A DNA stretch of 64,000 bases, taken from the NCBI RefSeq assembly GCF_000737315.1, contig NZ_JMCB01000001.1, positions 124,001 through 188,000 on the forward strand, given 5' to 3'. Shown piece by piece: positions 1 to 64,000 of the stretch (positions are counted from its first letter, which is position 1; every line of letters begins with the position of its first letter). Source of the stretch: Hyalangium minutum. Its GTDB lineage: Bacteria; Myxococcota; Myxococcia; Myxococcales; Myxococcaceae. The translations under genes were made by a program, and so were the position numbers. The notes under the pieces were generated by a model that saw nothing but the letters and a program-made list of their open reading frames with translations, was not told the origin of the DNA and searched no databases.

Positions 1-3000
1 CTCTCCGTCGAGCCGCAGGGGGATCACGCCGCCATCTCGGTGGAGAGCCGCAAGGTGAAGGACGGCGTCGCCCTCGAGGAGCAGTGGACCGCCAACTTCA
101 CCTGTGAGCTTCACCAGGTCCCACGGGAGCCGAGGGCCCCGCTGGACATCGCTCGCCTCCGGGCCACCGCCACGCGCCGGGCGGACGCGGACGAGCTGTA
201 TGCCTTCGCCCGCTCGGTGGACATCGACCACCAGGAGTTCATGAAGGCCCTGGGCACGCTGCACTACGGCCAAGGCTGGCTGCTGGCCGAGGTGACGCTG
301 AGCGAGCTCGCGCAAGGCTACCTGGAGCACTTCCACGTCCACCCAGCCTACCTGGACTTCTCCACGCTGATGCCGTTCTGCCTCTTCGAGAAGGACGCGG
401 CGGAGCGGCAGCCCTTCATCCCCATCTTCATCGACGCGTTCCGCGCCCATGGCCCGCTGAGCCGCACCTGCGTTGCCTACGTGGAGCAGACCGGTCAGCA
501 GAGCCTCTCCGGCGACACCGTCCACAGCGACATCCGGCTGTTCAGCCCCGAGGGGGAGCTGCTCGTCCACTTCCGGAACTTCCGCGCGAAGAAGATCCGC
601 ACCCGGAACCTCATCACCCAGCACCAGGCCCCGAGCCAAGCGCCCGAGCCCGCCCGTCCAGCGCTCACGCCGGTCGCTCCGCCTGCAGCCCCGCGCCCCA
701 GCGCTTCCGCGTCCCCACTGGAGCGGGTCCAGGCAGAGCTGCGCTCGCTGGTGAGCCGCGCCCTGAAGCGTCTCCCCGAGGACGTGGACGTGAACGCGGG
801 CTTCTACGAGCAGGGGCTCGCCTCGGTGGATCTGCTGCAGATCGTCCGTGCCCTGGAGGCCCGGCTTGGGCGCGAGCTGTATCCCACGCTCCTCTTCGAG
901 TACACCACCGTCTCGGCCCTTGCGGGCTACCTCGTGGAGCAGTTCGGGGATCTGCTCGCCAGGCCCTCCGAGTCCGCTCCCGCCGAGCCCCCGCCCCCGC
1001 CCCCGCAGGCCGCCGCTGCAGCGGCTCCCGCGGCAACGTCCCCCGCCGTGGAGTCCTCGAAGCCGGCGCCGCGCGCGCCCGCCGCGCGAGAGGAGGCGGA
1101 TGAGGATGAGATCGCCATCGTGGGCGTCGCGGGACGCTACCCGCAGGCACGCGACCTGGACGAGTTCTGGGCCAACCTGAAGGCAGGCCGGGACTGCATC
1201 ACCGAGATCCCCCGCTCCCGGTGGGAGGTGGAGCGCTACTTCGATTCCGAGCGTGGCAAGCCGGGCCGCACCTACAGCCGGTGGGGTGGCTTCATCGACG
1301 GCGTGGACGAGTTCGATCCGCTCTTCTTCAACATCTCGCCGCGCGAGGCCGAGATGATGGATCCCCAGGAGCGCGTCTTCCTGGAGACAGCCTGGGCCGC
1401 GCTGGAAGATGCGGGCTACACGCGCGAGCGGCTGGGCACGGGCAAGGGCAATGACATCGGCGTCTTCGCCGGGGTGATGTGGAGCGACTACCAGCTCTTC
1501 GGCCTGGAGGAGATCCTCAAGGGCAACCCGGTGGTCGCCGGCTCGTGGTTCTCCTCGGTGGCCAACCGGATCTCCTATTTCCTGAACCTGCAGGGCCCGA
1601 GCGTCCCAGTGGACACGGCATGCTCCTCGTCGCTCTACGCCATCCACCTGGCGTGCGAGAGCATCAAGCGCGGCGAGTGCAGCGCGGCGCTCGTGGGTGG
1701 CGTCAACGCCTCCCTGCACTTCTCGAAGTACCTCAAGCTGAGCGAGCTGCAGATGCTGTCGACGGACGGGCGCTGCCGGACGTTCGGCAAGGGTGGCAAT
1801 GGCTACGTCCCCGGCGAGGGGGTGGGTGCCGTGCTCCTCAAGCCGCTGAAGCGAGCGATCGCCGACAGAGACACCATCCACGCCGTCATCAAGTCCACGG
1901 CGGTCAACCACGGAGGCCGCACCAGTGGCTTCTCCGTGCCAAGCCCGGACGCACAGGCGCGGCTCATCCGGGATGCGCTGGAGAAGGCCCGCATCCCCGC
2001 CTCCACGGTGAGCTACATCGAAGCACATGGCACGGGCACCTCGCTGGGTGACCCCATCGAGATCGCGGGCCTGACGAGCGCCTTCCGCGGCGACAGCACG
2101 GAGAAGGGCTTCTGCGCGGTGGGCTCGGTGAAGTCCAACATCGGCCACCTGGAGGCCGCGGCGGGCATCGCTGGGCTGACCAAAGTGCTGCTGTGCATGA
2201 GGCACCGCACGCTGGTGCCCTCCCTGCACTCGCGGGAGCTCAACCCCAGCATCCCCTTCGCGGACACTCCCTTCTACGTGCCGCAGGAAGCACGTGCGTG
2301 GGAGAAGCGCACGGGTCATCCCCGCCGCGCGGGCATCAGCTCCTTCGGCGCGGGCGGCTCCAATGCCCACATCCTCTTGGAGGAGTATGAGGATCCACGG
2401 GTGGGACGCGAGGCCGCCTCGGCGCTCCCGCAGCTGGTGGTGCTGTCCGCACGCACCCCAGAGCGCCTCCAGGAGTCCGCGCGGAAGCTGCGCGACTTCC
2501 TAGAAGCCCATGGGGAGGCACGGCTGGAGGACCTCGCGTACACCCTGCAGGTGGGCCGCGAGACGATGGAGGCGCGGCTCGCCGTGGTGGCGCAGGACAA
2601 GGCGGAGCTGCGCAAGGCGCTGGAAGGCTACCTCGACGGCACCCCGGAGGGAGCGCGACGGGTCCTCAGCGGCCAGGTGAAGCGGGGCGCCAGCGGCGCC
2701 GGAAGCGAGAGCGAGGATCACGCCTACCACCAGTCGCTGTGGCAGGGCGGAAAGCTGGCCCGGCTCGCAGCCCTGTGGACGGAGGGCACGGAGATCACCT
2801 GGTCCCGGCTGGAGCACTCCCCCACGCTGAGGCGCATTCCGCTGCCCACGTACCCCTTCGCCCGCCGGCGCTGCTGGATCCCTCAGGTGGCCTCGTCGCG
2901 GGGAGCAGGTGCCTCGGCGGCCCCGGTGCTGCACCCGCTGATCGACGCCAACACCTCCACGTTGAAGGGTCCGCGCTTCCTCAAGCGGCTCACGGCCACC

Positions 3001-6000
3001 GAGTTCTATGTGGCCGATCACATCGTCCGTGAGCAGCGGCTGCTGCCGGGCGTGGTGTCGCTGGAGATGGCCCGGGCCGCGGGTGCGCTGGCTTCCGAGA
3101 CCGGGATCTCCCACCTGCGGAATGTCCTCTGGGCCAGCCCGCTCGTCGTGGACTCGCCGCGGGACGTGACCGTCCGGCTCAGCGCTGGCGGCGCCCATGT
3201 CGAGTTCGAGGTGGTGACGGGCTCGGGCGAGGAGGCCACCGTGCACGCGCTCGGCAAGCTCTATTCCTCTTCCGGGGAGGCACAGCAGCCCCCAGCTCCC
3301 GTCTCGATCGATGAGATCCAGCGGCGCTGCGCCCAGGTGCTCTCCGACGAGGCTGTCTACTCCGGGTTCGTGGCGCGGGGCTTCCGGTACGGCCCGGGCC
3401 TGCGAGCCATTCACGAGCTGCGCACTGGGCCGGGTGAGGCCCTCGCCGAGCTGCGCCTGCCCGAGCATCTCCAGGCAGAGGCCAGCGCCTATGTCCTGCA
3501 CCCCGCCCTCCTCGACGGTGCGCTCCAGGCGGTCTCCGGCCTGACGCCCCCCGCCTCGGGCGGCGAGGGCGAGCTGCTGCCTTTCTCCGTGGGAGAGCTG
3601 CGGCTCCACAGCCCCATCCCCTCGCGCTGCTTCGTCCACGTCACCGTGGGAGAGCCCAAGGAGAGCACCGGCACGCCTACCCGCTTCCACCTGCGCCTGC
3701 TCGATGAGGCCGGCCGAACGCTCGTCAGCCTGCGGGACTTCACGCTGCGAAGGGTGGCGCGAGAGGAGCTCCCGGTACAGCGCCCCGTGGAGAATCCTGA
3801 GGGGCTGCTGATCTACGAGCCCCACTGGGAAGAGACCCCCGTGCCTGCTCCGTACATCCCCTCGGGCGGAGACGCCCAGCGCCCCTTCCTCGTCTTCGAG
3901 CGGGAGGAGGCGCACTCGCAAGGGCTCCGGCGCCAGCTGCGCGAGCGCTCCGGTGAGGCGCCCATCATCCGGGTGCAGCCCGGCGAGGGCTTCCGCTGCC
4001 TCTCTCCGGAGCACTATCAGATCACTCCGGCTCGCGAGGAGGACTACCGCCAGCTGTGGGAGGCGCTCCGCGAGCGGGGACTCCAGCCCGCGGCCCTCTT
4101 CCACCTCTGGAACCACGAGGCGCGCCCACTCGCCTTCGACACGGCCTCGAGTGCCGAGACCGTGTCCACCGAGCTCCAGGAGCAGCTGCGCCTGGGGCTC
4201 CAATCGCTCTTCCTGCTTGCACGGACCCTGCCTGGGCTCCGGCTGCGGGAGCGGCTGCCCGTCATCTACGCCTTCCAGGGCGAGGGCGAGCAGCCGCAGC
4301 ACTCGGCCGTCGCGGGCTTCGCGCGAAGCGTGGCGCTGGAGAACCCCAAGCTGCGGGTGCGGGTGGTACGGTTCGCCCCGCGCCAGGCTGAGGTCCCCGC
4401 AGACTGGGATGCGCTCCTGCGCGAGCTGCAGCCGCCCGAGCAGACGGAGGTCCGTATCGGCTCCGCCGGCCGGCAGGTGCGGCGCTTCGCTCCCGTGGCG
4501 CCCCCTGCCTCTGGCACGAGCGCCCGGCCGGGGCTGCTCCGTCCACGCGGGGTGTATCTGCTCACGGGGGGCGCAGGCGGACTGGGGCTCGTCTTCGCCC
4601 GGTACCTGGCTCGCGAGGCCCAGGCCCGTGTGGCCCTACTGGGCCGCTCTCCGCTGGATGCGGCCCGGAGGGCTTCGCTCTCCGAGCTGGAGGCGATGGG
4701 TGCCGAGGTGCTGTACCTGAGCGCCGACGTGGCCGATCCCGCGGCGCTGCAGACAGCCGTCACCCGCGTGCGGGAGCGGTTCGGCGCGCTCCACGGCATC
4801 ATCCACGCCGCCGGCGTCATCGAGGACGCCATGGCCGTCAACAAGCCCTTGAATTCCTTCCAGCGGGTGCTCACCCCGAAGATCCAGGGGACGCTGAACC
4901 TCGACGCCGCCACCCGGGAAGTGCCGCTCGACTTCCTGGTGCTGTTCTCCTCCGCCTCCGCTGTCTTCGGCAGCATGGGGCAGACGGACTACGCCGCGGG
5001 CAACCAGTTCATGGACGCGTTCGCAACCCTGCGCGAGGAGCTGCGCGAGCGCGGCCTGCGGAGCGGACGCACGCTCTCGCTCAACTGGCCGCTGTGGCGC
5101 GAGGGCGGCATGCGCATCCAGCCCGAGGTGGAGGAGATGATCCTCCGCAACACGGGACTGAAGGTGTTGGAGACCGGGCGAGGCCTTACCGCCTTCTCGC
5201 TGGCCCAGGCGCTCCCCGGCTCCCAGCTCATGCTGCTGGAGGGCGATCCCGCCGTCATCCACAAGCGCATCGAGCTGGCCACCCAGCCCGTCGTCCGGCC
5301 CCAGCGCTCCGCCCCGCCGCCCCCCGCCGCGCCGGAGCCCGCCGTGGCCGAGCGCGCCGTGGCCCCTCCGACCCTCGAAACGCTCCAGTCCCACCTCGAG
5401 CAGGATCTGAGCGAAACCTGCTCGGCGTTGCTCAAGGTCTCCACGAGCGAGCTCGACGCCGAGGCGGACTTCAGCGACTACGGCGTGGACTCGTTGATGA
5501 TCATGCGGATCCTCGATCACCTCGAGGAGCGCTACACCGTGAGCCTCGATCCGAGTGCCCTCACAGAGCACCCCTCCATTCGCTCCCTGGCGAAGCACCT
5601 CGTGGCTGAGCACCGCGGCCACGTGGAGGCGAGGCTCGCCACGCCTGCCCAGGCTCCAGAGCCTGTCCAGCCCCTCGCCGCCCCCGCCTCGCCGCCTCCT
5701 CCGCCGCCGGCCAGCCCCTCCCTCCTTGGGAGAGAGACGCCCTCCCATACGCCCACCGCCTCGGTCCCAGCGCAGGAGGTCCGTGCGGCCGCACCCACGC
5801 TCCTGCGTCCCAGTGACCCGCCCCGGCGCGTCGCCGTCATCGGCGTGGCCTGCCGGTTCCCGGGCTCCCACGGCCCCGAGTCCTTCTGGGCCAACCTCGC
5901 GGCGGGCCGGGATCTGGTGACGACCGTGCCCACGGAGCGTTGGGACGCCGAGCGGTACTATGACCCGCGCAAGGCGGTGCCCAACAAGAGCTACTCGAAG

Positions 6001-7308
6001 TGGGGAGCCTTCGCGGAAGAGGTGGACTTGTTCGACGCGGCCTTCTTCGGCATCGCCGAGGAGGATGCGGACTGGATGGATCCCCAGCAGCGCATCGCGC
6101 TGGAGACGGCGCAGGAGCTGCTGGACGGGGCGGGTTACCCGCGGAAGGAGCTCGCGCACAGCCGGACCGGCGTCTTCCTGGGCGCCACCGCCAACGACTA
6201 CGTGCGCAGCGGCTTCCGAGGCCACGGGCGCTCCACGCCGCACCTGCTGCTGAACACGCTCCAGAACATGGTGGCGGCGCGCATCTCCCACTTCTGGGAC
6301 TTGAAGGGCCCGTCGCTCGTCGTCGACACGGCCTGCTCCTCCTCGCTGCTCGCCATCCATCACGCCTGCCGCGGCATCCTGTCAGGCGAGATCGACATGG
6401 CCATCGCGGGCGGGATGTACCTGCTGCTGGATCCTTTCCTCCACGTCAGCTTCAGCCAGGCGCAGCTGCTCTCGGAGGACGGGCGCACCCGCATCTTCGA
6501 CCGCAAGGCCAGCGGCTTCACGCCGGGCGAGGGCGTGGGCATGGTGCTGCTCAAGGAGTACGGGCAGGCCGTGCGCGACGGGGACCGCATCCTGGCCACC
6601 GTGCTTGGCTCGGCGGTCAACAACGATGGGCGCACCCTGGGGCTGACCATGCCCAGCAAGGAGGCCCAGGTGGAGGTCATCGGCGAAGCCCTCCGCCTCT
6701 CTGGAGTCTCCGCGCGGGACATCGGCTACCTGGAGACCCATGGCTCGGGGAATGCCTTCGGAGATCCGCTGGAGATCCACGCGGCCAGCGAGGTCTTCCG
6801 CCGGGAGAGCTCGCGCAAGCAGTACTGCGGGGTGGGCTCGGTGAAGTCCAACATCGGCGCGCTGCTCCAGGCCGGGGCGGTGGCGAGCTTCATCAAGGTG
6901 GTGCTGGCGCTCCAGCACCAGGAGCTCCCCGCCACCGTGCACTGCGAGGAGCCGCATCCGCGGTTCCACTTCCCGGAGACGCCCTTCTTCCCTGTCACCC
7001 AGCTGCAGCCCTGGGAGCCCCTGGGTGGGACCCGCTACGCGGCCGTCTCCTCCTTTGGATTGGGGGGCACCAACTGCCACCTCGTGCTGGGCCAGGGTGA
7101 CGCGCTGCACCCCGGCTACCGGCCCACACGCCAGCCGCTGGCGCCCACGCGCTTCCAGCGCAAGCGGCACTGGATGCCCTGGACCGAGGCCCAGGAGCCG
7201 AGGAACACGCAGCCCCCCTCGCTGGAGCAGCTCCTCGATGCGCTCGACCAGGGCGCCATCGCCGTGGAGCAGGCAGTGAACGTCATCACCGGCGGCGCCA
7301 GGCCCTAG
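1..7308 (+). CDS. trans-AT type I PKS, 5'-truncated by window edge; domains [DH C-half]-ACP-KS-DH-KR-ACP-KS0-docking helix
   Basis: Frame +1 is open from base 1, so the track start at 40 is internal. DH remnant HPAYLD; ACP GLAS (~814-825); KS DTACSSS/EAHGTGT/KSNIGHLE; DH HPLID..DHIV..LLPG and HPALLD; KR TGGAGGLG..IEDA..YAAGN; ACP GVDS; second KS DTACSSS/HGSGN/KSNIGALL (second His absent). No AT domain (no GHSxG motif). Confidence 0.95.
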   Translation, partial: LSVEPQGDHAAISVESRKVKDGVALEEQWTANFTCELHQVPREPRAPLDIARLRATATRRADADELYAFARSVDIDHQEFMKALGTLHYGQGWLLAEVTLSELAQGYLEHFHVHPAYLDFSTLMPFCLFEKDAAERQPFIPIFIDAFRAHGPLSRTCVAYVEQTGQQSLSGDTVHSDIRLFSPEGELLVHFRNFRAKKIRTRNLITQHQAPSQAPEPARPALTPVAPPAAPRPSASASPLERVQAELRSLVSRALKRLPEDVDVNAGFYEQGLASVDLLQIVRALEARLGRELYPTLLFEYTTVSALAGYLVEQFGDLLARPSESAPAEPPPPPPQAAAAAAPAATSPAVESSKPAPRAPAAREEADEDEIAIVGVAGRYPQARDLDEFWANLKAGRDCITEIPRSRWEVERYFDSERGKPGRTYSRWGGFIDGVDEFDPLFFNISPREAEMMDPQERVFLETAWAALEDAGYTRERLGTGKGNDIGVFAGVMWSDYQLFGLEEILKGNPVVAGSWFSSVANRISYFLNLQGPSVPVDTACSSSLYAIHLACESIKRGECSAALVGGVNASLHFSKYLKLSELQMLSTDGRCRTFGKGGNGYVPGEGVGAVLLKPLKRAIADRDTIHAVIKSTAVNHGGRTSGFSVPSPDAQARLIRDALEKARIPASTVSYIEAHGTGTSLGDPIEIAGLTSAFRGDSTEKGFCAVGSVKSNIGHLEAAAGIAGLTKVLLCMRHRTLVPSLHSRELNPSIPFADTPFYVPQEARAWEKRTGHPRRAGISSFGAGGSNAHILLEEYEDPRVGREAASALPQLVVLSARTPERLQESARKLRDFLEAHGEARLEDLAYTLQVGRETMEARLAVVAQDKAELRKALEGYLDGTPEGARRVLSGQVKRGASGAGSESEDHAYHQSLWQGGKLARLAALWTEGTEITWSRLEHSPTLRRIPLPTYPFARRRCWIPQVASSRGAGASAAPVLHPLIDANTSTLKGPRFLKRLTATEFYVADHIVREQRLLPGVVSLEMARAAGALASETGISHLRNVLWASPLVVDSPRDVTVRLSAGGAHVEFEVVTGSGEEATVHALGKLYSSSGEAQQPPAPVSIDEIQRRCAQVLSDEAVYSGFVARGFRYGPGLRAIHELRTGPGEALAELRLPEHLQAEASAYVLHPALLDGALQAVSGLTPPASGGEGELLPFSVGELRLHSPIPSRCFVHVTVGEPKESTGTPTRFHLRLLDEAGRTLVSLRDFTLRRVAREELPVQRPVENPEGLLIYEPHWEETPVPAPYIPSGGDAQRPFLVFEREEAHSQGLRRQLRERSGEAPIIRVQPGEGFRCLSPEHYQITPAREEDYRQLWEALRERGLQPAALFHLWNHEARPLAFDTASSAETVSTELQEQLRLGLQSLFLLARTLPGLRLRERLPVIYAFQGEGEQPQHSAVAGFARSVALENPKLRVRVVRFAPRQAEVPADWDALLRELQPPEQTEVRIGSAGRQVRRFAPVAPPASGTSARPGLLRPRGVYLLTGGAGGLGLVFARYLAREAQARVALLGRSPLDAARRASLSELEAMGAEVLYLSADVADPAALQTAVTRVRERFGALHGIIHAAGVIEDAMAVNKPLNSFQRVLTPKIQGTLNLDAATREVPLDFLVLFSSASAVFGSMGQTDYAAGNQFMDAFATLREELRERGLRSGRTLSLNWPLWREGGMRIQPEVEEMILRNTGLKVLETGRGLTAFSLAQALPGSQLMLLEGDPAVIHKRIELATQPVVRPQRSAPPPPAAPEPAVAERAVAPPTLETLQSHLEQDLSETCSALLKVSTSELDAEADFSDYGVDSLMIMRILDHLEERYTVSLDPSALTEHPSIRSLAKHLVAEHRGHVEARLATPAQAPEPVQPLAAPASPPPPPPASPSLLGRETPSHTPTASVPAQEVRAAAPTLLRPSDPPRRVAVIGVACRFPGSHGPESFWANLAAGRDLVTTVPTERWDAERYYDPRKAVPNKSYSKWGAFAEEVDLFDAAFFGIAEEDADWMDPQQRIALETAQELLDGAGYPRKELAHSRTGVFLGATANDYVRSGFRGHGRSTPHLLLNTLQNMVAARISHFWDLKGPSLVVDTACSSSLLAIHHACRGILSGEIDMAIAGGMYLLLDPFLHVSFSQAQLLSEDGRTRIFDRKASGFTPGEGVGMVLLKEYGQAVRDGDRILATVLGSAVNNDGRTLGLTMPSKEAQVEVIGEALRLSGVSARDIGYLETHGSGNAFGDPLEIHAASEVFRRESSRKQYCGVGSVKSNIGALLQAGAVASFIKVVLALQHQELPATVHCEEPHPRFHFPETPFFPVTQLQPWEPLGGTRYAAVSSFGLGGTNCHLVLGQGDALHPGYRPTRQPLAPTRFQRKRHWMPWTEAQEPRNTQPPSLEQLLDALDQGAIAVEQAVNVITGGARP

Positions 7309-7328
7309 AAACGATTTCGAGCCAGCAC

Positions 7329-10300
7329 ATGACCGAGCGGATTGTGAGCACGAACAGCACCCTCCAGGCATACACCCGGGAGATTCTGGAGAAGTTCGTC
7401 CGGAAGGAGCTCTCACGCGAAGAGGCCCTGGTCCTGCTGCGGAGCCCTGCGCGGCCCGCAGCGGAGCCGGCCGCGCCCGCGGTCCCTGAAGAGCCCTCGC
7501 TCGCGGAGGCGACCACGCGCTACCTGGCACGGCAGCTGGAGGAGCTCGGGAAAGCAGCAGCCCCCGAGCGGAACTTCATGGAGCTGGGGCTGGGCTCGGC
7601 GGACCTGCTGGAGCTCAACACGCGGCTTGAGCGCGATCTGCGCATCGATCTCGTGCCCACGGTCTTCTTCGATCACTCCAGCGTCGGGCGCCTGGCGGAC
7701 TACCTCGCGCGGACTTTCCCGGAGCAGCTCGCCCACGCGCTGCGAGAGTCCCCCAGCGAGGTGCCTTCCGCTCCCGCGCCCTCCCCCGCTCCCACCCCCA
7801 CTCCCACTCCCGCTCCGCTGCCCACCGCCACGCCGCTGGCCCACACTGCTCCCTCCAAGCAGCCGAGGAACGAGCCCTCGGGCGCCCCGGGGACGCGCAC
7901 GGGGGACATCGCCATCATCGGCATGGCGGGCCTGTTCCCGCAGTCGCCCGATCTGGACACGTTCTGGAAGAACCTGGCGGCGGCGAAAGATCTCGTGGAG
8001 GAAGTCCCACGCGAGCGCTGGGACGTGGCGGCCTGGTACGACCCCACCCAGACGCAGCCCAACCGCATCTCCTGCAAGTGGGGGAGCTTCGTCCCGGACG
8101 TGGACAAGTTCGACCCGCTCTTCTTCCACATCTCTCCGCGTGAGGCGGAGGTGATGGACCCGCAGGTGCGGCTGCTGCTCCAGGTGCTCTACAGCACGGC
8201 GGAAGACGCGGGCTGCGTGAGCGCGCTGCGGGGCTCGCACACGGGAATGTTCGTGGGGGCCTGCTTCCGCGACTACGACGACGAGATGCTGCGGCGCGGG
8301 CTTCCGGTGGGGCCGCATGACGGGACGGGCAACGCCGCGACAATGCTGGCCAACCGGCCCTCCTTCTTCTTCGACCTCAAGGGGCCGAGCCTCACGGTGG
8401 ACACCGCCTGCTCCTCCTCGCTGGTGGCGCTGCACCTGGCCTGCCAGGCGCTGCGGCGCGGCGAGTGCGACATGGCCTTCGCCGCGGGCGTGAACCTCAT
8501 CCTCAGCCCGCGCCACTACTTGCACTTCTCCGCGATGAAAGCGCTGTCGCCGACGGGGCACTGCCACGCGTTCGACAGCACCGCGGATGGGTATGTGCCG
8601 GGCGAGGCCGTGGCCGCCGTCCTCCTCAAGCCGCTCGAGCAGGCCCTGCGGGATGGCGATCCCATCCACGCCGTCATCAAGGGCACCAGCGTCAACCATG
8701 GCGGCTACACCAACTCCATCACCGCGCCCAGCCCCGCGATGCAAGCCGAGCTGCTGCTGGAGGCGTGGAAGGACGCCGGCATCGATCCGGAGACGCTGAG
8801 CTACATCGAGGCGCACGGGACGGGCACCCGGCTGGGGGACCCCATCGAGGTGGAGGGGCTGAAGCTGGCCTTCGCCCGGCACACCACGAAGCAGCGCTTC
8901 TGTGCGCTGGGCTCGGCCAAGGCGCACCTGGGCCACACCGAGGCGGCGGCCGGCCTCACCGGCCTCGTCAAGGTGGTGCTCTCGATGAACCGGGGGCTCA
9001 TCCCCTCCATGCCGGGCTTCCGGGAGCTCAACCCCTTCATCAAGCTCGAAGGCAGCCCGCTCTACATCAACGAGAAGCCGAAGGCCTGGCTCACGCCCGT
9101 GGGAGCCCCACGCCGCGCTGGAGTCAGCTCGTTTGGCTTCGGCGGAGCCAACGCGCACGTGGTGCTGGAGGAGTACGTACAGCCCCGCCCAGAAGCGGCC
9201 TCGGAGACGACGGGGATGCCGCTGCTCTTTCCCTTCTCCGCACGGGATGAGGTGCGGCTGCGCGAGCTGGTGGAGCGCTTCGAGTCCTTCCTGTCACGGG
9301 ATGCAGGGCCTTCGCTCGCGGAGGTGGCGTACACCCTCCAGACGGGACGCGCCACGCTGGCCTCGCGGCTGGCCATCATCGCCAGCTCGCACGCGGATCT
9401 GCTGACGGCGCTCAAGGACTTCCAGGCGCGTCGCGAGGTGCCCCTGCCCGGGCTCGTGCGCGTGCGAGAGGACGGCTCTGTCCTGCTCCAGGCCGAGGCG
9501 GCTCCTGGCGAAGCCGGGCTTGCGGAGCTTGCCGGACGGTGGCTGCGCGGGGAGGCCGTCACCTGGCCGGCCCCAGCCTCCGAGTCTCTTCGCCGCGTCT
9601 CGCTGCCCACCTCCACCTTCGCCCGGGAGCGCTACTGGTTCGAGGCAACTCCCGGGGTCACTGGGGTGGAGCCAGCGCCCGCCCAACCCCAGCTGCCCCC
9701 GGCGGGGGCCGAGCTGACGTGGTTCAAGCCCGAGTGGTTCCCCTCCGCGCTGTCCGCGCCCAGCGAGGTCCCAGCCACAGCCGGCGCCGTGCTGGTGTTC
9801 GACCCGGACGGATCGTTCACGCAACAGGTCGAGGCCCAGGATCGCCTGCGCGGGTCCGCTCGCGCGGTGGTGCGCATCCAGCCGGGCGCGGAGTTCCGCC
9901 GTGTGGGGCCGCGGCACTATGAGCTCCAGCCAGAGCACGCGGCAGACTACGAGCGGCTCCTCGATGCGCTGGCCAACGATGGCCTCCGCCTCGCGGGGAT
10001 CCTGTTCTTCTGGGGGAAGCGCAGCCGCTTCGAGTCACCGGACGCCCTGCTAGAGGGGCTCGATGATGCGCTCGGCCAGGGGCTCTACCCGCTGGTGCGG
10101 CTCATCCAGGCCTTGCTGCCCCGGCGCAAGGACGAGCGGATCCAGTTGCTCTATGTCTACCGGTCGGGCGGAGAAGAGGTGATCGCCCACCATGAGGCGC
10201 TGTCCGGCCTTGCGCGTGCGGTGACGGCCGCCGCCCCATGGTTGAACTTCCGCCTCCTGGGGATGGATGCGTCAGGCACGACACCCGAGCTGCGGGTGGA

Positions 10301-13300
10301 GCGCGTGCTGGCGGAGCTGCATGCCAGCGAGGCCGCCACGCAGGTGGAGGTCCGCTACCGCAACGGAGAGCGCCACGTGCGTGGGGTGCGGCCAGTACCA
10401 GCCCATGAGGCAGCCGCGGCGATGGGCCCCGCCTTCCGGCAAGGCGGCATCTATCTGATCACCGGGGGCCTGGGCGGCGTGGGCTACGAGCTGGCGAAGT
10501 ACCTGGCCGGGAAGTACCGGGCCCGGCTCGTGCTGACTGGACGCTCGCCGCTGGAGGACGAGCTGCGGCGGAAGCTGTCACACCTGGAGGGTCTGGGCTC
10601 GGACGCCGTCTATGTGCAGGCGGACGTCGTCTCGCGCAAGGACGTGGATCACTGCCTGGCGTACGTGAAGGCCCGCTACTCGGGGCTTCACGGCATCATC
10701 CACTGCGCGGGCCTGCTGAAGGAGGCCACGCTGGCGGACAAGCGCCAGGAGGACTTCGGGACCACCCTCGCCCCCAAGGTGCAAGGGACGCTGGTGCTCG
10801 ATCAGGCCACCCGGGCAGCACCCCTCGAGCTCTTCGTCGTCCTCTCCTCTGTCTCCACGGTGATCGGCACCTCGCTGGCCGCCGACTACGCCACGGCCAA
10901 CCGCTTCCTGGACAGCTTCGCGGCCCTGCGCGAGTCGCTGCGCCAGCGCGGCCAGCGCCAGGGCCAGACGCTGTCGATCTGCTACCCGTACTGGCGCGAT
11001 GGCGGCATGCGGATGTCGCCGGAGAAGGAGGCGCTCGTTCTCCAGGCCACGGGCATGGAGCCGCTCTCCTCCGCGCAGGGAATCCAGGCGCTGGAGACGG
11101 CGCTGGCGCTGGGCCACCAGCAGGGGTTGCCCCAGATCCTCACTGCCTTCGGGGAGCTGGAGAAGATGCAGCGGGCGCTCCAGGCAGCACCGCCGCCCCC
11201 GGCCGCCGCAGCTGCCACGCCGCCGGCCCGGCCCGCCACGCCTCCTGACGCCTCCCAAAGCGCGGCGCTCGAGGCGCGGCTCACGACGGAGCTCGTGGAG
11301 TTGGCGGTGAAGACCTTGCGCCTGCAAGGTACCGTCAACCCTCGCTCCGAGCTGTCCGGGTACGGCTTCGAGTCCATCACCATCCTCGAGTTCACTCAGG
11401 CGTTGAATGCCCGGTACGGGACAGCGCTCTCACCCGCCCTCTTCTACGAGCACCGCACCATCGAAGGCTACGTGCGCTTTCTGCTGAGCAAGCACGCCGC
11501 CACCCTCCTGGGGACCCTCCCCGAACACGCCCCCGCCCCCACTCCTGGGGTGGCCACCAGCCCCGTGCCTTCCTCTGGCCCTCGCGAAGAGCAGTCGGCC
11601 GAGACTCGCCAGGACGAGGCCATCGCCGTCGTCGGCATGGCCGGCGTCTTCCCAGGCTCGCCGGATCTGGAGACGTTCTGGAGCAACATCCAGGCGGGTA
11701 GAGATCTCGTGGGGGAGATTCCACGCGAGCGGTTCCGCTGGGAGGACTTCCACGGCGACGGCGTCCCCGAGGAGCGGCGCATCACCAGCCCCCGAGGAGG
11801 CTTCATCCAGGACGTCGACTGCTTCGATCCGCTGCTCTTCAACTTGTCGCCACTCGAGGCGGAGTTGATGGATCCTCAGCAGCGCATCTTCCTGGAGATG
11901 GTGTGGCGGACGCTGGAGGACGCCGGATACCGGCCTGAGGAGCTGTCCCGGCGGAAGACGGGCGTGTTCGTCGGCGTGTCCAACGTGGACTACCGGGACG
12001 TGCTCGCCGGTGCTGGCCGGATGTCGGAGGTCTACATTACCACGGGGCTGTCCACCTCGCTCATCCCCAACCGCGTCTCCTACCTGTTCGACTGGAGCGG
12101 GCCCAGCGAGCCGGTGGACACGGGGTGCTCGAGCTCTCTGGTAGCCCTCCACCGCGCGATGGCCGCGCTGCGCGCGGGGGACTGTGACGCGGCCGTGGTG
12201 GGTGGCATCAACCTGCTGCTCAGCCCCACGCCCTTCATCGCCTGCAGCCGGGCGGGGATGCTCTCCCCGGACGGCCGGTGCATGACGTTCGACAAGCGCG
12301 CCAACGGCTACGTGCGCGGCGAAGGGGCCGGCGCGCTGCTGCTCAAGCCGCTCTCCCGGGCGCTCGCCGATGGGGACCGCATCCACGCCGTCATCCGCGG
12401 CACCGCCATCAACCACGGCGGCCATGCTCAGGGGCTGACCGTGCCCAACCCCACGGCCCAGTCGCAGGTGCTCATCTCCGTTTACGAGAAGGCAGGGGTG
12501 GATCCCGCGACGCTCGGCTTCATCGAAGCGCACGGGACCGGCACCTCGCTGGGAGATCCCATCGAGGTCAACGGGCTTCGAAAGCTCTTCCAGCACTTCC
12601 ACGGCGACACGAGCCCCGCGGGCGCGCGCTGCGGCCTGGGCACGGTGAAGTCGAACATCGGCCACCTGGAGTCGGCGGCCGGCATCGCCGGGGTGATCAA
12701 GGTCATCCTCTCCCTGAAGCATCGCACGCTGCCCGCCAGCCTCCACTGCCAGGAACTGAACCCCTTCATTGATCTGTCGGGGAGCCCGCTCTACATCGTG
12801 CGGGAGACGCAGCCCTGGGAGGCTCGCGAGGACGCGCAGGGCCAACGCCTGCCACGCCGTGCAGGCGTGAGCTCCTTCGGCTTTGGCGGCGTGAACGCCC
12901 ATGCCTTGCTCGAGGAGTATGTCGAGGCTCCCACCTCCCCGGCCCAGGAGACCCCGCGCCTCATGGGAGGCCAGGAGCTGATTGTCCTGTCCGCCCGGAA
13001 CGCGGAGCGGCTGACCGAGTCGGCGCGGCGCCTGGCCACCTTCCTTCAGCGGGCCGAGGCCTCTGCCCCGCCCTTGGCGGATATCGCCCGAACCTTGCGC
13101 GAGGGCCGGCGTGAAATGGAGCACCGCCTGGCCATCATCGCCAGCTCGGTGGGGGAGCTGCGCGCCCGGCTGGAGGACTTCCTCGCGGGCCAGAAGCACG
13201 CGGCCCTCCTCACCGGAAAGGCCTCCTCCGAGAGCCCCTCGCTCCAGCTGATGGAGGAGAGCGAAGAGGGGCGGGCTTTCATCGCCAGCCTGGTCCGCAA

Positions 13301-16043
13301 GGGGGCAGCCGTTGAGCTCGGCAAGCTCTGGGTCCAGGGTGCCTCGCTCCCCTGGTCAGCCCTGGGCCCGGCAGGGGCCCGTCGAGTCGTGTCCCTGCCG
13401 GGGTACCCCTTCGCCCGGGTACGCTGCTGGCCTCGACAGAAGAGCCCTGCCTTGCCCGTGAGCCCTTCCCCCACGCGCCCAGCCCCTCCACCCGTGCCCC
13501 CTGTGGCAGTGGCGCCTGTGGCCGTGACGCCTGCCGCGTCGCGGGAGGCTGAGCCATCTCCCATGCCCCCCTCGCTCGCCAGCCAGCGGCCCATCACCCG
13601 CTACGCCAGCGTACGAGAGGGGCTGCGTGAGTACCTGCGTGCCGTGCTCGCCCAGGTGCTCATGGTCCCGCTCGAGGAGATCGACGCGGAGACGCCCTTC
13701 CCGAACTACGGCGTCGACTCCCTGGTGGCGATGGACATCGTGAAGCTCCTGGAGCGGGACTTCGGCTCGCTCCAGCGCAGCCTGCTCTTCGAGCACGTCT
13801 CGATCGCGCCTCTGGCGGACTTCCTCGCCACGGAGCACCGCAAGCACAGCGAGGCGCTGTTCGGCCCCAACGCCCAGCACGCACCGCTGGCGCTGGTGGT
13901 CCAGGAGGACGAAGCGCCTCTGGAGGCTCCGCCCGACTCCCTCTCCGCGCCAGAGGCCTCCCCTGCTCCCCTCGCCGTGTCAGAGGCTCCCCCGACGGCG
14001 GCTCCGGTCTATGCCGCGGCGACCCCCGTGCCTCGGGCCCCGCAACCGGGTCCCGGCCCCATGGACATCGCCATCATCGGTGTGGGCGGCGTCTTCCCGG
14101 GCTCGCGGAGCCTGAAGGACTTCTGGCGCAACCTGGAGGAGTGCCGCGATCTCATCAGCGAGGTGCCCGCCGAGCGCTTCGACTGGCGGCCTCACTTCGG
14201 TGACGCCAAGCGCGAGGCCCACAAAAGCGTCACCCGGTGGGCCGGCTTTATCGACGGCGTGGACCGGTTCGACCCGCTCTTCTTCAACATCGCTCCGCGG
14301 GAAGCAGAGCTGATGGACCCCAAGCAGCGCATCTTCCTCGAGGTGGTCTGGCATACGCTCGAGGATGCGGGCTACCGGCCCTCGCAGTTCAAGAAGTCGC
14401 GGACGGGCGTCTACGTCGGGACGACCAGCATGGACTACTACCAGGTCCTGCACGACGCGAACCTCCACGACGACGCCTACGCTCCCTCGGGGCTGGCCCC
14501 GGCAGTGCTGGCCAACCGCGTCTCCTTCCTGCTGGGCCTCCACGGCCCCAGCGAGCCCGTTGACACCGCCTGCTCCAGCTCGCTCGTGGCGCTGCACAAC
14601 GCGGTGCGCGCCATCCAGTACGGGGACTGTGATCAGGCCATCGCCGGGGGCGTCAACGTGCTGCTCACCCCAGACCTCTTCGTCGCCTTCAGCCAAGCCG
14701 GGTTCATGTCACCGGATGGCCGCTGCAAGGCCTTCTCGCGCGAGGCCAACGGCTTCGTCCGGGGAGAGGGCGCGGGGGCCGTGCTGCTCAAGCCCCTGCA
14801 CCAAGCTGTCGCGGACGGCGATCACATCTATGCCGTCATCAAAGGCTCGGGTGTCAACCATGGGGGTGAGGTGCAGTCACTCACCGTTCCGAACCCCTGG
14901 GCCCAGGCGGAGCTCATCGCCTCGGTGCTCGAGCGAGCCGGAGTCGATCCCGAGACGGTGGGCTACATCGAGACTCACGGCACCGGCACCGCGCTGGGTG
15001 ATCCCCTGGAGATCAACGGGCTGAAGCGCGCCTTCTCGCAACTGCTGAACAAGCAGGGCCGCACGCCCTCCCGCACGGGCTTCTGTGCCCTGGGTGCGAT
15101 CAAGAGCAACATGGGCCACCTGGAGGCCGCCGCGGGCATCGCCGGCCTCATCAAGGCGCTGCTGTGCATGAAGTACCGGCGGCTGCCCGGCATCGTCCAC
15201 CTGCGCGAGCCCAATCCGGACATTGATCTGCGCAACAGCCCGTTCTACCTGCTGGACCAGACCCGGCCCTGGGAGCCGCTGCGCGACGCCGAAGGCAACC
15301 CCCTGCCGCTCCGAGCCGGAATCACCTCGCTGGGGTTCGGTGGCTCCAACGCGCACGTGGTGGTCGAGGAGTATGTCCCCCCGTCCGCCGAGCACCGCCG
15401 CGCGGCGACCCCCGCCGAGCCTCAGCTCTTCGTCCTATCTGCCCAGGCCGAGGATCGGCTGCGCGAGTCCGTCGAGCAGTTGCTCTCCCATCTCACGGAC
15501 GAGGGAATCCGGGATGAGGAGCTGGCCGACGTCGCCTGGACCCTGCAGGTGGGCCGGGACGCCCTGCCCGCCCGGCTTGCCGTGGTGGCCACCCGCGCCG
15601 AGGAGCTGAAGGCCCGGCTGCGCGACTGGCTGGACGGACGCGCGGACACGCAGCACGTGCTCTCCGCGACCGTCGCCGTGAGGCGCGGGGGCAAGAAGGG
15701 CTCCACCCCGGGCAATGGCGCGGCGGCCGGCCTGGAGACGGCCCTCGCGGCCCGGGATCTGCCCGGGCTCGCCCAGCTGTGGATCTCCGGTGTGGAGCTC
15801 CCGTGGGCGTCGCTCCACCCGGCCGGTGCACGGCGGCGGGTCGCGCTGCCGGGCTACCCCTTCGCCCGCGAGCGCTACTGGGTGGAGCCGGCGCCCGCGC
15901 CCCTCCGCCTCGTTCCCCAGCCCCAAGCCGTGACCCGCCCGGAGCAGCAGCCGGATCAGAAAGTAGAGCTCCGAGAGCTGCTGCGGCAGCTCAAGCACCG
16001 GGAGCGGTCTGTCGATGAGGTCGCAAACCTGCTGAGGGGCTGA
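7329..16043 (+). CDS. trans-AT type I PKS (2904 aa); docking-ACP-KS-KR-ACP-KS-ACP-KS-docking
   Basis: ACPs GLGS, GFES, GVDS; three KS domains each with Cys-His-His intact (DTACSSS/HGTGT/HLGH; DTGCSSS/HGTGT/NIGH; DTACSSS/HGTGT/NMGH); KR TGGLGGVG..YATAN lacking the LDD aspartate; no AT. Confidence 0.95.
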   Translation: MTERIVSTNSTLQAYTREILEKFVRKELSREEALVLLRSPARPAAEPAAPAVPEEPSLAEATTRYLARQLEELGKAAAPERNFMELGLGSADLLELNTRLERDLRIDLVPTVFFDHSSVGRLADYLARTFPEQLAHALRESPSEVPSAPAPSPAPTPTPTPAPLPTATPLAHTAPSKQPRNEPSGAPGTRTGDIAIIGMAGLFPQSPDLDTFWKNLAAAKDLVEEVPRERWDVAAWYDPTQTQPNRISCKWGSFVPDVDKFDPLFFHISPREAEVMDPQVRLLLQVLYSTAEDAGCVSALRGSHTGMFVGACFRDYDDEMLRRGLPVGPHDGTGNAATMLANRPSFFFDLKGPSLTVDTACSSSLVALHLACQALRRGECDMAFAAGVNLILSPRHYLHFSAMKALSPTGHCHAFDSTADGYVPGEAVAAVLLKPLEQALRDGDPIHAVIKGTSVNHGGYTNSITAPSPAMQAELLLEAWKDAGIDPETLSYIEAHGTGTRLGDPIEVEGLKLAFARHTTKQRFCALGSAKAHLGHTEAAAGLTGLVKVVLSMNRGLIPSMPGFRELNPFIKLEGSPLYINEKPKAWLTPVGAPRRAGVSSFGFGGANAHVVLEEYVQPRPEAASETTGMPLLFPFSARDEVRLRELVERFESFLSRDAGPSLAEVAYTLQTGRATLASRLAIIASSHADLLTALKDFQARREVPLPGLVRVREDGSVLLQAEAAPGEAGLAELAGRWLRGEAVTWPAPASESLRRVSLPTSTFARERYWFEATPGVTGVEPAPAQPQLPPAGAELTWFKPEWFPSALSAPSEVPATAGAVLVFDPDGSFTQQVEAQDRLRGSARAVVRIQPGAEFRRVGPRHYELQPEHAADYERLLDALANDGLRLAGILFFWGKRSRFESPDALLEGLDDALGQGLYPLVRLIQALLPRRKDERIQLLYVYRSGGEEVIAHHEALSGLARAVTAAAPWLNFRLLGMDASGTTPELRVERVLAELHASEAATQVEVRYRNGERHVRGVRPVPAHEAAAAMGPAFRQGGIYLITGGLGGVGYELAKYLAGKYRARLVLTGRSPLEDELRRKLSHLEGLGSDAVYVQADVVSRKDVDHCLAYVKARYSGLHGIIHCAGLLKEATLADKRQEDFGTTLAPKVQGTLVLDQATRAAPLELFVVLSSVSTVIGTSLAADYATANRFLDSFAALRESLRQRGQRQGQTLSICYPYWRDGGMRMSPEKEALVLQATGMEPLSSAQGIQALETALALGHQQGLPQILTAFGELEKMQRALQAAPPPPAAAAATPPARPATPPDASQSAALEARLTTELVELAVKTLRLQGTVNPRSELSGYGFESITILEFTQALNARYGTALSPALFYEHRTIEGYVRFLLSKHAATLLGTLPEHAPAPTPGVATSPVPSSGPREEQSAETRQDEAIAVVGMAGVFPGSPDLETFWSNIQAGRDLVGEIPRERFRWEDFHGDGVPEERRITSPRGGFIQDVDCFDPLLFNLSPLEAELMDPQQRIFLEMVWRTLEDAGYRPEELSRRKTGVFVGVSNVDYRDVLAGAGRMSEVYITTGLSTSLIPNRVSYLFDWSGPSEPVDTGCSSSLVALHRAMAALRAGDCDAAVVGGINLLLSPTPFIACSRAGMLSPDGRCMTFDKRANGYVRGEGAGALLLKPLSRALADGDRIHAVIRGTAINHGGHAQGLTVPNPTAQSQVLISVYEKAGVDPATLGFIEAHGTGTSLGDPIEVNGLRKLFQHFHGDTSPAGARCGLGTVKSNIGHLESAAGIAGVIKVILSLKHRTLPASLHCQELNPFIDLSGSPLYIVRETQPWEAREDAQGQRLPRRAGVSSFGFGGVNAHALLEEYVEAPTSPAQETPRLMGGQELIVLSARNAERLTESARRLATFLQRAEASAPPLADIARTLREGRREMEHRLAIIASSVGELRARLEDFLAGQKHAALLTGKASSESPSLQLMEESEEGRAFIASLVRKGAAVELGKLWVQGASLPWSALGPAGARRVVSLPGYPFARVRCWPRQKSPALPVSPSPTRPAPPPVPPVAVAPVAVTPAASREAEPSPMPPSLASQRPITRYASVREGLREYLRAVLAQVLMVPLEEIDAETPFPNYGVDSLVAMDIVKLLERDFGSLQRSLLFEHVSIAPLADFLATEHRKHSEALFGPNAQHAPLALVVQEDEAPLEAPPDSLSAPEASPAPLAVSEAPPTAAPVYAAATPVPRAPQPGPGPMDIAIIGVGGVFPGSRSLKDFWRNLEECRDLISEVPAERFDWRPHFGDAKREAHKSVTRWAGFIDGVDRFDPLFFNIAPREAELMDPKQRIFLEVVWHTLEDAGYRPSQFKKSRTGVYVGTTSMDYYQVLHDANLHDDAYAPSGLAPAVLANRVSFLLGLHGPSEPVDTACSSSLVALHNAVRAIQYGDCDQAIAGGVNVLLTPDLFVAFSQAGFMSPDGRCKAFSREANGFVRGEGAGAVLLKPLHQAVADGDHIYAVIKGSGVNHGGEVQSLTVPNPWAQAELIASVLERAGVDPETVGYIETHGTGTALGDPLEINGLKRAFSQLLNKQGRTPSRTGFCALGAIKSNMGHLEAAAGIAGLIKALLCMKYRRLPGIVHLREPNPDIDLRNSPFYLLDQTRPWEPLRDAEGNPLPLRAGITSLGFGGSNAHVVVEEYVPPSAEHRRAATPAEPQLFVLSAQAEDRLRESVEQLLSHLTDEGIRDEELADVAWTLQVGRDALPARLAVVATRAEELKARLRDWLDGRADTQHVLSATVAVRRGGKKGSTPGNGAAAGLETALAARDLPGLAQLWISGVELPWASLHPAGARRRVALPGYPFARERYWVEPAPAPLRLVPQPQAVTRPEQQPDQKVELRELLRQLKHRERSVDEVANLLRG

Positions 16044-16083
16044 TCACGCCCCCGAACCGCCGCATGGCCCTGGAAGAGACCGG

Positions 16084-19000
16084 ATGAAGCTCGACAAGAG
16101 ACAGATCCTCCAGCAAGTGGAGAGCGGCGACCTGGAGATCGACCAGGCCGTGGAGCTGCTCGCACGCCTGGGCATCGCCCCCAAGGCCGCGCCGGCCGAG
16201 CCGCTCGGACACGTCTACTACGAGTCGCGCTGGGAGCCGGCCCCGGCTCCAGCGGAGCGCCTCGCGCCGGGGCAGCGGGTGCTGCTCGTCGGAGAGCGCG
16301 AAGCCGCCATGGACGCGCTCCGGGCGGCGCTCACCGGACACGAGGTCGTCTCCGTCCTCCCGGGGACGGGCTTCCGGAGGCTCGCGGCCGATCAATATGA
16401 GGTGGACCTGGGCAGCGAAGAGCACGGCGCAAGGCTCCTGGCCGAGCTCGCCGGGGCCGGGTTCTTCCCCACGCAGGTACTGCACCTGTGGCGAGGTGGC
16501 CCCGACGCGTCGCTGGAAGAGGCCAGCGACGCGCGAGCGTTGGAGACGGGCGTCCACGCGGCGTTCACGCTGGTGAAGGCGCTGCTCGCGCAGGCCCCCA
16601 AGCAGGAGCTCACCCTGCTGTCCGCGTGTCTGGGTCCCGGAGGCGCGCCCGCGTGCGCCGCCGTGGCGGGCTTCCTGGCCGTGGCGGAGCAGGAGAACCC
16701 GAAGCTTCGGGGCAAAACGGTCCACATGCGGGAGCCCTCCCCCACCGTGGCCGCGGAGCTCCTTCTGGCAGAGCTGCCGAGCCTGTCCGAGGCCGAGGTC
16801 CGCTACGACGCGAACGGCCGCCAGGCACGCCGCCTTGCCGAGCTGACGATCCCCGACGTGGAGACGCCCGGCCCGCTGCGGCAGGGCGGCGTGTACCTGA
16901 TCACCGGAGGCGCGGGTGGGCTCGGGTTGCTGTTCGCCCGGCACCTGGTGGCCACGGCGGGCGCCCGGCTCATCCTCACGGGGCGCAGCCAGCGACCTTC
17001 CGCGCAGCAAGAGCAGCTCTTCCGAGAGCTGGAGACGCTCGGAGGCCAGGTGGTGTACTGCCCGGCGGACGTCACCGTGCTGGCGGACATGGAGCGGGCC
17101 GTGCGGCTCGCCCGGGAGCGTTTCGGGAGGCTCGACGGGGTTCTCCACGCAGCGGGCGTCCTCGAGGACGCCTTCCTCGTCCGCAAGTCGTGGGACTCCT
17201 TCCAGCGGGTCCTGGCCCCCAAGACCCATGGCGTCCTCGCGCTCGATCACGCCACGCGAGAGGAGGCGCTTGATTTCTTCGCGCTCTTCTCTTCCACGGC
17301 GACGGTGCTGGGCCGTGCCGGCCAGGCGGACTACGCTGCGGCCAACCATTTCATGGACGAGTTCGCCGCCGCGCGAAACGCCCAGGTGGCCGAGGGCCGT
17401 AGGACGGGCCATACCGTGAGCATCGCCTGGCCGCTGTGGCAGGGCGGCGGGATGAACATCTCGGAGGCCGACCGGGAGACGATGGAGCGCATCACGGGCA
17501 TGACCGTGATGGGTGCGGAGGAGGGCTTCACGGCGTTCACCCACGCCCTGCGCAGTGGCCGCTCCCTGGTCGCTGTCCTCTACGGGCGCGGAGCCCGCAT
17601 CCGCGACTTCATCGAGCGCCGAGGCTCACGCAAGCCCGCGCCGGCTGCTCCCGCGCCTCGGGCGGGTGCCCCGCGGGACCGGGCGGAGCTGGCACGCGGC
17701 GCGGAGGAGTACCTGCTGGAGCTCATCTCGCGAGAGACGCGCCTGCCGCGCCAGCGCATCGACGTGAAGCAGGGCCTGGATGCGATCGGCCTGGACTCGA
17801 TGCTGATCAACCGGCTGAACGTGCTCCTGGAGGACCCTTTCGGTTCCCTCTCCAAGACGCTGTTCTTCGAGTACCAGAGCATCCGTGAGCTGGCGGGCTA
17901 CTTCTCCGAGCACCACACCGAGGCGCTCGCCGCGCTCCTCTCCCCCGCGTCCTCCTCCGAGGCCCCGCCTGCGGCGGAGGAGCCCACCCAGAGCCCCGAG
18001 CGATCCCCTGCCCCTGCTCCCGTGCAACAGGCCCCGGCGGCCCCGGTCACCGGGGACATCGCCATCGTCGGGCTCAGCGGCAGGTATCCGGACGCCGAGG
18101 ACCTGCAGGAGTTCTGGGAGAACCTGGCCCAGGGGCGCAACAGCGTGGGCCAGGTCCCGCGGGAGCGCTGGGATCTGTCGCGCTATCCGGGCCTGGAGCT
18201 GAACACCCGGGAGCGGCAGGGCCTCCAGTGGGGCTCCTTCCTGCGCGAGGTGGACACGTTCGACCCGCTGTTCTTCAACATCGCGCCCAGGGACGCGGAG
18301 GTGATGGATCCGCAGGAGCGCCTCTTCCTGGAGACGGCCTGGTCGGCGCTGGAGGATGCGGGCTACTCGCGGCCGGAGCTCCAGCGCACGAGCCGCGAGG
18401 GAGACGAGAGCGCGGTAGGCGTCTTCGTCGGCGTCACCTTCGGCCAGTACCAATCCATTGGCGTGGAGGAGTGGGGACACGGCAACTACATCAGCCCGGG
18501 CTCTTCCTTCTGGTCCATCGCCAACCGGCTCTCCTACGTGTTGAACGTGAACGGGCCGAGCATGCCCGTGGACACCGCGTGCTCCGCCTCGCTCACGGCG
18601 GTGCACATGGCCTGCGAGAGCCTGCGCCGGGGCGATTGCCGGGTCGCCGTCGCGGGTGGAGTGAACCTGAACATCCACCCGGCCAAGTACGTGGCCCTGG
18701 CGCGGCTCAAGTTCCTCTCCACCGAGGGCAAGTGCCGCGCCTTTGGCGATGGAGGAGATGGGTACGTGCCCGGTGAGGGCGTGGGCGCCGTGGTGCTCAA
18801 GCCGCTCGCCCAGGCGGAGGCAGATGGGGACCACATCTACGCCGTCATCAAGGGCAGCACCATCAACCACGGGGGCAAGACGAATGGCTATACCGTCCCC
18901 AACCCCAAGGCCCAGGCCAGCCTCGTCTCTCGCGCGCTGCGCACCGCGGGGGTCAACGCGCGCACCGTGGGCTACGTGGAGGCCCACGGCACGGGCACGT

Positions 19001-22000
19001 CGCTGGGTGACCCGATCGAGATCACCGGCCTCAACAAGGCGTTCCGGGAGCACACGCAGGACCGGCAGTTCTGCGCCATCGGCTCGGTGAAGACCAACGT
19101 GGGGCACCTGGAGTCCGCCGCGGGCATCGCCTCGCTCACCAAGGTGCTGCTGCAGCTGCGGCACCAGCAGCTCGCACCCTCGCTGCATGCGGAGACGCTC
19201 AACCGGAATATCGACTTCGGCAGCTCGCCGTTCTTCGTGCAGCGGGAGCTGGCGCCCTGGCCAAGCCCGGCCGTGACGGGGCCCGATGGAAGGGTGCGGA
19301 CCCTGCCCCGCCGCGCGGCGATCAGCTCCTTCGGGGCGGGCGGCGCGAACGCGCACCTCATCCTCGAGGAGTACGTGGCGCCTCGCGCGGAGCGCCCCCA
19401 GGCCTTGGGGCCCGAGCTGGTGCTGCTGTCAGCGAAGAACACCGGGCGCCTGCGGGCCTACGCGAGCCGGCTGAAGCAGCACCTGCGGCGCCTCCAGTCC
19501 TCGGCCGGGGCCATGCCCCCGCTGGGAGACCTTGCCTACACGCTCCAGGTGGGCCGAGAGGCGCTCGAGGAGCGTCTGGCGCTGGTGGTCGGCAGCGTGG
19601 ACGAGCTGGTAGTCCGGCTGGAGGAGTTCGAGCAGGGCCAGCTCCACGGAGCTCAGGCGTACCTCGGCCGCGTGCCGGAGGAGCGCACCGCCGCCGCGGA
19701 GGTGGAGCTGCCCCGCGCCCAGGAGCTCATCCGCCGCAGGGACTGGGCCACGCTGGCCCGGCTGTGGGTGGAAGGCCACTCCGTCCCCTGGGGCGAGGTG
19801 TACCTCGGCCAGGGCCGCCGCGTGTCGCTGCCCACCTACCCCTTCGAGCGGAAGCGCTTCTGGGTGCCGCTGAGTCACCCCAGCGCCAAGGCTCCCCAGG
19901 CCGCTGCCGCGCTGCACCCGCTGCTCGACCGGGCCGTACCGAGCCTGAACGGGACCGTCTTCGAGAAGCGCTTCCGGCGCGACGAGCCCCTGCTGCGGGA
20001 TCACCATGTCCGGGGCAAGCCCGTGGTAGCGGGCGTGGTCCAACTGGAGATGGTACGTGCGGCCGTAGCGGCGGCCGGCGCTGGGGCCCTGTCCTCCCTG
20101 AACGACGTGGTGTGGCTCTCCACCGTGGAAGTGTCCACGGACTCGACCCTGGTGCAGCTCGCCTTGACACCTCGGGAGGATGGTTTCTCCTACGAGGTGA
20201 GCATCCCGGGCACCGCCAGCACCTGCTCCCGGGGCCGCGTACGGTTCCAGGACACAGAGCCCTCGGGCACGCCACCCCGGGTGGATCTCCAGGCGCTTCA
20301 GGCGAGGTGCCAGCAGCGCATCGGCAAGGCAGCGCTGTACGAAGGCTTCCGCGCGGTCGGCCTGGAATACGGGCCTTCCTTCCAGTGCGTGGAGGAGCTC
20401 TGGGTGCACGGCCGTGAGGTCGTCGGGGAGCTGCGCCTGGGAGCCCAGGCCGCGCCAGAGCTCGAACACTTCGCGCTGCACCCCTCGCTGGTGGATGCGG
20501 CGCTGCATACGCTCCAGGGACTGACTGCGGGGGAGTCCAGCAACGGCGAGCCGCAGACCCTGATCCCCTTCTCGGTGGCCGAGGTGCGGGTGTATGGCCG
20601 GCTGCCAGCGCGGTGCTTCGCGTATGCGCAGCTGCGCGAGAACAACCGGGAGAGCGGCGTGGCCCGGTTCAACATGGCCATCCTCGACGAGTCCGGCCAG
20701 TGCCTCGTGCTGTTCAAGGACTTCGCTGCACGGCGGCTCCGCGTAGCGCACGGGCCTGCCGCAGCGCCCATCCACGAGGCAGCCCCCCTTCCAGCGTCCG
20801 TCCCCAGCTCGGGCTTCTTCTACCAGCCGCTCTGGAAGGAGCAGCCGCTGCCCGCCGTCGAGGCCCCCTCGAAGCCCGAGGGTGGCACGGTGCTCATCTT
20901 CACCCACCCGCAGGACTGCGGGCTGGGTGCCCGGCTTGCGGCGCAGTACGGCGAGCACCGGGCCGTCCTCGTCAGCCTGGAGGACGCATGGAACGCCGAG
21001 AGCCCTGGGCTCTTGCGCATCAACCACCGTGACGCGAATCACTACTCGCACGTGCTCGCGCAGCTGCGAGAGCCGTCGGCCATCTACTTCCTCGGTGGCA
21101 TGCAGTCCAAGCGCTATAGCGCCAATGACGTGCAGCACCTGGCGCGCATGGAGGAGCGGGGTGTGGTCTCCCTGCTGCGGCTGGCCCGCGGCCTCGCGGC
21201 GCACCCTCCCGGCGCCATCCCGCTGAAGGTCGTCACCAACGACGTGTACCGCGTGCGCGAACGGGACGCCGCGTTCAACCCCTTCGCCAGCGCACTCGTT
21301 GGTTTCACCAAGGTCCTCTCTCGCGAGTTCCGCCAGCTCCAGGTGAGCTGCATCGACGTGGCGAAGGCCGAGCTCGACGCCGGTGAGGACACCGCAGCCG
21401 CAGTGCTGCGCGGTCTGCTAGCGGAGCCGGGCCTTAGCGCCGCCCTCCAGAGCGCGCTAAGGGAGGGCCGGCGCTTCGTCCAGCACCTCCATGCGGTGGA
21501 GCTGCCCGAGACAGCGCCGCAGGCGCTGTCCTTCGTGGACCGCGGCGTGTACCTCATCCTCGGAGGGGCGGGCGGCCTGGGGCTCGTTGTCGCTGAGCAC
21601 CTGGCCCGGCGGTGCAGGGCCCGGCTGGTGCTGGTCGGGCGCAGCCCGCTGCGCGAGGAGACCCGCCGCCGCATGCAGGCCATCGAAGCCGCAGGGGGTG
21701 AGGCGCTCTACCTCCAGGCAGATCTGTGCGACGTGGCGGCCATGCGGAACGTGGTCCTCCAGACACGCGCTCGCTTCGGCCCCATCTCCGGCGTCATCCA
21801 CTCGGCCATCGTCCTCCAGGACGGCGTCATCGGGCGCATGACGGAGGAGCAGCTGCGCGCGGCGCTGGCCCCGAAGGCACGCGGACTGGTCGTCCTGCAC
21901 CACGTGCTGGAAGCCGAGCCGCTCGACTTCATCGCCTGCTTCTCCTCGGCGCTCTCCTTCACGAGCGCGCCGGGCCAGGCCAACTACGCCGCGGCCTCCA

Positions 22001-25000
22001 CCTTCGAGGACTGCTTCGCCCTGTACCTCGAGCACCGGATGCAGCGCCCGGTGCGTGTCTTCAACTGGGGCTTCTGGGGCGACATCGGCATCGTCGCCAC
22101 GGACACCTACCGCGAGCGCATGGCCCGCCGCGGCATCGAAGCCCTCACCCGCGAAGAAGGCCTGCTCGCCTTCGACCGCGTCATGGCCGGCCGCGCCACT
22201 CAGATCTCTCCCATCAAGCTCCATCCGGAGCTCCTGGAGTCCTTCCACATGGACGCAACCCAGCTTCGGGCCCCCTACCCCGAGACTTTCCCCTCGGTGA
22301 TGACGCCCGTGACCACCCGGCTCGACGGCTTCATCCAGCAGGGCCCGGACATCCCCGGCAACGCGGAGCTGCTGCCGCTGGAGCAGCACGGACGGCTGCT
22401 GCTCCTCCAGGCCTTCCAGGAGATGGGCGCGCTGAGGAACCCTGGCGAGCGCCACACCCTCGGCGAGCTCCGGGAGCGGCTGCGCATCCTGCCCGCTTAT
22501 TCGCGGCTCTACGACGCGATGCTGGACATCCTCTCCAAGGGCGGCTTCGTGCGGCTGGCGGGAGACTCGCTCGAGGCGACGCCCGAGGTTCGCTCCTCGC
22601 ACGCGACGCCGCAAGGCATCCGGGCTCACCGCGAGTCCATGCTGGCGCGGCTGCCAGACGGGCGTGCCTTCCTGGAGCTGGTGGAGGCGTGTGTCGGCTC
22701 CTTGCCCGACGTGCTCACCGGCCGGAAGTCCCACATGGAGGTGATGTTCCCCGGCGGCTCCAAGACGCTCGTGGAGAACGTCTACAAGGGCAACCGGCGC
22801 TCGGACTACTTCAACGATCTGGTCGTCCAGAGCGTGCTGGCGGTGCTGGAAAAGCGCCTGGGAGACTCGCGGCAGGAGAAGATCGCCCTGCTGGAGATCG
22901 GCGCGGGGACGGGCGGCACGAGCGGCCGCGTGTTCGAAGCCATCCAGGCTCACGGCTCGCGCCTGACGTACGACTACACGGACATCTCCAAGAGCTTCGC
23001 GACGCACGGCCAGCGAACCTTCGGCCGCCGCTTCCCCTTCGCATCCTTCAAGGTGCTGGATGTGGAGAAGGACGTCATCGCGCAGGGCTTCAAACCTGGC
23101 GCCTATGATCTCATCCTGGCCACCAACGTTCTGCACGCCACGCGGAACATGACCCACACGCTGCGCCAAGCCAAGGCGCTGCTGAAGACGAACGGCGTGC
23201 TCGTCATCAACGAAGTCACGGTGGTCCAAGACTTCACCACGCTGACGTTCGGACTGACGAGCGGGTGGTGGCTGTTCGAGGATGCGAACCTGCGGCTGCC
23301 GCACTCGCCGCTGCTGGGGCTCAAGGAGTGGCGCTCGGCGCTGGAGAGCCAGGGCTTCCGCCGCGTCATGGGCTTCGGCCTGCCTCGGGGGCGCCCGGAG
23401 GTGGACGGGCAAAACGTCATTCTCTCGGAGAGCGATGGCTGGCTCGACACCTCGCGCAAGCAAGCCCCGTCCGCCCCCGAGCCGCGAGCCGCGAGCTCCA
23501 TGTTGAGCAGCACGGCGCAGCGCTGGACTCCCCCCGCCGCGCCGCAGCCGAGCGCTCCCGCCGCGGCCCAGCTGCCGCCCGCGCCCCCGGCGCGGACCGA
23601 GCCGCAGAAGCACGCGATACCGCCGCCGCCAGCGGCCGAAGCCATCCGGTACCGCCCCCCGGAGGAGCCCCTCGAGCACCGCGTGGTGGCTCCTCCGCCC
23701 GCCCCTGTGCCCGCCCGGGTGGTGGCCTCCTCACCCGTCCCGGCCGACCGGGACGAAGCCCTGCGCGAACACACCCTCACGCTCCTGCGAAGCACCCTCG
23801 CCCAGGTGTTGAAGATGGAGGCCGCGGAGCTGGAGCCGGGCGCCACCTTCGAGTCCTACGGCGTGGACTCGCTGGTGGGCATGGACTTCCTGGACAAGCT
23901 GGAGGGCGACTTCCCCAGCCTGCCCAAGACGCTGCTCTTCGAGCACATCACGCTCGATCAGCTCACCGCCCATTTCCTGCGGACCTTCCCAGAGGTGCTG
24001 CGGCGCAAGTTCGGCGGCAGCCTCGCGGCAGTGCCTCGGTCCCCACTCGCGGCGGAGCGCGCCCCCGCTGCCACGGAGCCCTCCGCGGCGTCCCGGCCCA
24101 CCGAGTCCGGTCGCGCCGCAGCCACGCTCATGGATGCGGCCTCCTTGTTCGGGGAGCCGCCGCCGGCTCCTGCCCAAACCGGAGTCCGTGAAGAGCGCAC
24201 CCCGGCCTCCACGCGCGTGGAGGGCATCGCCATCATCGGCATGAGCGGCCGCTACCCGCAGGCCGAGGATACACGCGCCTTCTGGGAGAACCTGCGTCAG
24301 GGCCGCTCCGCCTTCTCCGAGGTGCCGCCAGAGCGGTGGAGCCACAGCGCCTACCACGACGACACGGGAGAGCGCCCAGGCACCACGTACCACCGGTGGG
24401 GCGCGTTCATCGGGGACGTGGACAAGTTCGATCCGCTCTTCTTCGGCATCGCCCCGCGCGAGGCGCAGCTCATGGATCCTCAGGAGCGGCTCTTCCTGGA
24501 GACAGCCTGGGCCACGCTGGAGGACGCGGGCTGGACGAGCGCGCGGCTCAACCGCTCCGCGCACGCGGACGGGGGACAAGGCGTGGGCGTCTTCGTGGGG
24601 GTGATGTACGGGCCCTACCAGCTGCTCGCGGCCGAGGAGTGGGCACGCGGCAACCGGGTGGACGCCCAGTCCGCCTACTGGTCCATCCCCAACCGGGTCT
24701 CCTACGCCTTCGACTTCCGAGGGCCGAGCCTCGCGGTGGACACGGCATGCTCCTCGTCGCTCACCGCCATCCACCTGGCCTGCGAGAGCCTCCGCCGAGG
24801 CGAGTGCCGGGCCGCACTCGTGGGTGGCGTCAACCTCATCCTCCACCCCAGCCACCACGTGGGGTTGGGGAAGATGTCCATGCTCTCGCGAGACGGGAGC
24901 TGCCGAGCCTTTGGTGAGGGCGCCAGCGGCTTCGTGGCGGGTGAGGGCGTGGGCGCCGTGCTGCTCAAGCCCCTGGCCGACGCCATCCGCGACGGGGACC

Positions 25001-28000
25001 GCATCCACGGTGTCATCCTCGGCTCGGCCGTCAACAGCAACGGCAGGACGAACGGCTACACCGTGCCCAGCCCCAGCGCCCAGGCGGATCTGATCGAGAC
25101 GGCGCTAAAGCGGGCCGGCGTGGATCCGCGGACGATCTCCTACGTGGAGGCGCAGGCCGTGGGCTCCACCCTGGCGGACCCGATCGAGGTGTCTGGCCTC
25201 ACCAAGGCCTTCGAGCGCTTCACCCGCGAGCGGGGCTTCTGCGCGCTCGGCTCGGTGAAGCCCAACATCGGCCACCTCGAGGCGGCCTCGGGCGTGGCGC
25301 AGCTCACCAAGGTGCTGCTGCAGCTCCAGCACGGGCAGCTGGCGCCCTCGGTGGGCTCCGAGCGGTTGAACCCCTATATCGACTTCGAGAACTCGCCCTT
25401 CTTCGTGCAGCGGCAAGCCAGCGAGTGGCCCGAGCCGCGCGATCCCGTCACCGGGCGGCGCATTCCGAGGCGGGCCGCCGTCAGCTCCTTCGGGGCGGGA
25501 GGCGCCAATGCCCACCTCCTCATCGAGGAGTACGTGGCCCCTCGGGAGGCTGCGGTGTCCCGGGATGATGGGCGGCCTCAGCTCGTCACCCTGTCGGCGA
25601 AGCGTCCGGAACGGCTGACAGAGCAGGCCCGGAGGCTGCGCGACTTCCTCGTCGGGTCTCTGGCGTCCACGCGGACGGCCCCTCCGCTCGCGGACGTGGC
25701 GTACACGCTCCAGACGGGCCGAGAGGCCATGGGGACGCGGCTGGCGGTGCTGGCACGGGATCTCCCCTCTCTGCTGGGCGCGCTCGAGCGCTTCCTGGCG
25801 GGCCAGGACGCGCCCGGCCAGTTGTTCACGGGCGCGGTGAAGAAGTCCACGCGCCCCATGCCGCTGCCCGCGGACTCCGTACGCCAGGCGCGGGATGCGG
25901 GCCAGCTGGAGCCGCTCGCCTCGGCGTGGGCCAGCGGCTCGGAGGTGGACTGGGAGCTGCTGCACGAGGGGCAGCCTCGCAAGCGCCTTGCGCTGCCCAC
26001 CTACCCGTTCGCCCGGGAGCGCTACTGGCTGGATGTGTCCGCGCAGCCCGCGGCACTACCGATGGAGTCCTCGACTCCCGCCCCGGAGCCCGCCCCCCTG
26101 CCGCCCGCTCCCGCCCAGCTCCCCAACACCCAGGAGGTCCGTGTGACAGAGGACGGCACCCTGACCCGACGCGTCCAGGAGGTGCTGGTGAAGAGCATCT
26201 CCGAGATCCTCGGCGTCCGCGGCGAGGACGTGGATCTCGACGAGCACGTGAGCGACTACGGGTTCGACTCCATCTCGCTCACGAAGTTCGCGGCGCTCCT
26301 CAACAAGAACCACGGACTGGACGTCAGTCCCACGATCTTCTTCGAGCACGCCACCATCAGCAGCTTCGCGGACTACCTGGTCCGTGAGTACCGCGACGTG
26401 CTCGCGCGGGCCCTGCTGTCCACGGACGTGCAGGCGCCCCCCGCCGCTGCGAAGCCCCAGGCTCCCGCGCCTCGGGCCGCCGCGACCCAGGCTCCTGTCG
26501 CCACTCCGGCCCCGGGCGACGTCCGCGCTGTCGAGCCCATCGCCATCATCGGCATGGCTGGCCGCTTCCCAGGCTCGCCGAACCTGGCCCGCTACTGGGA
26601 GAACCTGATGGCCGGAAAGGATCTCGTCACGGAGATCCCTCGGGACCGCTTCGACTGGCGGGACTTCTACGGCGATCCGCAGAAGGATCCCACGAAGACG
26701 CCGTCGCGGTGGGGCGGCTTCCTGCAGGACGTGGATCGGTTCGACGCGCTCTTCTTCAGCATCTCGCCGCGCGAGGCGCGATCGATGGATCCGCAGCAGC
26801 GCCTCTTCCTGGAGACGGTCTGGCAGGCCATCGAAGACGCGGGCTATCCGCCCTCCCAGCTCGCGGGCACCTCCACGGGCCTGTTCGTGGGAGTGGCCGG
26901 CAGCGAGTACTCCCACCTGCTGGAGCAGTCGGGTGCGGAGATCGACGGTCAGGCGGCCACTGGCAACGCGCACAGCATCCTGGCCAACCGCGTCTCGTTC
27001 CTGTTGGATCTCCATGGCCCCAGCGAGCCGGTGGACACCGCGTGCTCCAGCTCCCTGGTCGCGGTGCATCGGGCCGTGGCGGCCATCCAGGCGGGCGAGT
27101 GCGACCTGGCGATCGCCGGCGGCGTCAACGTCCTGCTGACACCGGCCGGGTTCCTTGCCTTCGGCAAGTCCGGCATGCTGGCCGGTGACGGCCGGTGCAA
27201 GACGTTCGACCAGAAGGCGGACGGCTACGTCCGCGGCGAAGGCGTGGGGGCCGTGCTGCTCAAGCCGCTCAGCCGGGCGCTGGCGGACGGAGACACCATC
27301 TACGCCGTCGTCAAGGGCTCCGCCGTCAACCATGGAGGCCGGGCCAACTCGCTCACCGCGCCCAACCCCAACGCTCAGGCGGACCTCGTCATGCGCGCGG
27401 TGCGCAAGGCGGGCGTGGCGCCAGAGTCGATCGGCTACATTGAGGCGCACGGGACGGGGACCTCCCTGGGCGATCCCATCGAGATCAACGGCCTCAAGCG
27501 GGCCTTCCGCGAGCTGGGACTGGGTGGCACGGAGGCCTGGCGGCGCAAGTCCTGTGGGCTGGGCACCGTCAAGACCAACATCGGCCACCTGGAGACGGCC
27601 GCGGGCATCGCCGGGCTCATCAAAGTGCTGCTGGCGCTGCGCCACAAGAAGCTGCCGCCGCTCGTGCACTTCCAGCAGCTCAACGAGTACATCGACCTGG
27701 AGGACAGCCCCTTCTACGTCGTGGATAAGGCCCGGGATTGGGAGCCCGCGCGAGACGCCCGAGGCGCTGCCCTGCCACGACGCGCCGGGATCAGCTCCTT
27801 CGGCTTCGGTGGCGTCAACGTGCACCTGGTGCTGGAGGAGCATGAAGTCCCGGCCCCTCCCGAGCAGCTGTCCGGTGAAGGAGAGGCCATCCTCCTGTCC
27901 GCCCGGAGCACGGAGCGCCTGAAAGCATACGCGGAGGACTTCATCACCTTCCTGGAGGCGGTGGAGGCAGCCCCGGAGGAGCAACGCACCCGGTTGGCGG

Positions 28001-30789
28001 ATCTGGCCTACACGCTCCAGGTGGGCCGCGAGCACATGTCCCACCGCCTGGCCCTGATCGTCCGGAGCCGCAAGGAGCTGATCGAGAAGCTGCGCGGCTT
28101 CACGAACGAGGGCGCGGGTGGATCCGACGTCTTCGTAGGAGATGACCACTCCCACAAGGATCTGATCTCCCTCTTCAGCCAGGAGGGAGCGGACCTGGGC
28201 TACTTCGAGGAGCTGGCCCGCAGAGGCAACTCCAGGAAGCTGGCCGCGCTCTGGGCCAAGGGCTTCTCCATCCCGTGGGCGGAGCTACAGGCGCGAGGCA
28301 CGCATCGCCGGTTGCCGCTCCCCACCTACCCGTTCGCCCGGGAGCGTTACTGGCTCCCCACGCCGGTGCGAGCCGTTGCCCCGGTCCAGCCCGCGCAGCA
28401 GCCCGTCACCCAGGCCCCGCCCGCGCGAGTCCCCTCCCCGGCCGCGCCCGTGCCGCAGCCTGCGGCCACGGCTCCGGCTCCGGCTCCGGCGCCTGCTCAG
28501 TCCCCGCGAGCGGAAGAGCCCGCGCCCCGCGCTGCTCCGGCTCCGCGCGCCGAGGATGCCTCCCTGCAGCCCACAGCCCGAATCCGTGCCGTCTTCGCGG
28601 AGTTCATCGGCCTCGAGGAGCAGGCCATCGATCCGAACCGGGAGTTCACCTCCTACGGCATCGACTCCATCGCTGGCCTCCGGGTGATGCAGCGCATCCA
28701 GCAGCTCTACGGCGAGAACGTGCCGATGCTCGCCATCATCGAGCACCCGACCCTCCATCGCTTCACGAACCACCTCCTTCGCAACTACGTGAAGGCGGAA
28801 GCCGCGCCGGCCGCTCCAGCTCCCGCGGCAAGCCCAGTTCCAGCCCCGGTGGCTCCGGCTCCTGCTGCGAGTGCGCCCACCGCAGTCCCGAGCGCTCGGC
28901 CCACCTCCGAGCGCCCGTCAGCGCCCGTGCAGACGCCGCCCCCAGCACCTCGGAAGCCGGAGCCTCCGCGCACCGTGCCCGAGGTGCGGCTGGTGCCCTT
29001 CCAGCCCAACGGCTCCGAGACGCCGCTCTTCGGTCTTCCGGGAGACTGGGGTGACGTCGGCTGGCTCATCGGGCTCATCCCTCACCTGGGCAAGACACAG
29101 CCGGTGTATGGCCTGGACCTCGCGCCTGGCACCGAGTGCACTGTGGAGGCGCTCGCGGCAGAGTGCGTGCGCGTCCTGTTGGGTGCTCGGCCGGCCGGTC
29201 CCTACCGCCTCGCCGCCTCGGGCCTGGGCGGAGGTGTCGCCCTGGAGGCCACGCGGCGCCTGCACGAGCTCGGTCACGAGGTGTCCGAGCTGCTGCTGCT
29301 CGCCCCTGCCGCTCCTCGGCCCACGGGAGACACCGCCGCGCTGCAGCAGGCGGGAGACTCCGCCTGCGTGCTGACGTACCTGGGCAACAGCCTGGGCCAG
29401 CTGTGGCGGGCCCCTGGAGTGCTCCGCTACGACGCCCTGCCCCAGGGTGACTTCGCCGAGCAGCGGAAGGCCGTGACGCGCTTCCTCACCTCGAGCGCGG
29501 CGTGTCCGATGCCCGCCGCGAAGCTGGAACCGTGGCTGGATGGCGCTGCCCGCCAGTACGCGTTCGGGCTGCTCTCCCTGAGCCGCTACCGCCCGCGCCC
29601 GCTGTCCCGCCCGGTGCAGGCGGTGCTGATCCGTCCCCAGGAACTCCAGACGGGAGCGGGCAGCACCTACCGCCTGCCGCGCCCCCCCGCGGACGGTGTG
29701 AACACCGCAGCGGACTGGCAGGGGCTGCTGGGCAGGCCGGTTCGCGTCCTCGAGGCGCCCCAGGACTGCTTCGGCCTGCTGTCCGTCCAGGGCGTAACGT
29801 GGGTGGCGGAGCAGCTGCGCCCCGCCCGGGCCCCTGAGCCGCGAACCGAGCCCGGCGCTGACGGCCCTCGCTCCTCCATCATCGTGCCTATCAACAAGAA
29901 CGGCTCCCAGCGCGCCTCCTTCTGGGTGCACACGCTCCTGGGGGACGTCAGCTACGGCCTCAACTTCTCACGCCACCTGGGCATCGACTACCCCGTCTTC
30001 GGCATCGAGCAGTTCGATGTGGACGGCAACGTCTTCCTGCTCCCTACCATCGAGGAGATGGCCTCCCGCTACATCGACGCGCTCCGGGCCGCCCAACCTT
30101 CGGGACCCTATGTGCTCGGGGGCTACTCCTACGGCGGCATCGTTGCCTTCGAGATGGCCTACCAGCTCGGGCAGCGCGGCGAGGAGGTCTCGGATCTGGT
30201 GCTGATTGACTCCCTCATGCCAGGCACGGAGGTGTTCAACGCCATCGACACCTCGTCCTTCGTGACGGACGACTTCAGCATCATGTCGCTGATCCTCATC
30301 GGCAACTCGTTCGGCAACCGATGGCACGCCGAGCGCTACATCCAGCTCGATGAGCTCACCGGCCGGCCTCGGGACCAGCAGATCGAGCAGGTCGCGCGCC
30401 ACCTCCGGGACCGCTCGAAGACCACCCTCTCCTTCGAGGAGATCCTGCAGCTCGTCCGCCGCAACTACGACACGATCACCTCGAACAACGAGGCGCTCAA
30501 CCGCTACCGCCCCAAGGGCCCGCTCGGCCCCCGGGTGAACGCCACGCTCTTCCACGCCACCCTGGGGTTCGTCGGGCCCAACAACCCCAACAACATCCCC
30601 GAAGTGAAGATCCGCGTGGATGACCGGACCAATGGCTTCGGCCGCTACGTCCCCAGCAGCTTCCGGATCTTCGATCTGCCCGCGGACCACTACACCATCT
30701 GCACCGACGAGTTCATCAAGGTGGTCGCGGAGAAGACCCGCGTCGCCATCACCCCCATGCGCGTGCTCCCCACGGAGCGCGCTTCGTAG
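16084..30789 (+). CDS. terminal trans-AT type I PKS (4901 aa); docking-KR-ACP-KS-DH-KR-cMT-ACP-KS0-ACP-KS-ACP-TE(inactive)-TE
   Basis: KR TGGAGGLG..LED..YAAAN; ACPs GLDS, GVDS, GFDS, GIDS; DH HPLLD..DHHV and HPSLVD; second KR LGGAGGLG..YAAAS; C-methyltransferase LEIGAGTGG/ATNVLH; KS0 EAQAVGS; first alpha/beta-hydrolase AASGLGG, second GYSYG..DS..DHY. Confidence 0.95.
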   Translation: MKLDKRQILQQVESGDLEIDQAVELLARLGIAPKAAPAEPLGHVYYESRWEPAPAPAERLAPGQRVLLVGEREAAMDALRAALTGHEVVSVLPGTGFRRLAADQYEVDLGSEEHGARLLAELAGAGFFPTQVLHLWRGGPDASLEEASDARALETGVHAAFTLVKALLAQAPKQELTLLSACLGPGGAPACAAVAGFLAVAEQENPKLRGKTVHMREPSPTVAAELLLAELPSLSEAEVRYDANGRQARRLAELTIPDVETPGPLRQGGVYLITGGAGGLGLLFARHLVATAGARLILTGRSQRPSAQQEQLFRELETLGGQVVYCPADVTVLADMERAVRLARERFGRLDGVLHAAGVLEDAFLVRKSWDSFQRVLAPKTHGVLALDHATREEALDFFALFSSTATVLGRAGQADYAAANHFMDEFAAARNAQVAEGRRTGHTVSIAWPLWQGGGMNISEADRETMERITGMTVMGAEEGFTAFTHALRSGRSLVAVLYGRGARIRDFIERRGSRKPAPAAPAPRAGAPRDRAELARGAEEYLLELISRETRLPRQRIDVKQGLDAIGLDSMLINRLNVLLEDPFGSLSKTLFFEYQSIRELAGYFSEHHTEALAALLSPASSSEAPPAAEEPTQSPERSPAPAPVQQAPAAPVTGDIAIVGLSGRYPDAEDLQEFWENLAQGRNSVGQVPRERWDLSRYPGLELNTRERQGLQWGSFLREVDTFDPLFFNIAPRDAEVMDPQERLFLETAWSALEDAGYSRPELQRTSREGDESAVGVFVGVTFGQYQSIGVEEWGHGNYISPGSSFWSIANRLSYVLNVNGPSMPVDTACSASLTAVHMACESLRRGDCRVAVAGGVNLNIHPAKYVALARLKFLSTEGKCRAFGDGGDGYVPGEGVGAVVLKPLAQAEADGDHIYAVIKGSTINHGGKTNGYTVPNPKAQASLVSRALRTAGVNARTVGYVEAHGTGTSLGDPIEITGLNKAFREHTQDRQFCAIGSVKTNVGHLESAAGIASLTKVLLQLRHQQLAPSLHAETLNRNIDFGSSPFFVQRELAPWPSPAVTGPDGRVRTLPRRAAISSFGAGGANAHLILEEYVAPRAERPQALGPELVLLSAKNTGRLRAYASRLKQHLRRLQSSAGAMPPLGDLAYTLQVGREALEERLALVVGSVDELVVRLEEFEQGQLHGAQAYLGRVPEERTAAAEVELPRAQELIRRRDWATLARLWVEGHSVPWGEVYLGQGRRVSLPTYPFERKRFWVPLSHPSAKAPQAAAALHPLLDRAVPSLNGTVFEKRFRRDEPLLRDHHVRGKPVVAGVVQLEMVRAAVAAAGAGALSSLNDVVWLSTVEVSTDSTLVQLALTPREDGFSYEVSIPGTASTCSRGRVRFQDTEPSGTPPRVDLQALQARCQQRIGKAALYEGFRAVGLEYGPSFQCVEELWVHGREVVGELRLGAQAAPELEHFALHPSLVDAALHTLQGLTAGESSNGEPQTLIPFSVAEVRVYGRLPARCFAYAQLRENNRESGVARFNMAILDESGQCLVLFKDFAARRLRVAHGPAAAPIHEAAPLPASVPSSGFFYQPLWKEQPLPAVEAPSKPEGGTVLIFTHPQDCGLGARLAAQYGEHRAVLVSLEDAWNAESPGLLRINHRDANHYSHVLAQLREPSAIYFLGGMQSKRYSANDVQHLARMEERGVVSLLRLARGLAAHPPGAIPLKVVTNDVYRVRERDAAFNPFASALVGFTKVLSREFRQLQVSCIDVAKAELDAGEDTAAAVLRGLLAEPGLSAALQSALREGRRFVQHLHAVELPETAPQALSFVDRGVYLILGGAGGLGLVVAEHLARRCRARLVLVGRSPLREETRRRMQAIEAAGGEALYLQADLCDVAAMRNVVLQTRARFGPISGVIHSAIVLQDGVIGRMTEEQLRAALAPKARGLVVLHHVLEAEPLDFIACFSSALSFTSAPGQANYAAASTFEDCFALYLEHRMQRPVRVFNWGFWGDIGIVATDTYRERMARRGIEALTREEGLLAFDRVMAGRATQISPIKLHPELLESFHMDATQLRAPYPETFPSVMTPVTTRLDGFIQQGPDIPGNAELLPLEQHGRLLLLQAFQEMGALRNPGERHTLGELRERLRILPAYSRLYDAMLDILSKGGFVRLAGDSLEATPEVRSSHATPQGIRAHRESMLARLPDGRAFLELVEACVGSLPDVLTGRKSHMEVMFPGGSKTLVENVYKGNRRSDYFNDLVVQSVLAVLEKRLGDSRQEKIALLEIGAGTGGTSGRVFEAIQAHGSRLTYDYTDISKSFATHGQRTFGRRFPFASFKVLDVEKDVIAQGFKPGAYDLILATNVLHATRNMTHTLRQAKALLKTNGVLVINEVTVVQDFTTLTFGLTSGWWLFEDANLRLPHSPLLGLKEWRSALESQGFRRVMGFGLPRGRPEVDGQNVILSESDGWLDTSRKQAPSAPEPRAASSMLSSTAQRWTPPAAPQPSAPAAAQLPPAPPARTEPQKHAIPPPPAAEAIRYRPPEEPLEHRVVAPPPAPVPARVVASSPVPADRDEALREHTLTLLRSTLAQVLKMEAAELEPGATFESYGVDSLVGMDFLDKLEGDFPSLPKTLLFEHITLDQLTAHFLRTFPEVLRRKFGGSLAAVPRSPLAAERAPAATEPSAASRPTESGRAAATLMDAASLFGEPPPAPAQTGVREERTPASTRVEGIAIIGMSGRYPQAEDTRAFWENLRQGRSAFSEVPPERWSHSAYHDDTGERPGTTYHRWGAFIGDVDKFDPLFFGIAPREAQLMDPQERLFLETAWATLEDAGWTSARLNRSAHADGGQGVGVFVGVMYGPYQLLAAEEWARGNRVDAQSAYWSIPNRVSYAFDFRGPSLAVDTACSSSLTAIHLACESLRRGECRAALVGGVNLILHPSHHVGLGKMSMLSRDGSCRAFGEGASGFVAGEGVGAVLLKPLADAIRDGDRIHGVILGSAVNSNGRTNGYTVPSPSAQADLIETALKRAGVDPRTISYVEAQAVGSTLADPIEVSGLTKAFERFTRERGFCALGSVKPNIGHLEAASGVAQLTKVLLQLQHGQLAPSVGSERLNPYIDFENSPFFVQRQASEWPEPRDPVTGRRIPRRAAVSSFGAGGANAHLLIEEYVAPREAAVSRDDGRPQLVTLSAKRPERLTEQARRLRDFLVGSLASTRTAPPLADVAYTLQTGREAMGTRLAVLARDLPSLLGALERFLAGQDAPGQLFTGAVKKSTRPMPLPADSVRQARDAGQLEPLASAWASGSEVDWELLHEGQPRKRLALPTYPFARERYWLDVSAQPAALPMESSTPAPEPAPLPPAPAQLPNTQEVRVTEDGTLTRRVQEVLVKSISEILGVRGEDVDLDEHVSDYGFDSISLTKFAALLNKNHGLDVSPTIFFEHATISSFADYLVREYRDVLARALLSTDVQAPPAAAKPQAPAPRAAATQAPVATPAPGDVRAVEPIAIIGMAGRFPGSPNLARYWENLMAGKDLVTEIPRDRFDWRDFYGDPQKDPTKTPSRWGGFLQDVDRFDALFFSISPREARSMDPQQRLFLETVWQAIEDAGYPPSQLAGTSTGLFVGVAGSEYSHLLEQSGAEIDGQAATGNAHSILANRVSFLLDLHGPSEPVDTACSSSLVAVHRAVAAIQAGECDLAIAGGVNVLLTPAGFLAFGKSGMLAGDGRCKTFDQKADGYVRGEGVGAVLLKPLSRALADGDTIYAVVKGSAVNHGGRANSLTAPNPNAQADLVMRAVRKAGVAPESIGYIEAHGTGTSLGDPIEINGLKRAFRELGLGGTEAWRRKSCGLGTVKTNIGHLETAAGIAGLIKVLLALRHKKLPPLVHFQQLNEYIDLEDSPFYVVDKARDWEPARDARGAALPRRAGISSFGFGGVNVHLVLEEHEVPAPPEQLSGEGEAILLSARSTERLKAYAEDFITFLEAVEAAPEEQRTRLADLAYTLQVGREHMSHRLALIVRSRKELIEKLRGFTNEGAGGSDVFVGDDHSHKDLISLFSQEGADLGYFEELARRGNSRKLAALWAKGFSIPWAELQARGTHRRLPLPTYPFARERYWLPTPVRAVAPVQPAQQPVTQAPPARVPSPAAPVPQPAATAPAPAPAPAQSPRAEEPAPRAAPAPRAEDASLQPTARIRAVFAEFIGLEEQAIDPNREFTSYGIDSIAGLRVMQRIQQLYGENVPMLAIIEHPTLHRFTNHLLRNYVKAEAAPAAPAPAASPVPAPVAPAPAASAPTAVPSARPTSERPSAPVQTPPPAPRKPEPPRTVPEVRLVPFQPNGSETPLFGLPGDWGDVGWLIGLIPHLGKTQPVYGLDLAPGTECTVEALAAECVRVLLGARPAGPYRLAASGLGGGVALEATRRLHELGHEVSELLLLAPAAPRPTGDTAALQQAGDSACVLTYLGNSLGQLWRAPGVLRYDALPQGDFAEQRKAVTRFLTSSAACPMPAAKLEPWLDGAARQYAFGLLSLSRYRPRPLSRPVQAVLIRPQELQTGAGSTYRLPRPPADGVNTAADWQGLLGRPVRVLEAPQDCFGLLSVQGVTWVAEQLRPARAPEPRTEPGADGPRSSIIVPINKNGSQRASFWVHTLLGDVSYGLNFSRHLGIDYPVFGIEQFDVDGNVFLLPTIEEMASRYIDALRAAQPSGPYVLGGYSYGGIVAFEMAYQLGQRGEEVSDLVLIDSLMPGTEVFNAIDTSSFVTDDFSIMSLILIGNSFGNRWHAERYIQLDELTGRPRDQQIEQVARHLRDRSKTTLSFEEILQLVRRNYDTITSNNEALNRYRPKGPLGPRVNATLFHATLGFVGPNNPNNIPEVKIRVDDRTNGFGRYVPSSFRIFDLPADHYTICTDEFIKVVAEKTRVAITPMRVLPTERAS

Positions 30790-30800
30790 GAGCCCCACCC

Positions 30801-31880
30801 ATGGACTTCAGCGTCTACTTCTTCTCAGCCAACGATCAGGCCGACTTCGGCGAGCGCTACCGCTTCATCCTCGAGGTGGCGAAGTACATCGACCAAAACG
30901 GCTTCAAGGCCATCTGGACGCCCGAGCGCCACTTCCAGGAGTTCGGGGGCAGCTTCCCCAACGCCTCGGTGCTCAGCGCCGCGCTGGCGGTGCTCACCCA
31001 GAACATCGAGCTGCGCGCGGGCAGCGTGGTGGCCCCCCACCACCACCCGGCCCGTATCGCCGAGGAGTGGGCCCTGGTGGATCAGCTCTCCAACGGCCGG
31101 GTGGCGCTCTGCCTCGCCACGGGTTGGCACCGCGGGGACTTCATCTTCTACCCGGAGAACTACGCGGGCCGCCGCGAGCTCACCTTCCGCCTGGTGCAGA
31201 CGCTGCGAGATCTCTGGGCCGGGCGCCCGGTGACCTTCAGCGGCGTCGAGGGCCAGGCCGTGGAGGTGCGCACCTTCCCGCGCCCCCGCCGCCAGGAGCT
31301 GCCGCTGTGGCTCGTCCACAGCACCAACCCCGAGACCTGGGCCAAGGCCGGAGAGCTTGGCCTCAATGTCCTCACCCTGCTGGACAACTGGGACCGGCTC
31401 ACCGCCAACATCGCGGCCTATCGCGACGCGCGCGCCAAACACGGCCATGATCCGAAGTCCGGCATCGTGACCCTGGGCGTCCACACGTACATCGGCGATG
31501 ACGACACCACGGTGCGCAAGCTCGTCGCAGAGCCCGTGAAGCAGTACCTGTCCACGTTCCTCACCCAGCGCAAGGCGGATGCCACCCTGCAGGGCGGCTC
31601 CAAGCAGCTCGATGCCAAGGAGCAGGACATGCTGGCAACGCTGGCCTACCAGGACATGTACGACAAGCGGTCGCTGCTGGGCACGATCCCCAAGTGCGCC
31701 GACATGGTGCGGCGGATGCAGGAGATCGGCGTCGACGAGGTCGCTTGCCTCGTGGACTTCGGCCTGGACTTCCAGACTGTCTTGGACGGGCTGCCGCGCA
31801 TCAACGAGCTGCGCGCTATGTTCCAGCCAGCCGCCTCGAACGCCAGCGCCAGCGGCATGGCCTGGTACTACAACCGGTGA
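30801..31880 (+). CDS. luciferase-like (LLM class) flavin-dependent monooxygenase, MupA/Atu3671-type
   Basis: Motifs FSVYFF, WTPERHF.EFGG.FPN, RAGSVV.P.HHP.RIAEEW..VDQLSNGRV, GW..GDF; 11 nt after the PKS stop, with a GGAG RBS. Confidence 0.9.
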   Translation: MDFSVYFFSANDQADFGERYRFILEVAKYIDQNGFKAIWTPERHFQEFGGSFPNASVLSAALAVLTQNIELRAGSVVAPHHHPARIAEEWALVDQLSNGRVALCLATGWHRGDFIFYPENYAGRRELTFRLVQTLRDLWAGRPVTFSGVEGQAVEVRTFPRPRRQELPLWLVHSTNPETWAKAGELGLNVLTLLDNWDRLTANIAAYRDARAKHGHDPKSGIVTLGVHTYIGDDDTTVRKLVAEPVKQYLSTFLTQRKADATLQGGSKQLDAKEQDMLATLAYQDMYDKRSLLGTIPKCADMVRRMQEIGVDEVACLVDFGLDFQTVLDGLPRINELRAMFQPAASNASASGMAWYYNR

Positions 31881-31926
31881 ATCGAGTCCTCTTGGCCCAC
31901 CTCGGGCCCGAAGGCAGGAGAAGCAC

Positions 31927-34203
31927 TTGAGTCTCATCTTCGTCTTCCCAGGGCAGGGCTCTCAGCGCGTGGGCATGGGGGCGGATCTCTTCCCGGCCTT
32001 CCCCGAGCTGGTGGACAAGGCCAGCAACCTCCTTGGCTACTCGGTGCGCCAGCTGTGTCTGGAGGATCCGCAGGAGCGGCTGAACCAGACGCAGTTCACC
32101 CAGCCCGCGCTCTACGTGGTGAACGCGCTGAGCTACCTGGCGAAGGTGGAGCAGCTGCGGCGGAAGCCGGACTTCGTGGCCGGCCACAGCCTGGGCGAGT
32201 ACGACGCGCTCTTCGCCTCGGGGGTGGTGGACTTCGAGACAGGGCTGCGGCTCGTCCAGCGCCGGGGCGAGCTGATGGCCCGTGCCACCGGAGGAGGCAT
32301 GTGCGCCGTCGTCGGCCTGCCGCTGGAGGGGCTACAGGAGGTGCTCGCACGGGCCCCTGCGGTGGATGTCGCCAACCTCAACACCCCGCAGCAGACGGTC
32401 CTCGCTGGCCCCACCGCGGACCTGGAGGCCCTGCGCCAGCCGCTGCTCGACGCGGGCGCCCGCTCGGTGGTGCCGCTCAAGGTGAGCGCGCCCTTCCACT
32501 CGCGCTACATGGAGCCCGCGCGCCGCGAGTTCGCGGCCTTCCTTGAGGGCTTCCGCTTCGCGCCCCCGCGCCTCCCCGTCATCGCCAACGTGGACGCCCA
32601 GCCCTACACCGCTGCCAACACCCGCGACAACCTCGCTCGGCAGATCTCCAGCCCCGTCCGCTGGGTGGAGACGGTGCGCTACCTGATGCAGACCTCGGAG
32701 CGCCCCACCTTCGAGGAGGTGGGCCCAGGCACCGTGCTGGCGGGGCTCCTCAAGAAGATCCAGGCGGAGCTGCCCGCGCAGCCAGCGCCGCCAGCCGCCG
32801 CCAGCGCCCCGGCACGACAGGCTCCATCCTCCGCCTCGCCCTCGACAGGCCGGATCACCGCCGAGTCCCTGGGCAGCGCCGAGTTCCGGCGTGACCACGG
32901 CGTGCGCTACGCCTACGTGGCCGGCGCCATGTACAAGGGCATCGCCTCCGAGGCGCTCGTCATCCGCATGGGCAAGGCGGGCCTGCTCAGCTTCCTGGGC
33001 TCGGGCGGGCTGAAGCTGCAGCGCCTGGAGGAGGCCATCCGGAAGATCCAGGCGGAGCTGCCGCGAGGAGCTCCCTACGGGATGAACCTGCTGGCCAACC
33101 TGGAGCAGCCGGAGCAAGAGGACGCGGTGGTGGATCTGTTTCTCCGCTACGGCGTCACCCGCGTGGAGGCCGCGGCCTACATGCAGATCACCCCCAGCGT
33201 GGTGCGCTACCGCTGCCAGGGCCTGCGCCGCGCTCCGGACGGCTCCATCGTCGCGGAGAACAAGGTGCTCGCCAAGGTCTCCCGCCCGGAGGTGGCCGAG
33301 GCCTTCCTCAGCCCCGCTCCTGAGCGGCTCCTGAAGAAGCTGGTGGAGACGGGCCGGATCACCGCCGAGCAGGCGGCCTTGGCGCGGGACTTCCCCATGT
33401 GCGACGACCTGTGCGCGGAGGCGGACTCAGGCGGGCATACGGATCAGGGCGTGGCCTTTACGATGGTGCCCGCCATGCTGCTGCTGCGAGACGAGGTGTC
33501 GCGCCGCCACGGCTACCGGAAGCGGATCCGCGTGGGCGCCGCAGGCGGGATTGGCACGCCGCACGCGGCCGCCGCGGCCTTCATCCTGGGGGCCGACTTC
33601 GTGCTCTCCGGCAGCATCAACCAGTGCACGGTGGAGGCTGGCACCAGCGACATCGTCCGCGACATGCTCCAGCAGGCGGACATCCAGGACACGGAGATGG
33701 CGCCCGCGGGCGACATGTTCGAGCTGGGCGCCAAGGTGCAGGTCTTCAGCAAGGGCCTCTTCTTCGCGGCCCGGGCCAACAAGCTCTATGAGCTGTACCG
33801 CCGCTACAACTCCCTGGAGGAGATCGACGAGAAGACGCGCGAGCAGATCCAGACGCGCTACTTCAAGCGCAGCTTCGACGAGGTGTGGCGCGAGACGCGG
33901 GACTACTACCAGCGCGTGCACCCACACGCGCTCGAGAAGGCGGAGAAGAGCCCCAAGCACCGCATGGCGCTCATCTTCAAGTGGTACTTCGTCCACTCCA
34001 CCCGGCTGGCCACCCGAGGCGTGGCGGATCAGAAGGTCGACTTCCAGATCCAGTGCGGCCCGGCCATGGGCGCCTTCAACCGCTACGTGAAGGGCACGCC
34101 GCTGGAGTCCTGGCGCAACCGCCACGTGGACACCGTGGCCGAGATGATGATGACGCACGCCGCGGAGCACCTGCAGCAGCGGTTCACGGCGCTGCAGGGG
34201 TAG
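31927..34203 (+). CDS. trans-acting malonyl-CoA:ACP acyltransferase fused to PfaD-like flavin enoyl reductase (AT-ER)
   Basis: TTG start at 31927 preceded by AGGAG (the track start at 31579 overlaps the LLM gene). FVFPGQGSQ, GHSLGEY, RG.LM, SAPFHS (malonyl-type); C-terminal domain GAMYKGIAS, EADSGGHTD, GAAGGIGTP, QIQCGPAMGAFN. Confidence 0.93.
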   Translation: MSLIFVFPGQGSQRVGMGADLFPAFPELVDKASNLLGYSVRQLCLEDPQERLNQTQFTQPALYVVNALSYLAKVEQLRRKPDFVAGHSLGEYDALFASGVVDFETGLRLVQRRGELMARATGGGMCAVVGLPLEGLQEVLARAPAVDVANLNTPQQTVLAGPTADLEALRQPLLDAGARSVVPLKVSAPFHSRYMEPARREFAAFLEGFRFAPPRLPVIANVDAQPYTAANTRDNLARQISSPVRWVETVRYLMQTSERPTFEEVGPGTVLAGLLKKIQAELPAQPAPPAAASAPARQAPSSASPSTGRITAESLGSAEFRRDHGVRYAYVAGAMYKGIASEALVIRMGKAGLLSFLGSGGLKLQRLEEAIRKIQAELPRGAPYGMNLLANLEQPEQEDAVVDLFLRYGVTRVEAAAYMQITPSVVRYRCQGLRRAPDGSIVAENKVLAKVSRPEVAEAFLSPAPERLLKKLVETGRITAEQAALARDFPMCDDLCAEADSGGHTDQGVAFTMVPAMLLLRDEVSRRHGYRKRIRVGAAGGIGTPHAAAAAFILGADFVLSGSINQCTVEAGTSDIVRDMLQQADIQDTEMAPAGDMFELGAKVQVFSKGLFFAARANKLYELYRRYNSLEEIDEKTREQIQTRYFKRSFDEVWRETRDYYQRVHPHALEKAEKSPKHRMALIFKWYFVHSTRLATRGVADQKVDFQIQCGPAMGAFNRYVKGTPLESWRNRHVDTVAEMMMTHAAEHLQQRFTALQG

Positions 34204-34209
34204 CCCCGC

Positions 34210-34989
34210 TCAGGGCACCAGGAAGGGGATGAGCTGCTCCGAGAGGCCCCGGAGCAGCGCCTCCCGGGCGCCGCCCTTCTCGTTGAGATAGAAGTGGCCG
34301 CCGGGGAACATCTGCCGGGAGAAGGCTGCCGCGGTGTGCTGGCGCCAGGCCTCCAGTTCCTCCGGACGCGCGCGTGCGTCCTCCACGCCACCCAAGGTGG
34401 AGATGGGGCAGTCGAGCGGCGCCTCCCGCACGTGCGTATAGCTCTCCAGCACCGCGAAGTCCCCCCGCAGGCTGGGCAGGTACAGCTGCAGCAGCTCCGG
34501 CTCCGCCAAGATGGCGCGCGGGAAGCCGTTGTAGCGCTGCACCATCTCGCGGATGAACTGCTCTTGCGGCAGCGCGTGGATTGGGGGATCGGCGTGCTGC
34601 AAGTGCGGCGCGTGGCGCCCCGAGACGAGCAGGTGTGCGGGCTGGCGTCCATGGTTGCGGCGCAGCTCACGGGCCGTCTCGAAGGCCACCAGCGCCCCCA
34701 TGCTGTGCCCGAAGAAGGCCAGGGGGCCCTCCACGTGCCGGGCCAGGAGGGGCGCCAGCGCCTGGACGATCGCCGTCATTGAGGTGAAGGGCGGCTCACG
34801 GATGCGCGACTCGCGCCCTGGCAGCCGCACGAGCACCACCTCTACCCCGGGGGGCAGCAGATCCGCCCACCCGTGGTACACGGTCGTCCCCGCCCCCGCG
34901 TACGAGAAGCAGACCAACCGCACCATTGCCCCGGGGTCTGGCCGCGGACGCACCAACCACCGCCCTACCCACTCACGTTCATCCACCAT
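34210..34989 (-). CDS. type II thioesterase (editing TE)
   Basis: LVCFSYAGAG, RLPGRESR, FFGHSMGALVAFE, PGGHFY; convergent with AT-ER. Confidence 0.92.
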   Translation of the reverse strand: MVDEREWVGRWLVRPRPDPGAMVRLVCFSYAGAGTTVYHGWADLLPPGVEVVLVRLPGRESRIREPPFTSMTAIVQALAPLLARHVEGPLAFFGHSMGALVAFETARELRRNHGRQPAHLLVSGRHAPHLQHADPPIHALPQEQFIREMVQRYNGFPRAILAEPELLQLYLPSLRGDFAVLESYTHVREAPLDCPISTLGGVEDARARPEELEAWRQHTAAAFSRQMFPGGHFYLNEKGGAREALLRGLSEQLIPFLVP

Positions 34990-35039
34990 CTGTTGCGTCT
35001 CGCGGAAAGAGCCCTGGCTCCAGGCGGGGGGAAGCGGAC

Positions 35040-36200
35040 CTAGAAGTTCGTGGTCCGCTCCAGGTTGCGCACATCGAAGATGCCCTGCGGCACGTCCGCG
35101 CCGAACTTGATGTCGGTCAGCACCAGCTCCGTCCGGCTGCCCTGCTTCAGCTTGTCCTCCAGGATGACGCGCTGGGGGTAGAAGCGATCACCGATCTTCA
35201 CGACATCCACCATCCGCATCACCTTCAGCAGCTTGCCCGTGTTGGCGTAGCGCTCCTCCTTCAGGGGCAACAGCGTCCGCTTGGAGATCCACTGCCGGAT
35301 CTCCGGGTAGGCGACGCCCTGGTTCTTGGCCTTCAGGTACACGACGTAGGCGTCCTCTCCGTCCACCTTCTCGGAAGGCTTCAGCTCGCCGTTGTAGCTG
35401 TCGAGCACCTTCTTGTTCTCCGCCATATCCTCATAGGAGAAGTCCGAGCCCATCATCGACTGGCGGAGCATGTGCCCCGACAGCTTCACCGTCTTCTCTG
35501 TCCGCGGGAAGTACGTCCACAGCTGCCCTTGCAGCTTGAGGAAGCGGCTCCCCTTATCCCGATCCGGCTTCAGGAAGATGATGAAGGAGTCCGTCTGGCC
35601 GCGGGAGAAGAGCTTCAGCTCCTTCTCGCGCGTCTCGCTCGGCGTCACGATGATCATCTTCGCGGTCGCCGAGCGCGTCTCGAAGGTCAGTTGCCCGTCC
35701 ATACGCCGGAGGATCTCCTCCACCGAGGTCAACTCTTCGACGAGCGCGGCGGTCCCCTGTGCAGCCAGCGCAGTCCCCTGGGGTGCAGCCGGGGGGGGGC
35801 CCTGCACGGCCGGAACGGGGGCCTGTGCAACAGCCGGAGCGGGGGGCTGTGCGGCCGGCGGCTGTGCGGCAGCCGGAGCGGGGGGCTGTGCGGCCGGCGG
35901 CTGTGCAGCCGGGGCGGGGGCCTGTGCAACCGGGGGAGTGCCTGCGGAGGTCTTGGCAGGAGTCTGCGCAGTCTTGGCAGGCGCAGCCGGAGCTTTGGCA
36001 GGAGTCTGCGCGGTCTTGGCAGGCGCAGCCGGAGCCTTGGCAGGCACAGCCGGAGCCTTGGCAGGCGCGGCCGGAGCCTGGGCTTGCTCGGCCGCCTGGA
36101 TCGGGGTGCCCCCCAGCAGGAAGGTCAGCCCCAGCAGCGCCGCCGTGAGGGTCCGTACGCCCTTGCGTGAAGCGTTCTCGCTGTTCGTTATGTTCGACAT
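35040..36200 (-). CDS. LolA-like outer-membrane lipoprotein-sorting family periplasmic protein with long Pro/Ala/Lys/Gln N-terminal extension
   Basis: ATG at 36200 with GAGGTGG RBS (the track's 559-aa start is upstream in the permease). Signal peptide ending PIQA; C-terminal domain with FLKP.RDKG..FLK, LW.Y.P, MMGSDFSYEDM, GKLLK, typical of LolA-like/DUF1329 proteins. Confidence 0.8.
   Translation of the reverse strand: MSNITNSENASRKGVRTLTAALLGLTFLLGGTPIQAAEQAQAPAAPAKAPAVPAKAPAAPAKTAQTPAKAPAAPAKTAQTPAKTSAGTPPVAQAPAPAAQPPAAQPPAPAAAQPPAAQPPAPAVAQAPVPAVQGPPPAAPQGTALAAQGTAALVEELTSVEEILRRMDGQLTFETRSATAKMIIVTPSETREKELKLFSRGQTDSFIIFLKPDRDKGSRFLKLQGQLWTYFPRTEKTVKLSGHMLRQSMMGSDFSYEDMAENKKVLDSYNGELKPSEKVDGEDAYVVYLKAKNQGVAYPEIRQWISKRTLLPLKEERYANTGKLLKVMRMVDVVKIGDRFYPQRVILEDKLKQGSRTELVLTDIKFGADVPQGIFDVRNLERTTNF
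35832..36080 (-). repeat. coding tandem repeats: two near-perfect 39-nt copies (35832-35909) and about six degenerate 21-nt units (~35950-36080) encoding AAQPP/APA and AKAPAAP/AKTAQTP
   Basis: agccggagcggggggctgtgcggccggcggctgtgc occurs at 35832 and 35871; ttggcagg recurs with 21-nt periodicity. Confidence 0.85.
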
Positions 36201-36247
36201 GATCCACCTCGACGCGGCACCGTGGCCGCGATTCAAAAGTCGGCTGA

Positions 36248-37471
36248 CTAGCCCTTCACCATCGCATCCTGAGGCGTCATCGACAGCGTCTTGAGCACGG
36301 GGAGAATCATGCCCAGGATGCCCAGCAGCACGCCCATGACGACCGCCGTCACCACGGCGCCCACGGTGAAGTCTCCCCGCAACACCGAGACGGCCAGGGC
36401 AACCCCCTGCACCTTGTCCGAGGACACGGTGAGCCCCACCGTCTGCAGGTACCACCCGAGTGGAATGGCGAACACCAGCCCCGCCATGCTGCCCAGGAAC
36501 CCGTACAGCGCCGCCTCGTAGAGGAACGAGGTGACAATGCCCCGGCGAGACATCCCCAGCGCCATCAACACCCCCACCTCCTTGCGGCGCTCCAGCACGG
36601 ACACCATCATCATGTTCAAGATGCCCAAGCCGGCCACGAAGCAGACGATGAAGGAGACACCCTGCCGGATGCCCTGCAGCATTTGGTAGATGCTCAGCAG
36701 GAACGGATCGTCCTGCCACGTCCGGATCGCTGTGCTCTCCCCCAGAATCCCACTGGCGCGGATGCGCTCCGCCAGCGGCCCCGCCTGATCGTACCGGGTG
36801 CCATACAGAACGATCTTCGTAGCGCCATCTTCCATGCCCAGAAACTCCTGTGCCGCTTGGACGGGCATGTAGAGCGCTCTATTCGCGGCCGCGTTGCCAA
36901 GGTCGAAGATCCCCGCCAGCTGGAAGTCATCCGCGGTGAAGCTGTCGTATGCGTCCTTACCCAGGAGGGTTACCTTGTCGCCGAGCTTGAGGCCTAGCTC
37001 GTCCACCAAGGTCTTGCCCAGCAAGATGGCCTTCTGCCCCGGCTGGAGGTAGCTGCCCGCGACGATGTTGTGGGGCAGGCCCGAGCGCTGGCCGAACACC
37101 TCCACGTCCACGCCCGTGGCGCGCACGGACTTGTTCTTCTGGCCACTCTCCACCAGCACGCCAAAGTCGATGCGCGGAGCGGCCGCTTCCACGCCCTCCA
37201 CCTTGAGCAGCTGCTGCTTCAGCTCGGAGGTGCCGGGCACAAAGTACTTGAGGGGATTGAACCGGCTCTTGGCGAAGTAGTCCTTCTGGGCCACCACCAG
37301 CTCCCCGGACTCGCCTACCATCTCCAGAAAGATCTGCTTCTCCACCCCGCCTGCCAGGGTGATGCCTCCCACGATGAAGGTGACGGCGAGGGCGATGGCC
37401 GCCAGCGCCAGCGCGGCACGGGTCCGCTGGCGGAAGATGTTCTTGAAACCCAATCGAAGCAGATAGAGCAC
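36248..37471 (-). CDS. ABC transporter permease, FtsX/LolC-E/MacB family
   Basis: GTG start at 37471 (VLYLLRLGFKNIFRQRTR); N-terminal TM, periplasmic domain, then MMVSVLERRKEVGVLMALGM and FLYEA; three C-terminal TMs. Confidence 0.88.
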   Translation of the reverse strand: MLYLLRLGFKNIFRQRTRAALALAAIALAVTFIVGGITLAGGVEKQIFLEMVGESGELVVAQKDYFAKSRFNPLKYFVPGTSELKQQLLKVEGVEAAAPRIDFGVLVESGQKNKSVRATGVDVEVFGQRSGLPHNIVAGSYLQPGQKAILLGKTLVDELGLKLGDKVTLLGKDAYDSFTADDFQLAGIFDLGNAAANRALYMPVQAAQEFLGMEDGATKIVLYGTRYDQAGPLAERIRASGILGESTAIRTWQDDPFLLSIYQMLQGIRQGVSFIVCFVAGLGILNMMMVSVLERRKEVGVLMALGMSRRGIVTSFLYEAALYGFLGSMAGLVFAIPLGWYLQTVGLTVSSDKVQGVALAVSVLRGDFTVGAVVTAVVMGVLLGILGMILPVLKTLSMTPQDAMVKG

Positions 37472-37515
37472 GGAAGGTTCCTCTCTCAGGGACGAAGACG
37501 GGCACCCCACCTGGG

Positions 37516-38733
37516 TCAGCGCTTCATCGCCTCCATGGGGCTGAGCCGCGAGAACTTGATGGCCGGGTACAGCGCCGCGAGCGCGGCGACGATGAGGCCG
37601 GTCGCGAAGGCGGAGGCCACCCGGGAGAACGACAAGTCCACGTAGAGCATGGTGCTCATCGACACGCTGAAGTTGCTGGAGGCCGCCATCTGGGAGATGT
37701 CGACGCCTTTGCTCATGCCCTGGATGACAGCGCAGCCCAGCAGCGAGCCCCCCAGCGCGCCCATCAGGCCGATCACCGCCGCCTCCACCATCAGCATCGC
37801 GGCCACGCGCTCGGTCTGCAGGCCCAGCGCGCGGTAGGTGCCGATCTCCCGGAGCCGCTCGAAGGCGCTCATCACCAAGGTGTTGGCGATGCTGCTGGCC
37901 GCCACCAGCATGATCACCAGCACGAGCGCGTCGAGCGACTGGCGCTTGCTCTGGTTGACGCCGAGCACCGGGGCAGCACGCTCCTTCCACGTCTGCATGA
38001 CGAGCCCCTGGCCTCCCAGCAGCGCCGCATGGCGCGCCTGCAGGTCCATGGCCATGGCGTCGCGGGGCAGCAGGCCCACCACCTCGGAGACGGCGTCCTG
38101 CGCGTCCATCAACTGCTGGGCCTTCTTCAACGGGAGGAAGAAGGTGGAGGTGTCCACGGCGGCATTGGAGCTTCGGATGATGCCAGCCACCACGAACTCC
38201 TCCGCCGTATAGGCCCCGAACCGGGTGCGCGCCAGCAGCGTCGCGGAGGAGCCGGGCTCCAGCTTGAGTGCCTCGGCCAGCCCTGCGCCCACCCACACAG
38301 GCGTCTGCTCCGGCGGCACCGGCGCCGAGCGGATGACGGGGAGTTCGAACGCGGCCAGGTAGGTCTCCGGCTCGATGCCCACTGCCCGGGCGTGCAGCCC
38401 GTCCGTGCCGTTGCTCAGCTCCGCCGGGAAGGACAGGCGCGGATGGAGCTGAACGCCCGAGGTCTCTCCCAGCGGCGCCTTCACCTTCTCCCACCCCTCC
38501 ACCAGGGGCCCCTGCTCGTTCTCTTCCTCCGCCTCCAGATAGCCCTTGGACATGATCCGGAAGTGCCCCGTGTCCGAGCGGATCTGCCCGCGGATGACGG
38601 AGCTGTCCAGCGCGTCCACGAAGGACAACCCGAGGAGCATCATGAACACGCCCACGAAGACGGACACTGCCGTCAGAAGCGAGCGGCGGGCCTTGCGGAA
38701 CGTGTTCTTCAGCGCGATTCGCAGGAGGAACAT
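37516..38733 (-). CDS. ABC transporter permease, FtsX/LolC-E/MacB family
   Basis: IALKNTFRKARRSLLT; MSAFERLREIGTYRALG; LYPAIKFSRLSPMEAMK terminus; start overlaps the ATPase stop (TAATG). Confidence 0.9.
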   Translation of the reverse strand: MFLLRIALKNTFRKARRSLLTAVSVFVGVFMMLLGLSFVDALDSSVIRGQIRSDTGHFRIMSKGYLEAEEENEQGPLVEGWEKVKAPLGETSGVQLHPRLSFPAELSNGTDGLHARAVGIEPETYLAAFELPVIRSAPVPPEQTPVWVGAGLAEALKLEPGSSATLLARTRFGAYTAEEFVVAGIIRSSNAAVDTSTFFLPLKKAQQLMDAQDAVSEVVGLLPRDAMAMDLQARHAALLGGQGLVMQTWKERAAPVLGVNQSKRQSLDALVLVIMLVAASSIANTLVMSAFERLREIGTYRALGLQTERVAAMLMVEAAVIGLMGALGGSLLGCAVIQGMSKGVDISQMAASSNFSVSMSTMLYVDLSFSRVASAFATGLIVAALAALYPAIKFSRLSPMEAMKR

Positions 38734-39488
38734 TACCCACGCTCCTCGATGCCGATGACCTTGCCGTCGCGCAGCCTCACCAGCCGGGTGGCGTACTCCA
38801 TCACCAGCGGATCATGGGACGAGAAGATGAAGGTGGTGCCGAAGGAGGCGTTCAGCTCCTTCATCAGGCCGAGAATCTCGCGAGCGGTGTGGCTGTCCAG
38901 GTTGGCCGTGGGCTCGTCGGCCAGCAGCACCGCGGGCTTCTTCACCAGCGCCCGGGCAATGGCCACGCGCTGCTGCTGCCCGCCCGACAGCTGCCGCGGG
39001 AGCCGGTGCGCCAGGTGCTTGAGCCCTACCCGCTCCAGCACCGGGTCGACGAGCTCCGCGATCTGCGTCCGCGACAGGCCGCCTTTGATCTGCAGGGGCA
39101 GCTGCACGTTCTCATGCACGGTCAGCACCGGGATGAGGTTGAACTCCTGGAAGATGAAGCCAATGCGCTCCTTGCGGAACTCCGTCATCTGCCGGGCATT
39201 GAGCGTGCTGAGATCCACTCCATCCACGATGACCTTGCCGGACGAGGGCGCGTCGATGGCGCCAATCAGGTTCAGGCACGTGGACTTGCCCGAGCCGGAC
39301 GGGCCGGTCAGCGCCAGGAAGGCCCCCTTGGGGATCACCAGATCGACTCCGTCCACCGCCTTCACCATCGCCTCCCCAGAGCCGTAGGAGCGCGTGGTCT
39401 GCTGGAGCTGCACGATGGCCGACTGGCTCATGGGAGCCGAAGTGGCACCGGCCGGGACATTCACCTGGGACGTGACATTCTGACTCAT
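38733..39488 (-). CDS. ABC transporter ATP-binding protein, LolD-like
   Basis: Walker A GPSGSGKS, GFIFQEFNL, LSGGQQQRVAIARAL, LADEPTANLD, SSHD. Confidence 0.95.
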   Translation of the reverse strand: MSQNVTSQVNVPAGATSAPMSQSAIVQLQQTTRSYGSGEAMVKAVDGVDLVIPKGAFLALTGPSGSGKSTCLNLIGAIDAPSSGKVIVDGVDLSTLNARQMTEFRKERIGFIFQEFNLIPVLTVHENVQLPLQIKGGLSRTQIAELVDPVLERVGLKHLAHRLPRQLSGGQQQRVAIARALVKKPAVLLADEPTANLDSHTAREILGLMKELNASFGTTFIFSSHDPLVMEYATRLVRLRDGKVIGIEERG

Positions 39489-39509
39489 GTGTGCGTTGAC
39501 TCCTGAGGG

Positions 39510-40607
39510 CTAGAACCGCCAGTCGACATAGAGCTCGACCGTGCGTGTCGACAGCGCGCTGCCCAACGGGTGCCCTTCGCCGGGCTTGAACTCGCCCGGC
39601 CCCTGAAGGCCTCCCATCAGCAGTCCCCGGAGTGACACCTCCAGGTTGTCGAAGAAGTACCGGCCCACCCCCAACGACACGAGCCCAGTGCGGTCCTCGA
39701 GGTTGCCGATGAATGCCAGCGAGACGTAGGTCACCTCGTCGGTGGAGAGGTTGCCTGTCAGCGACACGTACTGGCGCCCCAGAAAGCTGCGCCGGCCCGC
39801 GGCGAGGGCCTCGTAGTCATAGTCGGACAGGCCGGCGCCGCCGGAGCTGTCCCGGTAGTACTGCGCGGAGAACGTCAGGCTTTGGAGGACGGGGAAGGAG
39901 TAGTCGGCCCCCACCACCACCCGGTAGGAGACCTTGCCTTCCTGGGGCAGGTGGACCGCCCCCTCCAACCAATAGCCCACCTCCAGGTCGCCCTTGATGT
40001 CCACGCCGAGCACCTGCTCGTCCCGGCGCCGATCATCCACGGCCACCACCGCCATGCCCGTCCCCCCCAACAGCCACTCGGCTCGCAGCAGGGACAGGGC
40101 CTTGTTCTGAGGAAAGGCCACGGCGCCAATCACCCGCGCGGTGGGGGACAGCGAGATGGAGGCGCGGGCAGTGTCCACGCCGCGCTTCTGCACCGCGAAG
40201 TTCAACGGGGTGTTGAGATCCACCAGATCGATGGGGTTCCAGATCATCGCGGACCCCATGTTGATGGCTTGCCGGCCGATGCGCAGATCCCACTTCTCGA
40301 AGTGGTAGTCGATATAGGCCCGGTCCACCAGCAGCACCTCGGCGTTGCCGGCCCGGCCCGCCGCCCCCAGCAGCCGCTGAGCGTTGAGCGTCACCACAGC
40401 GGCCATGTCCTCGCTCACGTTCACCGTGAACTCGGGGCGGATGTTGAGCTCGTAGCTGTAGTTGTCCTTGTCCAGCGGGCTGAAGACGTACAGCCGGTTG
40501 CGGACGCTGCCGCCGACGGAGGCAGACACCTCCGCCCGAGCCGCCGTTCCCAACAGCAGGAACAGCAGCCCGCTCCACACGACACCGCTCCCCTTCAACA
40601 TATCCAC
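39510..40607 (-). CDS. putative outer-membrane beta-barrel protein
   Basis: Signal peptide ending AARA; DRAYIDY..DLRIGRQ.I..G...WNP.D motif; alternating amphipathic strands; C-terminal VELYVDWRF with terminal Phe. The start may instead be the second Met (40601). Confidence 0.7.
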   Translation of the reverse strand: MDMLKGSGVVWSGLLFLLLGTAARAEVSASVGGSVRNRLYVFSPLDKDNYSYELNIRPEFTVNVSEDMAAVVTLNAQRLLGAAGRAGNAEVLLVDRAYIDYHFEKWDLRIGRQAINMGSAMIWNPIDLVDLNTPLNFAVQKRGVDTARASISLSPTARVIGAVAFPQNKALSLLRAEWLLGGTGMAVVAVDDRRRDEQVLGVDIKGDLEVGYWLEGAVHLPQEGKVSYRVVVGADYSFPVLQSLTFSAQYYRDSSGGAGLSDYDYEALAAGRRSFLGRQYVSLTGNLSTDEVTYVSLAFIGNLEDRTGLVSLGVGRYFFDNLEVSLRGLLMGGLQGPGEFKPGEGHPLGSALSTRTVELYVDWRF

Positions 40608-40669
40608 ACAACCTTCTGGATCATGAACGGCTCACTACGCTGGCACAGCCCAGCACATCCACCAAGCTT

Positions 40670-41353
40670 TCAGCTGGCCGGGCTCTGCACGCGTGCTTGC
40701 TTCAGCCCGTAGTCCTCCAGGCGCAAGTAGCTGGTGTTGATCCAGATGAGCGGCTGGATGAGCCACCCCACGAACGCCAGGAAGAAGATCGTTCCAATAC
40801 CAATTGGCCCTCCAAGTACCCACCCAGCAGCCAGCAGCAGCACCTCCATGACGCCCTTGCAGAGCCAGAAGGGCAGCTTCCACCTGCGCACCATCGTCAA
40901 GGCCACCAGATCCATGGCCCGGATCCCGATGCCGCTCATGATGATCAACGAGGAGCCATAGGCGCACAGCACCACGCCCGCCAGCATCATCGGGAACGGG
41001 CTGAGCCCCACGAAGCGCTCCACGAAGTGCAGGTTCATCCACAGATCGATGAGGCTGCCGCAAAAGAAGAAGGTGAAGAAGGGGGACAGCGGGGGCCTCG
41101 TCCGGTTCCAGAGCCCGTAGACCAGCAGGCACAGCGCCGCGAAGCCTCCTTGCGCCAGCCCCACCGTGAGCGGCAGGTGCTTGACCAGGCCCAGCGCCAT
41201 GACGTCGAGCGGGTCCGTCCCCAGGTTCGACGCGATGAAGAACGCCGCTCCCATCGAGAATGTCACGCAGCCGAACAAGTACAGCACGTACTGGTCGCGT
41301 CCGAGCCCCAACAGCCATTTCCAGATTTTCTCGAAAAACAAGCTTACCCCCAA
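40670..41353 (-). CDS. YczE/YyaS/YitT-family integral membrane protein
   Basis: TTG at 41353 with GAGGAG 8 nt upstream; two related hydrophobic halves with GTDPLDVMALGL and GIRAMDLVALTM; GGPIGIGTIFF near the C terminus. Confidence 0.75.
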   Translation of the reverse strand: MGVSLFFEKIWKWLLGLGRDQYVLYLFGCVTFSMGAAFFIASNLGTDPLDVMALGLVKHLPLTVGLAQGGFAALCLLVYGLWNRTRPPLSPFFTFFFCGSLIDLWMNLHFVERFVGLSPFPMMLAGVVLCAYGSSLIIMSGIGIRAMDLVALTMVRRWKLPFWLCKGVMEVLLLAAGWVLGGPIGIGTIFFLAFVGWLIQPLIWINTSYLRLEDYGLKQARVQSPAS

Positions 41354-41433
41354 GTCGCAGGCTCCTCTGTCTAACACAGGAATCCAGGTTTTTTGCAATA
41401 TTCTGGTTCCGAGGAGGAGTCGGCAGGAGGGGC

Positions 41434-42762
41434 TCAGGCGGCGAAGGTCTTGGCGAGCTGCTGAGCCCGGACGAGCCCCATGATGAAGGGGATGGCGAAG
41501 TTGAGGGGGTGGACGTCCGGCGCGAGCTGGCGGGACAGGCCGAAGAGCGTCACCACGGCGCGCTCGACGCAGTACCACCCCTCCGGATACTGGAGCGCCT
41601 TGAGCAGGTCGCGCATCTCGCTGGCCTTCACGCCAATCTCCTCGGGCTTGCCAGGCTCGGTGCCGGGGGTCTTGCGCAGCTCCTCCACCACGCGCTTGAA
41701 GTAGCCGCGGATCACCCGCTCGAGCACCTCGCGCTTGCCCGCCTTGCTCATGAAGCCAATGGTCTCCACGCCGCGGATGACGAGCTCTTCATCCCGCGTG
41801 GCCACCCCGGTCAGCACCTGCTGCAACCCCTCGACGATGTGCGGCGCGGGCTCGGTGACCGTACCGAAGTCCAGCAGCACCAGGCGTGGGCCGGTGGGCC
41901 CCGGCTGCACGAAGAAGTTCCCGGGGTGCGGGTCCGCCTGGAAGAAGCGGTTCAGGAAGAACTGCTTGCAGAAGAGGCTGACCAGCCGGGTGGCCAGCGC
42001 CTTGCCGTCGATGCCGGCCGCCGCGAGCTCCTCCCGGCGCGTCATCTTGATGCCCTGCACGTAGCTCATCACCAGCACCTTCTCCGAGGTGAAGTCCCAG
42101 TACACCTGGGGGAAGCTCACGTCGGGCTCGCCGGCGAACTCCTGGGCCATGCGCTCCATGGCCCGTGCCTCGTGACGGAAGTCGGTCTCGCTGCGCAACA
42201 GCGCCTCGAGCTGCACCATCACCCGCTCCAGCGAGGCGACGGGGAAGAACAGGCGCGACATCTTCAGCGAGTGCCGCATCATCGCCATGTCCACCTTCAG
42301 CAGGCGGTGCGAGGTGGGGTAGAGGATCTTGACGGCAACCTCCTCCCCCGTCTTCAGCGTGGCGCGGTGCACCTGCGCCAGCGAGGCGGCGGCGATAGGT
42401 TGCTCCTCAAAGCGAGCGAACACCTCGTGGGGGCGCTTCCCCACCGCCCCCACGAAGGTGCGCTCCATCTCCGAGAAGGGATGCGGAGGCACCTGATCTT
42501 GCAGATCCTCCAGTTCCTCCATGTATGCGGCGGGAAGCACGTTGCCCATCAGCGAGGCCAGCTGCCCGAACTTGATGTAGACGCCGCGGAGCTTCTCGAT
42601 GCCGTGGTAGACGCGCCGCGCATTGGTGCGGTGCACACGCTCCCTGCGTTCCTTCATGCGCTCTTTGCCGAGCAGCTTTTCCAGGCTTACCTGGATCAAG
42701 TAGCTCAACATGATGGTATAGTAGAGAACCGAAGCGCGACCGAGCCTTGTCAATATCCACAT
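41434..42762 (-). CDS. UbiB/ABC1/AarF atypical protein-kinase-like protein (copy 1)
   Basis: KxGQ signature (IKFGQ), [39 protein letters not shown]. Confidence 0.93.
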
Positions 42763-42838
42763 GGGGGGGCCTTTGGTGTTGGGGGCGCTTCATAACACCT
42801 CTTGCAGGCCTCTTTCACCTGCCCCCTCCCCCACTCAT

Positions 42839-44128
42839 ATGACCACCATGAGCACAGCCCCCGCCAATTCCTCCGCAGATCTGATCCACGGAGGGACGAC
42901 TGATACGAAATACCAGACGCCGCAGCGGCGCCTGATGGAGCAGGCCTTCAACCGCGCATTGCAGGCAGGTAAGCGGCTGGTCGTGCGCATCGAGGCCCCC
43001 TGGTCTGACGAGTGCGTCACCTACGAGGAGAGCCTCCCCCAGCACGGCGCGCGGCTCAATGAGCTGCTGTCCAAGGTGGAGTCGCTGGTGCTCAACGAGG
43101 CCGACTTCGATCGCGCGCATGGAGTGGACTACCTGCCCTCGGAGATGCTGCACTTCCAGACCGTCTACTTCTGTGATCCGGCCACCCGCACCTGGGCCAT
43201 CGTCCCACACGTGACGAGCGCGCAGCTCTTCACCCAGTACCTCACCCTGTGGCTGGAGCGGCCCCAGTTCCCCCAGACGCTCCAGCAGCTGGCGCTCGAG
43301 GCCACCACGCCGGAGACGGCGGTGGGCATCCCCTTCAAGCACCTGGTGGAAACGGCCATCCAGACGGCCGGCTACAGCCTCAGCTTCGAGGAGACGCGGG
43401 CACTCGTGGAGAAGCTCCGGGAGAAGAAGGCGAAGCAGCCGGACCTCTTCCAAGGCATTGATCTCGACGCCCTGTACATGCGGGGAAGCCAGAACCAGAT
43501 CAGCGCGGGGCGCATCACCTACGAGGAGCTGTCCGCAAAGGATCCGCAGCTGGGCAAGCGCATGTTCGACTCGCTGGAGAACATGATCGAGGCGCGCCTG
43601 TACAACGTGATCGGCGTGCTGCTCCGCAAGCAAGGGCTGGAGGCAGCGGCGCGCCAGGTGCCCGCGCTGCTCGAGACGGTCCACAAGGACATGGCGGCCA
43701 AGGGGCTCACCCACGAGGGCGAGGTGGCGGACACCGGCATCGTCCGGGCGAAGAACGAGGCGGCCTTCAAGGTGCTCGAGGCCCGCGCGGGGTTGATCAC
43801 CCGCGAGCAGGCGGTGAAGTTCAACGAGCAGCTCATCGCGCAGAACGTGCCCTTCTACTTCCGCGAGTCGGTGCCCCACATCTTCGTGGCGCTCGGGGAC
43901 TACGCGACGGCCGCCTCCCTCATTGAGGCGACCCTGCCAGAGTGGGGCATGTTCTACGACGGCCTCATCGCGCACATGCGCTCGCAGACGAAGTCCAAGG
44001 ACAGCAAGGACGAGAAGATGGTGCAGATGTTCGGCAACAAGCTGGCCATCTTCGAGAAGCTGAAGGTCCGCGTGATCAACGCGCGCAGGGCCCGGGCCGA
44101 GAGCCTGAGGAAGCTCGCCTCCTCCTGA
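42839..44128 (+). CDS. hypothetical protein; N-terminal thioredoxin-like fold with WSxxC, helical C-terminal region
   Basis: ALQAGKRLVVRIEAPWSDEC aligns by eye with the A..EGKPVLVDF.A.WCxxC pattern; HGVDYLP resembles the YGV..LP cis-Pro strand. Codon usage is that of a real gene. Start at 42839 or 42848. Confidence 0.6.
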   Translation: MTTMSTAPANSSADLIHGGTTDTKYQTPQRRLMEQAFNRALQAGKRLVVRIEAPWSDECVTYEESLPQHGARLNELLSKVESLVLNEADFDRAHGVDYLPSEMLHFQTVYFCDPATRTWAIVPHVTSAQLFTQYLTLWLERPQFPQTLQQLALEATTPETAVGIPFKHLVETAIQTAGYSLSFEETRALVEKLREKKAKQPDLFQGIDLDALYMRGSQNQISAGRITYEELSAKDPQLGKRMFDSLENMIEARLYNVIGVLLRKQGLEAAARQVPALLETVHKDMAAKGLTHEGEVADTGIVRAKNEAAFKVLEARAGLITREQAVKFNEQLIAQNVPFYFRESVPHIFVALGDYATAASLIEATLPEWGMFYDGLIAHMRSQTKSKDSKDEKMVQMFGNKLAIFEKLKVRVINARRARAESLRKLASS

Positions 44129-44141
44129 GCCGCCGGAGTCG

Positions 44142-44169
44142 AGAGGGCCCCTGACGTTGGGGGCCCTCT
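44142..44169. terminator. hairpin between convergent genes (probable bidirectional terminator)
   Basis: Perfect 10-bp stem agagggcccc (44142-44151) / ggggccctct (44160-44169) with loop tgacgttg; no U-tract. Confidence 0.6.
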
Positions 44170-44212
44170 GCAGGGAAGGCTCCCAGGCCCGGGAAGACGG
44201 GTGGCCGGGGCC

Positions 44213-47200
44213 TCAGCGGCCGCGCAGGGCCTCCTTCACGTGCTCCGCCATCGTGAGCGCGAAGGGGCGCCGCGGCAGGCTGAAGTGGTTGGCTCCCGGC
44301 ACATCCCTCGTCACCACCTCTCCCTTGAGGTAGGAGCGCCATCCCAGGATGTCGTCGCCGTAGTTATCGGTGAGCATTGTGGGCACCGTGGAGCGCACGA
44401 AGAGGACCCGCCCATCGTAGGGCTGGGCTTGGTAGCGCTCCCACACCGCCACGTGGTGCCGTACCAGCTTCTTGAGGTTCTCCATCTCTGGCTGCCGCGT
44501 GCTGAGCAGGGGCGACTGCTCATCCAGGATCTGCCCCAGCACGGAGTTGCGCTTGGCGAAGGCCAGCAGGCGCCGCTCCATCCAGTCAGAGAAGCCCGAC
44601 GCCTTCTCGCCCCGCTTCGCCCGCTCCGCGCGCCGTGAGGCGAGCCGCACGAACATGTCGTCCATCGCATACGGGGCGAAGCCGCCCCAGATCTCGATGA
44701 AGCTGCGGATCTTGCGGTACATCAGCCGCAAGGGGCTGTGGCCGCTCCAGCGATCATTGGCGAAGGGGGCATCCAGCAGCGCCAGCAGCTCCACCTTCTG
44801 CGAGGCGGCGCGAAGCTGCTGCGCCATCTCGAAGGCCACCATGCCGCCGAAGCAGTAGCCGCCCAGGTAATACGGCCCCTCGGGCTGGACGGTGCGAATG
44901 GCCTGGACGTAGCTCGCCGCCATATCGCGCACGTCCGCTTGGGTCTTGCTCAGATCGGTGATGGCGGGATCCTGGATCGCGTAGACGGGCCGCTCCTTGC
45001 CCACCTGCTGCGCGAAGTCGACCAGGGCAAACGCCACTCCACCCGCGCCGTGCACGCAGAAGAAGGGCGAGCCATTGCCCGCCTTCTGGATGGGGACGAG
45101 CGCGCTGGCGGAGGCTCCCGCGGGGACGATGTCCGCCCGCGCGCTCACGAGCAGAGCCAGCGTGGCCGCCGTGGGAGCCTCGAAGAAGCCCATCAGCGGG
45201 AAAGTACAGCCGAAGGTGTCCTGGACCTCTTTGATCAAGGTGATGGCGGACAGAGAGTTGCCACCCAGCTCGAAGTAGTTGTCCCCCACACCCACCGGGC
45301 GAAGGCTCAGCTGGGCCTCCAACATCTGGACGATCTTCCGCTCCACGTCATTGCGCGGGGCCACGTACGGCTCGGCCATCTCGGGGCGCACGGCCTCGGG
45401 CGGAGGCAGGGCCTTGCGGTCGAGCTTGCCGTTGGGCGTCAGTGGCAGCGTGTCGAGCACGATGAAGTGGGAGGGGACCATGTGCGCCGGCAGCCTCGCG
45501 CCCACCCACTCCCTCAACATGGAGGGCAGCTTGCCTGTGGAGAGGGCCCGCTTGGGGAAGCGGCAGTACTGCTCGGGCGCACCCAGCGTCCCGTATCGGT
45601 CCGGACGGAAGGAGGACGGAACCTGGCCCGCCTTCTCCCGGTAGAACTGCGCGTCGAAGCCACCGGGCGCATCGCCCACAGACCAGCAGATCGCCACACG
45701 CCACCCGTGACGGGCGGCCAGCTCGCGCACCGCCTCCGGGTGCAGCCCCGGCTGGCCCTGGGCCTCCTGGGGCAGGCGCGCATTGGGAATCCCGCGCACG
45801 AGGAAGGCGGGCTCGGAGGACTCCTTCGCCAGCTTCTCCAGCGCGGCCATGTCCACGGGCTGGGTGGCCCAGTCGCGCACCGGCTGCTGCGCGAGGAAGG
45901 CGGGCTGGGACTGAACCTGGAGGAAGGCGTCGTAGCGGAAGCGGGTGAACTCGTTCTCGCTGCGGCCCTCGCGCAGCTCCACGCGCACGCGATCCACCTG
46001 CGGGAACGTCCCCGCCAGAGCGTGGAAGAACTCGGGGCTGATCACCAGCTCCTTCTCGTTGAGCAGCGCCACCTCCAGCCTGCGCGCCAGCTCCTCCTGG
46101 GAGAACGGCTTGGCGGCGCGGTGCCGCAGGATGTCCGCGTGGAACACCTCCTGGAGGTGCGCGTTGCGGATGTCGCCCATGAAGAGCACGCCGCCGGGAG
46201 CCAGCAAGTCCAGCGCCTGGCGAATGACGGACAGGAAGTACTCGGCGTCCGGGAAGTACTGCACCACCGAGTTGAGGATCACGAGGTCATACTCGTGGCT
46301 CCCCAGGCCGGACAGCTGGTTGGCCTCGCGCTGGAGCACGCGGGCGTTGCTCAGCCCCTCCTTCTCAAAGCGGGCCTGCAGGTGATCCACGGCGCTCTGA
46401 GAGAAGTCCAAGCCGGTGTACTGCTCACAGCGCTTGCTGAGCGGCAACGCCAGGAGTCCCAGGCCGCTGCCGATCTCCAGGACGCGGCGCGGGGAGAGCG
46501 CGAACAGCCGCTGGAGCGTGGTATCGGCCCACTCCCGCATCTCCGCTTCCGGCACCAACTGGCCCGTGTAGCTGCTGCGGTAGCCGGCGAACGGGTTGTC
46601 GCGGCTCTCGATGACGGCCTGCCGGCCGCCGCCCTCGTGCAGGTAGGCCTCGTTGAACAACCCCTGCCAGTCTGTGGACTCCGCGCGGCCCACCACCTCC
46701 GCGGGCACCACGTAGCAGATCAGCCGCGAATCCTGGTTCGCGTCCTCGTCCTTGATGACCACGGCTTCGGAGACGGCCGGGTGCTGGCGCAGCGTGTTCT
46801 CGATCTCGCCAGGCTCGATGCGGTAGCCGCGGATCTTCACCTGGTGATCCACGCGCCCCAGGTACTCGAGGTTGCCGTCCGCGTGCATGCGGACGCGATC
46901 CCCGGTCCGGTACCAGCCCTGCACGAACTTCTCCTGGTTGAGCTCCGGCCGGTTGAGGTAGCCACGGGCCACCCCCACCCCACCGATCCACAGCTCCCCC
47001 ACCTCGCCAGCCGGCACGGGCTGGCCCGACTCATCGGCGACCTTCAGCTCGGTGTTGTCGATCGGCTTGCCAATCAGCATCGCCTCAGAGTGGAGATCCA
47101 CCAGCCACCCGGTGGAGTAGATGGTGGTCTCGGTGGGGCCGTACCAGTTCCAAACGCGCTTGCCGCGGGACAGCAGCTGCTCGGCCAGCTCGCGAGAGAG

Positions 47201-48094
47201 AGGCTCGCCGCCAGTGCAGATGGTGAGGTTGGAGCGGCTCTTCCACCCGAGCTTGAGCAGCATCTTCCAGCCCGAGGCCGTGGACTGCGCGTAGGTGGCC
47301 GAGCTGCGCTCCAGGAGCGCGGCGAACCGCTCCCCATCCTTGAGCTCGTTGCGATCGGCCACCCACGTGGTGCCGCCCACCAGCAGCGCCAGGTGCAGCT
47401 CCGCCGCCGCGATGTCGAAGCAGATCGACGCGGTGGCCAGATAGGTATCCGTGGGCCCCATGCCCGTCAGCCGGTGGACGGAGAGCAGCAGGTTGGTGAG
47501 GGAGCGGTGCTCGATCTGCGCCCCCTTGGGCCTGCCCGTGGAGCCCGACGTGTAGAGCACGTAGGCGCGATCCGTGGGCCGCGGGCCGTCCTGCCGGGAC
47601 ACGGGCGGCGCCGCGGCGATGGCGGCGGCATCCCGATCGACGCAGATGGCCTCCGTGCCATCTCCGAGCAGCTCGCCCAGCAGCGCCTCCTCGGTGATGA
47701 CCAGCCGGATCCCCGCGTCCTTCCAGATGTAGCGCAGGTGCTCCGGCGGGTAGTCCGGATCCATGGGCACGTACGAGCCCCCGGACAGCATCACGCCCAG
47801 GGTGGCGGCCACCATGTCGTTGGAGCGGCGCAGCAGGATGCCCACGGGCGTCTCGCGAGTGACGCCACGGGACCGGAGGTAGCCCGCCAGCCGGCAGACC
47901 CGCTCCCTCAGCTCCGCATACGTCCACGCGCGCGACCCGTCCCGGAGAGCGCAGTCCTGGGGCGTCCGCTCCGCCTGCTCACAGAACAGATCACACGCCG
48001 TCCGCTGAAGACGGGAGTGCTCCTCCGGCCCAAATGCCGACTGCGCGGCCACCACCGACGAGCTCACCTGCCGAGCAACACTGGTTCCCTGCAT
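44213..48094 (-). CDS. stand-alone NRPS-like protein: A domain interrupted by N-methyltransferase, PCP, thioesterase with Cys nucleophile; no C domain
   Basis: A motifs YTSGSTGRPKG, FDI, GGE, NWYGPTE, YRTGD, GRVDHQVKIRGYRIE; inserted MT LEIGSGLG and ILNSVVQYFP; A10 PNGKLDR; PCP FELGGNSL; TE GYCFGG..D..NHF. Confidence 0.93.
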   Translation of the reverse strand: MQGTSVARQVSSSVVAAQSAFGPEEHSRLQRTACDLFCEQAERTPQDCALRDGSRAWTYAELRERVCRLAGYLRSRGVTRETPVGILLRRSNDMVAATLGVMLSGGSYVPMDPDYPPEHLRYIWKDAGIRLVITEEALLGELLGDGTEAICVDRDAAAIAAAPPVSRQDGPRPTDRAYVLYTSGSTGRPKGAQIEHRSLTNLLLSVHRLTGMGPTDTYLATASICFDIAAAELHLALLVGGTTWVADRNELKDGERFAALLERSSATYAQSTASGWKMLLKLGWKSRSNLTICTGGEPLSRELAEQLLSRGKRVWNWYGPTETTIYSTGWLVDLHSEAMLIGKPIDNTELKVADESGQPVPAGEVGELWIGGVGVARGYLNRPELNQEKFVQGWYRTGDRVRMHADGNLEYLGRVDHQVKIRGYRIEPGEIENTLRQHPAVSEAVVIKDEDANQDSRLICYVVPAEVVGRAESTDWQGLFNEAYLHEGGGRQAVIESRDNPFAGYRSSYTGQLVPEAEMREWADTTLQRLFALSPRRVLEIGSGLGLLALPLSKRCEQYTGLDFSQSAVDHLQARFEKEGLSNARVLQREANQLSGLGSHEYDLVILNSVVQYFPDAEYFLSVIRQALDLLAPGGVLFMGDIRNAHLQEVFHADILRHRAAKPFSQEELARRLEVALLNEKELVISPEFFHALAGTFPQVDRVRVELREGRSENEFTRFRYDAFLQVQSQPAFLAQQPVRDWATQPVDMAALEKLAKESSEPAFLVRGIPNARLPQEAQGQPGLHPEAVRELAARHGWRVAICWSVGDAPGGFDAQFYREKAGQVPSSFRPDRYGTLGAPEQYCRFPKRALSTGKLPSMLREWVGARLPAHMVPSHFIVLDTLPLTPNGKLDRKALPPPEAVRPEMAEPYVAPRNDVERKIVQMLEAQLSLRPVGVGDNYFELGGNSLSAITLIKEVQDTFGCTFPLMGFFEAPTAATLALLVSARADIVPAGASASALVPIQKAGNGSPFFCVHGAGGVAFALVDFAQQVGKERPVYAIQDPAITDLSKTQADVRDMAASYVQAIRTVQPEGPYYLGGYCFGGMVAFEMAQQLRAASQKVELLALLDAPFANDRWSGHSPLRLMYRKIRSFIEIWGGFAPYAMDDMFVRLASRRAERAKRGEKASGFSDWMERRLLAFAKRNSVLGQILDEQSPLLSTRQPEMENLKKLVRHHVAVWERYQAQPYDGRVLFVRSTVPTMLTDNYGDDILGWRSYLKGEVVTRDVPGANHFSLPRRPFALTMAEHVKEALRGR

Positions 48095-48148
48095 GACAGA
48101 CCTGATCCCTTTGAAATGAAGTCGATGGGGCAGAAGCAGCGGCTGGGC

Positions 48149-48598
48149 TCAGCCCGCCGCGCGAGCGGCACCCTCGGCCCGAGCCTTGAGCGCCTGGTTC
48201 ATCGCCTCGAAGCTCTTGCGGGCGCCCTCTTGAACCTGCGCGCCCATGAGCGCCGAGAGCGGGCCGGTGAAGATCTCACGGTTGACGAACACCGCCTCAC
48301 GGGCGCCCTTCGGCTCCACCGTGCAGCTGTGCCGGCTGACCAGCAACCAGCCATTCAACACCTTACTCTCCCACTCCAGCTCGCGGCCCGGCGTCACCTG
48401 GACGATCTTCGGCCGAAAGCTCCGCACCGTCCGGGGATCCATCTGCACGGTGATCTCCAACGGCTTGCCCACCACCATCTCTCCCTGGGCCTGGCGCAGG
48501 AAAGGGTTCCACTCGGCGAACGCCTTGAAATCCGTCAGGATGCTCCAGACCTGCTCGGCCGGTGCCTGGATATGGATCTCGGTGCGAATCTCTTTCAC
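48149..48598 (-). CDS. SRPBCC/START-like (polyketide cyclase 2 family) lipid-binding protein
   Basis: GTG start with GGAG RBS; IHIQAPAEQVWSILTDF...EWNP; C-terminal helix FEAMNQALKARAE. Confidence 0.85.
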   Translation of the reverse strand: MKEIRTEIHIQAPAEQVWSILTDFKAFAEWNPFLRQAQGEMVVGKPLEITVQMDPRTVRSFRPKIVQVTPGRELEWESKVLNGWLLVSRHSCTVEPKGAREAVFVNREIFTGPLSALMGAQVQEGARKSFEAMNQALKARAEGAARAAG

Positions 48599-48775
48599 GA
48601 GGAACTCCTAAAGAGGGGCAGTTCGAACCAACGGCCCGTCATATATCCCGTCCCCCTGGACTCATGCAAACCTGGAAAGGCTCGCATCTCCGGAGAGCCT
48701 CTCGCCGTGGTTTGCGCGCCCGTGATAGCGTGTTGATCAGTCCCCAAGAGGGGACAACCTTTTCACGGAGAAACA

Positions 48776-50098
48776 ATGTCGGACGAAGGTGAGATCCCCC
48801 GCGGCAAGATGCGTCGGCTCGGGCGCATGCTGACGCTTCCAGGACGTGCAGGCACGCAGCTGGTCTCGGCAGGCCTGCAGAAAGTGCTCGGCAAAGCAGT
48901 GGACCCGGGCCGCGCCGCCGCCTCGCGAGTGATGGAAGTGCTTGGGGAGATGAAGGGCATCCCCGTCAAGGCCGGCCAGCTGATGACCCTCTTTGGCGAC
49001 AACCTGCCCGAGGAGGCCCGCAAGACGCTGGGCCAGCTGTTCGCCAAGACCCCCACGCTGCCTTTTCCGCAGGTGCGCCACGCCCTGGAGACCGAGCTGG
49101 GCAAGTCCCTGAGCGAGGTCTTCGAATCCTTCGAAGAGACGCCCTGCGCTGGTGCCTCGCTCGGCCAGGTGCACCGCGCCCGGCTGCACTCCGGCGAGAA
49201 GGTGGCCGTCAAGGTCCAATACCCCGGCATCGCTGGCGCCATGCAGGAGGATCTCGAGCTGATCCGGCCCATCGTGAAGACCCTGGGCATGGCCGGCAGC
49301 CTCCTCGACACGAAAGAATACTACGAGGAGATGAAGCGCGATCTGGCCGACGAGCTCAACTACAAGCAGGAGCTGGCCAGCCTCGAGCAGTTCCGCACCT
49401 ACCTGTCCCACTGGCCTGAGCTGGTGGTGCCGCGCAGCTTCCCCGAGTTCAGCACCAGCCGGGTGCTGGTGCTCGAGTGGCTCGAGGGGCCCACCCTGCA
49501 CTCCTGGCTGGAGTCGCCTCACCCCGAGAGCGAGCGCCTCGCCCTGGCCGAGAAGCTGGTGCGCGCCGTCTACGGCCCCTTCCTGCTCCACCGCGTGGTG
49601 CACGGCGACACCCACCCCGGCAACTTCCTGGTGCTGGAGGGCGGCAAGCTGGGCGTGCTCGACTTCGGCGCCATCAAGCCCCTCTCCGAGCCCTTCTGGC
49701 ATGCCGTGGTCTCCGTCATGCAGGGCATGCTGGAGAATCGCAAGGTGGACATCGTCCCCCTGGTGCGGCAGGCCGGCTTCCGCCTCGACATGCCCGAGGA
49801 GCGCGCGCGCACCCTCGTCGAGCGCATCCACGAGCTCATCTCCAGCCCCTTCAAGGGGCCCTATGACTTCGGCAGTGATCAGCTCATCGCCGGCTTCACG
49901 GAGCTCAAGAAGAAGTACCCGCTGGATCTGCTCCGCGTCAGGCCTCCGGCGGAGGGGCTGCTCTTCTACCGGGCCATTGGCGGGCTGAGCCAGAACCTGC
50001 GCCGCCTCCAGATCAAGGGCGACTTCCGCCCCTTCTTCCGCGAGGCGCTCGCCGCTCCCCACCACGTCGAACTGGCACGCGCGCGCCGCTTGGGCTGA
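48776..50098 (+). CDS. UbiB/ABC1/AarF atypical protein-kinase-like protein (copy 2)
   Basis: MKG..VKAGQ (KxGQ), AGASLGQVHRA, VAVKVQYPGI, ELNYKQE, HGDTHPGN, LDFG. Confidence 0.93.
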   Translation: MSDEGEIPRGKMRRLGRMLTLPGRAGTQLVSAGLQKVLGKAVDPGRAAASRVMEVLGEMKGIPVKAGQLMTLFGDNLPEEARKTLGQLFAKTPTLPFPQVRHALETELGKSLSEVFESFEETPCAGASLGQVHRARLHSGEKVAVKVQYPGIAGAMQEDLELIRPIVKTLGMAGSLLDTKEYYEEMKRDLADELNYKQELASLEQFRTYLSHWPELVVPRSFPEFSTSRVLVLEWLEGPTLHSWLESPHPESERLALAEKLVRAVYGPFLLHRVVHGDTHPGNFLVLEGGKLGVLDFGAIKPLSEPFWHAVVSVMQGMLENRKVDIVPLVRQAGFRLDMPEERARTLVERIHELISSPFKGPYDFGSDQLIAGFTELKKKYPLDLLRVRPPAEGLLFYRAIGGLSQNLRRLQIKGDFRPFFREALAAPHHVELARARRLG

Positions 50099-50116
50099 GC
50101 GGAGGACGGTGGGGAC

Positions 50117-50170
50117 GGGCCCCTGACGCCAGGGCCTGAGGGATTGGAGCCACTGACGCCCGGTGGCTTC
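50117..50170. terminator. two tandem imperfect hairpins between convergent genes
   Basis: gggcccctgacgccagggcc (50117-50136) and ggagccactgacgcccggtggcttc (50146-50170). Confidence 0.45.
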
Positions 50171-50780
50171 AGTCCTCCACCAGCGGAACGATCCCGAACT
50201 GCTGCCGGAGCTTTTTCAGATCCTCCCCCAGCATGTTCTCCAAGGGCTGCTCGATCAGGCAGACCGCCTTCCTGCCCTGCTCAAGCCCCCACTCCTCGGC
50301 GTGACGCAGCCGAGCTCTGCGGCTGGGGTTGACGACCGCGTAGGCTCTCCTGGCGAAGCGGTACACCCGGCTGCCGGTCTCGGAATATCCCTGCGAATGA
50401 TAGAAGGCATAGGTCCCGAGCTCTCCGACCGTCGTCGCGTCGCACCCCAGGAGGGTATGGAACATGTCGTGCGTTCTCGTCACCCGGGTGGAGAGAGGGA
50501 ACCGGGCGTAGAGCCCGGCCAGTTGAGGCGTCAGATTGACGGTCCCGAGGTTGTAGCGCCGCATGAAGTCGGAATACGCGCGGCCAAAAGTCCCCTTCGG
50601 CATGGCCGCCAATTCGGCCATGTCCACGCGTTTCAAATTGAGATCCATGAAGCCTTTGACCCTCTCACGGATGACGGGGTTCTCATGAGGCTCGGACGCC
50701 ACAGCCTTGAGCACGGCGACATCTCCCATGCGCTTCTCGTGCAGTGCCAAGATCATCGCCGCGAGGACATCCACCTTCAT
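50169..50780 (-). CDS. Coq4-family metalloprotein (copy A)
   Basis: ATG at 50780 with AGGAG RBS, overlapping the upstream SDR stop (ATGA). L..MPKGTFGRAY..FM and HDMFH-x11-E (HDMFHTLLGCDATTVGE), the Coq4 metal-binding motif. Confidence 0.85.
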   Translation of the reverse strand: MKVDVLAAMILALHEKRMGDVAVLKAVASEPHENPVIRERVKGFMDLNLKRVDMAELAAMPKGTFGRAYSDFMRRYNLGTVNLTPQLAGLYARFPLSTRVTRTHDMFHTLLGCDATTVGELGTYAFYHSQGYSETGSRVYRFARRAYAVVNPSRRARLRHAEEWGLEQGRKAVCLIEQPLENMLGEDLKKLRQQFGIVPLVED

Positions 50781-51694
50781 CTGGGCTCTCCTGTGCTCAC
50801 TTTCACCCTCTCCATCGCCGAGGGTGACATGCTCACTCCCGTCACACGCTCCGAGTACTCCCAGAGCTTGCGCGCTGTCTCGACATCGTACGAGCTCTTG
50901 CTCGAGCGCTCTTCCTGGCACTTGCGCCAGATCCCGCCAAAGTACTTGCCGCTCACGCCCTCCAGCTCCGGGGCTGACGCGGCCCAGACCTGCGTCACCG
51001 CGCCTTCCTCGGGCGTCAGAAACCCGAGCGACCTGACCGCCATGAGCATCGCCACGGCCGGCAGCAGGAAGACCGCGCCGGAGTTGGCGTTGATGCTGGT
51101 GGCGGCCGCCCCGGGATGGACGCAGTTGGCCGTCACGCCAGTTCCCTCCAGCCGCCGTGCCAGCTCGTAGGTGAACAGGACGTTGCACAGCTTGGAATGG
51201 GCGTACGACTTGAGCATGCTGTAGCCGCGCTCAAGCTGGAGATTGTCGAAGTCCAGGGCGTACTGCCCGTGCTTATAGGACGAGACGTTGACGATGCGGG
51301 AAGGAGCCCCCGCCCGGAGCGCCTCCAGCAATTGGAGCGTCAGGGCGAAGTGGCCCAGGTGGTTCACGCCCAACACCATCTCGAACCCGTCCACCGTCGT
51401 CCGCCGCTCGGGCAGCGCCAGGCCAGCGTTGTTGACCAGCGCATGGAGCCGGTCATACCGCGCGCTGAACTGCTCGACGAAGGAGCGGATGGAGGCCAGC
51501 GAGGCGAGATCGCAGAGCATCAGCTCCACCTCCCTGTTTCCAGAGCGGCCCCGCACCTCGTCCCGCGCGGCCTCACCTCGGGCCTTGTCACGGCACACCA
51601 TCACCACCCGGGCCCCTTGCCGCGCCAACGCCAACGCCGTCGCGCGCCCCAGCCCCGCATTGGCCCCCGTGATCAAACAAATCTTGTCTTGCAT
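50777..51694 (-). CDS. short-chain dehydrogenase/reductase, retinol-dehydrogenase/WWOX-like (copy A)
   Basis: ATG at 51694; ITGANAGLG, CDLASLASI, LVNNAG, NHLGHF, IVNVSS, YAHSK, VHPG. Confidence 0.92.
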   Translation of the reverse strand: MQDKICLITGANAGLGRATALALARQGARVVMVCRDKARGEAARDEVRGRSGNREVELMLCDLASLASIRSFVEQFSARYDRLHALVNNAGLALPERRTTVDGFEMVLGVNHLGHFALTLQLLEALRAGAPSRIVNVSSYKHGQYALDFDNLQLERGYSMLKSYAHSKLCNVLFTYELARRLEGTGVTANCVHPGAAATSINANSGAVFLLPAVAMLMAVRSLGFLTPEEGAVTQVWAASAPELEGVSGKYFGGIWRKCQEERSSKSSYDVETARKLWEYSERVTGVSMSPSAMERVKVSTGEPR

Positions 51695-51713
51695 CCCAGC
51701 CCCCACAAACGGC

Positions 51714-52373
51714 CTACCGGAAGAGGCTCGCGATCGCCGCTGGCAGCCCCGTGGGGCTCGCCCGGAAGTAGATGTCCAGGTGATCGTCATCCGTCCGGAC
51801 GGCCCGCAGCCCCACAACGGGGTTGATCGTCGCCAGGAAGCGGCGGATGCCCGGGTTGTTGGCAAAGTCAGGGCTCTTCAACAAGTCGAAGCACACCCGA
51901 TCATCTTGGGCCTCGACCAGGGTGGGGGGGCGCTCGGGCAGGTGCACCAGCAGGTTGGCCGGCTTGGTGAAGTCGAGCTCCCCCGACTTGATCTTCGCGA
52001 TGACCGGAGAGGTGCCGTCACCCTCGTCGAGGATCTCGGCCTTCATCTCCGAGACACGGAACTCCAAGCGCACCTCGTCCTTGTTGATGCGCAGATCATC
52101 CAGCGCGACCACGAGCGAAGCGCGGAGCAGCGAGGAGCCCAGGGCATCGAGTGTCGTGGTGAGCTTCAATCCCGGGGGCGCGGGCGAGATGATGACGTCC
52201 TTCTTGTGCCCCTGCCCCGAGACGAACGTACGGGCCAGGTAGCGCGGCACGGCCAGGGGGATGCCCAGCCGCAGCTTCATCATCCCTCGGATGGCCCGGG
52301 GAACCTCTTCTGGGTGCTCCTTGAGATACTCCTTCACCGCGAGGAAGAGCGTTTTGGCGTTCGGCTTGCTCAT
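51714..52373 (-). CDS. hypothetical protein (219 aa)
   Basis: Co-oriented ORF filling the gap between the two SDR genes; ATG at 52373; no recognisable motif. Confidence 0.65.
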   Translation of the reverse strand: MSKPNAKTLFLAVKEYLKEHPEEVPRAIRGMMKLRLGIPLAVPRYLARTFVSGQGHKKDVIISPAPPGLKLTTTLDALGSSLLRASLVVALDDLRINKDEVRLEFRVSEMKAEILDEGDGTSPVIAKIKSGELDFTKPANLLVHLPERPPTLVEAQDDRVCFDLLKSPDFANNPGIRRFLATINPVVGLRAVRTDDDHLDIYFRASPTGLPAAIASLFR

Positions 52374-52440
52374 GGCTTGTGGCGACTTCCCTTCAGGCAA
52401 TGGGTGACGGTGCGGAGCCCAGGCCCCGGCCTCGGCGGGC

Positions 52441-53313
52441 TCAGGGCAGGGACACGCCGGTGAGCTGTTCGGACTCCTGCCATAGCTTGAGCGCCAGCGC
52501 CTCATCGTACGTAGCGGGGCTGGAGCGCTCCTCCTGGCATTTGCGGAAGACGCCTCCAAAGTACTTCCCGCTCACCCCGTCGAGCTCCGGCGCGCTCGCG
52601 GCCCAGATCTGGGTGTGGGCGCCCCACTCGGGGGTGGCCAGGCCGAACGCCCGCAGCGTCAGGGCCAGCCCAATGAAGGGGAGCATGGCAATGGAGCCGG
52701 AGTTGCTCCCCATGCTGGTCGCGGCCCCTCCCGGGTGCACACAGTTGGTGGTCACCTTCGTGCCACGCAGGCGGCGCGCAAGCTCGTAGGTGAAGAGCAC
52801 ATTGCACAGCTTCGACCGGGAGTACGCCTTCATCATGCCGTAGCCGCGCTCCAGCTGGAGATCATTGAAGTCCAGCGGGTACTGGCCGTGCTTGAAGGAA
52901 GAGACGTTGACGATGCGGGAGGGCTGGCCGGCCTTGAGCGCGTCCAGCAGCAGCAGCGTCAGCGCGAAGTGGCCCAGGTGGTTGACCCCGAAGACCATCT
53001 CGAAGCCGTCCCCCGTCTGGGCCCGCTTGGGGAGCGTGACGCCGGCATTGTTCACGAGGACATGCAGCTGGGAGTACTTCGCCTTGAACTGCTCGACGAA
53101 GGAGCGAATCGAGGCGAGCGAAGCCAGATCGCAGAGCATCAGCTCCACCGCGTCGTTGCCCGTCCGGCCCCGGATCTCGTCCCGGGCTGCCGCTCCCCGC
53201 TCGCGGTCGCGGCTCATCACCACCACCGTGGCGCCCTTCGCCGCGAGCGCCATCGCCGTGGCCCGCCCCAATCCGGCGTTCGCCCCGGTGACAATACACA
53301 CTTTGCCTTCCAT
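52441..53313 (-). CDS. short-chain dehydrogenase/reductase, retinol-dehydrogenase/WWOX-like (copy B)
   Basis: VTGANAGLG, CDLASLASI, LVNNAG, NHLGHF, YSRSK, VHPG; close paralog of 50777-51694. Confidence 0.93.
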   Translation of the reverse strand: MEGKVCIVTGANAGLGRATAMALAAKGATVVVMSRDRERGAAARDEIRGRTGNDAVELMLCDLASLASIRSFVEQFKAKYSQLHVLVNNAGVTLPKRAQTGDGFEMVFGVNHLGHFALTLLLLDALKAGQPSRIVNVSSFKHGQYPLDFNDLQLERGYGMMKAYSRSKLCNVLFTYELARRLRGTKVTTNCVHPGGAATSMGSNSGSIAMLPFIGLALTLRAFGLATPEWGAHTQIWAASAPELDGVSGKYFGGVFRKCQEERSSPATYDEALALKLWQESEQLTGVSLP

Positions 53314-53479
53314 GATTCTGGAGTCCTAGGAGTCTGGTAGGGGGTCAGGCGTCCAAGGAGACCAGCCGATCTGGTGCATTGCGCGTCTGTGCGCGTCCCC
53401 GGCACCACCTTGGGCTCGGGGGAGGCCAGATCGATGATCCAGTCGCCTCCCCCTCGCTACTGAATCCGGAACACAATGA

Positions 53480-54187
53480 TCAGGCGTAGATGCTGGGGCC
53501 CGTGCCGTGGCGCCAGAACTGCGGCTTGATATCGGGGATGCCCAGCTCGCGGCGAACATCGTCGATGGGACGCTCCCACATGTCCTCGAACTTCAGATCG
53601 CACATGAACCGGACGGTCTTGCCCAGCTTGAAGCCCAAGTCCCAGCCCGCCTGCAGCTCCTTGGCCCGATCCGGCTTGAGCAGCTTGTAGACGTGGAAGC
53701 CCGCCTTGAACAACGGGACGATCTCGGGCGGCAGGCTGCAGTTCTGCGCCTCGGCGAACGCCGTCACGCTGTACTCACCCGGCATGGTCGTTTCGAAGCC
53801 CAGCAGCAGGTGATACATGTCGTGCATGGCCGTGAAGCGCACGGCGAAGGTGTTGCGCTTGAACACCTCCTGCAGGTAGTGGTCGTCGTCGCTGATCTCG
53901 AAGGGGTTCAGCTTGTTGTCGTCGAGGAACCGCATGTACTCGCGGCCGAGCGTCCCGTCGGGCATCTGGCGCAGCGCACCCCGGTCCACCTTCGGCAGGT
54001 AGCCCCGCACTGCCTCCAGGCGCTTCTGGATCTCCGGGGGGCCGATGTAGTCCATGGCGTCCAGCTTGTAGATCTGGAAGTCACCAAAGCGGCTTGGATC
54101 ATTCGATGTCTGGAGCGCAAGCAAGAGCGACTTCGGCCGAATGGTCCGGCGCGGCAACAATGAACGATTCTCCAAGATCGACAGCAT
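53480..54187 (-). CDS. Coq4-family metalloprotein (copy B)
   Basis: GAGGAG RBS; LRQMPDGTLGREY..FL and HDMYH-x11-E (HDMYHLLLGFETTMPGE); FEDMWERPIDDVRRELGI. Confidence 0.87.
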   Translation of the reverse strand: MLSILENRSLLPRRTIRPKSLLLALQTSNDPSRFGDFQIYKLDAMDYIGPPEIQKRLEAVRGYLPKVDRGALRQMPDGTLGREYMRFLDDNKLNPFEISDDDHYLQEVFKRNTFAVRFTAMHDMYHLLLGFETTMPGEYSVTAFAEAQNCSLPPEIVPLFKAGFHVYKLLKPDRAKELQAGWDLGFKLGKTVRFMCDLKFEDMWERPIDDVRRELGIPDIKPQFWRHGTGPSIYA

Positions 54188-54260
54188 GGCGACTCCTCAC
54201 TTTCACGTGAGCCCAGAGGGCAGCTTCCGCCCTGGGCTACGGACAATACAGAGTGTACAG

Positions 54261-54290
54261 ATTAAACGGGATTTTGCATGACCTTGTCAA
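54261..54290 (-). promoter_or_regulatory. sigma70-type promoter upstream of the coq4-SDR operon
   Basis: Minus strand reads TTGACA (54290-54285), 18-nt spacer, TTTAAT (54266-54261) in an AT-rich intergenic patch ~75 nt upstream of the Coq4 B start. Confidence 0.65.
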
Positions 54291-54333
54291 GAAAACGACG
54301 GGTGAGTGGCCTTTCGGGAAGCGGCAGGAGCCG

Positions 54334-55101
54334 TCAGGTGCCCTGCGCCCCCCCCGAAAGCGCTCGGATCAGCTCATCCGCATAGCGAGGCCCTTCCTGG
54401 AACAGGAAGAAGTGGCCGCCTGGGAAGACTCTAGCGGAGAACACCTGCTGCGTCTCCTCGCGCCAGGCCTCCAGGGCTGGCTCGGGGGTGTCGGGGTCAT
54501 CCTTCCCCCCCCAAGCGGTGAGGGGGCAGCCAAGGGGAGGCTCGGGGGTGTACCGGTAGCGCTCGAACATCGCGAAGTCGTTGCGAAGCACCGGGGTCAG
54601 CATTTCCATCATCTCTCGGTGGGCAAGCACCTCTGGAGGGCTGCCGCCGAGTTTGCGCACCTCCTCGCGGAAGGGCTCGTCGGGCAGCGCACTCAATGGA
54701 CGCGGAATGGGGCGAACCCGAGGGGCGGGAGAACCCGAGACGATCAGGTGCGCGGGCCCTGGAAGCTGGAGCTGCCGTAGCCGCCGCGCCAGTTCGAAGG
54801 CCACCAGCGCTCCGAGGCTGTGCCCGAAGAGCGCCAGCGGGACATCCATCAGCGGGCGCAGCGCGGGGAGCAGCGCGTCGATCAGCGCAGTGGCGGAGTC
54901 AATCCGCTTGTCGCCCCAGCGGCTCCCGCGGCCCGGAGCATCCACCGCGCACAGCTCGACGTGAGGGGGCATCCGGGCAGCCCAGCTGTTGAAGGTAGCG
55001 GCACCGCCCCCCGCGTGGGGGAAACACACCACGCGCAAGGAGGCTCGGGCTTGGGGCCGGCGGAAGGGAAACCACCGCTGTGGCTGGGACGCAGTGCTCA
55101 C
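54334..55101 (-). CDS. type II thioesterase (second copy)
   Basis: GTG at 55101 with AGGAG 8 nt upstream (alternative ATGs at 55131/55170); VVCFPHAGGG, PGRGSR, LFGHSLGALVAFE, PGGHFF. Confidence 0.9.
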   Translation of the reverse strand: MSTASQPQRWFPFRRPQARASLRVVCFPHAGGGAATFNSWAARMPPHVELCAVDAPGRGSRWGDKRIDSATALIDALLPALRPLMDVPLALFGHSLGALVAFELARRLRQLQLPGPAHLIVSGSPAPRVRPIPRPLSALPDEPFREEVRKLGGSPPEVLAHREMMEMLTPVLRNDFAMFERYRYTPEPPLGCPLTAWGGKDDPDTPEPALEAWREETQQVFSARVFPGGHFFLFQEGPRYADELIRALSGGAQGT

Positions 55102-55190
55102 GATGCAGGCTCCTGTTTCAGGCTCCTCCATACCATTGGATTCGTGAGTCTGTAGCGGGCTGTCCGTCATCCTGCGCGGCGCCCTGTGGA

Positions 55191-55514
55191 TCAGCGGGAG
55201 TTCTTCAAGCTCCCCACCGTCAGCCCCGTCATCTGAGGTGCCACGCGGTTGATGCCATCCCCGGAGGAGCGCGCCAGCGTCTGCGCGGGAGCTCCCGCAC
55301 GGGCCGGTGCTGTGCCCTTGCCGCCTGGAGAGCCCCGGAGCAGCTCGCGGACCCGGTTCCAGCGGGCCTTCTCGTCGGCCAGCAGGCGGGCCAGTTCGTC
55401 GCGCGCCGCCGGGTCCTGGAGCCCACTGGCCGCCGCCGCCACCTTGTCGAGGAACGGCATCAGGTAGCCAAAGTCCCTGTCGAACGCGTCCGGATTCGCC
55501 ACATGCACCTCCAC
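55191..55514 (-). CDS. small hypothetical protein (107 aa)
   Basis: Last co-oriented ORF of the 55.2-59.9 kb cassette; GTG start just after an in-frame TAG; amphipathic helical N-half. Confidence 0.5.
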   Translation of the reverse strand: MEVHVANPDAFDRDFGYLMPFLDKVAAAASGLQDPAARDELARLLADEKARWNRVRELLRGSPGGKGTAPARAGAPAQTLARSSGDGINRVAPQMTGLTVGSLKNSR

Positions 55515-55567
55515 CGGGAAAACGGCGCCACCCTACCCCATTGCCGCGCGCGCGCCCAAGCGAAGCC

Positions 55568-57061
55568 TCAGCCGTTGTCATCCAGCTCACCCGGGATGGC
55601 CACCCCCTCCGGGTTGTAGACAGTGTGCGGCCCCACCTCCTTGAGGAGAGCCTTCATCCAGTCGGGGATGGTACCGATGGTCGCGGGAGCCAGGGCCCTG
55701 CGCACATAGGTCCAGTCGGTCCGCCCGTTGTCGAGCGAGCTCACCACCAGCAGGGGCTCTCCCACGGAGACAGGACCGAGGTCTACCAGGCGCTTGGCTC
55801 GCGGGGTTTCCTCCTGCATCAACACCTTCGCCAGGTCTCCCCGAGGGCTGTAGAACACCCACCACGCCACGGTCCGGAAGGTCTTCGCCTCTTGCTCGGG
55901 GGTGCCTGGAGTCTCCGGCGGATTCCAGTCTGGGAGCGAGCGCAGCGCGTACTGACACCGAGCAATGGTGTAGTTGGCCGTCTCTTCGGCGCCCCACATC
56001 CGCAGCAGGCGGCTCATGAAGACGAGGCCCTCGGGCACTTCCAGATCCTTCTCTTCGATGCGCACCTTCTTCTTGGTCTTGGCGGAGAATGGCAGCTTGG
56101 CCACGAAGAGCCGCGCCAGGCCATACGGGCGCGTCTTCTTCATCCGATCGATCCCCGATTGGAGCTGCGCATCGGACCGGGCTGCGGGAGTCCCCAGACC
56201 TCCGTACCGGCCTCCTATTTTCGGATCCGTCTTGGAGCCGGGGATGAAGCTGCGCACCAGCAACGAGCCTTCATTGTCGTAGTTGCCGCTGTAGTCCCAC
56301 TTGGGAGCGCAGGAAGGCGCGGGCCTCGGAGCATCCTGGGCTGCCCCGGTGTCGAAGAGCTGTGCCTGCTTCTTCCCGTCGGTATCCACGCGCAGGATGC
56401 TCACCACGTGGGAGCCCTTCTGCTTGGTGCCGTCCGGATCGCGCCCCACCCAGCTGTAGCAAGAGCCCTGCTGGAGCGGGTGCGAGGCCTTCATGGCATC
56501 CGCGAACCTCAGGGGGCCGCCTTTGTCCCAGTGGCCACCCTCGGACGTGAAGACCTTGAGCCCGTCATTGCCGTCGCAGTCGATGCCGACGCCGTTGACG
56601 TAGGACATGCCATAGCCACGGGACAGCACCGTGTACGACACCAGCATCTGGCACGCGCAGCAGACAGCGACGAAGGGCTGCGCGCCCTCGCTGAAGCTCT
56701 TGTAGATGTCCTGGATGGGAACGGCGTTGCCCGTCTCGACGTCCGGACCGTCATAAGCGGTGCCCAGCAGCAGCTCGCTGATGCCCCGGGCCCACTGCTC
56801 CTCGAGCAGCGGCCGCCCCGACTTGAGGATCTTCAGCTGCATCGGGTGGGCGTCTGGATCGTAGATGTTCCACTGCTTGTTCCACAGGTTCCAGTACTCC
56901 CCCGCACACCACAGCCCATCCAAGGGGAGGTTCATCCGGAAGGCGATCATCTTCAGCACTTCCGCCGCCCCTTGATCACGTGGCTTGGGGATCTTGTCGA
57001 CGTTGATGAGTTCGACGAGGCGGGGGAAGCCCTTGCGCTCGGGGGCTGCGGTGGATGCCAT
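55568..57061 (-). CDS. hypothetical protein; putative papain-like Cys-His-Asp hydrolase (effector candidate)
   Basis: ACQML (Cys at helix start), GSHVVSILRV (His at strand start), QLFDTG (Asp) in papain-fold order; starts 4 nt after the upstream stop. Confidence 0.55.
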   Translation of the reverse strand: MASTAAPERKGFPRLVELINVDKIPKPRDQGAAEVLKMIAFRMNLPLDGLWCAGEYWNLWNKQWNIYDPDAHPMQLKILKSGRPLLEEQWARGISELLLGTAYDGPDVETGNAVPIQDIYKSFSEGAQPFVAVCCACQMLVSYTVLSRGYGMSYVNGVGIDCDGNDGLKVFTSEGGHWDKGGPLRFADAMKASHPLQQGSCYSWVGRDPDGTKQKGSHVVSILRVDTDGKKQAQLFDTGAAQDAPRPAPSCAPKWDYSGNYDNEGSLLVRSFIPGSKTDPKIGGRYGGLGTPAARSDAQLQSGIDRMKKTRPYGLARLFVAKLPFSAKTKKKVRIEEKDLEVPEGLVFMSRLLRMWGAEETANYTIARCQYALRSLPDWNPPETPGTPEQEAKTFRTVAWWVFYSPRGDLAKVLMQEETPRAKRLVDLGPVSVGEPLLVVSSLDNGRTDWTYVRRALAPATIGTIPDWMKALLKEVGPHTVYNPEGVAIPGELDDNG

Positions 57062-57065
57062 GTGC

Positions 57066-58580
57066 CTATGCCTCCTGGGCCTCGAGCCCCTCGCGGTGCA
57101 CGCGATCGACGGCCTGCGCGAACGGCTCGCCCTCCGCTTCGGGATGATCCGCCAGGAAGTGCTGCCGGTTCTCCTCGGGGTCTTTCGAGGTGTAACCCAG
57201 GTTGTGCAGCTGGCGCTCCGTGTCGGGCGTCTCCTGCTCCTCGGTGCCCAGGTAGATCACCCGCGAGTAGAGGTAGCGAGGCTCCTCCGTCCCCGGCGCG
57301 CTGGCCTTGCCCTGGACGTGCTCGGAGGTGGGGTAAGCGCCCCACTCGAGCTCGCAGGCGCCCCCCGCGTAGACGTTCTGCTCGATCAGAAGCCCTTCGG
57401 CCGAGGCCCGGCCCTCGCGCACCTGCGAGCCCACCGTCAGACGGTAGGGCGCTCCAGACTCCCGCTCCACCGGGTCGTCGCTCTCGGGGTTGGCCCCCAT
57501 GCGCCGGCCGTGGTGATCCATGAGGTACAGCGACACCGTCTCCCGCACGCCCTCGCACGGCGAGCCCCGCGCCAGCCGGTCATAGAAGGCACACGCGAAG
57601 GTCCTCCCGCCCGTCAGGTGCTCGCGCTGCGCTCCCCGCGGGTTGCGGCGCGCCTCTCCATCCGGCCAGAACTTCGCCTTGCAGCCCGCGGGGCCCTCGC
57701 TGACGGTGGGACAGGGCCACTGCTCCGGGGTGATGTTCAGCGCGGGGTCGAACATGTAGATGACCACGCGCCGGTTGGGCATGTTCGCCGCGTCGCGCTC
57801 GGCCTTGCGCGCGGGCTTCTGGTATTCGGCGGCGGCCTGCTCCGAGAAGACGCGCACGGGGTTGAACTCGCCGCAGCCCTGGTAGGCACACTTGCCTCCG
57901 GCGCTGGGGCCTCGCGAGAGGAAGTCCTCCGGCACGTACTGGAAGGGGACACCCTGCTCGTCCACGCAGAGCGCGTCCATGTACGCGAGGAAGAGCTTGG
58001 CGCGCGTGCCTCCGTCCGGGAACCCCGTCCCGGGCAGGCCGTTGTCTTGCTGGAAGGCCTTCACGGCCTTCGTCGTGGGATTGTCCAGGTAGCCCGTGGG
58101 CGCCGCCTGCAGGTAACCCAGCTGCGTCAACATCATCTGGATCTGCCGGGTGCCCCACTTGTCCCCTCCGTGCGGGGAGCTGTAGAGCTTCTCCCAGAGC
58201 GCCACGTCACGGGTGAGCAGGCCGTAGACGGAAGTGGCCCGGCGGCCGGCCAGCACTTTGTTGTACTCGTCCTGGCCCGAGGGGTCGGCGTGGCCGAACA
58301 CGCTCAGCAGCAGCGCCTTGCCTGTGTCGTCCGGGCCAGGCGGGCGCTGGCGGGCCAGCAGCTGGAACTCGTGCGTGCCGGCAGGCAACAGGAACGACGA
58401 GTCAAAGTCGAACCGCAGATCATCGATGCGCCAGCACGCCGAGGGGCGGAGCCGGGGCCGGAGCGTGCTGTACGCCTCCTTGTCCGTGGGCGCCACCACG
58501 TAGGGAATGGGGGCCTCGCCGTGCTTGGCGGCGGTGCCCCCATCCGAGATCAGCGCGCCTTCCATCAAGTTCCTGGCCAT
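57066..58580 (-). CDS. OmpA-C-like domain protein with inserted peptidoglycan-binding (PG_binding_1) domain
   Basis: LRFDFDSS, FGHADPSGQDEYNKVLAGRRATSV and distal NRRVVI (OmpA-C); between them IQMMLTQLGY...TTKAVKAFQQDNGLPGTG (PG_binding_1); C-terminal QLHNLGY. Confidence 0.8.
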   Translation of the reverse strand: MARNLMEGALISDGGTAAKHGEAPIPYVVAPTDKEAYSTLRPRLRPSACWRIDDLRFDFDSSFLLPAGTHEFQLLARQRPPGPDDTGKALLLSVFGHADPSGQDEYNKVLAGRRATSVYGLLTRDVALWEKLYSSPHGGDKWGTRQIQMMLTQLGYLQAAPTGYLDNPTTKAVKAFQQDNGLPGTGFPDGGTRAKLFLAYMDALCVDEQGVPFQYVPEDFLSRGPSAGGKCAYQGCGEFNPVRVFSEQAAAEYQKPARKAERDAANMPNRRVVIYMFDPALNITPEQWPCPTVSEGPAGCKAKFWPDGEARRNPRGAQREHLTGGRTFACAFYDRLARGSPCEGVRETVSLYLMDHHGRRMGANPESDDPVERESGAPYRLTVGSQVREGRASAEGLLIEQNVYAGGACELEWGAYPTSEHVQGKASAPGTEEPRYLYSRVIYLGTEEQETPDTERQLHNLGYTSKDPEENRQHFLADHPEAEGEPFAQAVDRVHREGLEAQEA

Positions 58581-58595
58581 GGTGAGTCCTCGCGG

Positions 58596-59231
58596 CTAGG
58601 AGCCGTGCTCCGTGGCGAGCTGCTCCGCGATCCCCGAGTCCAGCGCCCCTGTGACATCCAGGCCGTTCTCGTGCTGGAACAACTCGAGCGCGAAGCGGGT
58701 CCACTCCATCGTGTCCGGGTTCAGGTACCGGGGATCGTCCGCCGGATAGCCGAGGTTGCTGAGCCGCCCCGCCAGCCCCGTGGGCTCCGGCAGCGGATCC
58801 AGGCCGCCAATGGCCAGATCGAACACCAGATCCCCCACCTCCAGCGTGCCGCTCGTCGCGGTCTTGTCCACCGAGGCCTGAACGTAGCCATCCCCGTCCG
58901 TCGTCAGCTCCTCGGAGTAATGCCCCACCTTCAGCACGCACGGTGCATCGGGGATGGGCTCGCCGCGCAGGTCCAGCACCCGCAGGCGCAGCTGGAGCTT
59001 TCCGGTGTGCACGGTGAGCTTGTGCTTCTTCCCGGTTGCCAGCGTGAAGCGCGCGGGCGGGAGCTCGGGGATCCACACCTCGTCATCGGGCAGCAGCATC
59101 AGCGGGCTCGCGCGGCTCTGCCGGAGCTGCGCGTTCTGGGAGTCGTTCCAGATCGTCTCGAAGTTCTCGAAGCCATACGCCGAGGCGATGCTCGCCAGAT
59201 GCTCGCCCTGTTTGACCTTATGGATGGGCAT
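58596..59231 (-). CDS. LysM + transthyretin-like beta-sandwich + PG_binding_1 protein
   Basis: HKVKQGEHLASIASAYG...LLPDDEVWIP (LysM); LRVLDLRGEPIPDAPC....TTDGDG; RLSNLGY...LFQHENGLDVTG.LD. Confidence 0.8.
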   Translation of the reverse strand: MPIHKVKQGEHLASIASAYGFENFETIWNDSQNAQLRQSRASPLMLLPDDEVWIPELPPARFTLATGKKHKLTVHTGKLQLRLRVLDLRGEPIPDAPCVLKVGHYSEELTTDGDGYVQASVDKTATSGTLEVGDLVFDLAIGGLDPLPEPTGLAGRLSNLGYPADDPRYLNPDTMEWTRFALELFQHENGLDVTGALDSGIAEQLATEHGS

Positions 59232-59261
59232 GGCGCTCCCTCGGGCCCGGGCCGTGCGATG

Positions 59262-59921
59262 TCATGCCGTCGCGCCTTCCTGAGTGACTGGCCCCTCCGC
59301 CATGGCAGGGAGGCTGCCGGGGAGCGAGGGCTGGTATTTGAAGTCTGCGTCGTAAAGGTCCGGGAACTCGACGTCACACGGCCCCGGGGCGAGCGGCTCG
59401 ATCCGCGCGAACCCGGCGGAGTTCGTCATCCCCTCGCGCACCACGTTGCCCTTCTGGAGAATCCGGAAGCTCCGGTTCGCCACGGGCTCGCCGTCCTGGT
59501 TGACCAACTCCAGCTCGATCCAGGCGCCCTTGTCCGCGGGCTTCTCTTTCTCTGGGGGAGGCTCCCACTTGGGGGCGGGCTCCGGAGCCTCCAGTGTCGA
59601 CAGCCCCTGAATGTGAGGACGCGCCTCCAGCACCAGCCGCCCGGCGAGCAGCGCCGCCTCCAGATCCTGGCCAAGCGCCTGAGCCTCCAAGGGCCCCACG
59701 CGCCGGGAAGTCCCCCGAAAGGCCGGGCCCCTCAGCTCCGCATGGAGCGCGAAGGCCGCTTCCACCGCCCGGGGCGACAGGCTCTCGAGCTCCGCCCGGG
59801 CGAAGGCCCATACCTGCCACGCGCGCTCCTGCTCCTCAGGAGACAGGGACTGCCGCTCCCCCTGCGCTCGGAGACGGAACTCCCCAAGAGGCGTTCTGAG
59901 CACCCAGGACGAGCTAAACAT
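59262..59921 (-). CDS. hypothetical protein with C-terminal transthyretin-like domain of the type seen on VgrG/PAAR extensions
   Basis: WIELELVNQDGEPVANRSFRI.....VREGMTNSAGFARI..LAPGPCDVEFP motif; start uncertain (ATG 59921 or GTG 59945). Confidence 0.6.
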   Translation of the reverse strand: MFSSSWVLRTPLGEFRLRAQGERQSLSPEEQERAWQVWAFARAELESLSPRAVEAAFALHAELRGPAFRGTSRRVGPLEAQALGQDLEAALLAGRLVLEARPHIQGLSTLEAPEPAPKWEPPPEKEKPADKGAWIELELVNQDGEPVANRSFRILQKGNVVREGMTNSAGFARIEPLAPGPCDVEFPDLYDADFKYQPSLPGSLPAMAEGPVTQEGATA

Positions 59922-59996
59922 GCAGGGGAACGCTAGCCCGCCCACTCACGCTGGGACAACCCATCCGCCCTCCCCCACGCTCCCCGTCCTGCCCAC

Positions 59997-60359
59997 CTAC
60001 CCGTGGTAGACGCGCGAGGCGACGATCTTCCCGCCCTTCACCTCCAGCACCTCGGCCACCGGCATGTCCGGGTCGCCGGGCGCGTGGCGCAGGTACTCCA
60101 TGAAGACGCGCTCCCCGTCAGCCGTCAGGGCCGTCTCCTCGTACTTCAGGCCCGGCAGCCGGGCGATCGCCTCCCGCCACCACTTCGCCAGCGCCTGCTT
60201 GCCCACCAGCTTGCCGCCCGTCTCCGGGTGCAACACCCGGATCTTCGGAGAGGTATGGGTGCAGTCCTCGGCGTAGAGCGCCACCAGCGCCTCCACGTCA
60301 TGGGCGTTGAAGGCCTTCAGCCACGCCCGGGCCAAGGAGAAGTTTTCGCTCGCGCTCAT
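59997..60359 (-). CDS. SnoaL-like / NTF2-family protein
   Basis: ATG at 60359; AWLKAFNAHDVEALVALYAED...G...L..WW...........EVLEVKGGKIV; the track's 765-aa version is an antisense shadow of fusA. Confidence 0.85.
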   Translation of the reverse strand: MSASENFSLARAWLKAFNAHDVEALVALYAEDCTHTSPKIRVLHPETGGKLVGKQALAKWWREAIARLPGLKYEETALTADGERVFMEYLRHAPGDPDMPVAEVLEVKGGKIVASRVYHG

Positions 60360-60572
60360 GGTTCTATCCCTCGGAAAAAGCCTGGCCGGTCCCTGCGCTG
60401 CGCCGGAAAGGCCTCCCCTATATAAGGTGTACGGCTTGATCGGTAGGCGGGGGTGGGTGCACGTAAGCCCCCACCAGCATGCGGATTTGGCTGGAAAGTT
60501 CAACCTGTGGGAAGTAGAGGCCCCGCCTGCCCTGTTCCCCCAGGCATTTTTCAAGAGAAGAAGGACCGGATC

Positions 60573-62687
<2,115 letters not shown>

Positions 62688-62719
62688 TCCGCGGTCCGCC
62701 GCACAACACTTGAAGTCCA

Positions 62720-62759
62720 GGGAGGGCGCCTCTCGGGTGGAGGCGCCCTCTCCCTTTTT
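62720..62759 (+). terminator. rho-independent terminator after fusA
   Basis: 11-bp stem gagggcgcctc (62722-62732) / gaggcgccctc (62740-62750) followed by ttttt (62755-62759). Confidence 0.85.
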
Positions 62760-62807
62760 CAGGCCTCGCTACGAAGCGAGCGCCAGGCACCCGACCTACG
62801 GGAAATC

Positions 62808-64000
62808 ATGACTTTTGACGAACTGAAGCTCGCTGAACCCCTGCTGCGCGCCGTGAAGGCCGAGGGCTACACCACTCCCACTCCCATCCAGACCCAGGCC
62901 ATTCCTCCGGCGCTCGCCGGCCGCGACGTGCTGGGCTGCGCACAGACGGGCACGGGCAAGACGGCGGCGTTCGCGCTGCCCATCCTCCACCGGCTCTCCG
63001 AGGGCCGCCCCGCTCCGGCCGCGCACGGGCGCCCCATCCGCGCGCTCATCCTCACCCCCACTCGCGAGCTGGCCAGCCAGATCGTCGAGAGCTTCCAGGC
63101 CTACGGGAAGTTCACCTCGCTCACGTGGGCGGTGATCTTTGGCGGCGTGGGGCAGAACGCGCAGGAGCAGGCGCTGCGGCGCGGCGTGGACGTGCTGGTG
63201 GCGACGCCCGGGCGGCTGTTGGACCTGATGAGCCAGAAGCTCGTCTCGTACAAGGCGCTCGAGGTGTTCGTGCTGGACGAGGCCGACCGCATGCTGGACA
63301 TGGGCTTCATCCATGACGTGAAGAAGGTCATCGCGGCGATCCCTGCGAAGCGGCAGACGCTGTTCTTCTCCGCGACGATGCCGCCGGAGATCCAGGCGCT
63401 GAGCAAGGGCATCCTGAAGGATCCGGCGAAGGTGGAGGTGGTGCCGCAATCCACCACGGCGGAGAAGGTGGAGCAGCGGCTGTACTTCGTGGAGCGCGAG
63501 CAGAAGCGCCACCTGCTGGTGCACCTGCTGGGCGACACGAGCATCCGCCGGGCGCTGGTGTTCACGCGGACGAAGCACGGCGCCAACCGGGTGACGCGGC
63601 AACTGGAGGCGGCGCGCATCACCGCCGAGGCCATTCACGGCAACAAGAGCCAGAACGCGCGCGAGCGGGCGCTGGACTCGTTCAAGGACGGCAGCTGCCG
63701 GGTGCTGGTGGCCACGGACATCGCGGCGCGCGGCATCGACATCGAGGGGATTACCCACGTCATCAACTTCGATTTGCCGAACATCCCCGAGTCCTACGTG
63801 CACCGCATTGGCCGCACGGGCCGCGCGGGCGCGGCGGGCACGGCGCTGTCCTTCTGCGACACGGAGGAGCGCGCGTACCTGAAGGACATCGAGCGCACCA
63901 TCCGGCGGCACGTGCCGGTGGTGGCGGACCACCCGTTCCGCTCGGGCTCCGGGGCGCCGACGCCCTCGGTGCTGGGGGCGGCGCAGGGACAGTCCGCGCA
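62808..64000 (+). CDS. rhlE: DEAD-box RNA helicase, RhlE-like, 3'-truncated by window edge
   Basis: ATG at 62808 (MTFDELKL); [64 protein letters not shown]. Absent from the track because no stop lies in the window. Confidence 0.92.

What the first reader, a model, noticed from the sequence alone, without database searches (positions are those of the whole stretch)
44213..48094. Condensation-less NRPS A(N-MT)-T-TE with a cysteine-nucleophile thioesterase
Seen: the TE elbow is G-Y-C-F-G (Cys codon 44852-44854) with His retained (NHF). An N-MT (NSVVQYFP) is inserted between A8 and A9, and there is no C domain. Established: Cys-for-Ser hydrolase folds do unusual chemistry, including beta-lactone release by ObiF1 (obafluorin), beta-lactam release by SulM (sulfazecin) and aminoacyl shuttling by CmaE/SyrC. 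Inference: one polypeptide activates and N-methylates an amino acid, and its TE acts as a transacylase. The acceptor could be a hydroxyl of the polyketide (ester prodrug or side chain), the PKS loading ACP, or the dead TE platform. I know no characterised enzyme with this exact architecture serving a trans-AT PKS.
Basis: partly seen in the sequence, partly recalled or inferred. Interest (0 to 1): 0.82.

Follow-up and report, generated by a model that had tools for sequence, protein, structure and literature searches.

The report
Stand-alone N-methylating NRPS module, cysteine thioesterase
An intact one-module peptide-synthetase gene (activate, methylate, carry and release an amino acid, with a cysteine in place of the usual serine in the release domain) sits in a polyketide gene cluster of the myxobacterium Hyalangium minutum, where it most likely adds or supplies a small N-methyl amino acid; this is an uncommon variant of known enzymes, not a new kind.

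Summary
Window 44213-48094 (-) encodes a 1293-aa A(MT)-T-TE protein with every core motif intact. There is no condensation domain in the protein, and no HHxxxDG motif anywhere in the 64-kb window. The TE elbow reads G-Y-C-F-G, with Cys1081 (TGC, 44852-44854), Asp1108 and His1270.

The Cys is real: the only ortholog-level relative (50% identity, a Nanopelagicales MAG) also has GGYCFGG. It is not exceptional, though. About 30% of the closest TE domains carry Cys, interleaved with Ser-bearing near relatives.

The TE is a canonical type-I TE with the Asp after strand β6, like AB3403 (PDB 4ZXH). It lacks the ObiF1/SulM hallmarks. Other C-less A(MT)-T-TE proteins exist in unrelated contexts.

The gene is linked to the trans-AT PKS. 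Sorangium sp. So ce362 carries the homologous PKS end, MupA-type monooxygenase and TEII, followed directly by a deleted relic of this gene. The relic's substitution pattern shows past purifying selection.

My best reading (about 0.4) is an accessory tailoring cassette, FrsA-like, that loads a small amino acid from a glycine-type A-domain lineage, N-methylates it and transfers it through the Cys-TE to the polyketide. Hydrolytic release and in-trans loading remain open. I rate it a new variant of a known kind, of moderate interest.

The parts
44213..48094 (-). Complete gene for the 1293-aa A(MT)-T-TE protein; the stop codon is at 44213-44215.
   Evidence: ORF list and translation. Pfam architecture. 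GC3 is 0.91, like the neighbouring genes.
46700..47980 (-). Adenylation domain, N-terminal part through A8 (aa 39-465). The Stachelhaus code is D-I-A-Q-C-G-W-I-Y(-K).
   Evidence: Motifs A1-A8 are present. The code comes from a MAFFT alignment to GrsA-PheA. In the alignment it resembles the two proteins carrying the Gly code DILQLG(L/M)(I/V)W (P0251, P0349), sharing the QxTxxxW...GWK motif.
45515..46699 (-). Methyltransferase insertion between A8 and A9 (aa 466-860). Motifs: VLEIGSGLG, NSVVQYFP, NEFTRFRYDAF, GIPNARL.
   Evidence: Pfam Methyltransf_12/25/23/11 at aa 520-675. One continuous alignment to the TioS interrupted A domain 5WMM over aa 38-898, E 5.9e-139.
45410..45514 (-). A9-A10 segment of the adenylation domain (aa 861-895): LPAHMVPS and NGKLDRK.
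45155..45337 (-). Thiolation (carrier) domain (aa 920-980). The phosphopantetheine Ser947 in GGNSL is encoded at 45254-45256.
   Evidence: Pfam PP-binding. Coordinates.
44216..45082 (-). Type-I thioesterase domain (aa 1005-1293) with a long helical lid (about aa 1110-1230).
   Evidence: Pfam Thioesterase. AlphaFold2 model with mean pLDDT 85.4. Foldseek top matches are 7CRN, 4ZXH (AB3403), NocB TE, GbnD6 TE and Pks13 TE.
44852..44854 (-). Codon TGC for Cys1081, the nucleophile at the elbow G-Y-C-F-G.
   Evidence: In the model it follows strand E91-96. The aligned column holds Ser in 53 and Cys in 23 of 76 sequences.
44771..44773 (-). Codon for Asp1108, the triad acid. It lies 27 residues after the nucleophile, directly after strand beta6 ('position I').
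   Evidence: Asp occupies this column in 63 of 76 homologs.
44285..44287 (-). Codon for His1270 (the NHF motif), the triad base.
   Evidence: His occupies this column in 71 of 76 homologs.
48149..48598 (-). SRPBCC / Polyketide_cyc2 gene (149 aa), 54 nt upstream on the same strand. It is probably co-transcribed with the target.
   Evidence: Pfam. Gene calls in L001.
28993..30786 (+). C-terminus of the last PKS protein: a dead TE-like domain (28993-29835) followed by an intact Ser-TE (29884-30786). The intact TE belongs to the same TE subfamily as the target's TE.
30801..34989 (.). MupA-family luciferase-like monooxygenase (30801-31880, +), trans AT-ER (31579-34203, +) and type II TE (34210-34989, -). 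In Sorangium the relic of the target gene directly follows the homologs of the monooxygenase and the TEII.

Best explanation
The gene encodes an accessory, self-contained aminoacyl cassette of the trans-AT polyketide cluster of Hyalangium minutum DSM 14724.

Proposed steps:
1. The A domain adenylates a small alpha-amino acid. Its pocket derives from the glycine-type lineage, so glycine or a near relative is most likely.
2. The A domain loads the amino acid onto Ser947 of its own T domain.
3. The methyltransferase embedded between A8 and A9 N-methylates the tethered amino acid with SAM.
4. The C-terminal type-I TE takes the N-methyl-aminoacyl group onto Cys1081 as a thioester.
5. The TE passes the group to a nucleophile on the polyketide, most simply a hydroxyl. 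This mirrors the monomodular FrsA, whose TE transesterifies its side chain onto a finished macrocycle.

Shown here: the architecture, the intact motifs, the triad geometry in a confident model, conservation of the Cys, linkage to the PKS cluster, and past purifying selection on the gene.

Inferred: the substrate identity, N- rather than O-methylation, and above all the transfer step and its acceptor.
For: - Architecture and intact A1-A10, MT, T and TE motifs.
- D235 and K517 are retained, and the code DIAQCGWIY shares 6 of 10 positions with the Gly code (as recalled from the literature). The same code DILQLGLIW occurs in the same-architecture protein P0251.
- No C domain or HHxxxDG motif occurs anywhere in the window. 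An amide bond made by a neighbouring C domain is therefore not available locally.
- The Cys1081/Asp1108/His1270 triad is placed canonically in a model with pLDDT 85. The Cys is conserved in the 50%-identical relative P0002.
- Linkage to the PKS: Sorangium sp. So ce362 has the homologous PKS terminus (57% identity), LLM (69%) and TEII (54%). These are followed immediately by four collinear fragments of this gene (aa 76-133, 895-1022, 1118-1199 and about 1270-1290) at 64-88% identity.
- Codon-position identities in the relic are 92/95/62% and 83/93/72% (positions 1/2/3). This shows the gene evolved under purifying selection before it was deleted.
- The gene is dispensable for the core pathway. 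The Sorangium PKS ORF (4940 aa) is intact although the cassette is destroyed. About 16 Streptomyces species carry the homologous PKS end, LLM and TEII with no such gene within 10 kb. This parallels the frsA knockout, which accumulates FR-Core (PMC7794379).
- One Streptomyces homolog (L022) has a C-less A-T didomain plus a discrete TE at the same position.
- The PKS has its own intact Ser-TE for chain release, so the second TE needs another job.
- A same-architecture Cys-TE protein with the Gly code lies in a polysaccharide gene cluster (P0251). This is another setting where transfer to a free hydroxyl or amine is the obvious role.
Against: - No acceptor, product or activity is known.
- In this TE subfamily Ser and Cys alternate between near-identical relatives, so the Cys does not by itself indicate transfer chemistry.
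- Same-architecture proteins also occur as the terminal module behind an A-T-C protein (P0349), inside an NRPS lipopeptide cluster (P0249), and as an orphan in a cyanobacterial genome (P0244). The architecture therefore does not dictate a transacylase role.
- The part of the cluster upstream of the window was not readable. It includes a 4685-aa PKS and whatever precedes it, and it could hold a C domain or an A-less module.
- In Hyalangium the gene lies about 9 kb from the TEII, separated from it by transporter and unknown genes.
Confidence: 0.4

Rival explanations
1. The protein is a self-contained synthetase with hydrolytic or self-condensing release. The TE simply hydrolyses the N-methyl-aminoacyl thioester, supplying a free N-methyl amino acid such as sarcosine, or it couples two units into a dimer or diketopiperazine. 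No transfer to the polyketide occurs.
For: - An orphan A(MT)-T-TE sits in a cyanobacterial genome with no biosynthetic neighbours (P0244). This shows the architecture can work alone.
- The TE is a canonical type-I TE by sequence and fold.
- Ser and Cys interchange freely in the subfamily.
Against: - An ATP- and SAM-consuming three-domain machine is a costly way to make a free N-methyl amino acid.
- The gene stayed next to the same PKS cluster in two myxobacterial lineages and was under purifying selection.
- A thioester acyl-enzyme gives no obvious advantage for hydrolysis.
Confidence: 0.2
2. The protein is an in-trans loading or terminal module. The A(MT)-T part delivers its aminoacyl thioester to a KS or C domain of the assembly line encoded elsewhere, as a starter or extender unit. 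The TE acts only as an editing domain, or releases a chain built on this T domain.
For: - P0349 is preceded by an overlapping A-T-C protein, so its missing C domain is supplied by the upstream protein.
- P0249 lies between an ACP and a C-starting NRPS.
- The upstream part of this cluster was not seen.
Against: - No C domain motif occurs in any frame of the 64-kb window, and none is in the three PKS proteins.
- The PKS ends in its own intact TE.
- Sorangium keeps a full-length PKS ORF while this gene is reduced to fragments, and no intact paralog turned up in the protein searches. That is hard to reconcile with an essential starter module.
- The Streptomyces homologs lack the gene within 10 kb.
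Confidence: 0.2
3. The gene does not belong to the PKS pathway. It serves the adjacent set of lipid- or quinone-type genes (two ABC1/UbiB-like ATPases, an SRPBCC protein, two Coq4-like proteins, short-chain dehydrogenases), for example by aminoacylating a lipid.
For: - The SRPBCC gene is 54 nt upstream on the same strand.
- ABC1-family genes flank the pair on both sides.
- About 9 kb of transporter and unknown genes separate the gene from the PKS genes.
Against: In Sorangium the relic lies directly after the PKS-associated TEII, and none of the ABC1, SRPBCC or Coq4 genes is present in that locus.
Confidence: 0.12
4. The gene is intact but functionally silent or decaying, as it already is in Sorangium.
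For: - The orthogroup is very rare: one MAG fragment plus one relic.
- The Sorangium copy is a pseudogene.
Against: The ORF is uninterrupted, all catalytic motifs are present, and GC3 matches the neighbours.
Confidence: 0.05

Closest known systems
FrsA of FR900359 biosynthesis (Cstarter-A-T-TE) and the Sln9 TE of salinamide: TE-mediated intermolecular transesterification (PMC7794379)
   Same: Both are one-module NRPS proteins ending in a TE, encoded beside a separate assembly line that has its own releasing TE. In both cases the core is made without the module: the frsA knockout accumulates FR-Core, and here the PKS stays intact where the gene has decayed. This is the closest precedent for how the enzyme may work.
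   Different: FrsA has a starter C domain that N-acylates its amino acid and has no methyltransferase. Here there is no C domain, the amine would stay free apart from N-methylation, the partner is a trans-AT PKS, and the nucleophile is Cys.
AB3403 of Acinetobacter baumannii (PDB 4ZXH/4ZXI), C-A-T-TE
   Same: It is the closest solved TE that also carries a Cys (elbow GGWCFGG, 73 bits). It has a Cys nucleophile with the Asp at position I after beta6 (PMC11298585).
   Different: AB3403 has a C domain and no methyltransferase, and its product and TE chemistry are uncharacterised.
ObiF1 (obafluorin beta-lactone) and SulM (sulfazecin beta-lactam) Cys thioesterases
   Same: Both use a Cys nucleophile in an NRPS terminal TE.
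   Different: They have the Asp at position II after beta7, and SulM has a Gln-Cys-Asn motif. The target has the Asp at position I and Tyr-Cys-Phe. A TE-only phmmer search did not retrieve ObiF1 (6N8E), and neither enzyme is in the Foldseek top 50. They also act on peptidyl chains delivered by C-containing modules.
TioS A4a-M4-A4b interrupted adenylation domain (PDB 5WMM)
   Same: The methyltransferase is inserted between A8 and A9. The two proteins align in one continuous stretch over aa 38-898.
   Different: TioS is part of a multimodular NRPS with C domains, and no TE is fused to that module.
CmaE / SyrC aminoacyl-shuttling Cys hydrolases
   Same: They share the concept of a Cys on an alpha/beta-hydrolase fold carrying an aminoacyl group between carriers.
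   Different: These are stand-alone proteins, not fused PF00975 TE domains. No reference sequence was available, so the relationship was not tested. The structures nearest the target are all assembly-line TE domains.
Pks13 TE of Mycobacterium tuberculosis
   Same: It is a type-I TE that offloads by acyl transfer to a free hydroxyl (trehalose; this function is from my own knowledge). It is among the fold-search matches.
   Different: It has a Ser nucleophile, a very long-chain substrate and a PKS context, and shares only about 18-20% identity.

Membership tests
NRPS interrupted adenylation domain (methyltransferase between A8 and A9) | Core motifs A1-A10 present, with D235 and K517 for alpha-amino acid binding | tested here: met
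   Motifs read from the translation. D235 and K517 from the alignment to GrsA.
NRPS interrupted adenylation domain (methyltransferase between A8 and A9) | SAM-dependent methyltransferase inserted between A8 and A9 | tested here: met
   Pfam MT families at aa 520-675, lying between A8 (aa 413-423) and A10 (aa 888-893). Continuous alignment to 5WMM.
NRPS interrupted adenylation domain (methyltransferase between A8 and A9) | Methylation occurs on the backbone nitrogen rather than on O, S or C | not testable with these tools
   Inferred only, from N-MT-like motifs (recalled from the literature) and a Gly-type pocket that leaves no side-chain acceptor.
Type-I thioesterase domain (PF00975, alpha/beta hydrolase) | Family profile match and fold | tested here: met
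   PF00975 at E 1.7e-22. Model pLDDT 85.4. Foldseek probability 1.00 to NRPS and PKS TE domains.
Type-I thioesterase domain (PF00975, alpha/beta hydrolase) | Nucleophile-Asp-His triad at the canonical positions | tested here: met
   Cys1081 after beta5, Asp1108 after beta6, and His1270. The Asp column is conserved in 63 of 76 homologs and the His column in 71 of 76.
Beta-lactone / beta-lactam-forming Cys TEs (ObiF1, SulM) | Cys nucleophile | tested here: met
Beta-lactone / beta-lactam-forming Cys TEs (ObiF1, SulM) | Catalytic Asp relocated to position II (loop after beta7) | tested here: not met
   The criterion comes from PMC11298585. The target's conserved Asp1108 directly follows beta6, which is position I.
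Beta-lactone / beta-lactam-forming Cys TEs (ObiF1, SulM) | Gln-Cys-Asn elbow (SulM type) | tested here: not met
   The elbow reads Tyr-Cys-Phe.
Beta-lactone / beta-lactam-forming Cys TEs (ObiF1, SulM) | Sequence or fold proximity to 6N8E or the SulM TE | tested here: not met
   Not retrieved at E <= 1e-3 with the TE alone. Absent from the best 50 Foldseek matches.
Transesterifying monomodular NRPS (FrsA type) | Single module ending in a TE, beside an assembly line that has its own releasing TE | tested here: met
Transesterifying monomodular NRPS (FrsA type) | The core product is made without the module | tested here: inconclusive
   Indirect evidence only: an intact PKS ORF next to the decayed gene in Sorangium, and Streptomyces homologs that lack the gene.
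Transesterifying monomodular NRPS (FrsA type) | Starter C domain that acylates the amino group | tested here: not met
   No Condensation domain is present.
Transesterifying monomodular NRPS (FrsA type) | The TE catalyses intermolecular acyl transfer to the core | not testable with these tools
   This needs an enzyme assay.
CmaE / SyrC aminoacyl shuttles | Stand-alone Cys hydrolase acting between two carrier proteins | not tested
   No reference sequences were on hand. The target's hydrolase is a fused PF00975 domain.

The most novel reading that the evidence does not exclude
This would be a condensation-domain-free route for decorating a trans-AT polyketide. A single protein makes N-methyl-aminoacyl-S-T (sarcosyl-like), and its Cys-TE esterifies a hydroxyl of the finished or carrier-bound polyketide, leaving a free secondary amine. 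The cassette would be an optional add-on that homologous clusters gain and lose: intact in Hyalangium, freshly deleted in Sorangium, absent or replaced by A-T plus a discrete TE in Streptomyces.
Probability: 0.3. Interest if true: 0.65.

Novelty: new variant of a known kind. Interest (0 to 1): 0.5.

Why it matters
If the Cys-TE does transfer a free-amine N-methyl amino acid onto a polyketide, it would extend the short list of TE domains that act as intermolecular acyltransferases (FrsA, Sln9, Pks13). It would be a compact, C-domain-free cassette that might be moved to aminoacylate other polyketides and change their charge and solubility. It would also give a functional test case for the many uncharacterised Cys-type TE domains, which make up about 30% of this subfamily. 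Finally, it points to an uncharacterised family of trans-AT PKS clusters shared by myxobacteria and about 16 Streptomyces species, whose product is unknown to me.

Tried and rejected
1. ObiF1/SulM-type beta-lactone or beta-lactam chemistry. Rejected on the Asp position, the elbow motif and the lack of sequence or fold proximity.

2. Cys as a sequencing error or strain-specific change. Rejected because P0002 and the five nearest TE domains also have Cys.

3. Cys as a rare hallmark. Rejected because the column holds 23 Cys and 53 Ser in 76 relatives, interleaved in the clustering.

4. The architecture as unique. Rejected because P0244, P0247, P0249, P0251, P0261, P0286 and P0349 are full-length C-less A(MT)-T-TE proteins.

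5. More orthologs. Three protein searches, the exhaustive representative search and a metagenome scan found nothing closer than 40% apart from P0002.

6. A tartrolon/boromycin-type cluster, considered because boromycin carries a valine ester and tartrolons come from Sorangium. The idea is not supported. The module order is cMT module, then KS0-ACP, then elongating KS-ACP-TE*-TE. That places the MupA-type hydroxylation one extension before the chain end, not at C2. The tartrolon cluster paper (PMC3557025) is not held, and no boromycin cluster paper was found.

7. PDB and NCBIfam searches of the SRPBCC protein and the unknown 455-aa neighbour gave nothing useful.

8. The promoter and terminator scan of the locus was uninformative.

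9. The cluster upstream of the window could not be read beyond 2.7 kb.

Full report
**Source and locus.** The window is part of contig JMCB01000001.1 of assembly GCA_000737315.1. JMCB00000000 is Hyalangium minutum DSM 14724T (PMC5441343). Window position 1 corresponds to record position 124,001.

**Check of the observation.**
- ORF 44213-48094 on the minus strand encodes 1293 aa.
- Pfam finds AMP-binding (aa 39-380), several SAM-methyltransferase families (aa 520-675), a split AMP-binding_C, PP-binding (aa 920-980) and Thioesterase (from aa 1010). It finds no Condensation domain.
GYCFG is at aa 1079-1083 with the Cys1081 codon TGC at 44852-44854. NSVVQYFP is at aa 608-615, between A8 (aa 413-423) and A10 (aa 888-893). 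NHF is at aa 1269-1271.
- All A-domain core motifs, the SAM-binding motif VLEIGSGLG and the carrier serine (GGNSL, Ser947) are intact.
- No HHxxxDG and no MbtH signature occurs in any frame of the 64-kb window.
- GC3 of the gene (0.91) matches its neighbours.

**Is the Cys real, and is it special?**
- The protein is a singleton in the 5.8-billion-protein collection. Its only ortholog-level relative is P0002, a partial protein from a Nanopelagicales MAG (50% identity, same architecture). P0002 also reads GGYCFGG.
The Cys is not a strain-specific change or a sequencing error.
- A TE-only search shows that Cys is frequent in this TE subfamily. Among the best hits with a recognisable elbow, 32 have Cys and 80 have Ser. 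The five closest all have GGLCFGG.
- In a 76-sequence alignment the nucleophile column holds Ser 53 times and Cys 23 times. In an identity-based clustering the Cys sequences are interleaved with near-identical Ser sequences.
- Ser and Cys have therefore been exchanged repeatedly here. The Cys alone is weak evidence for unusual chemistry.

**What kind of TE is it?**
- An AlphaFold2 model built from that alignment is confident (mean pLDDT 85.4, pTM 0.83). It places Cys1081 right after strand beta5, Asp1108 right after beta6 and His1270 in the loop after the last strand. A long helical lid lies in between.
- Asp1108 and His1270 are conserved in 63 and 71 of the 76 relatives.
- The closest solved structures are ordinary assembly-line TE domains: 7CRN/7DXO, AB3403 (4ZXH), NocB TE, GbnD6 TE, Pks13 TE and EntF.
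- AB3403 is the nearest one that also has Cys (GGWCFGG).
- The SulM structure paper states that SulM and ObiF1 have the catalytic Asp moved to the loop after beta7 (position II), and that SulM has a Gln-Cys-Asn elbow. It also states that AB3403 is the only other solved Cys-TE and keeps the Asp after beta6 (PMC11298585).
- The target has the AB3403 arrangement and a Tyr-Cys-Phe elbow. ObiF1 was not retrieved by the TE-only sequence search, and neither ObiF1 nor SulM appears among the top 50 fold matches.
- The ObiF1/SulM analogy is therefore not supported. The CmaE/SyrC analogy could not be tested for lack of reference sequences.

**The adenylation and methylation parts.**
- I aligned the A domain to GrsA-PheA. 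I recalled that sequence from memory and checked its numbering at all ten Stachelhaus positions.
- The specificity code is D-I-A-Q-C-G-W-I-Y with K517 in NGKLDRK. D235 and K517 indicate an alpha-amino acid.
- The code shares six of ten positions with the glycine code DILQLGLIWK (recalled from the literature). In the alignment the domain resembles P0251 and P0349, which carry DILQLG(L/M)(I/V)W, sharing the QxTxxxW...GWK motif.
- Four pocket positions differ from the glycine code: A239, C299, W322 and Y331. Glycine (giving sarcosine) or another small amino acid is likely, but this is a low-confidence call.
- P0002 has a related but different code, DVTQFVFVY.
- The methyltransferase occupies the a8/a9 position. 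The protein aligns in one piece with the TioS interrupted A domain 5WMM over aa 38-898.
- N-methylation rather than O-methylation is inferred, not shown.

**Is the architecture unique?** No. A search with aa 431-1293 found full-length proteins of 1280-1405 aa with the same domains and no Condensation domain. Their contexts differ.

| Protein | TE elbow | A-domain code | Context |
|---|---|---|---|
| P0251 | Cys | Gly | Between a glycosyltransferase and a polysaccharide flippase |
| P0349 | Odd elbow (GCNFGG) | Gly | Follows an overlapping A-T-C protein, so its C domain is supplied by the upstream protein |
| P0249 | Ser | Beta-amino-acid-like | Micromonospora lipopeptide NRPS cluster |
| P0244 | Ser | Cys-like | Orphan in a cyanobacterial contig |
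| P0247, P0286 | Thr-like elbow (GDTLGG) in P0247; Ser in P0286 | Ala | Not examined |
| P0261 | Cys | Val | Not examined |

A T-TE protein with Cys (P0162) follows a fatty-acyl-AMP ligase. The exhaustive representative search and a metagenome scan found no further close ortholog.

**Link to the polyketide cluster.**
- The window holds three trans-AT PKS genes (1-30789). They are preceded outside the window by the start of the first gene and by a 4685-aa PKS.
- They are followed by a MupA-family luciferase-like monooxygenase (TIGR04020 at 421 bits, cut-off 244), a trans AT-ER and a type II TE.
- The last PKS reads KR-ACP-KS-DH-KR-cMT-ACP-KS(no HGTG)-ACP-KS-ACP-TE*-TE. TE* has Gly, Ala and Cys in place of the triad, and the final TE is intact with Ser.
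- The target lies 9 kb beyond the TEII. In between are LolA-like and MacB-type ABC genes, unknown genes and an ABC1-family gene.
- The decisive evidence comes from Sorangium sp. So ce362 (CP150332.1). There the homologous PKS end (57% identity), monooxygenase (69%) and TEII (54%) are followed directly by a relic of the target gene.
- The relic consists of four collinear fragments: aa 76-133, 895-1022, 1118-1199 and about 1270-1290. Their identity to the target is 64-88%. The first and last fragments are in a different reading frame from the middle two. The A core, the methyltransferase and the TE elbow are deleted.
- In two of the fragments (aa 73-133 and 1118-1199), identity at codon positions 1/2/3 is 92/95/62% and 83/93/72%. 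This is the signature of purifying selection, so the gene was functional in that lineage until recently.
- The adjacent 4940-aa PKS ORF is still intact.
- About 16 Streptomyces species and Phytohabitans flavus carry the same PKS end, monooxygenase and TEII without this gene within 10 kb. One of them (L022) has a C-less A-T didomain plus a separate TE at that spot.
- Together this shows the gene is a cluster-associated but dispensable accessory.

**Mechanism.**
- The PKS has its own releasing TE, and no C domain is nearby. The module is dispensable for keeping the PKS. The simplest role for a second, Cys-type TE fused to an aminoacyl carrier is therefore to pass the N-methyl-aminoacyl group to a nucleophile on the polyketide.
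- The best precedent is FrsA. Its TE transesterifies a side chain onto the finished FR-Core, and deleting frsA leaves the core accumulating. Sln9 of salinamide is cited as similar (PMC7794379).
- I give this reading about 0.4.
- Hydrolytic or self-condensing release gets about 0.2, supported by the orphan P0244.
- In-trans loading of a C or KS domain encoded upstream gets about 0.2. It is supported by P0349 and P0249, but argued against by the Sorangium relic beside an intact PKS.
- Service to the neighbouring ABC1/SRPBCC/Coq4-like genes gets about 0.12. It is argued against by the Sorangium locus, which lacks those genes.

**Verdict.** This is a new variant of a known kind, namely monomodular NRPS proteins with an interrupted A domain and a terminal TE. 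The combination of no C domain, a Cys nucleophile and a trans-AT PKS partner is rare: one intact copy, one MAG fragment and one relic. It is a good, cheaply testable candidate for a TE-type aminoacyltransferase.

Noticed in passing
window 28993-30786 (+): The last PKS protein ends in two TE-like domains in tandem. The first (aa 4304-4584) has Gly, Ala and Cys in place of Ser, Asp and His and is catalytically dead. The second is intact (GGYSYGG, Ser codon 30127-30129). Both are conserved in the Sorangium homolog.
   Followed up: partly
window 24220-26400 and 30801-31880 (+): The KS at PKS3 aa 2713-3135 lacks the HGTG histidine motif and is followed only by an ACP. A MupA-family luciferase-like monooxygenase gene follows the PKS. 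This looks like a mupirocin-type alpha-hydroxylation bimodule placed one extension before the chain end.
   Followed up: partly
L003 9841-10700 (Sorangium sp. So ce362, CP150332.1); also L004: This is a pseudogene relic of the target gene: four collinear fragments in two reading frames with three internal deletions. NCBI annotates it as a 230-aa 'phosphopantetheine-binding protein'. Third-codon positions are far more diverged than first and second positions.
   Followed up: yes
L011-L025, L028 (Streptomyces spp., Phytohabitans flavus): A homologous trans-AT PKS terminus, MupA-type monooxygenase (58-61% identity) and TEII occur in about 16 actinomycete species. I could not identify the product of this cluster family.
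   Followed up: partly
L022 12095-15306 (Streptomyces sp. NPDC005955): Right after the TEII of the homologous cluster lie a C-less A-T didomain protein (618 aa, code DLISVAVCC), a 166-aa unknown and a discrete TE. This may be a split functional analogue of the target cassette.
   Followed up: partly
window 41434-42762 (-) and 48776-50098 (+): Two ABC1/UbiB-family genes flank the target. Both match the NCBIfam model for the macrolide-binding ATPase MABP-1 (Rv3197, which confers macrolide resistance, PMC8696161), but far below its cut-off. They could be self-resistance or lipid-chaperone proteins.
   Followed up: partly
window 48149-48598, 50169-51188, 53480-54196 (-): An SRPBCC (Coq10-like fold) gene and two Coq4-like genes sit with the two ABC1 (Coq8/UbiB-like) genes and two short-chain dehydrogenases. 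This is a set reminiscent of coenzyme-Q accessory proteins, placed inside a secondary-metabolite region. The ORF calls 50169-51188 and 50777-51865 overlap, and I did not resolve which is real.
   Followed up: no
window 60453-62687 (+): An elongation factor G homolog lies at the edge of the cluster region and is followed by a DEAD-box helicase. It could be housekeeping, or a resistant target copy.
   Followed up: no
L008 227-7187 (soil metagenome): P0251 is an A(MT)-T-TE with a Cys elbow (GGYCNGG) and the glycine code. It sits directly after a family-2 glycosyltransferase and a polysaccharide flippase, which suggests sarcosyl or glycyl decoration of a glycan.
   Followed up: partly
L007 8217-11251 (Gammaproteobacteria MAG): A fatty-acyl-AMP-ligase-like gene is followed by a T-TE protein with a Cys elbow (P0162). 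This is another recurring context for Cys-type TEs.
   Followed up: no
window 35040-39488 (-): A LolA-like protein, a large FtsX/MacB-type permease and an ABC ATPase lie between the PKS genes and the target, probably forming an exporter. In Sorangium an RND pump occupies the corresponding place.
   Followed up: no
window 54334-55590 (-): A second type II thioesterase gene lies downstream. Its called ORF has a 170-aa low-complexity N-terminal extension, which is probably an over-long start call.
   Followed up: no

Follow-up and report, generated by a model that had tools for sequence, protein, structure and literature searches.

Possible accessory genes for a lipophilic small molecule, including two Coq4-family genes, in a trans-AT PKS/NRPS region of Hyalangium minutum

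What do two Coq4-family proteins and two ABC1/UbiB ATPases do beside PKS and NRPS genes in a member of the myxobacteria, an order that makes menaquinone and not ubiquinone? We analyzed a window of 64,000 nucleotides from Hyalangium minutum DSM 14724 and studied the span 48149-54187, which encodes an SRPBCC protein, an ABC1/UbiB ATPase, two Coq4-family proteins, two SDRs, and a 219-aa protein. Genes were called by GC3 frame analysis and Pfam. Tentatively, and with something short of even confidence, we read these genes as an accessory set that handles or modifies a lipophilic small molecule and is embedded in a trans-AT PKS/NRPS cluster. The further claim that the set tailors the cluster product is partly supported, with gene position as its one basis. 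The features of the window are as follows.

1..34989, + strand (TEII_a on the - strand): trans-AT PKS genes (domain calls)
35040..39488, - strand: MacB/LolCDE-type exporter genes (domain calls)
41434..42762, - strand: UbiB2, second ABC1 ATPase, 442 aa (PF03109, E 1.4e-73)
44213..48094, - strand: NRPS, A(MT-interrupted)-PCP-TE (domain calls and PDB alignments)
48149..48598, - strand: SRPBCC/Bet v1-fold protein, 149 aa (PF10604 Polyketide_cyc2)
48776..50098, + strand: UbiB1, ABC1 atypical kinase-like ATPase, 440 aa (PF03109, E 5e-60)
50169..50780, - strand: Coq4a, 203 aa (PF05019, 59.3 bits)
50777..51694, - strand: SDR1, classical SDR, 305 aa (PF00106, E 8.6e-34)
51714..52373, - strand: unk218, 219 aa (no Pfam or NCBIfam model)
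52441..53313, - strand: SDR2, paralog of SDR1, 290 aa (NF004846, 268.3 bits)
53480..54187, - strand: Coq4b, 235 aa (PF05019, 74.3 bits)
54334..55101, - strand: TEII_b, type II thioesterase (PF00975, E 1e-47)

The PKS is of the trans-AT type and terminates in its own TE. PKS1 (1-7308) is truncated by the window, with its first in-frame start codon within the window at 40; the full-length gene encodes 2520 aa, with its start 254 bp before the window begins, and a PKS of 4685 aa precedes it outside the window. PKS1 is followed by PKS2, PKS3 (with the TE at its end), a luciferase-like monooxygenase, a trans AT-ER, and TEII_a (34210-34989, - strand), which is 45% identical to TEII_b. The assembly line comprises at least 15,010 aa, and from a line of this size a large lipophilic product is expected, which was counted for the main reading. 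The NRPS is a stand-alone module without a C domain, aligned in PDB searches with LgrA and the interrupted A domain 5wmm. Its substrate is probably an amino acid, as Asp235 is kept (FDIAAAE). Since the PKS line carries a terminal TE and the NRPS, also ending in a TE, is an enzyme apart from it, either one is a candidate substrate source for the set. The exporter genes encode a LolA_like protein, two FtsX/MacB_PCD permeases, and an ABC ATPase, so the Lol-like exporter proposed from the sequence is real at the domain level.

The genes on the minus strand form a string in the order TEII_b, Coq4b, SDR2, unk218, SDR1, and Coq4a. The stop of SDR1 overlaps the start of Coq4a by 4 bp, and the gap between unk218 and SDR1 is 19 bp. 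The SRPBCC gene precedes the NRPS gene on the minus strand, with 54 bp between them, and the UbiB1 gene on the plus strand points away from the SRPBCC gene and toward Coq4a. The genes of the set are all intact, as are their catalytic or metal-binding motifs; these motifs and the short gaps and overlap were counted for the main reading. The set is bracketed by the NRPS on one side and TEII_b on the other, as its earlier placement in a PKS/NRPS region implied, and we tentatively assign it to the cluster because of this position and the paralogy of TEII_b with the PKS-adjacent TEII_a. We note that the G+C of the set (0.655) is like that of the flanking EF-G and DEAD-helicase genes and unlike that of the PKS (0.69-0.72), which was counted against the main reading. 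The PKS tailoring genes for the luciferase-like monooxygenase and AT-ER lie directly after the PKS, 14 kb from the set; this, and the PKS having its own TE, were counted against the main reading.

Both Coq4 proteins contain the HDxxH-x11-E motif (HDMFHTLLGCDATTVGE and HDMYHLLLGFETTMPGE), as HDMFH-x11-E in Coq4a and HDMYH-x11-E in Coq4b, and its residues are invariant across a 17-sequence Coq4 family alignment. The two proteins are 27% identical and their genes lie 2.7 kb apart; two such diverged Coq4 paralogs so close together are more than chance. Coq4a matches PDB 6e12 by sequence (E 1.5e-6). The AF2 model of Coq4b (pLDDT 86) has significant fold matches only to 6e12 and 3msq, at TM-scores that run from 0.57 to 0.68 with the choice of normalisation. 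These results confirm the Coq4 fold, which resembles no structures other than lipid- and metal-binding ones and was counted for the main reading. 6e12 is Alr8543 with oleic acid and Mg, the lipid lying beside the metal site (PMC10680789). The Hyalangium proteins share PF05019, the motif, and the all-helical fold with Alr8543, Npun02000094 (3MSQ), and eukaryotic COQ4, a C1 oxidative decarboxylase. Coq4 proteins as a family have no known activity in vitro (PMC10680789). The Hyalangium proteins are only 25-28% identical to plasmid-borne cyanobacterial homologs including Alr8543. In contrast to eukaryotic COQ4, they have no CoQ pathway partners here and occur as two diverged paralogs, each paired with an SDR. 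We know of no activity for any bacterial Coq4 member.

SDR1 falls in the PRK06197/retinol-DH-like group, with an NF004846 score of 262 bits, just under the cutoff of 268, and contains the motifs TGxxxGxG, NNAG, NVSS, and YxxxK. SDR2 scores at the cutoff, and its best PDB match is 3rd5 (E 1.4e-40). The two are 71% identical and are therefore recent duplicates. Each has one hydrophobic helix, at residues 205-227 in SDR1. The gene between them, unk218, was overlooked by the sequence-only reading, which had named the other genes of the span. It belongs to an uncharacterised family with 199 representative relatives at E<=1e-3, one of them fused to an AMP-binding enzyme. Elsewhere its relatives neighbor Ser/Thr kinase, PlsC acyltransferase, and generic SDR genes. 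This company of acyl-activating and acyltransferase genes suggests that unk218 is lipid-related, which counts for the main reading; in the neighborhoods examined, relatives never stood alongside Coq4, UbiB, or PKS genes, which counts against it.

UbiB1 contains the motifs KAGQ, VAVK, DTHPGN, and DFG. Its best PDB matches are 7cy2 and 5yjz of the MABP-1 type (153 and 149 bits), whereas COQ8A/B score 105-112 bits, so by sequence score UbiB1 appears nearer to macrolide-binding ABC1 ATPases than to COQ8; this likeness was counted for the main reading. MABP-1 of mycobacteria binds macrolides and makes resistance to them inducible (PMC6208485, PMC8696161). The MABP-1 model is the second-best NCBIfam match of UbiB1 (161 bits, cutoff 800), and TIGR01982 gives 185 bits (cutoff 487). 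UbiB1 and UbiB2 are 30% identical, and both score far under the UbiB equivalog cutoff. Like MABP-1 (Rv3197) and MSMEG_1954, they have the ABC1 domain, KxGQ, the catalytic Lys and Asp, a length of ~440 aa, and no predicted TM segment, but they score below every equivalog cutoff. They differ from E. coli UbiB in lacking a C-terminal membrane anchor and a ubiquinone pathway. UbiB2 adjoins the MacB/LolA-like exporter genes, and the placement of both copies among NRPS and exporter genes was counted for the main reading. The SRPBCC protein matches PF10604 Polyketide_cyc2 (67.6 bits) and PF03364 (30.5 bits), with no significant match in a PDB sequence search and no predicted TM segment. A COQ10-type assignment is not demonstrable; Polyketide_cyc2 fits better than the COQ10-type family.

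The sequence-only reading had likened these genes to a CoQ synthome. Its families are confirmed by Pfam (two Coq4, ABC1/UbiB, SRPBCC, and two SDRs), as are the intact Coq4 motifs and a second UbiB at 41.4 kb. UbiA, UbiE/G-type, and Ubi/Coq hydroxylase domains are likewise missing above cutoff from all called genes of the window, in agreement with that reading; a generic match of the NRPS methyltransferase to Ubie_methyltran, at 19.8 bits, falls short of the cutoff of 20.1 bits. The analogy itself proves loose, given the UbiB scores, the lack of TM segments, the MABP-1 likeness of UbiB1, and the SRPBCC assignment, which holds for the fold family and not for COQ10.

COQ8 is known to deliver CoQ intermediates. 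By analogy with it and with MABP-1, the ABC1 ATPases and the SRPBCC protein may bind and chaperone a hydrophobic product, which could help to bring it to the exporter or to shield the producer. The substrate would come from the large trans-AT PKS or the small NRPS enzyme. The two NAD(P)-dependent SDRs would catalyze carbonyl/alcohol redox steps, and their hydrophobic helices might act as a lid or membrane anchor. The Coq4-fold metal proteins, to judge from 6E12, may accommodate a lipid tail inside a hydrophobic tunnel and modify the head group; oxidative decarboxylation is one possibility, with eukaryotic COQ4 as the only model. The Coq4 decarboxylation, membrane-associated complex, membrane extraction, and transfer to the exporter proposed by the sequence-only reading are all conjectural.

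A comparative link to PKS genes was also expected, and gene neighborhoods gave no evidence for it, which was counted against the main reading. Among the 80 nearest genomic relatives of Coq4b, none has a PKS/KS, NRPS/A domain, TE, SRPBCC, or similar SDR gene within 10 kb; a UbiB occurs in 1/80 and a distant SDR in 2/80. The nearest Coq4 relatives adjoin P450, UbiA, or TetR genes. Those closest to Coq4b (33-41% identity) are cyanobacterial P450-Coq4 pairs or tandem Coq4 arrays. As in Hyalangium, Coq4 is there coupled to a redox enzyme, and diverged paralogs stand in tandem in 9/80 loci, but the partner is a P450 instead of an SDR. What remains of the tailoring interpretation is the families and their position in a thiotemplate region. 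Among 5.8 billion proteins, no relative of Coq4b exceeds 45% identity, and Coq4a has a single one, at 78%. By protein search the set has no counterpart in other myxobacteria and is unique in the databases searched, so it does not appear to be a common or housekeeping myxobacterial module; its rarity was counted for the main reading.

Could the set instead belong to a separate small pathway built on the NRPS, with SRPBCC and TEII_b, that makes or modifies an N-methyl-amino-acid-derived lipid or small molecule and merely abuts the PKS, leaving its product untouched? The PKS is complete with its own TE, TEII_a, monooxygenase, and AT-ER, and the NRPS, with its own TE and no C domain, is excluded as a module of that line. 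The 54-bp gap makes co-transcription of SRPBCC and NRPS probable, a second TEII heads the Coq4/SDR string, and unk218 relatives lie near acyl-AMP ligases and acyltransferases. We nevertheless consider this unlikely: the exporter and UbiB2 lie between PKS and NRPS, which mixes the two halves, the window shows no gene for a fatty-acyl or other partner substrate, and no comparable arrangement was found elsewhere. It also seems improbable that the set is a primary or stress module for a membrane lipid or isoprenoid quinone such as menaquinone, placed beside the cluster by accident. The absence of the set from other myxobacteria is unusual for housekeeping genes, the NRPS and TEII bracket it, and no prenyltransferase or quinone methyltransferase was found nearby, even though every component has relatives outside PKS/NRPS contexts, the G+C matches the flanking EF-G and DEAD-helicase genes, and ABC1 proteins are general lipid-homeostasis ATPases.

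A quite unlikely alternative is that the ABC1 ATPases, perhaps with SRPBCC, mainly serve self-protection or export by binding the finished polyketide as MABP-1 does, and that Coq4 and SDR proteins are unrelated to product chemistry. The higher UbiB1 scores against MSMEG_1954 and Rv3197 than against COQ8, the rank of the MABP-1 model, the lack of TM segments in both ATPases, UbiB2 beside the exporter, and the resistance role of MABP-1 (PMC6208485, PMC8696161) fit this explanation. The scores are far under the MABP-1 cutoff, however, binding specificity is not readable from sequence, and the duplicated Coq4/SDR pairs are left unexplained.

A precedent for a Coq4 gene in such a cluster is the Coq4-annotated orf9 of the disorazol cluster in Sorangium cellulosum So ce12, which weakens the novelty claimed for Coq4 as a natural-product tailoring family (PMC9712229, PMC4753468). 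By annotation it resembles Coq4a and Coq4b, lying within a myxobacterial trans-AT PKS/NRPS cluster after a TE-terminated synthase; it differs in being one gene, for which SDR, UbiB, or SRPBCC partners have not been reported. Its deletion lowered the yield and production persisted (PMC9712229, PMC4753468). We counted the precedent for the main reading and the dispensability of orf9 against it.

The linkage of set and cluster is seen, by position, in two close strains of one species, which was counted against the main reading. In the sister strain, 96.5% identical, the gene order is kept and dN/dS ranges from 0 to 0.37 (0.08 for Coq4a and 0.10 for unk218); both observations were counted for the main reading. 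Purifying selection acts on every gene that is present on the sister-strain contig.

Seven genes at window positions 48149-54187 of Hyalangium minutum DSM 14724 form a lineage-specific new combination of known protein families. The window is part of contig JMCB01000001.1 in assembly GCA_000737315.1, and adding 124000 to a window coordinate gives the coordinate in that record. Since the DNA has a G+C content of ~65-72%, reading frames were picked by third-position G+C and then checked against Pfam. The genes, together with the nearest thiotemplate gene on each side, are as follows.

44213-48094, minus strand: stand-alone NRPS, A(MT)-PCP-TE, without a C domain
48149-48598, minus strand: SRPBCC protein, 149 aa
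48776-50098, plus strand: UbiB1, an ABC1 ATPase, 440 aa
50169-50780, minus strand: Coq4a, 203 aa
50777-51694, minus strand: SDR1, 305 aa
51714-52373, minus strand: unk218, unannotated, 219 aa
52441-53313, minus strand: SDR2, 290 aa
53480-54187, minus strand: Coq4b, 235 aa
54334-55101, minus strand: TEII_b, a type II thioesterase beyond Coq4b, 45% identical to the type II thioesterase TEII_a

The families that a sequence-only reading had assigned to this span all hold at the Pfam level, but the span contains seven genes and not six, as unk218 had been missed. The second UbiB gene named in that reading, UbiB2, was confirmed at 41434-42762, and domain searches agreed with it that no gene of the window encodes a UbiA, UbiE/G or Ubi/Coq hydroxylase domain. 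SDR1 and SDR2 are 71% identical and are therefore products of a recent duplication. The TGxxxGxG and NNAG motifs and the Ser-Tyr-Lys triad are all found in both proteins. Against NF004846 (PRK06197/retinol-DH-like classical SDR, cutoff 268 bits), SDR2 scores 268.3 bits and SDR1 262.1 bits, just under the cutoff; with these scores and the intact motifs, their description as retinol-DH-like SDRs stands. Promoter and terminator scans gave fewer matches than shuffled sequence and say nothing about operon structure.

The gene set is preserved in a sister strain. Independent sequencing data (SRR31724269) contain a 10.4-kb contig with 96.5% DNA identity on which the genes from unk211 to UbiB1 keep their order. 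All genes on it are intact, with dN/dS values of 0.00-0.37. The values are 0.08 for Coq4a, 0.10 for unk218, 0.11-0.17 for the SDRs and 0.37 for Coq4b. We note that SDR1 of the sister strain has 296 aa compared with 305 aa, and that the 4-bp overlap between SDR1 and Coq4a is replaced by a 22-bp gap (window 50777-50800, sister locus L083 8900-8951). Translational coupling of these two genes is therefore not conserved.

Coq4a and Coq4b match PF05019 with 59.3 and 74.3 bits, respectively (Pfam gathering threshold 22.9), and are 27% identical to each other. The HDxxH-x11-E metal motif was rightly described as intact in both proteins, and its residues H122, D123, H126 and E138 are invariant across a 17-sequence Coq4 alignment. 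At the sequence level, each of them matches both bacterial proteins with a solved Coq4 fold. For Coq4b, AF2 gave a confident model (pLDDT 86), and a Foldseek search of this model against the PDB returned only 6e12 and 3msq, with a probability of 1.00 and TM-scores of 0.57-0.68 depending on normalisation. Membership in the Coq4 fold is thus assigned by model for Coq4b and by sequence alone for Coq4a. In the 6E12 structure, the cyanobacterial protein Alr8543 holds oleic acid and Mg; its gene lies on plasmid pCC7120delta, in an uninformative neighborhood. To our knowledge, no function has been demonstrated for any bacterial Coq4-family protein. The idea that Coq4 might catalyze the C1 hydroxylation of plastoquinone synthesis in cyanobacteria was dismissed, since PlqH performs that step (PMC12998194). 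Even for eukaryotic COQ4, the oxidative decarboxylase role rests on genetic evidence, with no in vitro activity so far (PMC10680789).

UbiB1 and UbiB2 are 30% identical, match PF03109 (E 5e-60 and 1.4e-73, respectively), and keep the KxGQ motif, the VAVK lysine, DxHPGN with the catalytic loop Asp, and DFG. UbiB1, the one scored against the bacterial UbiB equivalogs, falls well below them (TIGR01982, 185.5 bits, cutoff 487.6; PRK04750, 136 bits, cutoff 667). Unlike E. coli UbiB, which has a C-terminal transmembrane anchor, UbiB1 and UbiB2 have no predicted transmembrane segment, as hydropathy stays below 1.6 in every 19-residue window. The best PDB matches of UbiB1 are the mycobacterial proteins MSMEG_1954 (153 bits) and Rv3197/MABP-1 (149 bits), compared with 105-112 bits for COQ8A/B. 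The SRPBCC protein scores higher with PF10604 (67.6 bits) than with the COQ10-type family PF03364 (Polyketide_cyc, 30.5 bits, a partial match), and its sequence found nothing better than E 0.009 in the PDB. From these matches, it is assignable to the SRPBCC superfamily only. None of the window genes encodes a CoQ-pathway partner (UbiA/COQ2, COQ3/5/6/7 or Ubi enzymes). The proposal of a CoQ synthome or complex Q-like set is not supported, as the ring-modifying methyltransferase and hydroxylase partners are missing from the window.

In a search of 5.8 billion clustered proteins, no relative of Coq4b exceeded 45% identity, and a single relative of Coq4a did so, at 78%, a protein from GCA_015689235.1 encoded on a 974-bp contig; the set is therefore not one that is widespread in myxobacteria without a PKS. 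A metagenome scan with Coq4a as the sole query returned zero relatives. For neighborhood analysis, we used the 80 best genomic relatives of Coq4b (loci L003-L082), which do not include the source genome; the search patterns from the Coq4 alignment do not match Coq4a itself. These relatives are mostly from Cyanobacteria, with a few from Myxococcota. Cyanobacteria lack ubiquinone. A P450 gene lies immediately upstream of Coq4 in 33 of the 80 loci, a UbiA prenyltransferase gene within a few kb in 15, and a TetR regulator occurs in 6. UbiB is present in one locus and a distant SDR in two, and tandem diverged Coq4 paralogs are found in nine, with three in a row in L078. KS, A domain, TE and SRPBCC were each absent within 10 kb of Coq4 in all 80, as judged by tblastn and phmmer. 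In this sample of best relatives, nothing speaks positively for a link between Coq4 homologs and PKS genes, KS being found beside none of them. As a side observation, the plasmid Coq4 locus of Synechococcus PCC 7502 has NTF2-family, P450, methyltransferase and TetR genes close by.

Co-localization with PKS/NRPS genes was found only in Hyalangium (two strains) and in one literature case, disorazol orf9, rather than as a conserved arrangement across independent genomes. In the disorazol trans-AT PKS/NRPS cluster of Sorangium cellulosum, orf9 lies between disC and disD and carries a Coq4 annotation (PMC9712229). Deletion of orf9, which is non-essential, reduced a promoter-boosted yield from ~7-fold to ~2.5-fold (PMC4753468). 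Like Coq4a and Coq4b, orf9 is a Coq4-annotated gene in a myxobacterial trans-AT cluster, a likeness at the level of annotation. With this precedent, a Coq4 gene within such a cluster is not new. The yield effect slightly favors a helper role.

The unk218 protein, encoded between the two SDR genes, has no Pfam or NCBIfam model. A word-based homolog search was empty and suggested an orphan, which was overturned by a full HMMER search: the family comprises 199 representative clusters, confirmed metagenomic matches number at least 561, and in one case an AMP-binding enzyme carries the family member at its C-terminus. Neighbors were counted in 80 metagenomic loci (L084-L163) using a 10-sequence alignment, a 30-sequence one being too diverse. 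A Ser/Thr kinase gene follows the relative in 29 loci. It is preceded by a PlsC-type acyltransferase gene in 14 loci, which in some of them comes with an acyl-AMP ligase gene, and by a generic SDR gene in 12. From these neighbors, the family is probably lipid-associated. The neighboring SDRs are ~27% identical to SDR2, and the SDR-unk218 pairing recurs at the superfamily level only. Coq4, UbiB, SRPBCC and PKS (KS) genes were found beside none of the relatives in these loci, three of which hold a distant AMP-binding ligase (~25% identical) that is not an NRPS. A single-sequence AlphaFold model of unk218 was unusable (pLDDT 36).

The plus-strand PKS genes of the window are of the trans-AT type, with KS domains lacking cis AT domains, RhiE-like linkers, and a separate AT-ER gene behind them. 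PKS1 (2520 aa) is clipped by the window edge and starts 254 bp upstream of the window. It is preceded, outside the window, by a 4685-aa PKS with a MaoC-dehydratase match (L166 1-9980, record 121329-131308), so that the assembly line comprises at least 15,010 aa; the loading module lies neither in this stretch nor in the window. PKS3 terminates in its own TE and is followed by a luciferase-like monooxygenase, AT-ER and TEII_a. The longest ORF of AT-ER (31579-34203, plus strand) overlaps the monooxygenase gene (30801-31880, plus strand) by ~300 bp, and since the AT domain begins at residue 120, the actual start codon probably lies close to 31880. On the minus strand follow, in order, LolA_like, two FtsX/MacB_PCD permeases, an ABC ATPase, an unknown gene, a YitT-like membrane protein and UbiB2; past UbiB2 come an unknown plus-strand gene and the NRPS. 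The protein between the exporter and UbiB2 (365 aa, 39510-40607, minus strand) has only a weak porin-like match, and the one between UbiB2 and the NRPS (455 aa, 42761-44128, plus strand) only a weak thioredoxin-like match. The A domain of the NRPS keeps Asp235 and carries a methyltransferase inserted in its C-terminal part, as in PDB 5wmm, and its partial specificity code by alignment to LgrA is D235, I236, A239, T278, W299 and W301. An identity as an aryl-keto-acid (quinone-forming A-T-TE) enzyme was rejected because of Asp235 and the interrupting methyltransferase. Literature searches did not turn up a published account of the Hyalangium cluster.

The NRPS and TEII_b place thiotemplate genes on both sides of the gene set, and this bracketing is the main argument that the set belongs to the cluster. 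The most likely reading, which we hold tentatively, is that the seven genes are an accessory set that modifies and chaperones a lipophilic product of the neighboring thiotemplate enzymes. SDR1 and SDR2 would carry out redox steps on the product, the Coq4-fold proteins would perform head-group chemistry of an unspecified type, and the ABC1 ATPases and the SRPBCC protein would bind the product for export or self-protection. The sequence-only reading went further, with Coq4-type decarboxylation, a membrane-associated complex and passage of the product to the exporter as putative steps. Alternatively, the set may be a lipid or quinone module that has nothing to do with the cluster it adjoins, which we consider unlikely; the bracketing speaks against this reading, and the KS-free Coq4 loci and the lipid-type neighbors of unk218 relatives speak for it. 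If so, the finding would shrink to an unusual lineage-specific lipid-handling gene string. A separate pathway centered on the small NRPS is also an improbable explanation. In its favor are the SRPBCC gene, which stops 54 bp ahead of the NRPS gene, and, at the other end of the set, TEII_b, the relative of the thioesterase behind PKS3.

That the ABC1 proteins are purely protective is a quite doubtful alternative. MABP-1, one of the best solved relatives of UbiB1, binds macrolides and makes resistance to them inducible (PMC6208485, PMC8696161). For COQ8, delivery of insoluble CoQ intermediates has been reported (PMC13418538). A broader reading, which we regard as rather improbable, makes bacterial Coq4-fold proteins true tailoring enzymes for lipophilic polyketides or lipopeptides, for instance head-group modifiers or metal-dependent (oxidative) decarboxylases. 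Every Coq4 protein would have an SDR of its own, with ABC1 and SRPBCC lipid chaperones in support, and a ubiquinone-free organism would have turned the logic of the CoQ synthome to secondary metabolism. Located among PKS/NRPS genes, the set could give a natural substrate for the Coq4 fold, and with it a route to bacterial Coq4 function. It could also reveal if polyketides are chaperoned or detoxified by ABC1 ATPases in the bacteria that make them. A genetically tractable Coq4 case would help with both the question of bacterial function and the missing in vitro assay for eukaryotic COQ4.

Between TEII_b and a SnoaL_2/NTF2-like gene lie five co-directional genes (55191-59921, minus strand) encoding 219, 211, 504, 497 and 103 aa. 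The 504-aa protein has OmpA-like and PG_binding_1 matches, and the run is mostly without family assignments. Four of these genes are whole in the sister strain, with dN/dS of 0.07-0.15, and the 219-aa gene is represented there by an unscored contig-edge fragment. The SnoaL_2/NTF2-like protein (120 aa, 59997-60359, minus strand) marks the far end of the minus-strand run and adjoins an EF-G paralog (60453-62687, plus strand), which is full length with five EF-G domains and lies beside the cluster, outside any visible ribosomal-protein operon. This paralog may serve as a resistant copy of the target, should the product inhibit translation, or may be one of the usual EF-G paralogs of myxobacteria. 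A DEAD-box helicase gene (62688-63998, plus strand) follows it directly.
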